From: Candidatus Methylomirabilota bacterium | Lineage (GTDB): Bacteria > Methylomirabilota > Methylomirabilia > Rokubacteriales > CSP1-6 | Direction: 5' to 3' | Assembly (NCBI GenBank): GCA_025922915.1 | Contig: JAICGY010000002.1 | Location: 1 to 33,290 of the forward strand | Length of the DNA stretch: 33,290 bases | Shown here: one piece after another, positions 1 to 33,290 of the stretch | Layout of the letters: every line of letters begins with the position of its first letter | How positions within the stretch are numbered: position 1 is the stretch's first letter | Notes under the pieces: model-generated | The model's input: the letters and a program-made list of their open reading frames with translations, nothing else | What the model was told of the DNA's origin: nothing | The model's database searches: none | Translations under genes and position numbers: made by a program

Positions 1-435
1 CAAGCGCGTCCGGCGGAGCGCCGGCTCGCGGTAGCCGGGCGCGAGGGGGTCGAGGCGCCGGGTCGGCTACGCGGCCGGGCTGGCGGGGCTCGGGGCCTGC
101 GTGGCGGGCGGGCCATCCGGCGGCGGGGTGGAGCTTCCGACCGCCGCCGCCGGCACGTCACCGGGACGAGCGCCGGCCGTGCGACCGCTGGCATCCGCGC
201 GCGATGTCACACGCGGGCAGGCCATCGTCTCGTCCCGTCCCCCGTAGTTCTCGTAGCGCACGCGGTCCGGTTGAGCAACCGCCACGCCAGATGCGCGGAC
301 ACCGTTCCGGCGCCCACTTGCGCGACGGCAGCAGTCCGCCGGACCGCGGGCGCGAGCAGCCCGTGACCAGGGGGTGGCCACGGTGTGCCCGGATCGGTGA
401 GCCGCCTCAGGGCCGGCGCCCGGCGGGCGCGGGCG

Positions 436-1068
436 TCATGGCGCGCCCCGGCCGCGACGGGCGTGGGCCGACAGCCCGCGCTCCCAGAGGTACTCGGTCT
501 CGCCGAGGTGCTTGCCCACCCACCGGCCCAGGACGAAGAAGAGGTCGCTGAGCCGGTTCAGGTAGCGGATCGTCCACTCGCCGATCGGCTCCACGCGGGA
601 GAGGGCCAGGCAGTCGCGCTCGGCGCGGCGACAGACCGTGCGCGCCTGGTGCAGGAAGCCGTGGATGCGGCCGCCGCCGGGCAGGATGAAGGACCGGAGC
701 GGCTGGAGGTCCTTCTGGCACTCGTCCATCAGGCGCTCGAGCTCGGTCACCTCGCCCTCGCCCATCCGGAACATGCCCTCGTAGGCCGCGTCCGGCGGCG
801 TGGCCAGCTCGCTGCCGAGGTCGAAGAGCTGGTTCTGGACCTTCTGCAAGACCTCGTCGAGCCAGCGGTGCCGCTCGGCGCCGGCTCCCCCGCTCGCCGC
901 GCGCTCGGCGTTGAAGACGCGCACGAGCCCGACGACCGCATTGAGCTCGTCGACGGCGCCGTAGGCGACGATGCGGGGCGAGTCCTTCGGCACCCGCTTG
1001 CCCCCGACGAGCGAGGTCTCCCCGCGGTCGCCCGTGCGCGTGTACACGCGCGTGATGCTGATCGTCAT
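436..1068 (-). CDS. pduO: Cob(I)alamin adenosyltransferase, PduO/MMAB type (210 aa)
   Basis: Lies within track ORF 436..1542, with the likely start at ATG 1068 (MTISITRVYTRTGDRGETSL). PduO signatures: YTRTGDxGET, AYGAVDELN, QNQLFDLGSELA, FILPGG, ARTVCRRAER, YLNRLSDLFFVLGR. Confidence 0.95.
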   Translation of the reverse strand: MTISITRVYTRTGDRGETSLVGGKRVPKDSPRIVAYGAVDELNAVVGLVRVFNAERAASGGAGAERHRWLDEVLQKVQNQLFDLGSELATPPDAAYEGMFRMGEGEVTELERLMDECQKDLQPLRSFILPGGGRIHGFLHQARTVCRRAERDCLALSRVEPIGEWTIRYLNRLSDLFFVLGRWVGKHLGETEYLWERGLSAHARRGRGAP

Positions 1069-1203
1069 CGCTGCGCGCCTCCCGGGGCTACGGTCCCGCC
1101 GGTATTCTACCGCTTCGGGACGCGTGGGCCGGGGGACGCGCCCGCGGGCGGCCGCAGCGCGCAGCGCTTGCGGCTGGCCTCGGCCCCGCGCGATGATCGG
1201 GCC

Positions 1204-2388
1204 GTGATCCCCCGCGCTCGCGCCGTCCTCCTCGCCGCCTGCGCCGTCCACTTCCTGCACGATGGGTTCGCGGACCTGCTCTACGTCTTCTTCCCGATCC
1301 TGGCCGCCGAGCTGTCGCTCTCGCTCTGGCAGGTGGGCCTCATGCGCACGGCCTACACCGGGGGCATGGCGCTCTTCCAGCTGCCGGCGGGGCTGCTCGC
1401 CGAGCGCTGGGGCGAGCGCCGCCTGCTGGCGGCGGGGACGGCGGTGACGGCGGCGGGGTTCGTGGCCGCGGGCGCGGCCGGCGGCTTCGCGGCGCTGCTC
1501 GGGCTCCTGCTCCTGGCGGGCCTCGGCTCCGGCGTCCAGCACCCGCTCTCCTCGACCCTCGTCTCCACGGCGTACGAGGGAGGGGCCCGCCGGACGGCGC
1601 TGGGCACCTACAACTTCTCGGGGGACCTCGGCAAGGTCGCGATCGCCGCCGCCGCCGGCGTGGCGGTGGCGCTGGTCGGCTGGCGGACCACGGCCACCGC
1701 GGTCGGGCTGCTCGGCCTGGCCGCCGCCGTCGTGGTCGGCATCGGGCTCGCGGGCCTGGGCGCCGGCGGCGCCCCGCCGGCGCGCGCCGCGCGCGCGGAC
1801 GCCGTGCGCGGTGGCTGGGGCGTGCGCGACGCGCGCGGCTTCCAGGCGCTCTCGGCGATCGGCATGATCGACAACTCCACCCGCACGGCCCTCCTCACCT
1901 TCCTGCCGTTCGTGCTCATGGCCAAGGGGCTGGGCGCCGCCGGCGTGGGCGGCGCCCTCGCGCTCGTCTTCGCCGGCGGGGCCGCGGGGAAGTTCGTGTG
2001 CGGGCTCGCCGCGGAGCGGGTCGGGATCATCCGGACGGTGCTGCTCACGGAGGCGGCCACGTGCGTGGGGATCCTGGCCGTCCTGTTCTCGCCGCTGCCC
2101 GTCGCCCTGGCGTGCCTGCTGCCCCTGGGCATCGCCCTGAACGGCACGTCGTCGGTGCTCTACGCCACGGTGGCCGATCTCGTCACCGCCGACCGGCGGT
2201 CGCGGGCCTACGGCCTCTACTACACGCTCAGCATGGGCGCCTCGGCGCTCGGGCCGACCGTCTACGGCGTGCTGGGCGACGCCGTCGGCGCGCGCGCGAC
2301 CGTGGCCGTCGTCGCGCTGGTCGTGCTGCTGACGCTCCCGCTCTGCCTGGCGCTCCGCCCGTCCGTGGCCGCTCCTGCCAGCGCCTGA
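1204..2388 (+). CDS. MFS transporter, Fsr-like (about 394 aa)
   Basis: C-terminal part of track ORF 385..2388, with in-frame GTG at 1204. It has about 12 hydrophobic segments, an N-terminal HFLHDG typical of Fsr-like MFS proteins, and motif A-like GLLAERWGERR and GLAAERVG. Confidence 0.88.
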   Translation: MIPRARAVLLAACAVHFLHDGFADLLYVFFPILAAELSLSLWQVGLMRTAYTGGMALFQLPAGLLAERWGERRLLAAGTAVTAAGFVAAGAAGGFAALLGLLLLAGLGSGVQHPLSSTLVSTAYEGGARRTALGTYNFSGDLGKVAIAAAAGVAVALVGWRTTATAVGLLGLAAAVVVGIGLAGLGAGGAPPARAARADAVRGGWGVRDARGFQALSAIGMIDNSTRTALLTFLPFVLMAKGLGAAGVGGALALVFAGGAAGKFVCGLAAERVGIIRTVLLTEAATCVGILAVLFSPLPVALACLLPLGIALNGTSSVLYATVADLVTADRRSRAYGLYYTLSMGASALGPTVYGVLGDAVGARATVAVVALVVLLTLPLCLALRPSVAAPASA

Positions 2389-2444
2389 CCGGCGCCCGGG
2401 CGCCGGAGGCTCTCCCGGGTCCCCTTTTCCGGATTCCCCCCTTG

Positions 2445-2473
2445 TTGACAGGCGGGATCTCCTGTAACGTTAG
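2445..2473 (+). promoter_or_regulatory. Putative sigma70 -35 (TTGACA) with adjacent palindromic operator-like site upstream of the ABC operon
   Basis: Perfect TTGACA at 2445-2450 in an AT-richer patch and palindrome TAACGTTA at 2465-2472. There is no well-spaced consensus -10. Confidence 0.35.
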
Positions 2474-2771
2474 CGGCCAACCAGGCAGTCCCATCTCGCG
2501 TCAGCCCGAATCTCGGAGGTGCAGCTCGATCGACTGAGTCGTATCGCTTCGGGACCCGGCCCCGCGACCTTCGAACTTTGGAAGGGGACAGTCGCTGAAC
2601 ACGCCCACGGCGCGGACAGCCCTTCGCTCCGGCCCGATCACCGAAGGCGGCGCTCCGTCGCCTGGTGGACTGCGGCCGCCGTGCGTCCCCTCCGCCCCCC
2701 ATGTCCTGCCCACGAGCGGGCATCGCCCGCCATCGGGGGCCACCGAGACCCATCCGGAGAGGAGAAAGCCC

Positions 2772-4388
2772 ATGCGGACGAGACACGCTCTGATCGGCCT
2801 CCTGCTGGGGACGACCGCGCTCCTCGGCTCGACCCTCGTGCTGCCGTCCACCTCCACCGCGGCGGAGCCGAAGCGGGGAGGCACCCTGCGTGTCGCCTAC
2901 GGCAACAGCATCGCGCACCTCGATTTCCACACCGCGCCGGGCTACGAAATGATGTGGGTCGCCATGAACGTCGGCTGCGGCCTCGTCAACATCACGCCCG
3001 ACGGGAAGTTCGTGGGGGACGCCGCCGAGTCGTGGGAGGCCTCGCAGGACAACAAGACCTACACCTTCAAGCTCCGGAAGGGCGTCATCTTCCACGACGG
3101 CACCCCGGTCGACGCCCAGGCGGTCAAGTTCAGCATCGACCGCCTCATGGACCCCGCGACGAAGTCGGGGATGCGGAGCTTCTACTCGTCGGTCCGGGCG
3201 GTGGAGGTGGTCGACCCGCAGACCGTGCAGATTCAGCTGAAGGAGCCCTACGCCTTCCTTCTCCACATGCTCGCCGCCTACCGGACCGGTCTGGTCATCT
3301 ACTCGCCCACGGCGACCCAGAAGTACAGCCTGGACGACCGGAAGAGGGGCAAGCCCGAGGCGGTGGTCGGCTGCGGGCCGTTCAAGCTGGTCGAGTGGGT
3401 CAAGGGCAGCCACCTCGTGATGGACAAGTTCGACAAGTACTACAAGCAGGGGCAGCCGTACCTGGACCGCGTCCACATCCGCGTGATCAAGGACCCGGTC
3501 ACCCAGATGGCGGCGTTCAAGGCCGGGGAGATCGACTTCATCGCCTCGTTCTCGCCGGAGCACGTCTCGACCCTCAAGGCCCAGAACCCGAACGCCCAGA
3601 TCCTGACCGGCAAGGAGACGACCCCGCTCAAGGTCGCGATGAAGGTCACCGTGCCGAAAGACGGGAAGCCGATGTCGAAGGAGCGCGTGCCGCACCCGAA
3701 GTTCGGCGATCTGCGCGTGCGCAAGGCCCTCGGCTGCTACGGGATGGACCGCAAGGAGATCGTGAAAATCGCTTTCAAGGGCGAGGCCACGCCGTGGGCG
3801 GGCATGATCCCGCCAGGCACGATGGACACGGTGGACGTCAACGACAAGTGCCCCTACGACCCGGCCAAGGCCAAGGCCCTGCTCGCCGAGGCCGGCTACG
3901 GCCCGTCGAACCCCCTCACCTTCCAGATCATGGCGAACACCGAGAAGTCGGTGTTCAACGTCATCGCCACCGTGGTCAAGGAGCAGATGGCCCGGATCGG
4001 CGTGAACGCGAACATCCTGGTGACCGACAAGGTGACCTGGATGAACACGACGCTCCAGGACGCCCCCTGGGACATGTTCGTGGAGGACCTGCTGTCCCTG
4101 CTGACGCCGGACAGCAACGGCTACCTCTCGAACTCGTCGTCGTCCTGGGCCCAGGAGCGGCACGGCGATACCCGCGTCGATGAAATCTACGCGCGGTACG
4201 CCCGGGAGACGGACCCGGCGAAGCGGAAGGTCATCGCCGCCGAGCTCCAGAACTTCATGCTCGACAACATGTACTGGAACAACGTGTCCGGCTCGCCCTT
4301 CTACCAGGTGGCGCAGCCGTGGATGAAGGGTTACACGTACAACGCGGAGTTCGAGGTCCACTACCACACCGTCTGGCTCGACAAGTAA
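2772..4388 (+). CDS. ABC transporter substrate-binding protein, family 5 (DppA/OppA-like), 538 aa
   Basis: Sec signal peptide, PKRGGTLRVA, YTFKLRKGVIFHDGTPVDAQAVKFSIDR, GCGPFKL, YDPAKAKALLAEAG. RBS GAGGAG lies upstream. Confidence 0.95.
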   Translation: MRTRHALIGLLLGTTALLGSTLVLPSTSTAAEPKRGGTLRVAYGNSIAHLDFHTAPGYEMMWVAMNVGCGLVNITPDGKFVGDAAESWEASQDNKTYTFKLRKGVIFHDGTPVDAQAVKFSIDRLMDPATKSGMRSFYSSVRAVEVVDPQTVQIQLKEPYAFLLHMLAAYRTGLVIYSPTATQKYSLDDRKRGKPEAVVGCGPFKLVEWVKGSHLVMDKFDKYYKQGQPYLDRVHIRVIKDPVTQMAAFKAGEIDFIASFSPEHVSTLKAQNPNAQILTGKETTPLKVAMKVTVPKDGKPMSKERVPHPKFGDLRVRKALGCYGMDRKEIVKIAFKGEATPWAGMIPPGTMDTVDVNDKCPYDPAKAKALLAEAGYGPSNPLTFQIMANTEKSVFNVIATVVKEQMARIGVNANILVTDKVTWMNTTLQDAPWDMFVEDLLSLLTPDSNGYLSNSSSSWAQERHGDTRVDEIYARYARETDPAKRKVIAAELQNFMLDNMYWNNVSGSPFYQVAQPWMKGYTYNAEFEVHYHTVWLDK

Positions 4389-4400
4389 CCCACCCACACA

Positions 4401-4445
4401 CGCCGGGGGGTGCCACCGCGCAGGCGGCGGTGGCCCCTCCCGGCG
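4401..4445 (+). other. Intercistronic stem-loop after the binding-protein gene (mRNA stabiliser or partial terminator)
   Basis: 19-nt arms CGCCGGGGGGTGCCACCGC (4401-4419) and GCGGTGGCCCCTCCCGGCG (4427-4445) with a 7-nt loop, one G-U pair and one mismatch. No U-tract follows. Confidence 0.6.
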
Positions 4446-4456
4446 CGGAGTGACGG

Positions 4457-5434
4457 ATGCGAACCTACATCCTCCGACGGCTGCTCCAGATCGTGCCGAC
4501 CGTGCTGATGATCACCCTGGTGGTGTTCGTCATGATGCAGTCCATCCCCGGCGACCCGGTGGTCGCCCTCCTGGGCGACGCCTACACCGAGGAAGACGCG
4601 ATCAAGATGCGCGAGCAGTACGGCCTGGACCGGTCGGTCGCGGTCCAGTACCTGATCTGGCTCGGCCGGCTCGTGCAGGGCGACTGGGGCACGTCGGTCC
4701 TCAGCGGGCAGCCCGTCCTCAAGGAAGTGCTGATCCGCCTGCCGGTCACGATCGAGCTGATCATCCTCGCCATGGTGGTGGCGCTGATGATCGCCATCCC
4801 GGCCGCGATCATCGGCGCCCTGCGCCAGAACCGGTGGCAGGACTACACCGCCACCTCGGCCGCCCTGGTCGGCATCTCGATTCCGGAGTTCTTCCTGGGG
4901 GTCCTGCTCCTGCTCCTGTTCTCGTTCGGCCTGAAGGGCCTGCTCCCGAGCTCGGGCTGGGTCTACCTCCCGGGGACCTGTCCCACCATCATCTGCAACT
5001 CGGGCGTGTGGGGGAATCTCCAGCACGTGCTGATGCCGGCAATCGCCCTGGGGGTGGCGCGGGCGGCCCTGCTCACCCGGCTCCTCCGCGCCAGCATGCT
5101 CGAGGTGATCCGGACCGAGTACGTCACGAGCGCCCGGGCCAAGGGCCTCGGTGAGTGGAAAGTGGTGTTCAAGCACGGGCTGAAGAACGCGCTCATCCCG
5201 ACGGTGACCGTGATGGGGCTGCAGATCAGCTTCCTGATCGGCGGGGCCATCGTGATCGAGACCCTGTTCGCCCTGCCCGGGCTCGGGACCTTCGGCATCG
5301 ATGCGATCATCGCCCGCGACTACCCCCAGGTCCAGGGGTTCGCGCTGCTCACGGCGTGCGCCTTCGTCGTCATGAACCTCGTCGTCGACCTCACGTACTC
5401 GCTCCTGGATCCGCGGATCCGATACGGAGGGTGA
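4457..5434 (+). CDS. ABC transporter permease, DppB/OppB-like (325 aa)
   Basis: YILRRLL N-terminus, PGDP, YGLDRS..QY, EAA loop YVTSARAKGLGE, HGLKNALIP, RDYPQVQG, LDPRIR. Confidence 0.95.
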   Translation: MRTYILRRLLQIVPTVLMITLVVFVMMQSIPGDPVVALLGDAYTEEDAIKMREQYGLDRSVAVQYLIWLGRLVQGDWGTSVLSGQPVLKEVLIRLPVTIELIILAMVVALMIAIPAAIIGALRQNRWQDYTATSAALVGISIPEFFLGVLLLLLFSFGLKGLLPSSGWVYLPGTCPTIICNSGVWGNLQHVLMPAIALGVARAALLTRLLRASMLEVIRTEYVTSARAKGLGEWKVVFKHGLKNALIPTVTVMGLQISFLIGGAIVIETLFALPGLGTFGIDAIIARDYPQVQGFALLTACAFVVMNLVVDLTYSLLDPRIRYGG

Positions 5435-6411
5435 GCGTGGCCCATCACCGCGACGCGAACGACCCGAAGCCCCGGTCCCTCGGCGCCGCCGCGCTGCGCG
5501 AGGCCGACTTTCCCATACCCACGGGGGTGCTGCCGGCCGACGCCCGGAGTCGGCGCACGGAATCGCCGACCATGCAGGCGCTGCGCCGGCTCCGCCGGAG
5601 CACGACCGCCCTCATCGGGCTCGGCATCGTGGTGGCGCTGCTGCTGGTGGCCGCCCTCGCCGACGTGCTGGCCCCGCAGAGCCCGATCGTCAGTGACCAG
5701 ACCCAGACGTTCCGGCTCCCGAGCGCCGAGCACCCGATGGGGACGGACCAGCTCGGCCGCGACATGCTGAGCCGCGTGATCCACGGCTCGCGGGTCTCCC
5801 TGGCCGTCGGCGTGTCCTCCGTGCTGCTCGCCCTCTTCGTCGGCGTCCCCATGGGCATGATCGCCGGGTTCTACGGCGGGCGGGTGGACACGATCGTGAT
5901 GCGGGTGATGGATCTGATCCTCGCGTTTCCCGTCTACCTGCTGGCCATCATCATCATGGTGATCTTCACGCCGACGGCGGGCTGGCTCGGCACCATCAAG
6001 GTGATCGGCGCCATCGCCATCGTGCGCATTCCGATCTACGCGCGCCTGGTCCGGGGCAGCGTGCTCTCGATCAAGGAGAAGGAGTACATCGAGGCGTGCC
6101 GGGCCCTCGGGCAGCGCGGTCCCTCCATCCTCCTGCGCCACGTCCTGCCGAACAGCCTGGCTCCCGTCATCGTGGCCACGACCCTGGGGATCGGCACCGC
6201 CATCATCGTGGAGGCGACCCTGTCCTTCCTCGGCCTCGGGACCCAGCCCCCGACGCCGAGCTGGGGATGGGATCTCAAGGCCAACGTGGCCTTCATCCAG
6301 GCCAACGCCTGGCTGACGATCTTCCCCGGGCTGGCGATCTTCGTCACCGTGCTCGGGTTCAACCTGTTCGGGGACGGGTTGCGGGACGCCCTCGACCCGC
6401 GGCTCAAGTAA
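5431..6411 (+). CDS. ABC transporter permease, DppC/OppC-like (about 326 aa)
   Basis: In track ORF 5155..6411, with a GTG start at 5431 overlapping the upstream TGA (GTGA). Motifs HPMGTDQLGRDMLSRVIHG, EYIEACRALG, RHVLPN, GDGLRDALDPR. Confidence 0.93.
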   Translation: MSVAHHRDANDPKPRSLGAAALREADFPIPTGVLPADARSRRTESPTMQALRRLRRSTTALIGLGIVVALLLVAALADVLAPQSPIVSDQTQTFRLPSAEHPMGTDQLGRDMLSRVIHGSRVSLAVGVSSVLLALFVGVPMGMIAGFYGGRVDTIVMRVMDLILAFPVYLLAIIIMVIFTPTAGWLGTIKVIGAIAIVRIPIYARLVRGSVLSIKEKEYIEACRALGQRGPSILLRHVLPNSLAPVIVATTLGIGTAIIVEATLSFLGLGTQPPTPSWGWDLKANVAFIQANAWLTIFPGLAIFVTVLGFNLFGDGLRDALDPRLK

Positions 6412-7441
6412 CCGGCCGGCGCTGCCGGGTCTCCGACCCGGGCGCCGGCGCGCCGCGAACGGAGAGTCGCCACAGCGCCAGCCAGGCGCCGAGTCCCATC
6501 GCCGTGAAGGTGACGAGGCTTCCGACGGCGAGGGTGGCCGCGTTGGTGAGGCCCTGGCTGATGTTGCAGCCGTCCCCGAGCAGCGCCGCGCCGCCCATGA
6601 GCAGGCCGCCGGCGAAGAGCTTCACGAGGCTCCATCCCGGAGGGAGCTTCCAGCGGAACTCCCCCGCGAGCCAGGCGCCGCCCCCAGCACCGGTCACCAC
6701 CCCGACGAGCAGGAGCATGCTCCAGGTGATCCGGTTCGGGAACCCCACCATGACGTACGTGAGCCAGTGGCCCGTGTTGGCGCTGAAGGTGATGCCGACC
6801 GGCGAGTCGGCGAGGCTCGAGGCCCACCAGCCCGCCGCGATCAGGAGGCCGACGGCGACACCGGTCAGCGGCCACGGCCACCTGCCGGGCGCGGGCGCGG
6901 CCCGCGCCCGGAGAAGCCAGAGGCCACCCGCCAGCACCAGCGCTGCGACCGCGATCCACGGGGGCACGCCGATGACGCTCGCGAGCGTGGGGGACGCCCC
7001 GTCCACGGAGAGCGTCGGCGCCTGGAGTGTCCGGCGCAGCGGCGCGAGCGCGCCGATCCCCACGACGCTGGCGCCGACGGCGAAGCCGAACAGGACCACG
7101 AGGGCGCCGATGGCGCCCTCACCGACGCGGTACCACGTGCTGGCCGCGCATCCACCCGCGAGGACCATGCCGACTCCGAAGAGCAGCCCGCCCAGTCCGT
7201 TGGCCAGCCAGCGAAACGGGCGGACAGGAAGCTCCACCACGCCCAGGCCCGACAGCAGGTGGACGCCGACGACGGCCACCAGCAGCGCCAGGATCCAGGC
7301 CCGGAGCAGCGTGGCGTCCCCCGCCAGCACGAGGTTCGCCAGCGCCCGGGTCAGACAGAACCCGCCGCGCTGGATGACGTAGCCGAAGAGCGCGCCCAGC
7401 GCCAGCGCGGAGGGGACCATGGCCCAGGGGGGCTCGTCCAT
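6404..7441 (-). CDS. yeeE: YeeE/YedE (TsuA-like) sulfur-compound/thiosulfate transporter (345 aa)
   Basis: Multi-TM protein with the three family Cys motifs QRGGFC, GMVLAGGC..S and LGDGCNISQG, plus GEFRW. Confidence 0.9.
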   Translation of the reverse strand: MDEPPWAMVPSALALGALFGYVIQRGGFCLTRALANLVLAGDATLLRAWILALLVAVVGVHLLSGLGVVELPVRPFRWLANGLGGLLFGVGMVLAGGCAASTWYRVGEGAIGALVVLFGFAVGASVVGIGALAPLRRTLQAPTLSVDGASPTLASVIGVPPWIAVAALVLAGGLWLLRARAAPAPGRWPWPLTGVAVGLLIAAGWWASSLADSPVGITFSANTGHWLTYVMVGFPNRITWSMLLLVGVVTGAGGGAWLAGEFRWKLPPGWSLVKLFAGGLLMGGAALLGDGCNISQGLTNAATLAVGSLVTFTAMGLGAWLALWRLSVRGAPAPGSETRQRRPVT

Positions 7442-7459
7442 GCGTGCCTCGATCGGCGA

Positions 7460-8347
7460 TCAGGTGCGCCGCCAGCCCACGACGGGCTCCGATGGCTCGA
7501 CCGGCTCCTGGCGGTCGAGCACCCGGAAGACGAGGACGAGCACGGCCAGCATGTCGATGGCGCCGCCGGCGCTCCACATGATGACCCCACCCCACCACTG
7601 GTCCTCCAGAGCGCTCACCCCGGCTCCGGCGGCCAGCGCGGCGTACGTCGGATACAGCACCCATGGACTCATGGTCAGCAGCAGGCCCAGCACGGCCTCC
7701 TGGAAGGCCCCCAGGAGGAGATACGCCATCTGCGCGCCGGGATGGGCGGCCGGACGGAGCCGCGGTGCCGCCCCCAGCAGCGGCCACCAGAAGAGCACGC
7801 CGGCGCCGAAGAGGACCACGTGCTCGAGATCGTGCACGAGCCGATCGCCGAGCGCCGCTTCCCAGGCCACGGGGGCGTGCCAGAGCCAGAGCGCCAGCGC
7901 GGAGAGCAGCCAGGCCACCGGCATGGCGGTGAGCGCCCGCCACAGCCCCCGCAGGGAGCCGCCCGGACGGAGCGGTGCGCCGCCCCAGAGTCGCGCCGGC
8001 CGCGGAAGCCCCCACAGGACGACCGGCAACGGGTTGGCGAGGAGGAGGGCCGGGGCCGCCAGCTTCAGCAGGAGGAGATGCTGGACCTTGTGGGCCGAGA
8101 AGCGCGCGTGCGCCCACTGATCCAGCGGAGAGAGGAGCGCGCCGGCGATCGACGCCACGCCCGCCACCGCGGCGGCGAGACGCCAGGGCGGCGCCAGCGC
8201 CGGCCGCCGCGTCCGCAGGCGCCACCAGCCGAGCGCGTAGAGGCCGAGGGCGACGGCCAGGGGAGCGGCGACCTCGGGCCGCCATCCGCCGGTCAGGGCG
8301 GTGGTCGACTCGGCGAGCGTCGGAAGCGAGCCGGCCGGGTGCGCCAT
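7460..8347 (-). CDS. ctaG: Cytochrome c oxidase assembly factor, Caa3_CtaG family (295 aa)
   Basis: ATG at 8347 within track ORF 7460..8395. Motifs ALLSPLD, FSAH(K)VQHLLL, WLWHAP, HDLEH, LFWWPLL, DQxxGGVIMW. Confidence 0.88.
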   Translation of the reverse strand: MAHPAGSLPTLAESTTALTGGWRPEVAAPLAVALGLYALGWWRLRTRRPALAPPWRLAAAVAGVASIAGALLSPLDQWAHARFSAHKVQHLLLLKLAAPALLLANPLPVVLWGLPRPARLWGGAPLRPGGSLRGLWRALTAMPVAWLLSALALWLWHAPVAWEAALGDRLVHDLEHVVLFGAGVLFWWPLLGAAPRLRPAAHPGAQMAYLLLGAFQEAVLGLLLTMSPWVLYPTYAALAAGAGVSALEDQWWGGVIMWSAGGAIDMLAVLVLVFRVLDRQEPVEPSEPVVGWRRT

Positions 8348-8360
8348 GCCGCAGCGCGCC

Positions 8361-8453
8361 TCACTTGCGCCAGGTGAGCACCACGACCCAGGCAAAGAAA
8401 ACCAGCGTGCCCACGAGGAAGATCCCGAACGCCAGCATCTCGATCCCCGGCAT
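8361..8453 (-). CDS. Small single-TM membrane protein (30 aa, MPGIEMLAFGIFLVGTLVFFAWVVVLTWRK), possible oxidase accessory subunit
   Basis: ATG at 8453 preceded by GAAGGGAG RBS. One hydrophobic helix ends in RK. It fills the gap within the operon. Confidence 0.6.
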   Translation of the reverse strand: MPGIEMLAFGIFLVGTLVFFAWVVVLTWRK

Positions 8454-8464
8454 CGCGGCTCCCT

Positions 8465-8569
8465 TCACGGGCCCTGCACGACGACCGCCACGACGTTGAA
8501 CAGGGCGTCGCTCGCGAGGATGAGGAGATTCAGCACCGCCAGCCCGAGGAGCAGCCAGACCGCCCTCAT
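8465..8569 (-). CDS. Small hydrophobic protein (34 aa, MRAVWLLLGLAVLNLLILASDALFNVVAVVVQGP)
   Basis: Not in the ORF track; translated by hand. The ATG overlaps the upstream TGA (ATGA, 8566-8569), the stop is TGA at 8465-8467, and codons are GC3-rich. Confidence 0.55.
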   Translation of the reverse strand: MRAVWLLLGLAVLNLLILASDALFNVVAVVVQGP

Positions 8570-8781
8570 CGCGCCAGCCCCGGCCCCAGTCCGCCCCAGA
8601 ACTTGACCAGGTAGTAGACGCCCCAGATGGTGAGCACGGCGTACACGAGCAGCAGCCAGCGGTTGACGAACCCGTGATAGCTACGGATCTCGCCCTGGGC
8701 AAACTCCTCGATGTGGCCACGCTCGCGCTCGTGCTCGGCGATCACCCGGTCCCGGTCGGGTCTATCCTCGGCTGTCGTCAT
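8566..8781 (-). CDS. Small membrane protein resembling the CcoP/FixP N-terminal domain (71 aa)
   Basis: GEIRSYHGFVNRWLLLVYAVLTIWGVYYLV resembles the FixP_N pattern DGIxExDNPxPRWWxxxFxxTIxWxxxY. It sits downstream of ccoNO. Confidence 0.65.
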   Translation of the reverse strand: MTTAEDRPDRDRVIAEHERERGHIEEFAQGEIRSYHGFVNRWLLLVYAVLTIWGVYYLVKFWGGLGPGLAR

Positions 8782-8938
8782 GCTCGATGCCCTCGCTCCG
8801 CAGTACCTGGTACCTCGCCCCCTCGACGTGGCGGAGCGCCCCTGAGGCCACCCCCCACAGGAACAGGCACAGGGCGGCCAGGCCCATCAGGAGGGAGACG
8901 AGGAATTCTCCGATCACGAGATAGATCAGCTCCTGCAT
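8762..8938 (-). CDS. ccoS: CcoS/FixS-like cbb3 oxidase maturation protein (58 aa)
   Basis: Not in the ORF track. Hand translation: MQELIYLVIGEFLVSLLMGLAALCLFLWGVASGALRHVEGARYQVLRSEGIEHDDSRG. It matches the CcoS pattern SLxxxxxxxxxFLWxVxSG....EGxxxxxL, although GQFDD is replaced by GALRH. It starts 3 nt after the ccoO stop. Confidence 0.75.
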   Translation of the reverse strand: MQELIYLVIGEFLVSLLMGLAALCLFLWGVASGALRHVEGARYQVLRSEGIEHDDSRG

Positions 8939-8941
8939 CGG

Positions 8942-10582
8942 CTACCTGCCCTCCCCCACGATCCCCTTGTGGAAACGCACCAGCGCCTTGGCGTCCGTCC
9001 GGTCCGGCGCCGCGGGGTCCAGGGCCAGCCGGGAGCTGCGATGGGCTTCCTGGTCGGGCCGGTTGAGTCGCTCGAGGACGTCGGGGGCCAGCTTCAGCCG
9101 CTCGCCGGTCAGGGGGTCGTTGAACGCGGAGAAGGACAGCACGAAGTAGCTGATGGCCCAGCGATCCTCCTCGCCCAGCGCATCGGCGAAGGAAGGCATC
9201 GGCGTCCCGTCCAGCCCGGTGGTCATGGTCCGGAAGATGTCGCGCACGTCGGCCCCGCCCTTGAACTGGCCCTTCGTGAAGTCGGCGGGCAGGATCGGGA
9301 AGCCCAGGTCGTCCTCGAGCTGGTCCGCCGACGGGCCGTCACCCTTTCCGGTATCGCCGTGGCACTGGAAGCACTTGGCCTTGACGTACCACTCCTTGCC
9401 CCGGGCCAGCAGCTCCGGCGTGGCCGGCGGGGGCTGACCGATGAGGACGGGCGTCTCCGGCTTCTCCTCCTTCCAGCGCTCGGAGAAGGTCTTGATGAAG
9501 GTCAGCACGGCCAGGCGGTCCTTCTCGTGAAGCTCGTGCCAGGTGGGCATGGCCGTGAACCGGACTCCCGTATTGACCGTCCGGAAGAGGTCGCCGTCGG
9601 TGGGCAGCGATCCCGACGGCGTCGTCCGGAACTTGAAGGCGCCCACGACGAAGTTGCGGGGCCGGGGGTTGAGGAAGGTCGCCACGGGTCCGTTGCCGTC
9701 GCCCTTGACGCCGTGACAGCCCACGCACCGACGCTCGTAGACCTCCCGCCCGCGCGCCTCCAGCTCCTCGGTGCGCGGGATCGACATCACGCTGGCCGAG
9801 AGGTTCTGGGGCTCGAAGACGTCCCGCCAGGCCCCCCGGTTCATCCCGAGCTTCTGGATGTAGGCCACGAGCCCGCGGAGCTCCTCGGTGGGCACGACGA
9901 CCGTCAGGATCTTGCCCTTCCAGGTCTCCAGCGCGTTGTAGGGCTCGGGGAGATTCTCGACGTCCAGCACCGGCGTGCCGTCCGTCTGCTCGGCGAAGGC
10001 GAGCCCCTCGGGATTCGGATGGAGCCGGATCGCCCGGTCGGCCCGGCCGCTGAACAGGGCCGCCAGCGCGGGCGAGTCGCCCAGCGCGGCCTGCCCCTCC
10101 TTCTCGACGACCGGCACGCGGGCGGTCCGGAACAGCCAGGGGAAGCGCGGCATGATCGAGTCGGGCACCACCATGGTCGGATCCCAGTGGTGGGCGTAGT
10201 GCCACTGGTCGGAGTACTTGAGGCCCACGCGCGTGAGGTCGGGGCCGATGCGCCGGGTGGACAGCAGATGGGGCCGGTCGTGCGCGTACTCCCCGACCTG
10301 GGAGACCGGCCCCCAGCGGAATTCCTCGCCGGTGACCGGACGCACGAACTGGCTGTGACAGTACCAGCACCCTTCGCGCTGGTAGACGTCGCGGCCCAGC
10401 TGCTCCAGCGGCGTGTACGGCGTGGCGTCGTACCAGACCCACTTGACCTGCCCGAGCTCGTTGCGCACGGCGCGGGTGGCGCGCGTCTCCCGCGACTCGG
10501 GAATGGCGATCGGCAGGATGCCCTGGACGAAGATGGCCAGCGAGATGAAGAAGAACCCGGCGCCCAGAGCGTAGGTCCTCAC
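8942..10582 (-). CDS. ccoO: cbb3-type cytochrome c oxidase subunit II (CcoO) fused to two additional cytochrome c domains (triheme, 546 aa)
   Basis: N-terminal TM, then the CcoO motifs GRDVYQREGCWYCHSQFVRP, RIGPDLTRVG, WHYAHHWDP and DSIMPRFPWL. These are followed by CVGCHG..GDG..AMP and CFQCHG..GDG..PMP. Confidence 0.92.
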   Translation of the reverse strand: MRTYALGAGFFFISLAIFVQGILPIAIPESRETRATRAVRNELGQVKWVWYDATPYTPLEQLGRDVYQREGCWYCHSQFVRPVTGEEFRWGPVSQVGEYAHDRPHLLSTRRIGPDLTRVGLKYSDQWHYAHHWDPTMVVPDSIMPRFPWLFRTARVPVVEKEGQAALGDSPALAALFSGRADRAIRLHPNPEGLAFAEQTDGTPVLDVENLPEPYNALETWKGKILTVVVPTEELRGLVAYIQKLGMNRGAWRDVFEPQNLSASVMSIPRTEELEARGREVYERRCVGCHGVKGDGNGPVATFLNPRPRNFVVGAFKFRTTPSGSLPTDGDLFRTVNTGVRFTAMPTWHELHEKDRLAVLTFIKTFSERWKEEKPETPVLIGQPPPATPELLARGKEWYVKAKCFQCHGDTGKGDGPSADQLEDDLGFPILPADFTKGQFKGGADVRDIFRTMTTGLDGTPMPSFADALGEEDRWAISYFVLSFSAFNDPLTGERLKLAPDVLERLNRPDQEAHRSSRLALDPAAPDRTDAKALVRFHKGIVGEGR

Positions 10583-10585
10583 CCG

Positions 10586-12001
10586 TCACACTCGGGCCAG
10601 CCGCTCGAGCGGCTGATGGCGGGCCGGCAGGCTCGGCAGGGGCGTGCCGGCCAGGGCGGTCCGCATGAAGTTGTAGACCAGGAGCGACATGCCGACGTCC
10701 ATCGAGATGCCGGCGAAGGTCCGGATGAGCCAGAAGGGCTTCAGGGTGACCATCGTGTCGACCCACTCGGCGCCCCCGATCAGCATGTAGCCCTGTTGCA
10801 GCCCTTGTGAGGAGAGGACCAGCCCCATCGTGGAGATGCCGAGCGTGATGAGCCAGAAGCTCCAGTTCCCGAGCCGGAAGCTCCAGAGGTCGCGGCCCCA
10901 CAACCGCGGCCACACGTAGATGGCCCCGGCCATCGCCCAGACCACGAAGGTCCCGAACACGGTCAGGTGCGAGTGCGAGATCACGAAGTCCGTGAAATGG
11001 GTGGGGCGCTGGATCCACCGAAGGGCTTCCGTCGAGCCCTGGAAGCAGCCGACGAGGTACATGATGGCCCCCATCATCAGGAACTTGGCCGGGAGGTTGC
11101 GAGAGAAGCCCTGCCAGTGCCCGATCATGGTCCCGAAGAAGTTCTGGAGCACGGTCCACACCGGGATGATGAGCATCATCGAGGCGACGATGGCGATGGT
11201 CTCGGCCCAGTCGGCGATCGGGCTGAAGAGGTAGTGGTGGATCCCCACGAACGGGTAGAAGAACGCCAGCGACCAGAAGCCGATCAGCGAGAGCTTGTGG
11301 CTGTAGATCGGAGCCCGCACCGACGCCGGCAGGAAGTAGTAGATCAGCACGTAGCCCGCGGGGGTGATCCAGAGGCCGACCACGTAGTGGATGAACAGCC
11401 CGTGCAGCGCCGCGTTGTTGATCCCGGCCGCGGTCCAGTAGGGCCCGACCACGAGGAGCACGAGGTTGATGCTGGTCCAGACCAGCGCCCCGATGAGGTA
11501 CCAGAGACTCACGTAGAGCTGGCGCTGCACGCGGCGGCCGATGGTCATGAGGTGCTGCAGGGTCAGCAGCCAGACCAGTGCCACCACCACGACCAGGTTG
11601 GGCAGGGGGATCTCCCCCGCCTCCCAGCCGCGGTTGGCGCCCAGCACCGAGAAGGCCAGGAAGGTGGCGGCCAGGTTGAGGTTCCAGATCCAGAGCAGCG
11701 GATAACCCCAGCGCTCCTTCCACATCGGCACCCCGGCCAGACGCGGGGTCACGTAGTAGATGAGCCCGATGAACAGCGTGGAGAAGGCCCCCCAGATGAC
11801 GCCGTTGACGTGCACGGGCCGGAGCCGGCCGAAGGTGAGCCACGACTGCTCGCCGAGGAAGGCGGGGTAGTTGAACTTCGTGGAGACGATCACCCCGATG
11901 GTCGGTGCGAACATCAGCCAGAAGAAGCCCCAGAGGAGCCATCCCCGGATCAGCCGGGGATCGATGAGCTCGTCGTTCCGGGTTCTCGCAACCTCGTTCA
12001 T
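10586..12001 (-). CDS. ccoN: cbb3-type heme-copper oxidase subunit I, divergent (471 aa)
   Basis: ATG at 12001 (MNEVAR) with GGAG RBS. Motifs FGRLRPVHVNG, LYVSLWY, FIHYVVG, YYFLP, YPFVGIHH, HFTDFVISHSH show all six His ligands and the helix-VII Tyr. Confidence 0.93.
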   Translation of the reverse strand: MNEVARTRNDELIDPRLIRGWLLWGFFWLMFAPTIGVIVSTKFNYPAFLGEQSWLTFGRLRPVHVNGVIWGAFSTLFIGLIYYVTPRLAGVPMWKERWGYPLLWIWNLNLAATFLAFSVLGANRGWEAGEIPLPNLVVVVALVWLLTLQHLMTIGRRVQRQLYVSLWYLIGALVWTSINLVLLVVGPYWTAAGINNAALHGLFIHYVVGLWITPAGYVLIYYFLPASVRAPIYSHKLSLIGFWSLAFFYPFVGIHHYLFSPIADWAETIAIVASMMLIIPVWTVLQNFFGTMIGHWQGFSRNLPAKFLMMGAIMYLVGCFQGSTEALRWIQRPTHFTDFVISHSHLTVFGTFVVWAMAGAIYVWPRLWGRDLWSFRLGNWSFWLITLGISTMGLVLSSQGLQQGYMLIGGAEWVDTMVTLKPFWLIRTFAGISMDVGMSLLVYNFMRTALAGTPLPSLPARHQPLERLARV

Positions 12002-12027
12002 CGGTGTGTCTCCGTCCGCAGCCCGGA

Positions 12028-12945
12028 TCAGGCCAGGGGCAGGTCCCGGCTGGCCTCGAACCGCTCGCCACGACTGCTGGTGACCACCACGCGGAGGGGC
12101 CCGCGGTGCCGGGCGCGCACCCGGAAGCCGATGAAGGGGTTGTCGCTGAGCGCCGAGGTCAGCTCGAACCGGCTCAGCGGCTCCGCGCCGTAGCGCACCT
12201 CGATCGTCTGCACGTAGAGGGGCTCGGACTCCTGGACGAACCGGCCCTCGCGAAGGGCCAGGCCCGTGCGGCTGGGATGCCGCATGAGGATCTGGACCAG
12301 CACGAGGGCGTCCCGGCGGACGAGGCCGCGCTTGAGCAGCTCGGGCACCCGGATGACCGGGGCACCGACCTCCTGGGGGGCCACCCGCGTCGGGGCCGGG
12401 CTGGCGCAGCCGCCCACGCCGTCCGGGATGGTGATGGGACGGCTCGCCGACCACCGGCCGTCCCGTGTGCACTCCGCCGTCGCCGTCACCACCGAGCGCC
12501 CCGTGTGCATGCGGCACTGGAACGAGAGGTAGACCTGCCCGTTGGCCGGCGAGAGGTGAAACACTCCCTTGGAGGGAACGGGATCGCTCTCGTTCGTGAC
12601 GTGAATGGTCGTGATGTGATGCGAGGGCTCCATCGGGTGATCCATCCTGATCACGACGGGGACCTTGGCGCCGTCGCCGGCCACGATAGGCACCTCGAGC
12701 CGGGGCCGGTGCAGCCGCTCGAGCGGAGAGGCGGCGTCCCGGTCGTCCAGCGCCCCGGAGTGGCGGCGCGGCGCCGCCGCCCCGGCCGGGCGGGGCGTCT
12801 CGCCGAGGAGCCAGATCGCCCCGGCGGCGAGGCCCAGGAAGCGGCGTCGCGAGCCGAGCCCATCCGGGCGAGACCGGGCCAGGTCGGGCGGCATTCGCGT
12901 GCCCCCGCCCGCCGCCGTCCCGGGCTCGCCCCACCATCGGGTCAT
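12028..12945 (-). CDS. Fused SoxY-SoxZ-like sulfur carrier protein with Tat signal (alternative start 12894)
   Basis: Tat motif SRRRFLG. The SoxY-like domain (VPIVAGDGAKVPV, DPVP..F.LSP) ends in GVGGCAS. The SoxZ-like domain has ILMRHPSRTG, ALSDNPFIGFR and SSRGERFE. Confidence 0.85.
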   Translation of the reverse strand: MTRWWGEPGTAAGGGTRMPPDLARSRPDGLGSRRRFLGLAAGAIWLLGETPRPAGAAAPRRHSGALDDRDAASPLERLHRPRLEVPIVAGDGAKVPVVIRMDHPMEPSHHITTIHVTNESDPVPSKGVFHLSPANGQVYLSFQCRMHTGRSVVTATAECTRDGRWSASRPITIPDGVGGCASPAPTRVAPQEVGAPVIRVPELLKRGLVRRDALVLVQILMRHPSRTGLALREGRFVQESEPLYVQTIEVRYGAEPLSRFELTSALSDNPFIGFRVRARHRGPLRVVVTSSRGERFEASRDLPLA

Positions 12946-12972
12946 CGTCGGGTCACGTCCGCGCCGATCGGC

Positions 12973-13440
12973 TCAGTGCCGGCCGGTGTCGAGCTTGGAG
13001 CCGCGGTTGGCCCAGTAGATGTAGGCTTCCAGGGCCTTCATCGCCGGCCCGTCCGGATCGATCTTGACGCCCTCGTTGGGCTTCTCGATGCACCAGTTGA
13101 TCATGTCCCGCAGCGTGGCGAACGCGTTCATCTGCTCCTGGAACTTCGGGAACTCGTGCGGATGACTGTCGGAGGCGAAGGGATGGCACATGGCGCACGC
13201 CATCCCGGTGTTGGACAGCTTGATGTTCATCTGCTTCTCGGTGTCGGCGTCCCCGTGAAACAGGAGATCGCCGAGCCGGACCTGCTCCATCAGGACCTGC
13301 TGGAACGCGTCGAGCTGCTCCTGCGAGTGCTTCGCCTTGTGGGCGAGGGCCGGCGCCGGGCCCCAGAGCGAGCTGGCACCAGCCCCCAGCAGTCCGAGCA
13401 GCCCCGCTCCCAGCGCGGCCAGCGCGAGTTTCCCCTTCAT
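12973..13440 (-). CDS. Periplasmic monoheme cytochrome c, TsdA/SoxA-like domain with candidate axial Cys (155 aa)
   Basis: Sec signal and a single CAMCH, followed by FPKF...TLRDMINWC...N.G.......AMKALEAYI. This is the pattern of TsdA heme-1 and SoxA domains (YPxY..TLxxRIxxC..MxALxAY). Confidence 0.8.
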   Translation of the reverse strand: MKGKLALAALGAGLLGLLGAGASSLWGPAPALAHKAKHSQEQLDAFQQVLMEQVRLGDLLFHGDADTEKQMNIKLSNTGMACAMCHPFASDSHPHEFPKFQEQMNAFATLRDMINWCIEKPNEGVKIDPDGPAMKALEAYIYWANRGSKLDTGRH

Positions 13441-13459
13441 GGCTCTTCCCCCGGCTCTC

Positions 13460-14602
13460 CTAGTAGGGCCACATGCGATCGGCGATCCTGGGATGCAGGA
13501 TCTGGTTGACGTTGTCCGCCGTGCCGGAATCCACCACGGACTCGGCGAAGACCTCCTTGCGGCCCCACATCACGTACTCGTTCTCGATCCGGCCGGCCGC
13601 GCCGGCCGTGAGCTTCGAGTAGCCCACGCCGTCGAAGTGGTCCCCGGGGTCGGCCCGGATCATGGGCTTGGTCAGCGGGGGCACGCCCTGCGGCGCATAG
13701 GGCCACGGCCAGGACGTGGCCAGCATCCCGATGGAGCGCATCGAGCCGAGCTCGTTGTACAGCACCTGATGCGTGTGGCCGTGGATGTTGGTGACGTTGC
13801 TGAAGGGCTTGAGGATCTCGTTGACCTCCCGCCAGTCGCGCGTCCAGAAGTTCCATGGGGGGTAGTACTCGTAGAGGGGCGTGTGGGTGAAGACCACGAG
13901 CGGCCGGTCCTTGGCCCAGCCCGACACCGTCTGCTGGAGCCACTGGCGCTGCTCGTCGCCGACGCCGGCCCAGGGCCCGGCCACGCTGCCGTCCAGCGTG
14001 GCCATGTGGCCCATCCGCTCCTTCGGCGACATCTTCTTGGCGGACCAGTAGTCGGGGGCGAACCCCACGGTGTTGAGGCCGATGAAGCGCACGCCGTTGT
14101 GGTCGAACGTCCAGGGGGTCTTGCCGAACATCCGTTCCCACTTGGCGCCCATGTCCAGGTACCAGTCGTGCTCACCGGGGATGAAGTGCTTCTTGATGGT
14201 GAGCTCCTTGAGGATGTCCGCTCCCAGGTCTATCTCCACGGGATCCCCGAGCTGCGCCAGGTCCCCGCCGAAGATGAGGAAGTCCGCGGGCGGGCTCATG
14301 GCCTTGATCTCCTTCACGGCCCGCACCGTCTTGTCCACGAACCGGGTGTTGACGTCCTTGGGGTACAGATGGGTGTCCGAGAGCCAGGCGAACTTGAAGG
14401 CGGCCTGCTGGCCGAAGGCCAGGTCGAGCGTGTTGATGACGGGGAACCATCCGACCGAGGCCACGCCGGCCGCGGTGCCGGCCAGGATGGCCTTGTTGAT
14501 GAACAGCCTTCGAGTGATCGCCAGGGATCCATCCGGGCGCCCGCCCGTGTCGATCTCCATGGCGACCTGCCGCGGGTCGAGGTCGACCTCCCGTGGCTCC
14601 AT
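13460..14602 (-). CDS. Tat-exported calcineurin-like metallophosphoesterase (380 aa)
   Basis: ATG at 14602 after AAAGGAG and Tat motif ITRRLFI. The five metal motifs are SDTH, GGDLAQ, PGEHD, FTHTP and HGHTHQ. Confidence 0.9.
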   Translation of the reverse strand: MEPREVDLDPRQVAMEIDTGGRPDGSLAITRRLFINKAILAGTAAGVASVGWFPVINTLDLAFGQQAAFKFAWLSDTHLYPKDVNTRFVDKTVRAVKEIKAMSPPADFLIFGGDLAQLGDPVEIDLGADILKELTIKKHFIPGEHDWYLDMGAKWERMFGKTPWTFDHNGVRFIGLNTVGFAPDYWSAKKMSPKERMGHMATLDGSVAGPWAGVGDEQRQWLQQTVSGWAKDRPLVVFTHTPLYEYYPPWNFWTRDWREVNEILKPFSNVTNIHGHTHQVLYNELGSMRSIGMLATSWPWPYAPQGVPPLTKPMIRADPGDHFDGVGYSKLTAGAAGRIENEYVMWGRKEVFAESVVDSGTADNVNQILHPRIADRMWPY

Positions 14603-14619
14603 GGCCGCTCCTTTCTCGG

Positions 14620-15339
14620 CTACTTCTTCTTGGCCAGATCGATGGTGACGGTAGCGGTCTCCTTGGCCTTGACGGTGACGGGCGTCTCCACCTCCTCGGT
14701 GTGCTCCTGCCAGGCCACCAGCGTGTACGCTCCCGGCGGCACGTCCTTGATGGTGAACGAGCCATCCTTCCCGGTGACGGCATAGTAGGGGTTGTCGGCC
14801 ACGTAGACCCAGGCCAGCATCCAGCCGTGGGCGTCGCACTCGACGCGCATGATGCCGGTCTTCTTGATCGGCTTCTTGATGGTCTGGCCCTGGATGGGCA
14901 GGGCGACGTTGAAGGCCGTCAGCTTGCCGAAGAAGCCGTGAGTGTTGTGGAGCACGGGATCCGAGTTGTGGATGGCCACGTCGCCCATCCGGATCACCTG
15001 GACGTGGGGCAGGAACCGGCAGTCCTTGTTGTCGATCACCGGGGGCTGGGCCGGTTTCTCCCAGGCCTTCCCCCTCTCCACGCCCTTGAGATACACGAAG
15101 CTGCCTTCCACCGCCTTGTCCGGGCCCAGCAGGATGCGCGCCTGCTCGCGAATGCCACCGCACACCTCCTTGTCCTTGGTGGGGATGATCTTCCGGGGCG
15201 ACGGGACCGCTCCGGTGAACGTCACCGTGCCCTTGATGGTCCCCCCATCGGTGACCGAGATCGCCTGATAGCTCGCGGCCGGCCCGCTCGACAGCAGCAG
15301 GCCGGTCAGCAGGGTGACGGGTCCGATGAGCCGACGCAT
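14620..15339 (-). CDS. Secreted protein with cupredoxin-like His..CxxHxxM motif and carboxypeptidase-regulatory-like (Ig) domain (239 aa)
   Basis: ATG at 15339 after AAAAGGAG and a Sec signal. Motifs GTIKGTV, NSDPVLHNTH, VECDAHGWM, YAVTGKDGSFTIKDVPPGAYTLVAW. Confidence 0.82.
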   Translation of the reverse strand: MRRLIGPVTLLTGLLLSSGPAASYQAISVTDGGTIKGTVTFTGAVPSPRKIIPTKDKEVCGGIREQARILLGPDKAVEGSFVYLKGVERGKAWEKPAQPPVIDNKDCRFLPHVQVIRMGDVAIHNSDPVLHNTHGFFGKLTAFNVALPIQGQTIKKPIKKTGIMRVECDAHGWMLAWVYVADNPYYAVTGKDGSFTIKDVPPGAYTLVAWQEHTEEVETPVTVKAKETATVTIDLAKKK

Positions 15340-15382
15340 GAAGCGGTCTCCTTTTCGACCCGGCCGCCGGCGGCCGGGCACG

Positions 15383-16213
15383 TCAGAGCTGGTCGTGAGC
15401 GCGCGAGCCGGGCGGCAGATCGATGCGGTCCTCGCGCGAATGGCAGACGAGGCACGAGCGGCCGCCGATCTCGGACACCAGCGAGTAGGCGATGCCGTGG
15501 GAGGCCCAGACGATGACGTCGTAGCCCTGGTGCGTGACCATCTTGAACTTCGGAGCGGCGTCGATGCCGAGGTCCCGGTATTTCTCGAACGGGATGACGA
15601 AGAGGGAGATGTCCCGTCCATCCATCTTGAAATGGAGAGCGGCGACCTCCAGGTCGCCCAGGTTGGCGATTCGCCCGCCGACCAGGTTGAGGTCGTCCCG
15701 CGTGAGCGTGGGCAGGTTGACGTTGAAGTTGAGCCGGGCCTTGAACCATTCCTCGGCGGCCCGGGGCGTGACCTCGCTGATGTCGAGGGGGAGGGTGCCG
15801 AGGGCCAGCTTGCGGTGCTGCTCGACGGAGGCGGCGGCCAGGTGCACGAGCGGCGATCGGTCCAGCCGCCAGAGCTGCACGCCGTCGGACGTCAGCCCGG
15901 TCTGGACCCCGAACCCGGCCAGGAGGCCGGCGACGAACAGCGCGCCGCCGGCCACGAGGTGCCGTCCCCACCGCCAGGCCGGCGCCACCGGCACGGTGTC
16001 GAGCATCTGGAGGACCCGAGCCCGCAGCCGCTCGGGCACCGGGTCCGGCCGGAGGGGGGCGATGTACTCGTCGGCGAAGCTCCGCTCCAGGTCCACCAGC
16101 CTCTGGCAGCCCCAGCAGCCGGCGAAGTGGTCCTCCAGGAGCGCGCGCTCCTCGTCCGGAAGCTCGCCGTCCAGATACTCGAAGAGACGGGCGCGCGCCT
16201 GCTTACAGAGCAT
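15383..16213 (-). CDS. Transmembrane anti-sigma factor (zf-HC2/ZAS) with C-terminal CXXCH (276 aa)
   Basis: N-terminal C..YLDGEL..HFAGCWGC (HxxxCxxC), one TM helix and an extracytoplasmic domain ending SCLVCH. It overlaps the sigma gene. Confidence 0.9.
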   Translation of the reverse strand: MLCKQARARLFEYLDGELPDEERALLEDHFAGCWGCQRLVDLERSFADEYIAPLRPDPVPERLRARVLQMLDTVPVAPAWRWGRHLVAGGALFVAGLLAGFGVQTGLTSDGVQLWRLDRSPLVHLAAASVEQHRKLALGTLPLDISEVTPRAAEEWFKARLNFNVNLPTLTRDDLNLVGGRIANLGDLEVAALHFKMDGRDISLFVIPFEKYRDLGIDAAPKFKMVTHQGYDVIVWASHGIAYSLVSEIGGRSCLVCHSREDRIDLPPGSRAHDQL

Positions 16214-16775
16214 GGCCGTTCCGGGCGCGCGCCGAGATCGCCGGGGCCGCCTCCTGGAGCGCGAGCCGGACGAGATTGCGGCCCCGGAAGAGGCGTGACA
16301 TGACCGTGCCCACCGGTGCGCCGACGACGGTCGCGATCTGCTGGTACGACAGTCCCTCGATCTCGCGCAGCTCGACGACCTCCCGGAGGACGACGGGCAG
16401 GCGCCGGATGGCGTCCCGCACCTCCTGCAGGGCCGCCCGCCGCAGCAGGATCTCCTCCGGGTTCAGCGGGACCGGGTAGAGCAGCACGTCCCGGACCGCA
16501 TCCGCAGCGACCCCCTCCTGGGAATCACGGTCCTCGAGCGGGCGCGCCCGGCGGCGGCGCATACGGTCGATCTCGGCGTTCTTCATGATCGTCAGCATCC
16601 AGACCTTGAAGCTCAGCTGAGGCTTGTAGGAGGAGAAGGCTTGCAGGGCCTTGAGGAGCGATTCCTGAAGGAGATCCTCGGCTTCCGCGTCGTTCCGGCT
16701 CAGCAGCCGGGCGTACCCGTAGAGCGTGGGCAGATGGCTCAGAGCGAGGTCCTGGAACGCCGATTCGTGCTCCAT
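16203..16775 (-). CDS. ECF RNA polymerase sigma-70 factor (190 aa)
   Basis: Region 2 EAEDLLQE..KA...FKVWMLTIMKN and region 4 LREVVELREIEGLSYQQIA...PVGTVMSRLFRGR. Confidence 0.95.
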   Translation of the reverse strand: MEHESAFQDLALSHLPTLYGYARLLSRNDAEAEDLLQESLLKALQAFSSYKPQLSFKVWMLTIMKNAEIDRMRRRRARPLEDRDSQEGVAADAVRDVLLYPVPLNPEEILLRRAALQEVRDAIRRLPVVLREVVELREIEGLSYQQIATVVGAPVGTVMSRLFRGRNLVRLALQEAAPAISARARNGHAL

Positions 16776-16806
16776 CAGGTGCCCCGGTGCAAGGCCTCCG
16801 TATGAG

Positions 16807-16836
16807 AGTAGTACGTATCGGCGGGCAGCTTATTCC
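16807..16836 (-). promoter_or_regulatory. Putative ECF-dependent (autoregulatory) promoter GGAAT-N16-CGTACT
   Basis: The minus strand reads GGAAT AAGCTGCCCGCCGATA CGTACTACT, about 30-60 nt upstream of the sigma ATG. It fits the general ECF GGAA(C/T)-N16/17-(C)GT layout and is AT-rich relative to its surroundings. Confidence 0.5.
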
Positions 16837-16866
16837 AGCGGCCCGAGGCTGCGTGGCGGCGGCGAC

Positions 16867-17553
16867 TCAGCGGGGCGCGCGCCCTCCCCCGGGCTGGAGG
16901 GAGGCGAGCGTCGCCAGGAGCACCGGGAGGGGCAGGGCGGCCAGGGACGGGAGGTGGAGGTCGGCGGCCGTGAAATCGAGCGCCGCGGTGACCCCGTTGG
17001 GCACGGCGACGCAGGGAAGGCCGGCGGCCTTGGCAGCGCGGATGCCGTTCGGGGAGTCCTCGAAGGCCACGGCCTCCGTCGCCGCCACGCCGGCGGCGTC
17101 GAGGGCGGCCCGGTACAGGGCGGGGTCGGGCTTCACGCGGGCGACGTCGTCGGAGGTGCGGACGACGTCGAAGTGGGCGAGCAGGCCCAGCCGCTCGAGG
17201 TGGCCGCAGACCCAGGCGCGATCCGACGACGAGGCAACGGCCAGCCCGAGGCCCAGGCGCCGGGCCGTGTCCACGTAGTCCCGGACGCCGGGAAGCGCCT
17301 CCTGCCGGGCGATCAGCTCGGCCACCCTCGCCGCGCGGCGGGCCCGCACGGCGGCGGCGTCGATGGGCCGCTCCAGCAGCGTCTCGAGGTGACGACACGG
17401 ATCGAACGTGTCGTCGGTGCCGATGTTCGCGGCCCACAGGCCGGGGTCGAGCGTGCAGCCGTGCTCCGCGTAGATCTCGCACCAGGCCTCGAAGGCGGGC
17501 GCCTCCGTGTCGAGGATCAGGCCGTCGAAGTCGAAGACGAGGAGCCGCGTCAC
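16867..17553 (-). CDS. HAD-IA family hydrolase (CbbY/beta-PGM-like, 228 aa)
   Basis: GTG at 17553 overlaps the upstream stop. Motifs FDFDGLILDTE, VASSS, KPDP, FEDSPNG..AA.AAG. Confidence 0.92.
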   Translation of the reverse strand: MTRLLVFDFDGLILDTEAPAFEAWCEIYAEHGCTLDPGLWAANIGTDDTFDPCRHLETLLERPIDAAAVRARRAARVAELIARQEALPGVRDYVDTARRLGLGLAVASSSDRAWVCGHLERLGLLAHFDVVRTSDDVARVKPDPALYRAALDAAGVAATEAVAFEDSPNGIRAAKAAGLPCVAVPNGVTAALDFTAADLHLPSLAALPLPVLLATLASLQPGGGRAPR

Positions 17554-18668
17554 GTGAGGTCGAGCGGCCGGGCCCCCTCGCGCTGGTAGGCGTGGCGCGC
17601 CAGCACGCCCGGATCGGGATCCGCCCCGAGCCCGGGCCCCGCCGGCGGCGCGACGTGGCCGTCGAGGCAGACGATCGGCTGCTGGAGGAGCGGCGGGTCG
17701 AGCCGCCCGGGCGGGAACTCGATCCACGGCACGCCGGGGGTGGCCGCGACCACGTGCAGCGTCGCGGCGAGCCCAGGACCGAAGTAGAACGAGTGCGGGA
17801 CGAGGGTCACGTTCGCGGCCGCCGCCACCGCTGCCGCCCGCCGCATCTCGATCAGCCCGCCCACCTTCGTGATGCTCGGCTGCACGATGTCGGCGGCACC
17901 GGCCTCGACGATCTGCCGGAAGGCGACCGCCGTCGCCTCGTTCTCGCCGCACGCGATCGGCACGCGGACGGCCGCCCGCACGCGGGCGAGGCCCGCGTAG
18001 TCCTCGGGAGGCCACACCGGCTCCTCGAGCCACGCCAGATCGTACTTCTCCAGGCGCCGGCCGATCCGGATCGCCGCCTCGACGCTCCAGGGACAGTTGG
18101 TGTCCAGCATCAGGGCGACGTCGTCGCCCACCGCCTCCCGCGCGACGGCGACCGATTCCACGTCCGTCTGGTGGAGCTTGATCCCACGGAAGCCCGCGCT
18201 CGCCATGGCGGTCGCCGCCCGCCCGACCTCCGACGGCGTCGCGTACCGCAGGAGGCTGGCGTAGGCCGGCACGCGCACGCTGCCGTTCCCGCCCAGCAGC
18301 GCCCACACGGGCGCGCCCCGCGCCTTGCCGGCCAGGTCCCACAGGGCGAGCTCGACGCCGCTCACCGCCATCATGGCGAGGCCGCGGCGGCCCCAGATCA
18401 TGAGCAGCCGCTCCATCCGGTCGAGCAGCGGCTCGATGGCGGTCGGGTCCTGCCCCACGAGGACGGGAGCGAGGGCGTCGTCGACGACGTTGGCCACGGC
18501 CAGGGTCGCGCCGTACGCGAAGCACTCGCCCCAGCCGACGAGCCCCTCGTCGGTCGTCACCCGGACCAGGAGCTGGCGGGCGAGCCCGGCGGCCCAGGCC
18601 GAGGCGACGGGCGCGGATTCCCGCATCGGGACGGCGAGCGGGACGGCGCGGACGTCGGCGATCTTCAT
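17550..18668 (-). CDS. Mandelate racemase/muconate lactonizing enzyme family protein (372 aa)
   Basis: LVRVTTDEGLVGWGE, ALWDLAGK, VPAYAS, metal ligands LMLDTN / WLEEP / GEN, and VPH. Confidence 0.93.
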   Translation of the reverse strand: MKIADVRAVPLAVPMRESAPVASAWAAGLARQLLVRVTTDEGLVGWGECFAYGATLAVANVVDDALAPVLVGQDPTAIEPLLDRMERLLMIWGRRGLAMMAVSGVELALWDLAGKARGAPVWALLGGNGSVRVPAYASLLRYATPSEVGRAATAMASAGFRGIKLHQTDVESVAVAREAVGDDVALMLDTNCPWSVEAAIRIGRRLEKYDLAWLEEPVWPPEDYAGLARVRAAVRVPIACGENEATAVAFRQIVEAGAADIVQPSITKVGGLIEMRRAAAVAAAANVTLVPHSFYFGPGLAATLHVVAATPGVPWIEFPPGRLDPPLLQQPIVCLDGHVAPPAGPGLGADPDPGVLARHAYQREGARPLDLT

Positions 18669-18669
18669 C

Positions 18670-20160
18670 TCAGAGGTCCCCCAGCCCGTACTCGTCCCAC
18701 CGGGCGCGCACGCGCGCCTCGTCCTCCGGCGCCGGGCGGACGGTGGGCGGGAACGGCTGGCCGTCCCACTCCGCCCGCCGCTCGAAGGTCCAGTTGCGGG
18801 TGGCGTCGATCAGCACCCGGTTCCAGAGCCCGGTGCCCAGCCGCGTGGTGTCCCGGTCGTGCAGCGGCGTGGAGGGATCGATGGGCGAGCCGAAGATGCC
18901 CGGGAACACGACCAGCCCCCCGGCGCCGGCGTTGACGCGGTGGGCGATCGCCCAGTCGATCTGCTCGTAGGACGAGATGTCGATGTCGTCGTCGACGACG
19001 ATCACGTGCTTGTAGCGGTACTGGGCGGCGCTCGAGCCCCACAGCGCGGCCGCGATCTGCTTGGCCTGGCCCTGGTACGCCTTGCGGATCTGCACGCAGA
19101 TGTTCACCCCGTTGGTGATCGGATGGATGTAGACGTCGCGGACCCCCGGGATGCCGGCGGCGGTGAGGATGTTCCAGGCGATCGCCGCCCGCTGGACCGA
19201 CGACATGACGCTGTTCTCGCTGTAGGAGCCGGGGAGCGTGCCTTCCAGGCAGCCCTGGAAGATGGGGTCACGCCGGTGCGTGATGGCGGTGATCTGCATC
19301 GTGGGCCGGGGCGTCGGCACGTCGGAGACGTAGCCCGTGAACTCGCCGAACGGGCCCTCCGTCTCGTACGTCGCGGGGTCGTCGGAGATGACCCCCTCGA
19401 TGACGATCTCGGCGGCGGCCGGGACCTCGAGGTCCACCGTCTCGCAGCGCACCAGCTCGGCGGGCTCGCCCCGGTAGGCGCCCATGACGTCCCACTCGCA
19501 GACGCCGGCCGGGATCGGCGAGCCGGCGAGGAAGGGCATGATCGGGTCCCACCCGATCACGCAGGCGACCGGCATGGGCTCGCCCCGCTGCGCGTATTTC
19601 AGGAAGTGCGCGCCCCAGTGCTGGCCGCCCTTGATGAGCAGGAAGGGCGTCGTGTCCTTGCGCCCGATCATGCCCCGGTAGATGCCGACGTTCATCACCC
19701 GCGTGTCGGGATCCCGCGTGACGACGCCCGAGAAGGTGTGGATGTAGCGTCCGCCCTCCCGGAAGTTCCAGCGCGGCACGGGGAACTGCGTCTGGTCGAT
19801 GGCGGCACCGGTGACGACGACCTCCTTGACGGGTCCCGTCGGCACGATCCGCGGGGCGATCGTCTCGCGGTTCTTGCGCATCACGTGCTGCACCAGCTCG
19901 GGGTTCGCGACGTCCCGGGGGAAGCCGAGCGCCATGGCCAGGAGGCGCCGGTCGCCCAGCACCCCCGTGACGAGCTTCGTGCACCGCCCGGTCCGGTAGC
20001 CCTTGATGCGCTCGAAGAGGAGCGCCGGCCCCTTCTTCTCCAGCGTCCGGCGGGCGATGGCGCCCAGCTCGCGGTCCCAGTCCACCTCGGCGGTGACGCG
20101 GCGGAGCTCGCCTTCCTTCTCCAGCCGCGCGAGCCACTCGCGCAGATCCACGAATCCCAT
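18670..20160 (-). CDS. UbiD-family (prenylated-FMN) decarboxylase (496 aa)
   Basis: ATG at 20160 (MGFVDLREWLARLEKEGEL). Motifs GPALLFE, NVGIYR, VPAAAEIVIEG, EGPFGEFTGY, VIVVDDDID, SPIDPS, IDAT. Confidence 0.95.
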   Translation of the reverse strand: MGFVDLREWLARLEKEGELRRVTAEVDWDRELGAIARRTLEKKGPALLFERIKGYRTGRCTKLVTGVLGDRRLLAMALGFPRDVANPELVQHVMRKNRETIAPRIVPTGPVKEVVVTGAAIDQTQFPVPRWNFREGGRYIHTFSGVVTRDPDTRVMNVGIYRGMIGRKDTTPFLLIKGGQHWGAHFLKYAQRGEPMPVACVIGWDPIMPFLAGSPIPAGVCEWDVMGAYRGEPAELVRCETVDLEVPAAAEIVIEGVISDDPATYETEGPFGEFTGYVSDVPTPRPTMQITAITHRRDPIFQGCLEGTLPGSYSENSVMSSVQRAAIAWNILTAAGIPGVRDVYIHPITNGVNICVQIRKAYQGQAKQIAAALWGSSAAQYRYKHVIVVDDDIDISSYEQIDWAIAHRVNAGAGGLVVFPGIFGSPIDPSTPLHDRDTTRLGTGLWNRVLIDATRNWTFERRAEWDGQPFPPTVRPAPEDEARVRARWDEYGLGDL

Positions 20161-20186
20161 GGGTGACGTCTCCTTGGTCCCCGCGC

Positions 20187-22052
20187 TCACGGGGGCGACA
20201 CGACGGGCGGGGCCGTCACGGCGACCCGTCCGCGCTGGGCGAGCCAGACGGCCACGAAGGCGGCGGCGCCGACCACGTCGGCCACCACGCCGGGGAAGAT
20301 GAGCAGGCAGGCCCCGAGCAGCAGCAGCCCGCGCTCCCACGGCCGCACCGGCGCGCGCAGGTAGCCGATCAGCCCGGCGCCGAGCATGAGGATGCCGAGG
20401 GTGGCGGCGACGGTCCGCGCCGTGATGTGCAGCAGGGAGTCGCTCACCAGCAGCAGCGCGGGATCGTACAGGAAGCTGTACGGGATGATGAAGCCGGACA
20501 GCGCGAGCATCATGGCCGTCCACTGCGTGCGCCACACGTCGCTGCCCGCGATGGCCGACGTCGCGTAGGTCGAGATGGCCGTCGGCGGCGTGAGGTCGGC
20601 GAGGATGCCGAAGTAGAACACGAACATGTGGGCGGCCAGCACGGGCACGCCGAGCTGGGTCAGCGCCGGCGCGGCCATGATGGACGTGATGATGTAGGTC
20701 GCCGAGGTCGGCAGCCCCGTCCCGAGGATCAGCGCCGCCACCATGGTGAGCAGGGCGGTGACGAGCAAGCTGCCCCCGGCCAGGCCGACGATGCCCGTGG
20801 CGAGCTTCAGCCCGAGCCCGCTGATCGAGACCACGCCCACCACGATGCCGACGGTGGCGGTGGCGAGGGCGACCGGCATGGCGTTCTGGGCGCCGTCCAC
20901 GAGGACGGTCAGCAGCTTGGCCGGGCCCAGCCGGGTCTGGGCCCGCACCCAGCTCGTCATGACCGCCACCACGAGCGCCCAGAATCCGGCTCGCTCGGCG
21001 GTGGAGCCCGAGGCGAGGAACCAGACGAGCACGACCGGGCCGGCCAGGAGGTGGAAGTCGCGCAACAGCACGGCGCCCAGGCGCGGCAGCGCCGCGCGGT
21101 CGAGCACGGCCAGCCCGGCCCGGGCGGCCTCGAGGTGGACCATGACGCCGACCGCCACGAAGTAGAGCACGCCGGGGATGGCGGCGGACACGGCGATGGA
21201 CCAGTACGAGACGCCCAGGGTCTCGGCCATGATGAAGGCCGCCGCCCCCATGACGGGCGGGATCAGCTGCCCGCCCATCGAGGCCGTCGCCTCGACGGCG
21301 GCCGCGAACTCGCCACGGTAGCCGGCCCGCTTCATCAGCGGGATGGTGAAGGCGCCCGTCGTCACGGCGTTGGCAATGGCGCTGCCGTTCACCGTGCCGA
21401 ACAGGCCGCTCGAGATGACGGCGACCTTGGCGGCGCCGCCCCGGGTGGAGCCGGCGACGGCCAGCGCCACGTCGGTGAAGAAGCCGAGCAGCCCCCCGTG
21501 GAGCATGACCGAGCCGAACACCACGAACAGGAAGATGAAGCTCGCCGACACCAGGGTCGGGATGCCGAAGACCCCCTCCGTCGTGAGCATCTGGAGGTCC
21601 ACGAACCGCACGGGCAGCACGCCGCCGTGGGCCAGGAAGCCCGGTAGCCAGGGCCCGGCGAACCCGTAGACGACGAAGGCGAGGGCGAGCACCACGAGCG
21701 CCCCCCCGACGTGCCGGCGCGAGGCCTCCAGCAGGAGCAGCATGAAGAGCACGCCCACGCCGACATCGACCAGGCGCGGGTCGTCGACCATCGGCATCCG
21801 GGTGACCAGGTGCTGGTTCCAGACCACGTAGTGGGCGCCGCAGGCCAGCGCGAGGAGCGCGCCGGCGCCGTCCCACCAGCGCACGCGGACGGAAGCGCCC
21901 GCCGGCGGCGTGAGGAACCCGAGCGCGGTGGCGAAGGCCACGTGCAGGGGCAGCTGGATCATCAGGTCGTACATCCCGCCGTACGCCGTCCAGAGCTGGA
22001 ACAGGCACCAGACGAGGGCGAGCCACATGCGCGGGCTGCGCAGGTCAGGCAC
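20187..22052 (-). CDS. TAXI-TRAP transporter fused permease, 4TM/12TM (621 aa)
   Basis: EGVFGIP..VSASFIFLF, GGAAKVAV.SS.LFG..NGS.IAN..TTG.FTIPLMK, EATASMGGQLIPPVMGAAAFIMAE, GLPTSATY, AHMFVFYFG..ADLTPP. Confidence 0.95.
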   Translation of the reverse strand: MPDLRSPRMWLALVWCLFQLWTAYGGMYDLMIQLPLHVAFATALGFLTPPAGASVRVRWWDGAGALLALACGAHYVVWNQHLVTRMPMVDDPRLVDVGVGVLFMLLLLEASRRHVGGALVVLALAFVVYGFAGPWLPGFLAHGGVLPVRFVDLQMLTTEGVFGIPTLVSASFIFLFVVFGSVMLHGGLLGFFTDVALAVAGSTRGGAAKVAVISSGLFGTVNGSAIANAVTTGAFTIPLMKRAGYRGEFAAAVEATASMGGQLIPPVMGAAAFIMAETLGVSYWSIAVSAAIPGVLYFVAVGVMVHLEAARAGLAVLDRAALPRLGAVLLRDFHLLAGPVVLVWFLASGSTAERAGFWALVVAVMTSWVRAQTRLGPAKLLTVLVDGAQNAMPVALATATVGIVVGVVSISGLGLKLATGIVGLAGGSLLVTALLTMVAALILGTGLPTSATYIITSIMAAPALTQLGVPVLAAHMFVFYFGILADLTPPTAISTYATSAIAGSDVWRTQWTAMMLALSGFIIPYSFLYDPALLLVSDSLLHITARTVAATLGILMLGAGLIGYLRAPVRPWERGLLLLGACLLIFPGVVADVVGAAAFVAVWLAQRGRVAVTAPPVVSPP

Positions 22053-24456
22053 CCCGGCCCTCCCCCGCGCGCGTCATGGCCTCCCAGAGCCGCGCGGGGC
22101 TCAGGGGCAGGGCAGTCACGCGGACCCCCAGCGGGGCCAGCGCGTCCTCGACGGCGTTGGCGATGGCGGCCAGCGACGGGATCGCGCCCCCCTCGCCGAC
22201 CCCCTTGGCCCCCAGCGGCGTCCGTGGCGACGGCGACTCGAGCGAGACCACCTCGAACGGGGGCACGTCGAGCGCGGTCGGCTTGAGGTAGTCCATGAAG
22301 GTGGTCGTCAGCAGCTGGCCCTCGGCGTCGTAGACGAACTCCTCGAGGAGCGTGGCGCCGATGCCGTGCGCGGTCGAGCCGTGCACCATGGCCTCGACGA
22401 TCCGCGGGTTGATCTCCCGGCCGCAGTCGTGGACGATCGCGTACTTCGCGATCCGCACCGCGCCGGTGGCGCGGTCGACCTCCACCGCCGCCACGTGGAC
22501 CGAGTTGCTGAAGGTGAGCTGGACCGCCACCCGCCGGTCGGCGTCCGGCACGTCGGCGAGCGGGCTCACGTAGTAGTGCCGCGCCTCCAGGCCGCCTGCC
22601 ATGCCGGGCGGCAAGGCCAGGAGGTCGCGGTAGGCGACGGTGGCGACCTCGGCGACGGTCACCTGCCGGCCCGGCGCGCCGCGGACGCCGAGGACGCCGT
22701 CGCGGACCACGACGTCGCCGGGCGCGGCCTCGAGCAGGTGGGCGGCGACGGTGACGAGCTTGTCGCGCACCGCGCGAGCGGCCCCCAGGATGGCGCCGGT
22801 GTCGGTGCCCGAGAACTTGTTGGAGAACGAGCCGGAGGAGAACATCCAGGGGTTCTCGTGCGAGTCGAACCAGGGGCTGACGCTCACCGCCGAGGGCGCG
22901 ACGCCCAGCTCGTCGGCGACGATCTGCGCGATCGCCGTCGGGTACCCCTGGCCGCTCGCCACGTTGCCGGTGGCCACGCGCACGCTGCCGTCGAGCTCCA
23001 CCCGGACGAGTGCCGCCTCCCCCACCCCGGAGGTCCCGGGCCGGCGGGTCGCCAGCATGTAGGACGACAGGTTGGAGGTGGAGGGCTCGATCGCCGCCGC
23101 GATCCCGATCCCGATCAGCCGCCCCTCGGCCCGGGCGGTCGCCTGCGTCCGTCGCAGCCCCTCGTAGCCGGCGAGCGCCAGCGCCCGGCGCAGCGTCTCC
23201 GGATAGTCGCCGCTGTCGTAGATGGCGCCCACCGGGGTGCGGTACGGCAGGGCGGACGCCGGGATCAGGTTGGCGGCGCGGAGCGCCGCGGGATCGCGGC
23301 CCAGCCGGCGGGCCGCCACGTCGACGATCCGCTCCAGCGCGAAGCACATCGCCGGCTTGCCGATGCCGCGGTTGGCGCCCGACGGGCACTTGGTGGTGAG
23401 CACGGCGGCGGCCTCGAAGCGCACCGCCTCGATCCCGTAGCAGCCGATGATGTTCGAGAGCTTGAGCAGGCTGTGCAGCGTGGGGTTCTGGAGGTTGCAG
23501 CCCTCGTCGACGACGTCGCGCACGTGGACGGCGAGGAAGCGGCCGTCGGCGTCCAGGGCCAGCGCGATGTCGATCACGCCGTTGGCCGCGTGGCAGAGGG
23601 CGGCGAGGCTCTCGCGCCGGTCCTCCACGTACTTGACGGGCCGGCCCGTGGCCCGGGCCAGCATCGCGGCCACGATGAGGTACGGCGCCTTGCGCTTGTT
23701 GCCGAAGCCACCGCCGATGTCGGGCGCGATCAGCCGCAGGCGGGACTGCGGGATGCCGAGCGCGGCCGCGACGACGCCGGACGTGAGCCCGGGGCGCTGG
23801 TCGTTGCTCCAGATCGTCACGAGCCCGGTCCCCGGCTCCACCTGCGCCATCACCCCGAAGGTCTCGAGCGGCGTCGACACGTAGCGGTGGATCGTGAAGC
23901 GCTCGCGCACCACGTGGGCCGCCCGCGCGAACGCGCCCTCGACGTCGCCGTAGGTGAGGACGTCGCGCCAGAGCGCGTTGCTCTCCATCTCCTCGAACAG
24001 CCGGGGCGCACCGGGGTCGAGCGCCCGCTCGGGATCGACCACCGCCGGCAGCGGCTCGTACTCCACCCGCACCCGCTCGAGCGCGTCCTCCGCGGTCGCC
24101 CGGTCGCGGGCGGCCAGCGCCACCACCGGCTCGCCGACGTAGCGCACCTTGCCGACCGCCAGCGGATAGGTCCGCGGAGGGTTCGGGATCGGGATCAGGG
24201 GGCGCAGCGGCTCCATCGCGCCCGCCACGTCCTCGCCGGTGAGCACCGCCGCGACGCCGTCCATGGCGGCGGCCTCGCGCACGTCGACGGCGGCCAGGCG
24301 CGCGTGGGCGTGGGGGCTGCGCAGCATCGCGACGTGCAGCAGGTCCGGCAGGCGGAGATCGTCGAGGTACGACGCCCGCCCCCCGAGGAACCGGGGGTCC
24401 TCGACGCGCCGCAGGGGCCGGCCGACCCAGCCGTCGGTGGCGGCGTGCAGGGTCAC
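22045..24456 (-). CDS. Xanthine dehydrogenase-family molybdopterin subunit, CoxL-like/HmfA-like (803 aa)
   Basis: GTG at 24456. Motifs VGRPLRRVED, RSPHAHA, GGGFGNK, SGANRGIG, YDSGDY, EPSTSN, GQGY, HDCG..INP, GAKGVGEGG. It lacks the AYxCSFR loop of form I CO dehydrogenase. Confidence 0.93.
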   Translation of the reverse strand: MTLHAATDGWVGRPLRRVEDPRFLGGRASYLDDLRLPDLLHVAMLRSPHAHARLAAVDVREAAAMDGVAAVLTGEDVAGAMEPLRPLIPIPNPPRTYPLAVGKVRYVGEPVVALAARDRATAEDALERVRVEYEPLPAVVDPERALDPGAPRLFEEMESNALWRDVLTYGDVEGAFARAAHVVRERFTIHRYVSTPLETFGVMAQVEPGTGLVTIWSNDQRPGLTSGVVAAALGIPQSRLRLIAPDIGGGFGNKRKAPYLIVAAMLARATGRPVKYVEDRRESLAALCHAANGVIDIALALDADGRFLAVHVRDVVDEGCNLQNPTLHSLLKLSNIIGCYGIEAVRFEAAAVLTTKCPSGANRGIGKPAMCFALERIVDVAARRLGRDPAALRAANLIPASALPYRTPVGAIYDSGDYPETLRRALALAGYEGLRRTQATARAEGRLIGIGIAAAIEPSTSNLSSYMLATRRPGTSGVGEAALVRVELDGSVRVATGNVASGQGYPTAIAQIVADELGVAPSAVSVSPWFDSHENPWMFSSGSFSNKFSGTDTGAILGAARAVRDKLVTVAAHLLEAAPGDVVVRDGVLGVRGAPGRQVTVAEVATVAYRDLLALPPGMAGGLEARHYYVSPLADVPDADRRVAVQLTFSNSVHVAAVEVDRATGAVRIAKYAIVHDCGREINPRIVEAMVHGSTAHGIGATLLEEFVYDAEGQLLTTTFMDYLKPTALDVPPFEVVSLESPSPRTPLGAKGVGEGGAIPSLAAIANAVEDALAPLGVRVTALPLSPARLWEAMTRAGEGRGA

Positions 24457-24968
24457 GGCGTGGCGCTCCGCTCCCGCAGCCGGGCCGCCGCCCAGGCGAC
24501 GGCGGCGACGATGTTCTGGTAGCCGGTGCACATGCAGAGGTTGCCGGCGAGGGCCTCGCGGATCTCGATCTCGGTGGGCGCCGGATTCGTCTCCAGCAGG
24601 TGCACGGCCGTCAGCACCATCCCCGGCGTGCAGAACCCGCACTGCAGCCCGTGGCACTCCCAGAACCCCTCCTGAACCGGGTGGAGCCGGTCGCCCTCGG
24701 CCAGCCCCTCGATGGTCGTCACCCGCGCGCCGTCGGCCTGGACGGCGAGCGTGAGGCACGCCCGCGCCGGGCGGCCGTCGAGCAGCACGGTGCAGGCGCC
24801 GCAGACCCCGTGCTCGCAGCCCGCGTGGGTGCCCGTCAGCGCCCACTCCTCGCGCAGGCAGTCGAGCAGGCTGGTGCGCGCCGCCACCGTCGCCCGGCGC
24901 GGGACGTCGTTGACGGTGATGGCGATCGCGTGACGCCCCGCCACGGCGGCCCCGCCCGTCACGCTCAC
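24453..24968 (-). CDS. (2Fe-2S)-binding subunit, CoxS/HmfC-like (about 171 aa)
   Basis: GTG at 24968 overlaps the upstream stop. Motifs GCEHGVCGACTVL, RAC, LQCGFCTPG, GNLCMCTGY. Confidence 0.94.
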   Translation of the reverse strand: MSVTGGAAVAGRHAIAITVNDVPRRATVAARTSLLDCLREEWALTGTHAGCEHGVCGACTVLLDGRPARACLTLAVQADGARVTTIEGLAEGDRLHPVQEGFWECHGLQCGFCTPGMVLTAVHLLETNPAPTEIEIREALAGNLCMCTGYQNIVAAVAWAAARLRERSATP

Positions 24969-25834
24969 GGGGCGGCCAGGCGCGCCGCCGCCAGGCCGAG
25001 GGCGCGGGCCGTCATCGTACGGACGAGATGGCGGCGGTACTCGGCGCTGCCGTGGACGTCGGAGGCGGGCTCGAGGCCGGCATCGGCCACCGCGGCGGCG
25101 GCGTCCAGCACGCTCGCGGTCGGCGGCTCGCCGTGCAGGCGCGCCTCGGCGGCACGCGCCCGGTGGCAGCGGTCGGCGCTGCCGAGCACGACGATGCGGC
25201 TGGCGGGGCCGAGGCGACCGTCCTGGAGCGCCAGCACGACGGCGGCGCCGGCGAGCGCGAAGTCGCCGTGACGGCGGCTGAACTCGACGAAGGCCCAGCC
25301 GCGGCCGGCGCACGCGGGGATCTCGATCTCGGTGAGGATCTCCCCCGGCGCCGCCGCCGTGGCCAGGAAGCCCTGGAAGAAGTCCTCGGCGGCGACCCGG
25401 CGGACGCCGTCCGGCCCCGTCAGCGTGAGCGTCGCGTCGAGCGCCAGCGCCGCCGCCGGCACCTCGGCCAGGGGATCGGCGTGGGCGAGGCTGCCGCCGA
25501 CCGTGCCCCGGAAGCGGATCGCCGGATGGCCGACGTGGGCGAGCGCCGCGGCGAGGAGCGGCGCACGCTCGCGCACCAGCGGGGCCGTCTCCGCATCCGC
25601 CTGCCGTGTCATCGCGCCGATCGCCACGCCGTCGCCGGCCGCCCGGACGCCGGCGAGGCCGGTGAGGCGCCGCAGGTCGACGAGGAGCCGCGGGCGCACC
25701 AGGCGCAGGTTGAGGAGCGGGATCAGGCTCTGGCCACCGGCGAGGACCCGCCCGTCCTCGCCCGCCGAGGCGAGGACCGCCACCGCCTCCTCGAGGACGG
25801 GCGGCGCCACGTAGTCGAAGTCGACGGGCTTCAC
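24965..25834 (-). CDS. FAD-binding subunit, CoxM/HmfB-like (289 aa)
   Basis: GTG at 25834 (VKPVDFDY). Motifs LAGGQSLIPLLNLR, IRFRGTVGGSLAHADP, RRHGDFA, DVHGSAEYRR. Confidence 0.94.
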   Translation of the reverse strand: MKPVDFDYVAPPVLEEAVAVLASAGEDGRVLAGGQSLIPLLNLRLVRPRLLVDLRRLTGLAGVRAAGDGVAIGAMTRQADAETAPLVRERAPLLAAALAHVGHPAIRFRGTVGGSLAHADPLAEVPAAALALDATLTLTGPDGVRRVAAEDFFQGFLATAAAPGEILTEIEIPACAGRGWAFVEFSRRHGDFALAGAAVVLALQDGRLGPASRIVVLGSADRCHRARAAEARLHGEPPTASVLDAAAAVADAGLEPASDVHGSAEYRRHLVRTMTARALGLAAARLAAP

Positions 25835-26832
25835 GGGACGTCTCCCAGGCGGAAGAGCGCGCGCGCCGTGTCCCGGAGGATCGCCGTCTCGGCCGCTGCC
25901 CCGAGGCCGGCCGCCTCCACCGCTCCCACGGGGTCGGGATCGCCCACGTCGAACGGGTAGTCGGTCCCGAGCACGATGCGCCCGGCGCCGGCGACCTCGG
26001 CGAGGTAGCGCAGCGGCGGCGCCCAGTGCGTGATCGTGTCGTAGTAGAACCACCGGAGCGCGTCCAGCGGGGCGCGGGCGGCGCTCGCCTGCTCGAGTTG
26101 GTGGCCGCGCGCGAGCCGGCCCGCCTGGTACGGGAAGAACCCGCCGGCGTGGACGAGGATCACCCGGAGGTCGGGGAAGCGCTCGGCCACGCCGTCGAGG
26201 ACGAGCGACGCGGCGGCCAGCGTGGTGTCGAGCGGGTAGCCGAGGAGCTGCAGGAACGCGTGCGACGTCAGGCGCTCCTCGCCGGGCACGTGCCAGGGAT
26301 GGAGGATCACCGGCGCCCGCGTCGCGACGGCCGCCTGCCAGAACGGGTCCAGCTCCGGCCGGGACAGCGGCGCCCCCATCACGTTGGTGCCGATCTGGAC
26401 GCCGCGCAGGCCGAGGTGCCCCATGGCGTGCTCGAGCTCGCCGGCGGCGGCCTTGCCGTCCTGCAGCGGCACCGTCGCGATCCCGGCGAACGCTCCGGAG
26501 CCCTCCTCGCGGAGGGCCGCGGCCAGCGTCTCGTTGAGGAGGCGGCTCCACCGCCGGCCGGCCTCCGGCGAGAGCGCGTAGCCGACCACGTCCATCCACG
26601 GGGCGAGGAGCTGCGCGCCCAGCCGGGCGGCGCTCATGCTCCGTCGCCGCTCCGCCAGGTCGAGCAGCTTCGGCGCGAGCGGGCGCGTGTAGCCCGTGCG
26701 GGGGAAGAGCAGGCGCACACGGCCCTCGCCCACGGTCTCGACGCCCACCCCGTAGCGGTCCGCGTGCGCGCCGAGCTCGGCGAGCGCCCGGGGCGGCACG
26801 AAGTGCGCGTGGACGTCCAGCGGCTCAGGCAT
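25831..26832 (-). CDS. Amidohydrolase_2 family protein, ACMSD-like decarboxylase/hydratase (333 aa)
   Basis: DVHAH, ATVPLQD, GVQIGTN, ILHP, VHAGG, YYDT, GTDYPF. Confidence 0.92.
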   Translation of the reverse strand: MPEPLDVHAHFVPPRALAELGAHADRYGVGVETVGEGRVRLLFPRTGYTRPLAPKLLDLAERRRSMSAARLGAQLLAPWMDVVGYALSPEAGRRWSRLLNETLAAALREEGSGAFAGIATVPLQDGKAAAGELEHAMGHLGLRGVQIGTNVMGAPLSRPELDPFWQAAVATRAPVILHPWHVPGEERLTSHAFLQLLGYPLDTTLAAASLVLDGVAERFPDLRVILVHAGGFFPYQAGRLARGHQLEQASAARAPLDALRWFYYDTITHWAPPLRYLAEVAGAGRIVLGTDYPFDVGDPDPVGAVEAAGLGAAAETAILRDTARALFRLGDVP

Positions 26833-28498
26833 CGCCGTGGACGATCTCGCCGCCGACCATGGTGAGCCGCACGGGCATCGCGCCCAGCTCGTCGAGGCCC
26901 ACGGCGAGCGGGTCGGCCTCGAGCACGGCCAGATCGGCGCGCCGCCCGGGCACGAGGGCGCCCGCCTCGCGCTCGGCGAACGTCAGCCAGGCGCCGCCCT
27001 GGGCCAGCGCGCGCAGTCCGTCCAGCCGGCTCAGGCGCTCGCCGGGGCCGAGCACCTCGCCGGACGTCATGTCGCGGCGGCCGACGACGGCGGCCAGGGC
27101 CAGCCAGGGATCGGGCGGCTTGTTGTCCGTCGCCAGGGCGACGGGCACGCCCGCGCGCACGAGGCTGCGGTGGGGCATGAGCGTCTCGGCCGCGCCGCCG
27201 GCGCGGGCGACCTCCTCGGCGGCCGAGCGCCAGAGGTAGGAGATCGGGTTCGTGGTGACGACGGCGCCCAGGCGCCGGATCCGCGCCACGTCGCGCGCGC
27301 TCGCGACGTTGAGGTGCACGAGCACCCAGCGCAGCGCGCGGATCGGCGTCTCGGCGTCGATCGCCTCCCACACGTCCAGCACCTCGGGCAGGCACCGGGT
27401 GATGAGCGTGCTCACGCGCAGGCCGTGCCGGGCGGCCAGCCGGGCCTGGGCGTGATAGCTCGCCGCGTCGTTCGCGGACTCGACGAAGCCCGCCCAGCCG
27501 GTGTCCGGCTGCGCGGCGTGGAGGATGCGCGCGACCTCCGGGTCGCCGCCCCAGTGCAGGCACAGCCCTCCGACGCGCAGCCGGTCGTCGCCGAGCCCGG
27601 CCCCGCCCGCCCACGCCGCCAGGTCGGGGATCGCCCGCTCGGCCGCCGCCGCGCCCTGCCACGTCGCGCTCAGCGCCAGCATGCAGCGCAGGCGCAGCCG
27701 CCCGGCCGCGTGCGTCTCGCGGTACACGCGCAGCACCTGGGGCGCGACGCCGTGGCCCTCGTAGACCGCCGTCACCCCGCGTGCCGCGTATCGCCGCTGG
27801 GCGTCGGCGAGCGCGCGCATCCGGTCGGCGTGCGTGAACCGGGGCACGGCGCGCAGCAGCGTGTGCTCGAGCACCTGGATGAGGTTGTGCTCGACGAAGA
27901 GGCCGGTCGGCTCCCCCGCCGCGTCGCGCACGATGTCGACCCCCTTCGGCGCCGTCGTCTCGCGCGTGACGCCGGCGGCGCGCAGGGCGGCCGAGCTCGC
28001 CACGGAGTGGACGGGGGGCTTGTTCCAGTAGCCCCAGATGCCGCGGACGTACGCGGGGCGATCGCCCACGGCGGCGTCGAGGTCGGCGCGGGTGGGCCAG
28101 CGCCCCTCCGCGAGGCAGCCGGGGGCGTCCCGGTAGAAGGGCGGGGTGCCGAGGGGCATGGTGACGAGCCACTCGCCGGGCGGGCGGCCGGCCGCCAGCC
28201 GCCGGAGGCGGGCCTGCAGGTCGGCGATCGAGCGGCAGCCGGCGAGCGACGGGCAGAGGTGCTTCAGGCCCTCGCGGTCCAGGTGGGCGTGGGCATCGAC
28301 GAGCCCGGGCACCACGGTGGCCCCGCCCAGGTCGACCACGCGGGTCCGCCGGTCACGCCAGGCGCGCATCTGCCCCCGGCCGCCGACGGCGGCGACACGC
28401 CCGCCGGCGACGGCGAGCGCGGGCGCCACCGGCCGCCGGCGGTCGAGCGTGAGGATGCGCCCGTCCTGGAGGATCCAGTCGGCCGCTATTTCATCCAC
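26825..28498 (-). CDS. Amidohydrolase_3 (YtcJ-like) protein (about 557 aa)
   Basis: GTG at about 28498 within track ORF 26825..28951. Motifs DLGGATVVPGLVDAHAH, PTRADLD, GEPTG, ATD, G.LVPGRRADLAVL, TMVGG. Confidence 0.88.
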   Translation of the reverse strand: MDEIAADWILQDGRILTLDRRRPVAPALAVAGGRVAAVGGRGQMRAWRDRRTRVVDLGGATVVPGLVDAHAHLDREGLKHLCPSLAGCRSIADLQARLRRLAAGRPPGEWLVTMPLGTPPFYRDAPGCLAEGRWPTRADLDAAVGDRPAYVRGIWGYWNKPPVHSVASSAALRAAGVTRETTAPKGVDIVRDAAGEPTGLFVEHNLIQVLEHTLLRAVPRFTHADRMRALADAQRRYAARGVTAVYEGHGVAPQVLRVYRETHAAGRLRLRCMLALSATWQGAAAAERAIPDLAAWAGGAGLGDDRLRVGGLCLHWGGDPEVARILHAAQPDTGWAGFVESANDAASYHAQARLAARHGLRVSTLITRCLPEVLDVWEAIDAETPIRALRWVLVHLNVASARDVARIRRLGAVVTTNPISYLWRSAAEEVARAGGAAETLMPHRSLVRAGVPVALATDNKPPDPWLALAAVVGRRDMTSGEVLGPGERLSRLDGLRALAQGGAWLTFAEREAGALVPGRRADLAVLEADPLAVGLDELGAMPVRLTMVGGEIVHGDA

Positions 28499-29478
28499 CC
28501 CTTCTCGCGGTACGCGCGCTCGGCCCCGGGGTGGAGCGGGATCCCGACGTTCTCGGGCTTCCAGGCGGTCTGGGGATCGAACGCGGCGAGGCCGGCGTGG
28601 CCCCGCACGAGGGCGTCCTTGCTCTCGATGATCGTCTTCGTGATCGTGTACGCCACGGGCTCGGGGAGCGCCGTGTTGGTGATGAGCACGGTCGGGAAGC
28701 CGACGGTGCTGACCGGCTGCGTCTGCCCCTTGAAGACGTCGGCGGGCATCGTGGCCGGCTGGTACCCGAGCTCCGCGAGCCCCTTCACCCGCTCCGCCTC
28801 CACGCTCAGGAACTTCACGTCGGAGAACGTGGCGATCTCGGTGATCGACGGGTGCTTGGGCGTGATGACGGCGATGAGGAGGTCGGCGCGCCCGTCCTTG
28901 AAGGCGTCGACGATGATCTTGTAGCCCTGGTGGGCGGCGGCGCCGCCCCACGACTTGAGGTCGTCGTACGAGATGCCGTACTCGCGGAGCAGCTGCTTGG
29001 CGCCCAGCTCGCCCAGCGACCCCACGGGCAGGGTGTAGAGGCGGACGGGGAGCTTGCGCTCCTTGATGTCCTTCAGCGAGCTGGCGTCGAGCTTCTTCGA
29101 CGCGATGGCCACCAGGTAGTAGTCGTCGAGCCCGCCCACGAGGCCCCGGAGGTTCTCGAGCTTGCTATCGTAGGCCTCCTGGCCCTGGGACGCCCACCGG
29201 TTCGTCACCGTGAACGACAGCGCCAGCGGCGTCTCGTTCTTGGCCACCAGCTTGGCGTTGCCCACGCCTCCCGAGAAGGGCTTCACGTCGATGTTCGAGC
29301 CGGCGGGCAGGGTCTTGCGCAGCAGCTCGGCCATGGTGGCGCCGTAGACGTACCAGGCGGTGCCCTGGCTGAGCGTGGCGAAGGCCAGGTTCACCGGCGC
29401 CGACTGGGCGGCGGCGCCGAGCGCGCCCGCGGCCAGCAGCACGACCGCCAGGATCGCGGTGAGGGAGCGTCGTGTCAT
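28486..29478 (-). CDS. TAXI-family TRAP transporter solute-binding subunit (330 aa)
   Basis: Sec signal, AT...GTAWYVYG, GGVGN, AFKDGRAD, VAYTITK, IPLHPGAERAYRE. RBS AAAGGAG lies upstream. Confidence 0.94.
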   Translation of the reverse strand: MTRRSLTAILAVVLLAAGALGAAAQSAPVNLAFATLSQGTAWYVYGATMAELLRKTLPAGSNIDVKPFSGGVGNAKLVAKNETPLALSFTVTNRWASQGQEAYDSKLENLRGLVGGLDDYYLVAIASKKLDASSLKDIKERKLPVRLYTLPVGSLGELGAKQLLREYGISYDDLKSWGGAAAHQGYKIIVDAFKDGRADLLIAVITPKHPSITEIATFSDVKFLSVEAERVKGLAELGYQPATMPADVFKGQTQPVSTVGFPTVLITNTALPEPVAYTITKTIIESKDALVRGHAGLAAFDPQTAWKPENVGIPLHPGAERAYREKGWMK

Positions 29479-29497
29479 CGTGGGTCTCCTTTCGAGA

Positions 29498-30505
29498 TCA
29501 GCGGGTGGCGAACGCCGGCGCCACCTCGGCCAGGAAGCGCGTGAGCTGCCCGCGCTGGTCCCACGAGGACAGGCGGAGCGCCATGTGGCCCAGCCCGGCG
29601 CCGAAGTAGGCGCGCAGCTGCTCGATGCAGTCGGCGGGGCGGCCCGCCACCGTCCACTGCTCGACGAACTGCGGCGTGAACTTCGCGGTGTAGTACGCGT
29701 CGAGGAAGGCCTTGGACTCCTCCAGGGCGGCCTGCCGGTCCTCGTTGATGTTGATGTTGTGGTAGAGCGCGCTGCCGAGGGCGGCCGGATCCCGCCCCTC
29801 CTCGCGCGCCATCGCCTGCACGCGGCCGAACTGCTCGCGGAATTCCGCGGGGCTCAGCTTGTTGGTCATCCAGCCGTCGGCGAACCGCGCGATCCGGCGG
29901 AAGGAGCGCTCCACGACGGCCTCCGAGGCGCTCGCCCCGCCCTTCCAGGTGAGGCCGGTCGGGTTCGAGGCGATCCAGATCGGCACCGGGCGCTGCACGG
30001 GCCGCGGCTCGAGCGTCACGGACTCGAACCGGTAGAAGCGGCCTTGGTGGCTCACCTTGGTCTCGTGGAAGAGCCGGCGCAGGATCTCGATTCCCTCCTC
30101 GAGCCGCCCCACCCGCTCGCCGGAGGGGATGCCCATGACCGCGTGCTCGGCGGCCTGGGCGGCGTTGGCGTCGCTCGGCCCGCCCAGGCACACCGCGAGC
30201 CAGGCCCGCCCCTCGGACAGCACGTCGAGGCTCGCCCACTGCTGGGCGAGGAGCACCGGATGGCGGTGCACGAAGGTGGCCATGCAGCCGACGGCCAGGC
30301 GGACCCGGGAGGTCACCGCCGCGAGCGCCGACAGGAGCGCGATGGACTCCAGGCGCGGCTTGGCGAGCAGGCTGTCGCCCACCCAGACGGCGTCGAAGGC
30401 GCCCGACGTCTCGCCGGCGGCGGCGAGGTCGAGCAGGTCGCGGGCCGTGAGGGCGCCCAGCACGACGGCCCGGTTGGCCAGGATCAGGCCGAACGACGCC
30501 GGCAT
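29498..30505 (-). CDS. LLM-class (luciferase-like) flavin-dependent oxidoreductase (335 aa)
   Basis: FDAVWVGD, LAAVTSRVRL, RHPVLLAQQWASLDVLSEGR, PRPVQRPVPIWIA, RIARFADGW. Confidence 0.92.
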   Translation of the reverse strand: MPASFGLILANRAVVLGALTARDLLDLAAAGETSGAFDAVWVGDSLLAKPRLESIALLSALAAVTSRVRLAVGCMATFVHRHPVLLAQQWASLDVLSEGRAWLAVCLGGPSDANAAQAAEHAVMGIPSGERVGRLEEGIEILRRLFHETKVSHQGRFYRFESVTLEPRPVQRPVPIWIASNPTGLTWKGGASASEAVVERSFRRIARFADGWMTNKLSPAEFREQFGRVQAMAREEGRDPAALGSALYHNININEDRQAALEESKAFLDAYYTAKFTPQFVEQWTVAGRPADCIEQLRAYFGAGLGHMALRLSSWDQRGQLTRFLAEVAPAFATR

Positions 30506-30509
30506 CCGC

Positions 30510-31277
30510 TCACCTCCCCCGGTACGTGGGCGGGCGCCGGTCGAGGAACGAGCGCACGCCTTCCTCGTAATCGTGCGTGGAGCGCAGCCAGGCGTACGCC
30601 TTGCGCTCCAGCTCCAGCGCGGTCTCCAGCGGCGCCTCGGCGCCGCGGTTGAGCACGGTCTTCAGCGTCCGCATGGCGAGCGGCGCCCGCTCGGCCAGCT
30701 CCGTGGCCAGCGCGCGCACCGCCGCATCCAGGCCGTCGTCGGGGACCGCCTGGGTCACGAGCCCCCAGGCCTCCGCGCGCGCGGCCGGGATGCGCTGGCC
30801 GGTCATGATGAACAGCTTGGCCCGCGTCATCCCCATCAGCCGGAGCGCGCGCTGGGTGCCGCCGCTGCCGGGGATCATCCCGAGCCGGACCTCGGGGAAC
30901 GCGAACTCCGAGCGCAGCGTGGCGATGCGGAAGTCGCAGGCGACCGCCAGCTCGAGGCCGGCCCCCATCGTATACCCGTCGATGGCGGCGATCACCGGCT
31001 TCCGGCAGCGCTCGGGGGCGCTGCAGGTGTCGCCCCACTGCTCGAGGTCGGCGGGGGCGAGCGTGAGGAACTCGGCCACGTCGCCGCCGGCGCTGAACGC
31101 CTTGCCCCCGGCGCCGCGCACGACGACGACCCGGACCGTCTCGTCGGCGTCGAAGCCCTGGAAGAGCGCGGGCAGCTCGCGCCGCATCGCCACCGTCAGC
31201 GTGTTCATCTTCGGCTGGCGGTCGATCCAGAGGGTCACTACCGGCCCGTCCTGCTCCACCCGGAGGAACTCGCTCAT
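30510..31277 (-). CDS. Enoyl-CoA hydratase/crotonase family protein, HmfE (2-oxoglutaroyl-CoA hydrolase)-like (255 aa)
   Basis: ATG at 31277 overlaps the upstream stop. Motifs FSAGGD, APERCRKPVIAAIDG..GAGLELA.ACDFRIA, PEVRLGMIPGSGG. The HmfE resemblance is from recall and needs BLAST. Confidence 0.92.
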   Translation of the reverse strand: MSEFLRVEQDGPVVTLWIDRQPKMNTLTVAMRRELPALFQGFDADETVRVVVVRGAGGKAFSAGGDVAEFLTLAPADLEQWGDTCSAPERCRKPVIAAIDGYTMGAGLELAVACDFRIATLRSEFAFPEVRLGMIPGSGGTQRALRLMGMTRAKLFIMTGQRIPAARAEAWGLVTQAVPDDGLDAAVRALATELAERAPLAMRTLKTVLNRGAEAPLETALELERKAYAWLRSTHDYEEGVRSFLDRRPPTYRGR

Positions 31278-32821
31278 GCCTCGCTCTCCACGTAATCGCC
31301 GTCGCGCAGCAGGCGCCGGAGGATCTTGCCCGACGCGGTCTTGGGGATGTCGCGCACGAGCACGAGGCGCCGCGGCCGCTTGAAGCCCGCGAGGTCGGCG
31401 CTCGCGCGACAGTGGGCGTCGAGCGCCTCGAGCGTCAGCCCGGGGCCGGCGGGGACGACGAACGCGACGACCCGCTGCCCCCAGCGCTCGTCCGGCTCCC
31501 CGACCACGGCGACGTCGCGCACCAGGGGATGCCGCGCCAGCACCTCCTCCACCTCCACCGGGTGGATGTTCTCGCCGCCGCTGATGATCATGTCGTCGAC
31601 GCGCCCGGAGACCCAGAGCTCGCCCGCCTCGTCGATCCAGCCCATGTCGCCCGTGAAGTACCAGCCGTCGCGGAGGGCCTTCGCGTCGGCGTCGGGGCGG
31701 TTCCAGTAGCCCGCGAACGCCTCCTCGGAGTCCAGGCGCGCGACGATCTCCCCCCGGTCGCCGGCGGCCACGACCTCGTCGGGCCCCACCCGGCGCTCGG
31801 TCGACGCCGTCACCACGCGCAGGGCGGAGTGCAGGCCAGGGCGCCCCGCGCAGCCGGGCTTCTCGTGGACGTCGGGGCGGACGGAGAAGGTGTAGATCTC
31901 GGTGGAGCCGTAGTGGTTCACGAACGTGCGGGGCCGGAACGCCTTCACGCAGGCCTCTGTGAGCGACGCGAGCATGGGCGCCCCCGCGTAGGCGAGCTTC
32001 GTCACCGAGCCGACGGCCGCGGGATCGAACGCGGGCGCGTGGACGAGGTCGTAGAAGAGCGTGGGGATCAGGTAGAGCGCCGTGATGCGCTCGTCGCGGA
32101 TGCGCTCGAGCGCGCCCGCCGCGCTCCACTCCGGCTGGCAGACGAAGCAGCCGCTCACCGCCACCATGCTGGTCAGCGCGTGGATACCCATCGTGTGGTA
32201 GAGGGGCATGACCCCGAGCGTCCGCTCGCCCCCGGCGTAGCCGCACTGCAGCGCGTGCGCGACCGCCCCCGCGTAGTGGTTCCGGTGCGTCCGCGGCACC
32301 CCCTTCGGCCGCCCGGTCGTCCCCGACGTGTAGAGAATGAGCGACAGATCCCGCTCGCCGGGCGGCGGGAAGGCGGGGACGGGCTTGGCCGGCTCCTGCA
32401 TCAGGGCTTCGAAGGGCTGCGTGCCGGACGGGGCGTCGGGGCCGACGAAGACCAGGTGCACGTCGCGGCCGTCGGCGGCGGCGAGGACGGCGGGGGCGGT
32501 GTCGGGCTCGAGGAGGACGACGCGGGCGCCGGAGTCGGCGAGGACGTAGCGCATCTCGCCGGCGGCCAGGCGGAAGTTGACGGGCGTCGGGACACCGCCC
32601 AGGATCTGCAGCGCCCAGTAGGCGAGCACGTGCTCCAGGCGGTTGCGGAGCGCGACGAGGACCCGATCGCCCCGGCCGACGCCGAGCCGCGCCAGGCCAC
32701 CCGCGAGCGCGCGGGCGCGGGCGTGGAGGCCGGCGTACGAGAGCCGGCGGCCGCCGTCGACGACGGCGTCGGCGTCGGGCGCGCGGAGGGCTGCGAGCTC
32801 GAGCAGCCGGGCGAGCGTCAC
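31274..32821 (-). CDS. Aryl/heteroaryl-CoA ligase (AMP-binding), HmfD (2-furoate-CoA ligase)-like (515 aa)
   Basis: YTSGTTGRPKGV, ERTLGVMPLYHTMG, VNHYGSTE, WYFTGD, GRVDDMIISGGENI, PKTASGKILRR. The HmfD resemblance is from recall. Confidence 0.93.
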   Translation of the reverse strand: MTLARLLELAALRAPDADAVVDGGRRLSYAGLHARARALAGGLARLGVGRGDRVLVALRNRLEHVLAYWALQILGGVPTPVNFRLAAGEMRYVLADSGARVVLLEPDTAPAVLAAADGRDVHLVFVGPDAPSGTQPFEALMQEPAKPVPAFPPPGERDLSLILYTSGTTGRPKGVPRTHRNHYAGAVAHALQCGYAGGERTLGVMPLYHTMGIHALTSMVAVSGCFVCQPEWSAAGALERIRDERITALYLIPTLFYDLVHAPAFDPAAVGSVTKLAYAGAPMLASLTEACVKAFRPRTFVNHYGSTEIYTFSVRPDVHEKPGCAGRPGLHSALRVVTASTERRVGPDEVVAAGDRGEIVARLDSEEAFAGYWNRPDADAKALRDGWYFTGDMGWIDEAGELWVSGRVDDMIISGGENIHPVEVEEVLARHPLVRDVAVVGEPDERWGQRVVAFVVPAGPGLTLEALDAHCRASADLAGFKRPRRLVLVRDIPKTASGKILRRLLRDGDYVESEA

Positions 32822-33290
32822 GGGACGAGCAGGACCTTGCCCTTGTTCTTCCGGTCGAGCACGTGCTGGACCGCGGCCCGGGCGTCGGCGAGCGGGAAGG
32901 CCCGGTCGATCACCGGCCGCAGCCGGCCAGCCACCACGTGCTCCAGCACCGTCTTCAGCTCCACGATCGAGCCCAGGTTGGTCCCCACGATGCGGAGGTT
33001 CTTGGAGTAGAGGTGCCGGAGGTCGATGCGCCCCCAGTGGGTGTCGTGGGAGCCGATCGAGACCAGGGTGCCGAGCCGGGTGAGCGCCTGGACCGAGCGC
33101 TCGAAGGTCTCGCCGCCGATGTGCTCGACGACGACGTCCACGCCGCGCTTACCCGTCCACGCCTTCGTGGCCTCCACGAAGTCCTGCGTCCGGTAGTTCA
33201 CCACGTGGTCGGCCCCGAGCGACCGCGCGAGCTCCATCTTGTCGTCGCTGCCGACGGTGGCGATGACGCGGGCTCCCGCCAGCCGGGCGA
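32818..33290 (-). CDS. Zinc-binding dehydrogenase/quinone oxidoreductase (MDR family), 5'-truncated by the window edge
   Basis: The frame stays open to the window end: ARLAGARVIATVGSDDK-MELARSLGADHVVNY, GVDVVVEHIGG, RPVIDRAFPL, GKVLL. Confidence 0.88.
   Translation of the reverse strand, partial: ARLAGARVIATVGSDDKMELARSLGADHVVNYRTQDFVEATKAWTGKRGVDVVVEHIGGETFERSVQALTRLGTLVSIGSHDTHWGRIDLRHLYSKNLRIVGTNLGSIVELKTVLEHVVAGRLRPVIDRAFPLADARAAVQHVLDRKNKGKVLLVP

Follow-up and report, generated by a model that had tools for sequence, protein, structure and literature searches.

The characterised members of the SoxA/TsdA cytochrome family act on thiosulfate, and the PF00149 fold is the catalytic fold of SoxB. 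For a Sulfurimonas strain, a metallohydrolase other than SoxB, SoxH, is reported to release sulfate from SoxY (PMC11237559). An organic thiol or disulfide relay is proposed for fused SoxYZ/SoxH/rhodanese sets located beside PQQ dehydrogenases (PMC12997753, PMC11237559). The gene set analysed here lies in a stretch of 33,290 nucleotides (the window) from contig JAICGY010000002.1, belonging to the MAG of a soil bacterium of the Candidatus Methylomirabilota. It is uncharacterised, and a literature search did not find a description of the gene cluster.

Fourteen co-oriented genes separated by short gaps or overlaps had been listed in a preliminary description, and GC3 frame analysis together with Pfam and NCBIfam matches agreed with all fourteen and their domains, on the minus strand between 6404 and 16775. 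Gene coordinates were verified for start and stop codons, and the intergenic distances across the cluster range from -20 to +78 nt. No sigma-70-like promoter was found within the cluster, and an ECF-type motif, GGAATA-N15-CGTA (16812..16836, minus strand), is located 37 nt 5' of the sigma gene as the single match in the whole window, against a chance expectation of 0.01; 14 related loci have a single copy of this motif immediately 5' of their sigma gene. Judging from this single conserved promoter and the tight gene gaps, the cluster is one operon under ECF-sigma control. Downstream, it is bounded by the convergently oriented gene of an Opp-type ABC permease, whose end is at 6411. An open reading frame at 16775-17482, directly upstream and overlapping the promoter, was rejected as a coding frame, and the actual upstream neighbour is a HAD hydrolase (16867-17547).

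The operon is headed by a sigma/anti-sigma pair. The ECF sigma factor of 190 aa (16203..16775, minus strand; Sigma70_r2 E 8.1e-16, Sigma70_r4_2 E 3.5e-16) has orthologues standing first in the module in 17 of the 28 genome loci. It is followed by a membrane anti-sigma factor (15383..16213, minus strand; zf-HC2 E 4.5e-10), which combines a cytoplasmic ZAS motif (H-x3-C-x2-C) with a periplasmic domain bearing a C-terminal CxxCH (CLVCH); H29, C33 and C36 as well as C254, C257 and H258 are invariant in 13/13 aligned sequences. Its top NCBIfam match is the RsrA-type anti-sigma factor, below the cut-off of that model; the protein is of the redox-sensing ZAS type.

Downstream of this switch lie three genes, all on the minus strand, which encode a cupredoxin, a Tat-exported metallophosphoesterase (MPE) and a cytochrome. 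The first (14620..15339) is a secreted protein of 239 aa, previously noted only as cupredoxin-like and now recognisable as a genuine amicyanin-type type-1 cupredoxin that carries a CarboxypepD_reg beta-sandwich at its C-terminus (E 2.9e-9); its AF2 model (pLDDT 89) retrieved amicyanin, plastocyanin and pseudoazurin as top Foldseek matches (E about 1e-5, TM(target) about 0.7), and it shares with amicyanin both the fold and the copper ligands, C174-x2-H177-x2-M180 and H137/H140 being invariant in 20 sequences. The MPE (380 aa; 13460..14602; PF00149 E 1.8e-12) carries an invariant GEHD motif in place of the usual GNHD, with D67, H69, D105, E135-H136-D137, H231, H265, H267, H269 and the twin Arg also invariant. 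The third is a monohaem c-type cytochrome of 155 aa (12973..13440; PF21342 E 9.7e-9) with a CAMCH motif, whose profile matches SoxA 2c1d (1.4e-7), SoxA 1h31 and TsdA 4wq7 (1.7e-4). Its invariant Cys117 aligns with the haem-ligand (His/Cys), active-site Cys of SoxA and TsdA, which upholds the TsdA/SoxA-like assignment. The operon differs from Sox in having no SoxX-like second haem, and all Sox and TsdA family models scored below their curated cut-offs against the proteins of the window.

Neighbourhood analysis of 34 SoxYZ-seeded loci and 80 MPE-seeded metagenome loci showed that the genes form a conserved unit in other genomes as well, spread over several, and at least three, bacterial phyla. 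In the 80 metagenome loci, the MPE is preceded by the cupredoxin in 65/65 cases and followed by the cytochrome in 69/69, so that on gene order the invariant unit is the trio of cupredoxin, Tat MPE and monohaem cytochrome. No SoxB scored above cut-off in any of six carrier genomes (the source MAG and five others), and the absence of a true soxB, earlier noted for the window, therefore extends to the whole source MAG, which is 89.3% complete; its only SoxA-like gene and only SoxY-like gene are those of the operon.

The next gene (12028..12894, minus strand) encodes a Tat-exported fusion of 288 aa in which a SoxY/superoxide-reductase-like domain, a GGC linker and a SoxZ domain follow one another (PF13501 E 6.2e-18, PF08770 E 1.5e-14, PF01880 E 4.7e-9). 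Its profile finds SoxZ, the superoxide reductase (SOR) 2amu and SoxY in the PDB, and its AF2 model (pLDDT 81) has SoxZ and SORs as Foldseek matches. The GGC and Cys159 are invariant in 120/120 members of the carrier family, as the description of a GGC-bearing SoxYZ fusion would have it. The fusion occurs in 37 of 58 MPE-seeded loci, the cytochrome is followed directly by ccoN in 17 of the 58, and a SoxYZ-like gene is absent from five genomes that encode a divergent pair of MPE and cytochrome, so that the core enzyme must be able to do without a carrier arm. Of the minimal Sox-like module first envisaged, the trio thus stands as conserved, whereas SoxYZ is, by its distribution, an accessory and not a fixed part.

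Twenty-six nucleotides beyond soxYZ begin the oxidase genes, all again on the minus strand. CcoN (10586..12001; PF00115 E 1.8e-65) is a divergent C-family haem-copper oxidase catalytic subunit, scoring 194 bits with TIGR00780 against a cut-off of 583, and comparison with 6xkw indicated that every metal ligand (six His) and the cross-link Tyr of YxxxxxHH are retained. The trihaem CcoO (8942..10582; FixO E 9.2e-48) contains CWYCH, CVGCH and CFQCH, with Cytochrom_C and Cytochrome_CBB3 each matched in two stretches; FixO joined to two cytochrome c domains identifies it as a fusion between CcoO and a CcoP-like dihaem domain. A haem-copper oxidase was found in 24 of 26 SoxYZ-seeded loci with enough flank, and beside the trio in 33 of 42 such MPE-seeded loci (C-family 26, A-family 7). 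Rokubacteria and Tectomicrobia have a C-family partner and Myxococcota an A-family one of the aa3-type, and this change of oxidase family with lineage is compatible with an electron-donor module able to couple to any oxidase present. Within the phylum, the operon's CcoN clade was found in 79 of 251 genomes, with the MPE in only 25 of those 79. The oxidase can consequently not be termed dedicated, as was first supposed; we interpret the operon as containing a mobile periplasmic redox module that has been placed ahead of cbb3-type oxidase genes which are ordinary for the lineage.

The final gene of the operon (6404..7441, minus strand; PF04143 E 4.4e-66) encodes a YeeE/TsuA-family sulfur-compound transporter for which TsuA models score under their cut-offs. 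The proposal that YeeE belongs to the module did not hold, as it was found in only 1/28 genome loci and 1/80 metagenome loci; from these counts YeeE is not a conserved member of the cluster. In one related locus, L072, the genes are arranged as they are here, again with YeeE last.

The explanation we tentatively favour, at somewhat less than an even chance, is Sox-like periplasmic sulfur oxidation with electrons passed to the oxidase. At the His/Cys haem, thiosulfate or a sulfane/persulfide species would be joined by oxidation to a protein Cys, either that of the GGC arm, in loci that have the fusion, or the haem Cys itself; the MPE, a two-metal hydrolase of the calcineurin fold, would then free the terminal sulfone as sulfate, taking the role of SoxB. 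Two electrons could travel from the cupredoxin through the c-haems of CcoO-P to O2 at CcoN, while residual sulfane sulfur might be passed to the YeeE importer here and to a periplasmic rhodanese in Myxococcota; a rhodanese directly follows SoxYZ in 5 genome loci (Myxococcota-type) and is present in 12/80 metagenome loci. The periplasmic haem domain of the anti-sigma factor would sense substrate or redox state and turn the operon on. Such a scheme is supported by the adjacency and joint retention of PF21342 (SoxA/TsdA), PF13501 and PF08770 (SoxY, SoxZ) and PF00149. Cys117 and the invariant GGC, the fixed order of the trio, its frequent oxidase partner, the amicyanin-type cupredoxin, the rhodanese and YeeE neighbours, the lack of a SoxB in the carrier genomes, the single ECF promoter and the SoxH precedent also speak for it. 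Against it are to be set the loci devoid of SoxYZ, the rarity of YeeE, the missing SoxX-like haem, the Sox and TsdA scores, the phosphodiesterase that is the closest solved relative of the MPE, the ZAS-type anti-sigma factor, and the SOR-type ligands and the peroxidase, desulfoferrodoxin, ferritin-like and Fur-family neighbours considered below.

The SoxY-like carrier is the part of the earlier picture that stood only by half: the GGC is invariant, but the 'SoxY' half bears a complete superoxide-reductase-type metal-ligand set, which true SoxY lacks. Its E/H/H/H/C/H ligands, Glu included, align with those of solved SORs, four His and the Cys are retained in 99/118 family members, and the PF01880 match is above cut-off. 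Dihaem cytochrome c peroxidases (CCPs) are present in 5/80 metagenome loci and flank three related loci, arranged as CCP, cupredoxin, MPE, cytochrome, SoxYZ, CCP in L046, as Usp, ferritin-like, desulfoferrodoxin, CCP, MPE, cytochrome in L047, and as CCP, MPE, cytochrome, Rieske/cytochrome b in L048; a Fur-family regulator adjoins SoxYZ in two lineages (L024/L049 and L034). These ligands and neighbours open a reading not considered earlier, in which the operon is a respiratory branch for defence against O2 and reactive oxygen species: the ECF/ZAS pair, with its invariant motif and RsrA-type best match, would sense oxidative or periplasmic redox stress and turn on a high-affinity oxidase that consumes O2, the 'SoxY' domain would hold an SOR-like iron centre supplied with electrons by cupredoxin and cytochrome, CCPs would remove H2O2 in other lineages, and the MPE and His/Cys haem would have some ROS-related role. 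SORGOdb catalogues a class of Tat-exported SORs (PMC3116461), which is consistent with this. Nevertheless, such a branch, although the main rival to sulfur oxidation, is unlikely, as it leaves unexplained the invariant GGC Cys, the SoxZ domain, the SoxA/TsdA-type catalytic haem, the ever-present MPE and the rhodanese and YeeE neighbours. The fusion of the window moreover has Asp at the fourth His, as do 9/120 family members, no CCP_MauG gene was found in the source MAG at 89% completeness, and SoxYZ, the sole SOR-like part, is absent from those 17/58 loci that keep trio and oxidase.

The same architecture could also oxidise or relay something other than inorganic sulfur, which we consider quite unlikely; it might then work as a relay for organic thiols or disulfides, or act on selenium or metal species. 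Fused SoxYZ with rhodanese and a metallohydrolase is indeed described in non-sulfur-oxidising contexts (PMC12997753, PMC11237559), and selenium transporters are among the YeeE/YedE relatives. However, TIGR04557 stayed below its cut-off of 140, and a PQQ dehydrogenase was not found among the genes of the window. The closest solved relatives of the cytochrome are moreover the thiosulfate-acting SoxA and TsdA.

Slightly less likely still is an accessory or biogenesis set of the haem-copper oxidase with no separate energy substrate, in which the cupredoxin would be the electron donor of the oxidase, and the MPE, cytochrome and SoxYZ-like protein would serve in copper, iron or haem handling, or in thiol protection, while the oxidase is assembled or repaired. 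That the module adjoins oxidases from two distinct families is in keeping with this, as are copper-handling neighbours (CtaG in the window, SCO1 in Myxococcota loci, a Cox11-domain protein in L024 and L007), a P-type ATPase and a DsbD-like gene after the oxidase in Tectomicrobia, and the cupredoxin paralogue that adjoins the Rieske/cytochrome b complex in L046 and L048. Yet in 54/79 genomes of the phylum this CcoN clade does without the module, the module has no oxidase nearby in some loci (9/42 MPE-seeded loci; L046, L031) and possesses its own sigma/anti-sigma switch, and we know of no assembly role for a SoxA/TsdA-type His/Cys haem or a dimetal hydrolase. Hardly any probability attaches to chance neighbours with the MPE as an ordinary periplasmic phosphoesterase scavenging phosphate: databases label its relatives cAMP phosphodiesterase, CpdA or Icc, and among solved structures the phosphodiesterase GpdQ comes closest (only E 2.4e-4), but the conserved synteny across at least three phyla argues against it, as do the 70-83% identity of the MPE over three phyla, its unusual GEHD, and the promoter and tight spacing it shares with the adjoining genes.

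Between the CcoO-CcoP fusion and yeeE lie five further genes on the minus strand. A CcoS-like maturation protein of 58 aa (8762..8938; TIGR00847 E 6.6e-7, 28.9 bits against a cut-off of 28.35) is followed by a small membrane protein of 71 aa resembling the CcoP N-terminal anchor (8566..8781; weak FixP_N match, E 0.0095, below cut-off), whose gene is conserved 3' of ccoS in related loci. CtaG (8347 to 7460; Caa3_CtaG family, PF09678 E 4.6e-53), a membrane assembly factor, lies 3' of the oxidase genes in 10/28 genome and 9/80 metagenome loci, many of which end earlier. The two microproteins in between are conserved by tblastn, the hydrophobic one of 34 aa (8465..8569) standing right behind ccoPN, as here, in more than 30 loci (E <0.01) and the single-helix one of 30 aa (8361..8453) holding the same position in more than 35 (E <0.001).

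The operon reads as an unbroken run of minus-strand genes from 16775 to 6404, with intergenic gaps of -20 to +78 nt. This was established from the third-position G+C frame plot together with domain searches and a check of start and stop codons, and the list of 14 genes in the preliminary description proved to be correct. As the window has about 72% G+C, the raw ORF lists are crowded with false frames. ORF 16775-17482 was considered as a fifteenth gene and rejected; it has no Pfam match, lies in the wrong GC3 frame and has no relative among 34 loci, and the true gene in its place encodes a HAD hydrolase (16867-17547). The HAD hydrolase and a mandelate-racemase-type enzyme make up the upstream flank and a convergent Opp-type ABC transporter makes up the downstream flank, all of them unrelated to the operon. 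Besides the mandelate racemase-type enzyme, the stretch at 17550-33288 encodes a UbiD-family decarboxylase, a TRAP-type DctM transporter, a molybdopterin (xanthine-dehydrogenase-family) subunit, amidohydrolases, a luciferase-like monooxygenase, an AMP-binding ligase and a zinc-type dehydrogenase; it looks like an aromatic or heterocycle catabolic region, seemingly with no tie to the operon.

Gene neighbourhood analysis of related loci separates a constant part of the operon from a variable one. The constant part is a trio encoding a secreted cupredoxin-like protein (14620-15339), a Tat-exported metallophosphoesterase (MPE; 13460-14602) and a monohaem cytochrome of 155 aa (12973-13440). When one genome of each species was scanned with the SoxY-SoxZ fusion protein as seed, 34 loci were found; they belong to Rokubacteria/Methylomirabilota, Myxococcota (Anaeromyxobacteraceae and others) and Tectomicrobia/Entotheonella. 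An MPE of at least 60% identity was present in 28 of the 34, the cupredoxin gene lay upstream in all 25 loci with room for it and the cytochrome gene lay downstream in 28 of 28. The other six comprise three loci that end at contig edges (L004, L028, L030), one with a divergent MPE of 49% identity (L024) and two with no trio within 10 kb (L032, L035). Where the flank was long enough (26 loci), 19 had a C-family oxidase, five an A-family oxidase set (COX1/2/3, a dihaem cytochrome and SCO1), and two had none. In five Myxococcota loci a secreted rhodanese gene stands directly 3' of the fusion gene. In the lower-GC locus L024 (the same as L049; 166-5339), four genes encoding a Fur-family regulator, a TPR protein, a Cox11-domain protein and a YncE-like beta-propeller separate the SoxYZ gene from the trio, and a YncE-like propeller is also found 5' of the cupredoxin gene in a Tectomicrobia locus (L026, 6426-7397).

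A second scan, of metagenomes, was seeded with the MPE, which leaves it unbiased towards SoxYZ, and covered the best 80 of 493 relatives. Among these the cupredoxin gene precedes the MPE gene in 65 of 65 loci and the cytochrome gene comes after it in 69 of 69, which makes the trio the fixed part of the gene set. The gene that follows the cytochrome (58 loci of the best 80 of 493) encoded the SoxYZ fusion in 37, CcoN in 17, the CcoP-anchor-like protein (ccoPN) in one and something else in three, and the SoxYZ-less form prevails at 65-70% MPE identity to the window. An oxidase was present in 33 of the 42 loci with enough flank within this set (C-family 26, A-family 7), while rhodanese occurred in 12, cytochrome c peroxidase (CCP) in five and YeeE in one of these best 80 of 493; the sole YeeE-bearing locus, L072, has a gene order identical to that of the window. 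The Sox-like interpretation of the preliminary description therefore gains from the recurrence of the gene set and loses in that SoxYZ and YeeE are accessory (37 of 58 and 1 of 80 among the best 80 of 493).

The relation of module and oxidase can be deciphered from 251 genomes of the phylum, 104 of them of good quality. These tallies take in three genomes flagged as unpublished (G221, G222 and G081), and no claim hinges on any one of them. The MPE was found in 38 of the 251 genomes, with 27 of those 38 among the 104 of good quality, and an orthologue-level fusion (E 1e-85 or better) in 32 of the 251, of which 31 also have the MPE. From their coordinates, the MPE, fusion and CcoN genes are adjacent on one contig in 20 genomes, G221 among them. 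The CcoN clade is present in 79 of the 251 genomes and the MPE in only 25 of those 79, hence the oxidase is the ordinary cbb3-type enzyme of the lineage and the module is an add-on in part of it. The word "dedicated", by which the preliminary description had tied the oxidase to the module, is accordingly withdrawn. Away from the MPE, many genomes of the phylum also carry a further family of fused SoxYZ paralogues (E about 1e-55 to 1e-69), and others have split soxY-soxZ pairs, which appear as matches with one internal stop.

The module also occurs in a second context, beside peroxidases. In L046, a locus of genome G058 (same class, one family), the gene order is CCP, cupredoxin, MPE, cytochrome, SoxYZ and CCP, with no oxidase nearby. 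A divergent MPE-cytochrome pair (49% and 43-50% identity, respectively) keeps the GEHD, CxxCH and INWC motifs, and no SoxYZ-like gene was found in the genomes that have it; a CCP gene lies directly 5' of this pair in both loci examined. The first, L047, has a universal stress protein, a ferritin-like protein and a classical desulfoferrodoxin as neighbours, and in the second, L048, a Rieske/cytochrome b complex follows the pair. Fur-family regulators adjoin the fusion gene in L024/L049 and in the further locus L034. A paralogue of the cupredoxin/CarboxypepD_reg family with 35-38% identity adjoins a multihaem cytochrome of about 880-900 aa and a Rieske/cytochrome b complex in L046 (15890-19334) and L048 (11892-17663), and proteins of this family may serve these bacteria as general electron shuttles of the periplasm.

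The cytochrome of the trio has a single CxxCH and a single stretch matching PF21342 (SoxA/TsdA) at 35.6 bits against a cut-off of 27, and scores 29.6 against the cut-off of 110 for TIGR04484 SoxA. A profile of 20 orthologues matches SoxA structures (E 1.4e-7 and 6.5e-7) and TsdA (E 1.7e-4), and the invariant Cys117 in the motif INWCIE falls in the column of the ligand Cys of the active-site haem in SoxA 2c1d/1h31 and TsdA 4wq7. The cytochrome is thus predicted to carry a SoxA-type haem domain with a Cys axial ligand. Characterised relatives of the SoxA/TsdA kind act on thiosulfate and form S-S bonds at a Cys-ligated haem. The predicted signal cleavage, ALA|HK (12973-13440, residues 31-38), leaves His as the first mature residue; H34, K35, H38 and the C-terminal H155 (GRH) are invariant in 20 SoxYZ-linked orthologues, and cytochromes of SoxYZ-less relatives have AHKDP or ANKDP and GK[FY] in place of these motifs, so the N-terminal His may form a metal site or contact surface that goes with SoxYZ. 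That the SoxYZ-less loci might have a hidden carrier arm was rejected, as the cytochrome there gains neither an extra Cys nor a GGC arm; an N-terminal extension with a conserved Cys occurs only in divergent type-2 cytochromes.

No Pfam cupredoxin model matched the second member of the trio, which has an amicyanin-type C-x2-H-x2-M loop (C92, H95 and M98 in amicyanin) and an upstream His, all of them invariant (H137/H140, C174, H177 and M180). Its model has a pLDDT of 89 with amicyanin, plastocyanin and pseudoazurin as top Foldseek matches; fold and His/Cys/His/Met ligand set together point to a type-1 (blue) copper protein with predicted copper. The MPE is 70-83% identical between phyla and thus better conserved than any other protein of the set; it keeps all the metal-binding motifs of its superfamily with an invariant GEHD in place of the usual GNHD, and a search in the ESM Atlas gave generic metallophosphoesterase clusters only. 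Near alignment columns 303 and 352 most orthologues have two Cys (LTKC, DSGCADN), where the clade of the window has Pro and Thr, which suggests that a disulfide has been lost in this branch.

The Tat-exported fusion protein (12028-12894) combines SoxY and SoxZ domains with a match to the desulfoferrodoxin family above its cut-off. A profile of 25 members matches SoxZ (1.9e-8), a superoxide reductase (SOR; 9.8e-6) and SoxY (1.9e-4), and the AF2 model (pLDDT 81) is similar to structures of SoxZ and of SORs. Residues at the positions of the SOR iron ligands, and the adjacent Glu, are in register with the solved SORs 2amu and 4brj and are missing from Thermus SoxY. The GGC that the preliminary description had noticed closes the first domain in 120 of 120 family members and is followed by a Pro-rich linker and the fused SoxZ domain, which makes it internal; the ligand-position Cys is likewise kept in 120 of 120. 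Four His and the Cys are present in 99 of 118 gap-free family sequences and EHHHCH in 88 of the 118, and the copy in the window reads EHHHCD, with Asp at the fourth His, as one of nine such among the 120. A complex prediction of MPE residues 40-371 with fusion residues 66-305 was uninformative on binding (score 0.00, mark 0.32).

The oxidase genes are those for CcoN (10586-12001), CcoO with a fused dihaem CcoP-type domain (8942-10582), CcoS (8762-8938), a CcoP-anchor-like protein of 71 aa (8566-8781) and two microproteins (8465-8569 and 8361-8453) that keep their position in dozens of loci; they are followed by genes for a Caa3_CtaG-family protein (7460-8347) and a YeeE-family transporter (6404-7441). 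In the alignment of CcoN to 6xkw chain n none of the six His ligands is lost, nor is the cross-link Tyr of helix VII before HH, on which grounds the CcoN sequence identifies the enzyme as an O2 reductase and a NOR-type haem-copper enzyme is ruled out. It belongs to a divergent clade, with 194.1 bits against the TIGR00780 cut-off of 583.15. CcoO and CcoP are found as a fusion, with a FixO match (E 9.2e-48) and two cytochrome c domains in one chain. The YeeE protein matches PF04143 at 224 bits and scores 164.9 against 400 for NF052577 and 142 against 645 for NF041049; proteins of the SoxT/YeeE kind are modelled as importers of sulfur compounds. In some Rokubacteria the module is flanked by tandem cbb3 operons, as a second ccoN-ccoOP-ccoS-ccoPN copy of 61-68% identity (L005, 2242-5535; L012, 11674-12747) immediately precedes the sigma gene or follows ctaG. 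The source MAG, G000 (3.97 Mb, 509 contigs, 89.3% complete), has at least eight COX1-family (haem-copper oxidase) loci above cut-off, a set of terminal-oxidase/NO-reductase type that is unusually rich for a 4-Mb genome.

Regulation follows the periplasmic module. The motif GGAATA-N15-CGTA (16812-16836, minus strand), 5' of the sigma gene, is the sole match in the window, where 0.01 is expected by chance, and it is found once each, immediately 5' of the sigma gene, in 14 related loci; no sigma-70-like promoter was found inside the cluster. The ECF sigma (16203-16775) has sigma regions 2 and 4 by domain search, and the membrane anti-sigma factor (15383-16213) has a cytoplasmic H-x3-C-x2-C (ZAS) motif and a C-terminal periplasmic CxxCH, kept in 13 of 13 aligned sequences, so that the sensor of the anti-sigma factor is probably a covalently bound haem. 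With the autoregulated-type promoter, these features have the make-up of an ECF sigma/ZAS anti-sigma pair as judged from sequence, and the single conserved promoter and conserved anti-sigma motifs uphold for this lineage the earlier claim of ECF regulation. Among the loci compared, the pair accompanies the periplasmic module and not the oxidase. Its genes stand 5' of the module in Rokubacteria, are divergent from it in L026 and L074 and stand 3' of it in L031 and L090; they are absent from loci with an oxidase and no module, such as L032 and L035.

Compared with known systems, the cluster works most like a stripped-down Sox system by analogy and also resembles the fused SoxYZ sets linked to PQQ dehydrogenases; it is rated as a carrier-type periplasmic sulfur or redox system. 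With canonical Sox it shares a His/Cys-type SoxA-family haem domain, SoxY- and SoxZ-family domains with a Cys after GG, a periplasmic two-metal calcineurin-fold hydrolase, Tat and Sec export, and a cytochrome c oxidase as the expected destination of electrons. Canonical Sox has a SoxA-SoxX pair whereas the operon has one haem domain, and a C-terminal GGCGG on SoxY with a separate SoxZ whereas the operon has one fused chain with an internal-linker GGC and a putative SOR-type metal site. The catalytic domain of SoxB has the PF00149 fold, which is the only common ground of the MPE with SoxB; the hydrolase lacks the SoxB-type 5'-nucleotidase C-terminal domain and has GEHD. Unlike canonical Sox, the module always contains a cupredoxin, and part of the family does without the carrier. 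Every Sox equivalog model stays below its cut-off in the cluster, including TIGR04488 (43.6 against 125) and TIGR04490 (41.6 against 76) for the fusion. As the preliminary description had it, true soxX and soxB are missing: the cluster has no second small cytochrome that could serve as a SoxX partner, the only SoxX-like stretch being one of 30.5 bits inside CcoO against a cut-off of 61, and SoxB (TIGR04486) has no match in the window or the MAG (89.3% complete), nor one above cut-off in five other genomes with the module. No SoxCD-type molybdoenzyme is among the Pfam matches of the cluster, and the MAG has only one SoxA-like and one SoxY-like gene, both in the operon. Without SoxX and SoxB, with an internal GGC and with equivalogs below cut-off, the cluster falls outside canonical Sox.

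TsdA shares a catalytic His/Cys haem domain that can be aligned with the cytochrome, with the Cys in register, and JGI annotation names relatives of the cytochrome "thiosulfate dehydrogenase". TsdA has two haem domains and the cytochrome has one, which leaves it outside that family; the place of the second, electron-exit haem would have to be taken by the cupredoxin, and, unlike in TsdA, a hydrolase is always attached. The same logic of a donor path of cupredoxin and cytochromes in one operon with its terminal oxidase is known from the rus operon of Acidithiobacillus ferrooxidans, which has iron as substrate, other proteins, no hydrolase and no carrier protein. The cbb3 oxidases (ccoNOQP with ccoGHIS) share CcoN with all ligands and the Tyr, the CcoO haem domain, the dihaem CcoP-type domain, CcoS and small membrane subunits; the oxidase here differs in the fusion of the CcoP dihaem domain to CcoO, the separate 71-aa membrane anchor, the two extra conserved microproteins and the Caa3_CtaG-type factor that follows.

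The fusion, with 99.8 bits against a cut-off of 140 for TIGR04557, falls outside the SoxYZ-like carrier family that is linked to PQQ dehydrogenases. In two reports, sets of a fused SoxYZ, a SoxH-type metallohydrolase and a rhodanese adjoin PQQ alcohol/methanol dehydrogenases and their role is given as unknown (PMC12997753, PMC11237559). Such TIGR04557 sets share with the operon a fused SoxYZ-like carrier and a periplasmic metallohydrolase, a rhodanese in some lineages, and a place beside a periplasmic redox enzyme and its small electron carrier. Their hydrolase has a metallo-beta-lactamase fold whereas that of the operon has a calcineurin fold, and their partner is a PQQ dehydrogenase, no domain of which is found among the genes of the window; in the operon its place is taken by a SoxA-like cytochrome, a cupredoxin and a terminal oxidase. 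With SORs (neelaredoxin, desulfoferrodoxin centre II and Tat-SOR) the fusion shares the Ig-like fold, E-x-x-H, HPM-x3-H, C-x2-H and a Tat signal; it differs in being fused to SoxZ through the invariant GGC linker, in one extra residue in the Glu-His motif and, in the copy of the window, in Asp for the fourth His. A Tat-exported SOR class has been catalogued, and the accessible part of that catalogue makes no mention of a SoxZ fusion (PMC3116461). The preliminary description was aware of no characterised operon of this kind, and the literature search likewise found no published description of the gene set, whose parts are split in public annotation into "SoxY", "desulfoferrodoxin", "thiosulfate dehydrogenase" and "cAMP phosphodiesterase".

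Among the readings of these data, Sox-like sulfur oxidation is ranked first, at a probability somewhat short of even and with mechanistic steps all of which we infer. The sulfur theme draws on the kind of haem domain, whose relatives act on thiosulfate, on the invariant GGC Cys of the carrier and its SoxZ domain, on the ever-present two-metal hydrolase of SoxB-type fold and on the rhodanese and YeeE neighbours. It leads because it is the sole reading that gives every invariant feature of the trio a role and because it also accounts for the module in genomes lacking SoxB (none above cut-off in 6 of 6 tested). What counts most against it is that some members of the family dispense with the carrier; where SoxYZ is lacking, the intermediate would have to sit on the cytochrome's own Cys. 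A competing explanation places the module in defence against oxygen and reactive oxygen species. In its favour are the ligand set of SOR type, the neighbouring genes for peroxidases and desulfoferrodoxin, regulators of the ZAS and Fur types, and the constant association with enzymes reducing O2 or H2O2. These two readings may be reconciled if the module donates electrons and the sink is whichever periplasm-facing reductase of oxygen species the host has, be it a C-family oxidase, an A-family oxidase or a peroxidase.

What the analysis adds to the preliminary description is the invariant trio with SoxYZ and YeeE as accessories, the hybrid SoxY/SOR domain, the coupling to oxidases of one or the other family or to peroxidases, the conservation of the ECF promoter and the predicted haem-bearing anti-sigma factor. 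A fuller form of the sulfur reading would have three parts: the trio as an enzyme system of the periplasm that has so far gone unrecognised and is widespread among soil bacteria, a minimal sulfur oxidation independent of SoxB and SoxAX that plugs into the terminal oxidase or peroxidase of the host, and the recruitment in this branch of a SoxY-type carrier with a built-in SOR-type iron centre; that all three hold jointly we consider unlikely. The SOR-type centre could itself oxidise carrier-bound sulfane, classically the job of SoxCD, or it could alternatively link the oxidation of sulfur with the clearance of oxygen radicals.

If the sulfur reading is true, many uncultured soil, groundwater and sponge-associated bacteria, including Rokubacteria/Methylomirabilota, Myxococcota and Tectomicrobia, have a compact route from reduced sulfur to oxygen that surveys with soxB, soxAX or dsr markers miss, and estimates of soil sulfur oxidisers need revision. 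If the module serves against oxygen stress, the fusion is a periplasmic, carrier-linked form of SOR tied to respiration. On either reading the targets for biochemistry are the always-linked trio, the SoxY/SOR hybrid domain, which informs the relation between the SoxY and SOR folds, and the anti-sigma factor with its predicted periplasmic haem.

With reference to habitat, the closest named relatives of the fusion protein are from MAGs of Candidatus Rokuibacteriota and Methylomirabilota. Near-identical DNA occurs in sequencing runs that all bear the label soil metagenome: 20 runs from 11 studies contain some of the stretch, and in 17 runs half or more of the words sampled from it are present. 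None of the listed runs with the stretch is recorded as RNA; X18, X19 and X20 are labelled metatranscriptomic and flagged "probably DNA". Under that flag, X18 and X19 have short contigs of 151-493 nt over soxYZ, the cupredoxin gene (cpd), mpe, ccoOP and ctaG/yeeE, and X20 has two contigs only, of 151 and 260 nt. Run X1, the only one mapped for habitat, covers 30 of 30 bins of the stretch.

Follow-up and report, generated by a model that had tools for sequence, protein, structure and literature searches.

The question raised by this locus is what function is served by a small c-type cytochrome encoded in a window of 33,290 nucleotides (the whole stretch of DNA that was analysed), and with which partners the protein works. 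The gene occupies positions 12973..13440 of the minus strand, stop codon included, as delimited by its open reading frame and a Pfam match, and encodes a monohaem SoxA/TsdA-domain cytochrome of 155 amino acids; motif coordinates were counted by codon from position 13440. Its N-terminus, with K2, K4, a hydrophobic run, A31-L-A33 and H34, reads as that of a Sec-exported precursor, in which residues 1–33 (13342..13440) would form a putative signal peptide cleaved after A-L-A; A31, A33 and H34 are conserved, and the segment is modelled with low pLDDT. The mature form, of about 122 residues, would start at His34 with the conserved stretch H34-K-x-K-H38 (13327..13341), in which H34 is found in 120/121 and H38 in 121/121 of the close relatives; speculatively, this histidine pair could bind copper or another metal. 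Further along the chain lie a CAMCH haem-c attachment motif (13183..13197; C82, C85 and the proximal His86), evident from both sequence and alignment, and Cys117 within TLRDMINWC (13090..13092), and the protein contains no cysteine beyond these three. The codon count bears out the original prediction of one CAMCH and a third cysteine, and the putative signal peptide agrees with the predicted mature protein of about 120 residues. Judged from sequence, the reading frame is not a chance one, because it matches PF21342, is matched by 2577 proteins and has relatives in 531 of 599 candidate stretches.

On the combined evidence of sequence profiles and a predicted structure, the protein is a single-domain, single-haem member of the SoxA/TsdA cytochrome-c domain family, as had been proposed from its motifs. 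The Pfam family PF21342 (SoxA-TsdA_cyt-c) aligns with residues 76–149 and scores 35.6 bits, above its gathering threshold of 27 bits (E 9.7e-9), and a search of the organism's own genome with this profile returns 36.6 bits at the cytochrome site; the NCBIfam SoxA equivalog TIGR04484 scores 29.6 bits, below its 110-bit cut-off. As a single query against PDB sequences, the cytochrome matches Rhodovulum SoxA (E 2.1e-5) and Allochromatium vinosum TsdA (E 0.0075). An AlphaFold2 model, built from a 73-row alignment hand-picked out of 271 proteins, reaches a mean pLDDT of 85.4; with this model, Foldseek places TsdA (best E 1.4e-4) and SoxA (E 2e-3 and 1.1e-2) in its top rows, and a probability of at least 0.94 is reached by SoxA/TsdA entries only. 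Structural superposition by VIA-align gives Z 11.6 and an rmsd of 3.5 Å over 109 residues for TsdA (chain 14–136), and Z 11.1 with 1.5 Å over 88 residues at 27% identity for Rhodovulum SoxA (chain 53–143), the tightest structural match, while the next unrelated fold has Z 6.0.

A likeness to the catalytic domain of SoxA had also been claimed, and this part of the prediction has to be revised. When the family profile was run against the PDB in order to score the SoxA and TsdA domains one by one, the N-terminal domain of Rhodovulum SoxA (40–148) obtained 43.4 bits and its C-terminal domain (155–253) 15.9 bits; the corresponding values for Paracoccus SoxA are 30.8 and 14.9 bits, and the N-terminal domain of TsdA scores 35.6 bits. 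The available portion of Grabarczyk et al. 2015 (PMC4423706) places the SoxA active site in a domain numbered 177–282, which, allowing for the signal-peptide offset, is the C-terminal domain. Because the bit scores favour the N-terminal domain and the active site lies in the C-terminal one, the nearest relative, by profile score, is the N-terminal Cys-ligated haem-1 domain of SoxA and not the catalytic domain. This haem-1 domain (Rhodovulum sulfidophilum 1H31 chain A, about 40–148; Paracoccus 2C1D), which is the best sequence match, shares with the cytochrome the CXXCH motif, a ligand cysteine some 31–34 residues later and an M-I-N-x-C motif; unlike it, the cytochrome stands alone as a polypeptide, has a conserved N-terminal helix of its own and the H-K-x-K-H start, and is encoded with a metallophosphoesterase, whereas in SoxA the haem-1 domain forms one chain with the catalytic domain and acts together with SoxX. 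To our knowledge, no catalytic role has been assigned to SoxA haem 1.

Cys-ligated c-type haems are rare, and the known bacterial cases are mainly the sulfur enzymes SoxAX and TsdA. In the present protein, Cys117 aligns with Cys114 of Rhodovulum SoxA (chain position) and with the ligand cysteine of the TsdA motif R-I-G-D-C, so that the placing of the third cysteine at the haem-ligand position has held up; it is kept in 121/121 close relatives and in 125/130 ungapped distant representatives, and it belongs to the only five invariant columns of alignment A1 (G57, C82, H86, P98 and C117). The haem iron would accordingly be coordinated by His86 and by the thiolate of Cys117, the predicted distal ligand; Met113 (13102..13104), equally present in 121/121 close relatives, could serve as an alternative or switching ligand. 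The residue at this position, four before the cysteine, had been singled out in the original prediction as a methionine in place of the usual arginine, which is correct and understates the change. According to the available part of PMC4423706, thiosulfate in TsdA is contacted around the ligand Cys123 by Arg109, Arg119 and Ser127, and Arg119 is termed invariant in TsdA and SoxA. When assigned by their offsets from the ligand cysteine (−14, −4 and +4) and by alignment, in which R-I-G-D-C faces M-I-N-W-C, the three positions are occupied by Gln103, Met113 and Pro121, each in 121/121 members of the close family. As aligned, the entire TsdA thiosulfate pocket is therefore exchanged for another, equally conserved set of residues. 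The catalytic N-terminal domain of TsdA (A. vinosum, 4WQ7) has the same fold and an aligned ligand cysteine, but the cytochrome differs from TsdA in having no second electron-transfer haem domain, and no dihaem form was found among the 7 matches of a search for longer homologues. The label "thiosulfate dehydrogenase" given by JGI to many of the 120 listed matches, which are 68–99% identical to the cytochrome, is probably an over-annotation, because the thiosulfate-contact residues are replaced and the second haem domain is lacking.

The universal neighbour of the cytochrome is a metallophosphoesterase, which the original prediction had passed over. It is a Tat-signal protein of 389 amino acids without cysteine (13460..14629, minus strand, start inferred), and the cytochrome gene begins 19 nt past its stop codon. 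Neighbourhoods were compared in 80 loci, the best of 531 confirmed ones from species-representative genomes, throughout which the cytochrome is 64–81% identical; a metallophosphoesterase gene lies directly upstream on the same strand in 73/73 loci with at least 1300 nt of upstream sequence, and in 77/80 loci overall, the remaining 3 being cut by contig ends. Alignment A2, comprising the window protein and 48 of 70 listed locus references (of the others, 1 contained a stop codon and 21 were set aside unchecked), has a mean column identity of 72% and retains all classical metal-ligand motifs save an altered motif III. The usual form of this motif in metallophosphoesterases is G-N-H-D/E, and it reads G-E-H-D in 49/49 rows of A2; the glutamate concerned, E153, might alter the metal preference or redox behaviour. 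Foldseek returns GpdQ, Rv0805 and purple acid phosphatases as the closest solved relatives of the metallophosphoesterase, and its 50 listed rows do not include SoxB; likewise, the SoxB model TIGR04486 finds no match in the organism's own genome (89.3% complete), the metallophosphoesterase gene included. The metallophosphoesterase and SoxB may still have a superfamily fold in common.

Physical association of the two proteins was modelled with residues 62–389 of the metallophosphoesterase, haem and residues 34–155 of the cytochrome as input, along with 3 controls. The resulting ipSAE values are 0.90, 0.77 and 0.76 (median 0.77), and the best control reaches 0.00. In a benchmark, the median mark was attained by 116/157 solved complexes and by 2/215 mismatched pairs, counts that are approximate here since user-made alignments and a riding haem fall outside the calibration. 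The runs have at least 86% of their contacts in common, with a partner pLDDT of at least 89. The predicted interface involves the Cys face of the cytochrome, with residues 78–91 (the CXXCH stretch), Q103, C117 and K120-P121. The hydrolase contributes Y89, N94 and R96 (beside metal motif I), D213, W259, W307-P310 and 375–383, and the residues involved are mostly invariant. When the metallophosphoesterase is modelled alone, confidence is low exactly at 306–320 and 369–389. We know of no solved metallophosphoesterase–cytochrome complex that the model could have memorised. The prediction supports a complex in which the cytochrome would bind the metallophosphoesterase across its Cys face.

Both genes belong to a larger operon, the constant unit of which is a copper protein, the metallophosphoesterase, the Cys-haem cytochrome and a divergent cbb3 oxidase. 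The copper protein is secreted and combines a C-x2-H-x2-M motif of the blue-copper type with a CarboxypepD_reg-like domain (14620..15333, minus strand, start inferred); its gene lies upstream of the metallophosphoesterase in 72/80 loci, and the C..H..M motif is kept in 74/74 copies across all 83 loci. The oxidase consists of a divergent cbb3-type subunit I (CcoN-like; 10586..12001, minus strand, start ATG 12001 inferred), which matches cbb3 CcoN with E 6.5e-45 as against 2e-5 for NorB, and of a fused CcoO-CcoP-like cytochrome subunit (8942..10582, minus strand) that combines FixO with two cytochrome c domains and carries three haem sites. A CcoN-like gene is located downstream in 47/80 loci and upstream in 8/80. 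No gene for a SoxX-like small cytochrome was found within 8942–16775. At the other end of the operon, an anti-sigma factor (15383–16213) and an ECF sigma factor (16203–16775) are encoded, both on the minus strand. The anti-sigma factor bears a cytoplasmic H-x3-C-x2-C zinc motif, followed by one transmembrane segment and a C-terminal CLVCH; this CXXCH is kept in 18/18 homologues found in the loci, and the C-terminal region may, as far as its motifs indicate, constitute a haem-c-bearing periplasmic sensor domain. In operons of this type, RefSeq also names "sulfite exporter TauE/SafE" genes (locus L030, 9612–10388; locus L082, 13353–14081), which were considered as a sulfur clue and rejected as such: the L030 homologue matches Pfam DsbD_2 (149 bits), of the cytochrome-biogenesis type, and, because it stands beside a P-type ATPase and a SCO protein, it probably serves oxidase or cytochrome maturation and not sulfur transport.

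A hint of sulfur metabolism comes from the gene on the other side of the cytochrome, a fusion of SoxY with SoxZ that has a Tat-like RRRF signal and a conserved G-x-G-G-C180 (12028..12945, minus strand), whose ATG lies 27 nt downstream of the end of the cytochrome gene. The G-x-G-G-C carrier motif is kept in at least 90% of 30 fusion sequences. The SoxY half also passes the Pfam Desulfoferrodoxin model (36.8 bits against a cut-off of 22.2), and an M-x-H-P-M-x3-H motif together with Cys159 is found in at least 90% of the same 30 sequences. Such a fusion follows the cytochrome in 29/73 loci with at least 1000 nt of downstream sequence (31/80 overall) and is absent from the other 44/73; in 8 loci, of Nitrospirota type, the position that SoxYZ occupies in Rokubacteria is taken by a cytochrome P460-family gene. 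The P460-family match amounts to 41 bits in Pfam for locus L030 (8691–9206), and the same slot is occupied in L004, L007, L032, L040, L059, L068 and L080. Moreover, no SoxY Pfam match was obtained in 3/5 whole genomes that carry the module, the three being assemblies of unstated completeness. SoxYZ is therefore read as a lineage-specific accessory and not an obligatory partner. A further arrangement is seen in the 3 rhizobial plasmid loci that were inspected, which contain the module or a remnant of it, with separate SoxY, SoxZ, cytochrome c and flavoprotein genes at the end of the cluster. In one of these (L081, Sinorhizobium meliloti pSymA), the cytochrome at 8908–9378 is annotated as a hypothetical protein and lies beside IS21 and IS256; the oxidase genes are gone, a P-type ATPase fragment is left, and the SoxY, SoxZ, cytochrome and flavoprotein genes are adjacent.

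Given the constant operon unit, the cbb3-type CcoN match and the fusion of FixO with a dihaem cytochrome, the protein is read here as a haem subunit at the substrate end of a respiratory chain. The reading that we favour, with a probability of roughly 55%, is that the cytochrome is the haem subunit of a two-protein periplasmic metallophosphoesterase–cytochrome enzyme that feeds its own cbb3 oxidase, with a sulfur compound as the guessed substrate and SoxYZ as an add-on. In this mechanism, the Sec-exported cytochrome, with its His86/Cys117 haem, would dock with its CXXCH/Cys face at the edge of the metallophosphoesterase's dimetal site. The haem would take up the electrons released from the substrate at the composite site of haem and dimetal centre and hand them to the operon's blue-copper-type protein, from which they would travel along the three haems of the fused CcoO/P subunit to O2 at the dedicated cbb3-type oxidase. 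For the substrate, the best guess is a sulfur compound, in view of the descent from SoxA/TsdA and of the repeated association with SoxYZ; the P460 variants are a reason for caution. Several points weigh against the favoured reading as a whole: the complex is a matter of model confidence, calibrated by a benchmark that had neither riding ligand nor user alignments; the His/Cys ligation is drawn from alignment, with Met113 as a possible alternative; the metallophosphoesterase resembles hydrolases such as GpdQ, Rv0805 and purple acid phosphatases, and we know of no redox role shown for the dimetal site of such an enzyme; the sulfur link is not universal, as the loci without the fusion, those with P460 and the genomes without SoxY demonstrate; and the search for longer homologues yielded no credible natural fusion of metallophosphoesterase and cytochrome. 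A bolder version holds that the composite site takes over what SoxA and SoxB do and needs no carrier protein, whereby a substrate such as sulfite or thiosulfate is oxidatively joined to Cys117, two electrons reach the oxidase by way of haem and copper protein, and the dimetal centre hydrolyses the Cys-S-sulfonate to sulfate. This version we consider unlikely; if true, the composite site would constitute a sulfur-oxyanion dehydrogenase of new architecture that works without molybdenum and is wired to an oxidase, distributed over many phyla with SoxYZ or P460 as add-ons.

The alternative put forward in the original prediction, a minimal stand-alone SoxA-like enzyme that joins a sulfur compound oxidatively to the cysteine of the adjacent SoxYZ fusion, draws on the SoxA/TsdA fold with its invariant cysteine at the ligand position, on the close spacing of the two genes together with the conserved carrier motif, on the adjacency in 29/73 loci, and on a contig (P0275) in which a separate SoxY directly follows the cytochrome. 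In addition, the organism's own genome (89.3% complete) contains a single SoxA-domain gene and a single SoxY, both in the window, and no SoxB, so the set in the window would be its only Sox-like set. Nevertheless, we judge this function improbable for the cytochrome: the protein retains its 64–81% identity across all 80 loci although 44/73 have no fusion, the arginines and the serine of the thiosulfate site (in the available part of PMC4423706) are exchanged for methionine, glutamine and proline, neither SoxX nor a second haem domain is available to accept the second electron, the best match is the presumably non-catalytic haem-1 domain of SoxA, and the Cys face is covered by the metallophosphoesterase in the predicted complex. 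Since the fusion is adjacent in 29/73 loci only and 3/5 genomes have no SoxY match, the loading of SoxYZ cannot be the general task of the family; the observation that the fusion adjoins the cytochrome at this locus stands, and loading is possible as a lineage-specific extra. The fallback offered in the original prediction, that the substrate is not thiosulfate or that the role is non-catalytic, may still apply.

Two other readings dispense with a catalytic haem. The cytochrome could be a plain, non-catalytic electron shuttle for the dedicated cbb3 oxidase, with the cysteine as a structural or potential-tuning ligand, which would suit a small protein with one haem, devoid of thiosulfate-binding residues and encoded in an oxidase operon beside a blue-copper-type protein. 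This appears doubtful, because the potential of Cys-ligated haems is very low (at or below −400 mV for SoxAX, according to the available part of PMC6879331) and is therefore suited to a position near the substrate and not to a simple donor to an oxidase; the fused CcoO/P subunit, moreover, already has three haem sites, and a shuttle would explain neither the invariable presence of the metallophosphoesterase (73/73) nor the predicted interface. That same pairing would be accounted for if the haem were a redox or gas sensor that switches hydrolysis by the metallophosphoesterase, whose nearest relatives include the phosphodiesterases GpdQ and Rv0805 and over whose active-site rim the predicted interface is tight; by analogy, haems with His/Cys ligation have a sensory function in several proteins, CooA among them. 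The constant blue-copper-type protein and oxidase of the operon, however, point to electron flow instead of signalling, no periplasmic phosphodiester substrate is evident, and the regulator of the operon, where present, is the ECF sigma/anti-sigma pair, so that a sensory role is very unlikely.

Compared with known systems, the module has a set of parts analogous to that of the Sox system: a cytochrome with a Cys-haem, a carrier made of SoxY and SoxZ (here in one chain) and, from the metallophosphoesterase superfamily, a dimetal hydrolase. It differs from the Sox system in that SoxX is missing, the hydrolase is close to GpdQ and Rv0805 and falls below the SoxB model in the search of the organism's own genome, the carrier is optional, and a cbb3 oxidase of its own and a copper protein are physically linked to the module. 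SoxA/TsdA-type Cys-haem cytochromes are a known kind; the enzyme architecture around this one is possibly new. A full-text search outside subscription journals found no description of the cytochrome, the metallophosphoesterase pair or the operon, and two of the papers considered (PMC6620896 and PMC13500833) are, in their available parts, unrelated to them. The significance of the locus lies in a compact, highly conserved subfamily that has lost the thiosulfate pocket and gained an obligate metallophosphoesterase partner together with a dedicated oxidase. Should the pair prove to be a genuine enzyme, it would represent a new wiring of a hydrolase-type dimetal site to respiration, and cultivable hosts such as Cupriavidus necator would be at hand for finding the substrate; in addition, the result is a warning against the automatic label of thiosulfate dehydrogenase that many members carry.

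The 2577 proteins that match the cytochrome at E ≤ 0.001 are 85–272 amino acids long, and a library of 1.84 billion proteins clustered at 50% identity yields 291 representatives at the same threshold, so few that the family is regarded as compact. It nevertheless extends over many phyla: the 80 loci come from Methylomirabilota/Rokubacteria, Nitrospirota, Tectomicrobia, Myxococcota, Cupriavidus, Ralstonia, Thauera, Thiocapsa, Thiobacillus and others, and the family also occurs on rhizobial plasmids, where 35/41 matching plasmid records are from Sinorhizobium. Longer homologues of 220–360 amino acids were inspected as a functional lead and yielded none; the domain is C-terminal in 16/18 that were scanned, one of which has a named N-terminal domain (TPR), and the other two are P0133, which is frameshifted, and P0158, with no family. 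Among the 7 matches of the search for longer homologues, no convincing natural fusion of metallophosphoesterase and cytochrome was found. P0273, a single-contig protein of 431 amino acids with parts of both, lacks the C-terminus of the hydrolase and the N-terminus of the cytochrome; P0275, which joins the cytochrome to SoxY, reads through into SoxY's own signal peptide; and the frameshifted P0133 is likewise not a real fusion.

No RNA run is listed among the sequencing runs that contain this DNA; three runs labelled metatranscriptomic and flagged as probably DNA have 0.09–0.27 of the sampled words, as short contigs, and are uninformative on expression. DNA near-identical to the window segment 12000–15400 is found in 17 soil-metagenome runs, with half or more of the sampled words, and the 20 runs that contain it in total come from 11 studies; the organism or its close kin is therefore widespread in soils.
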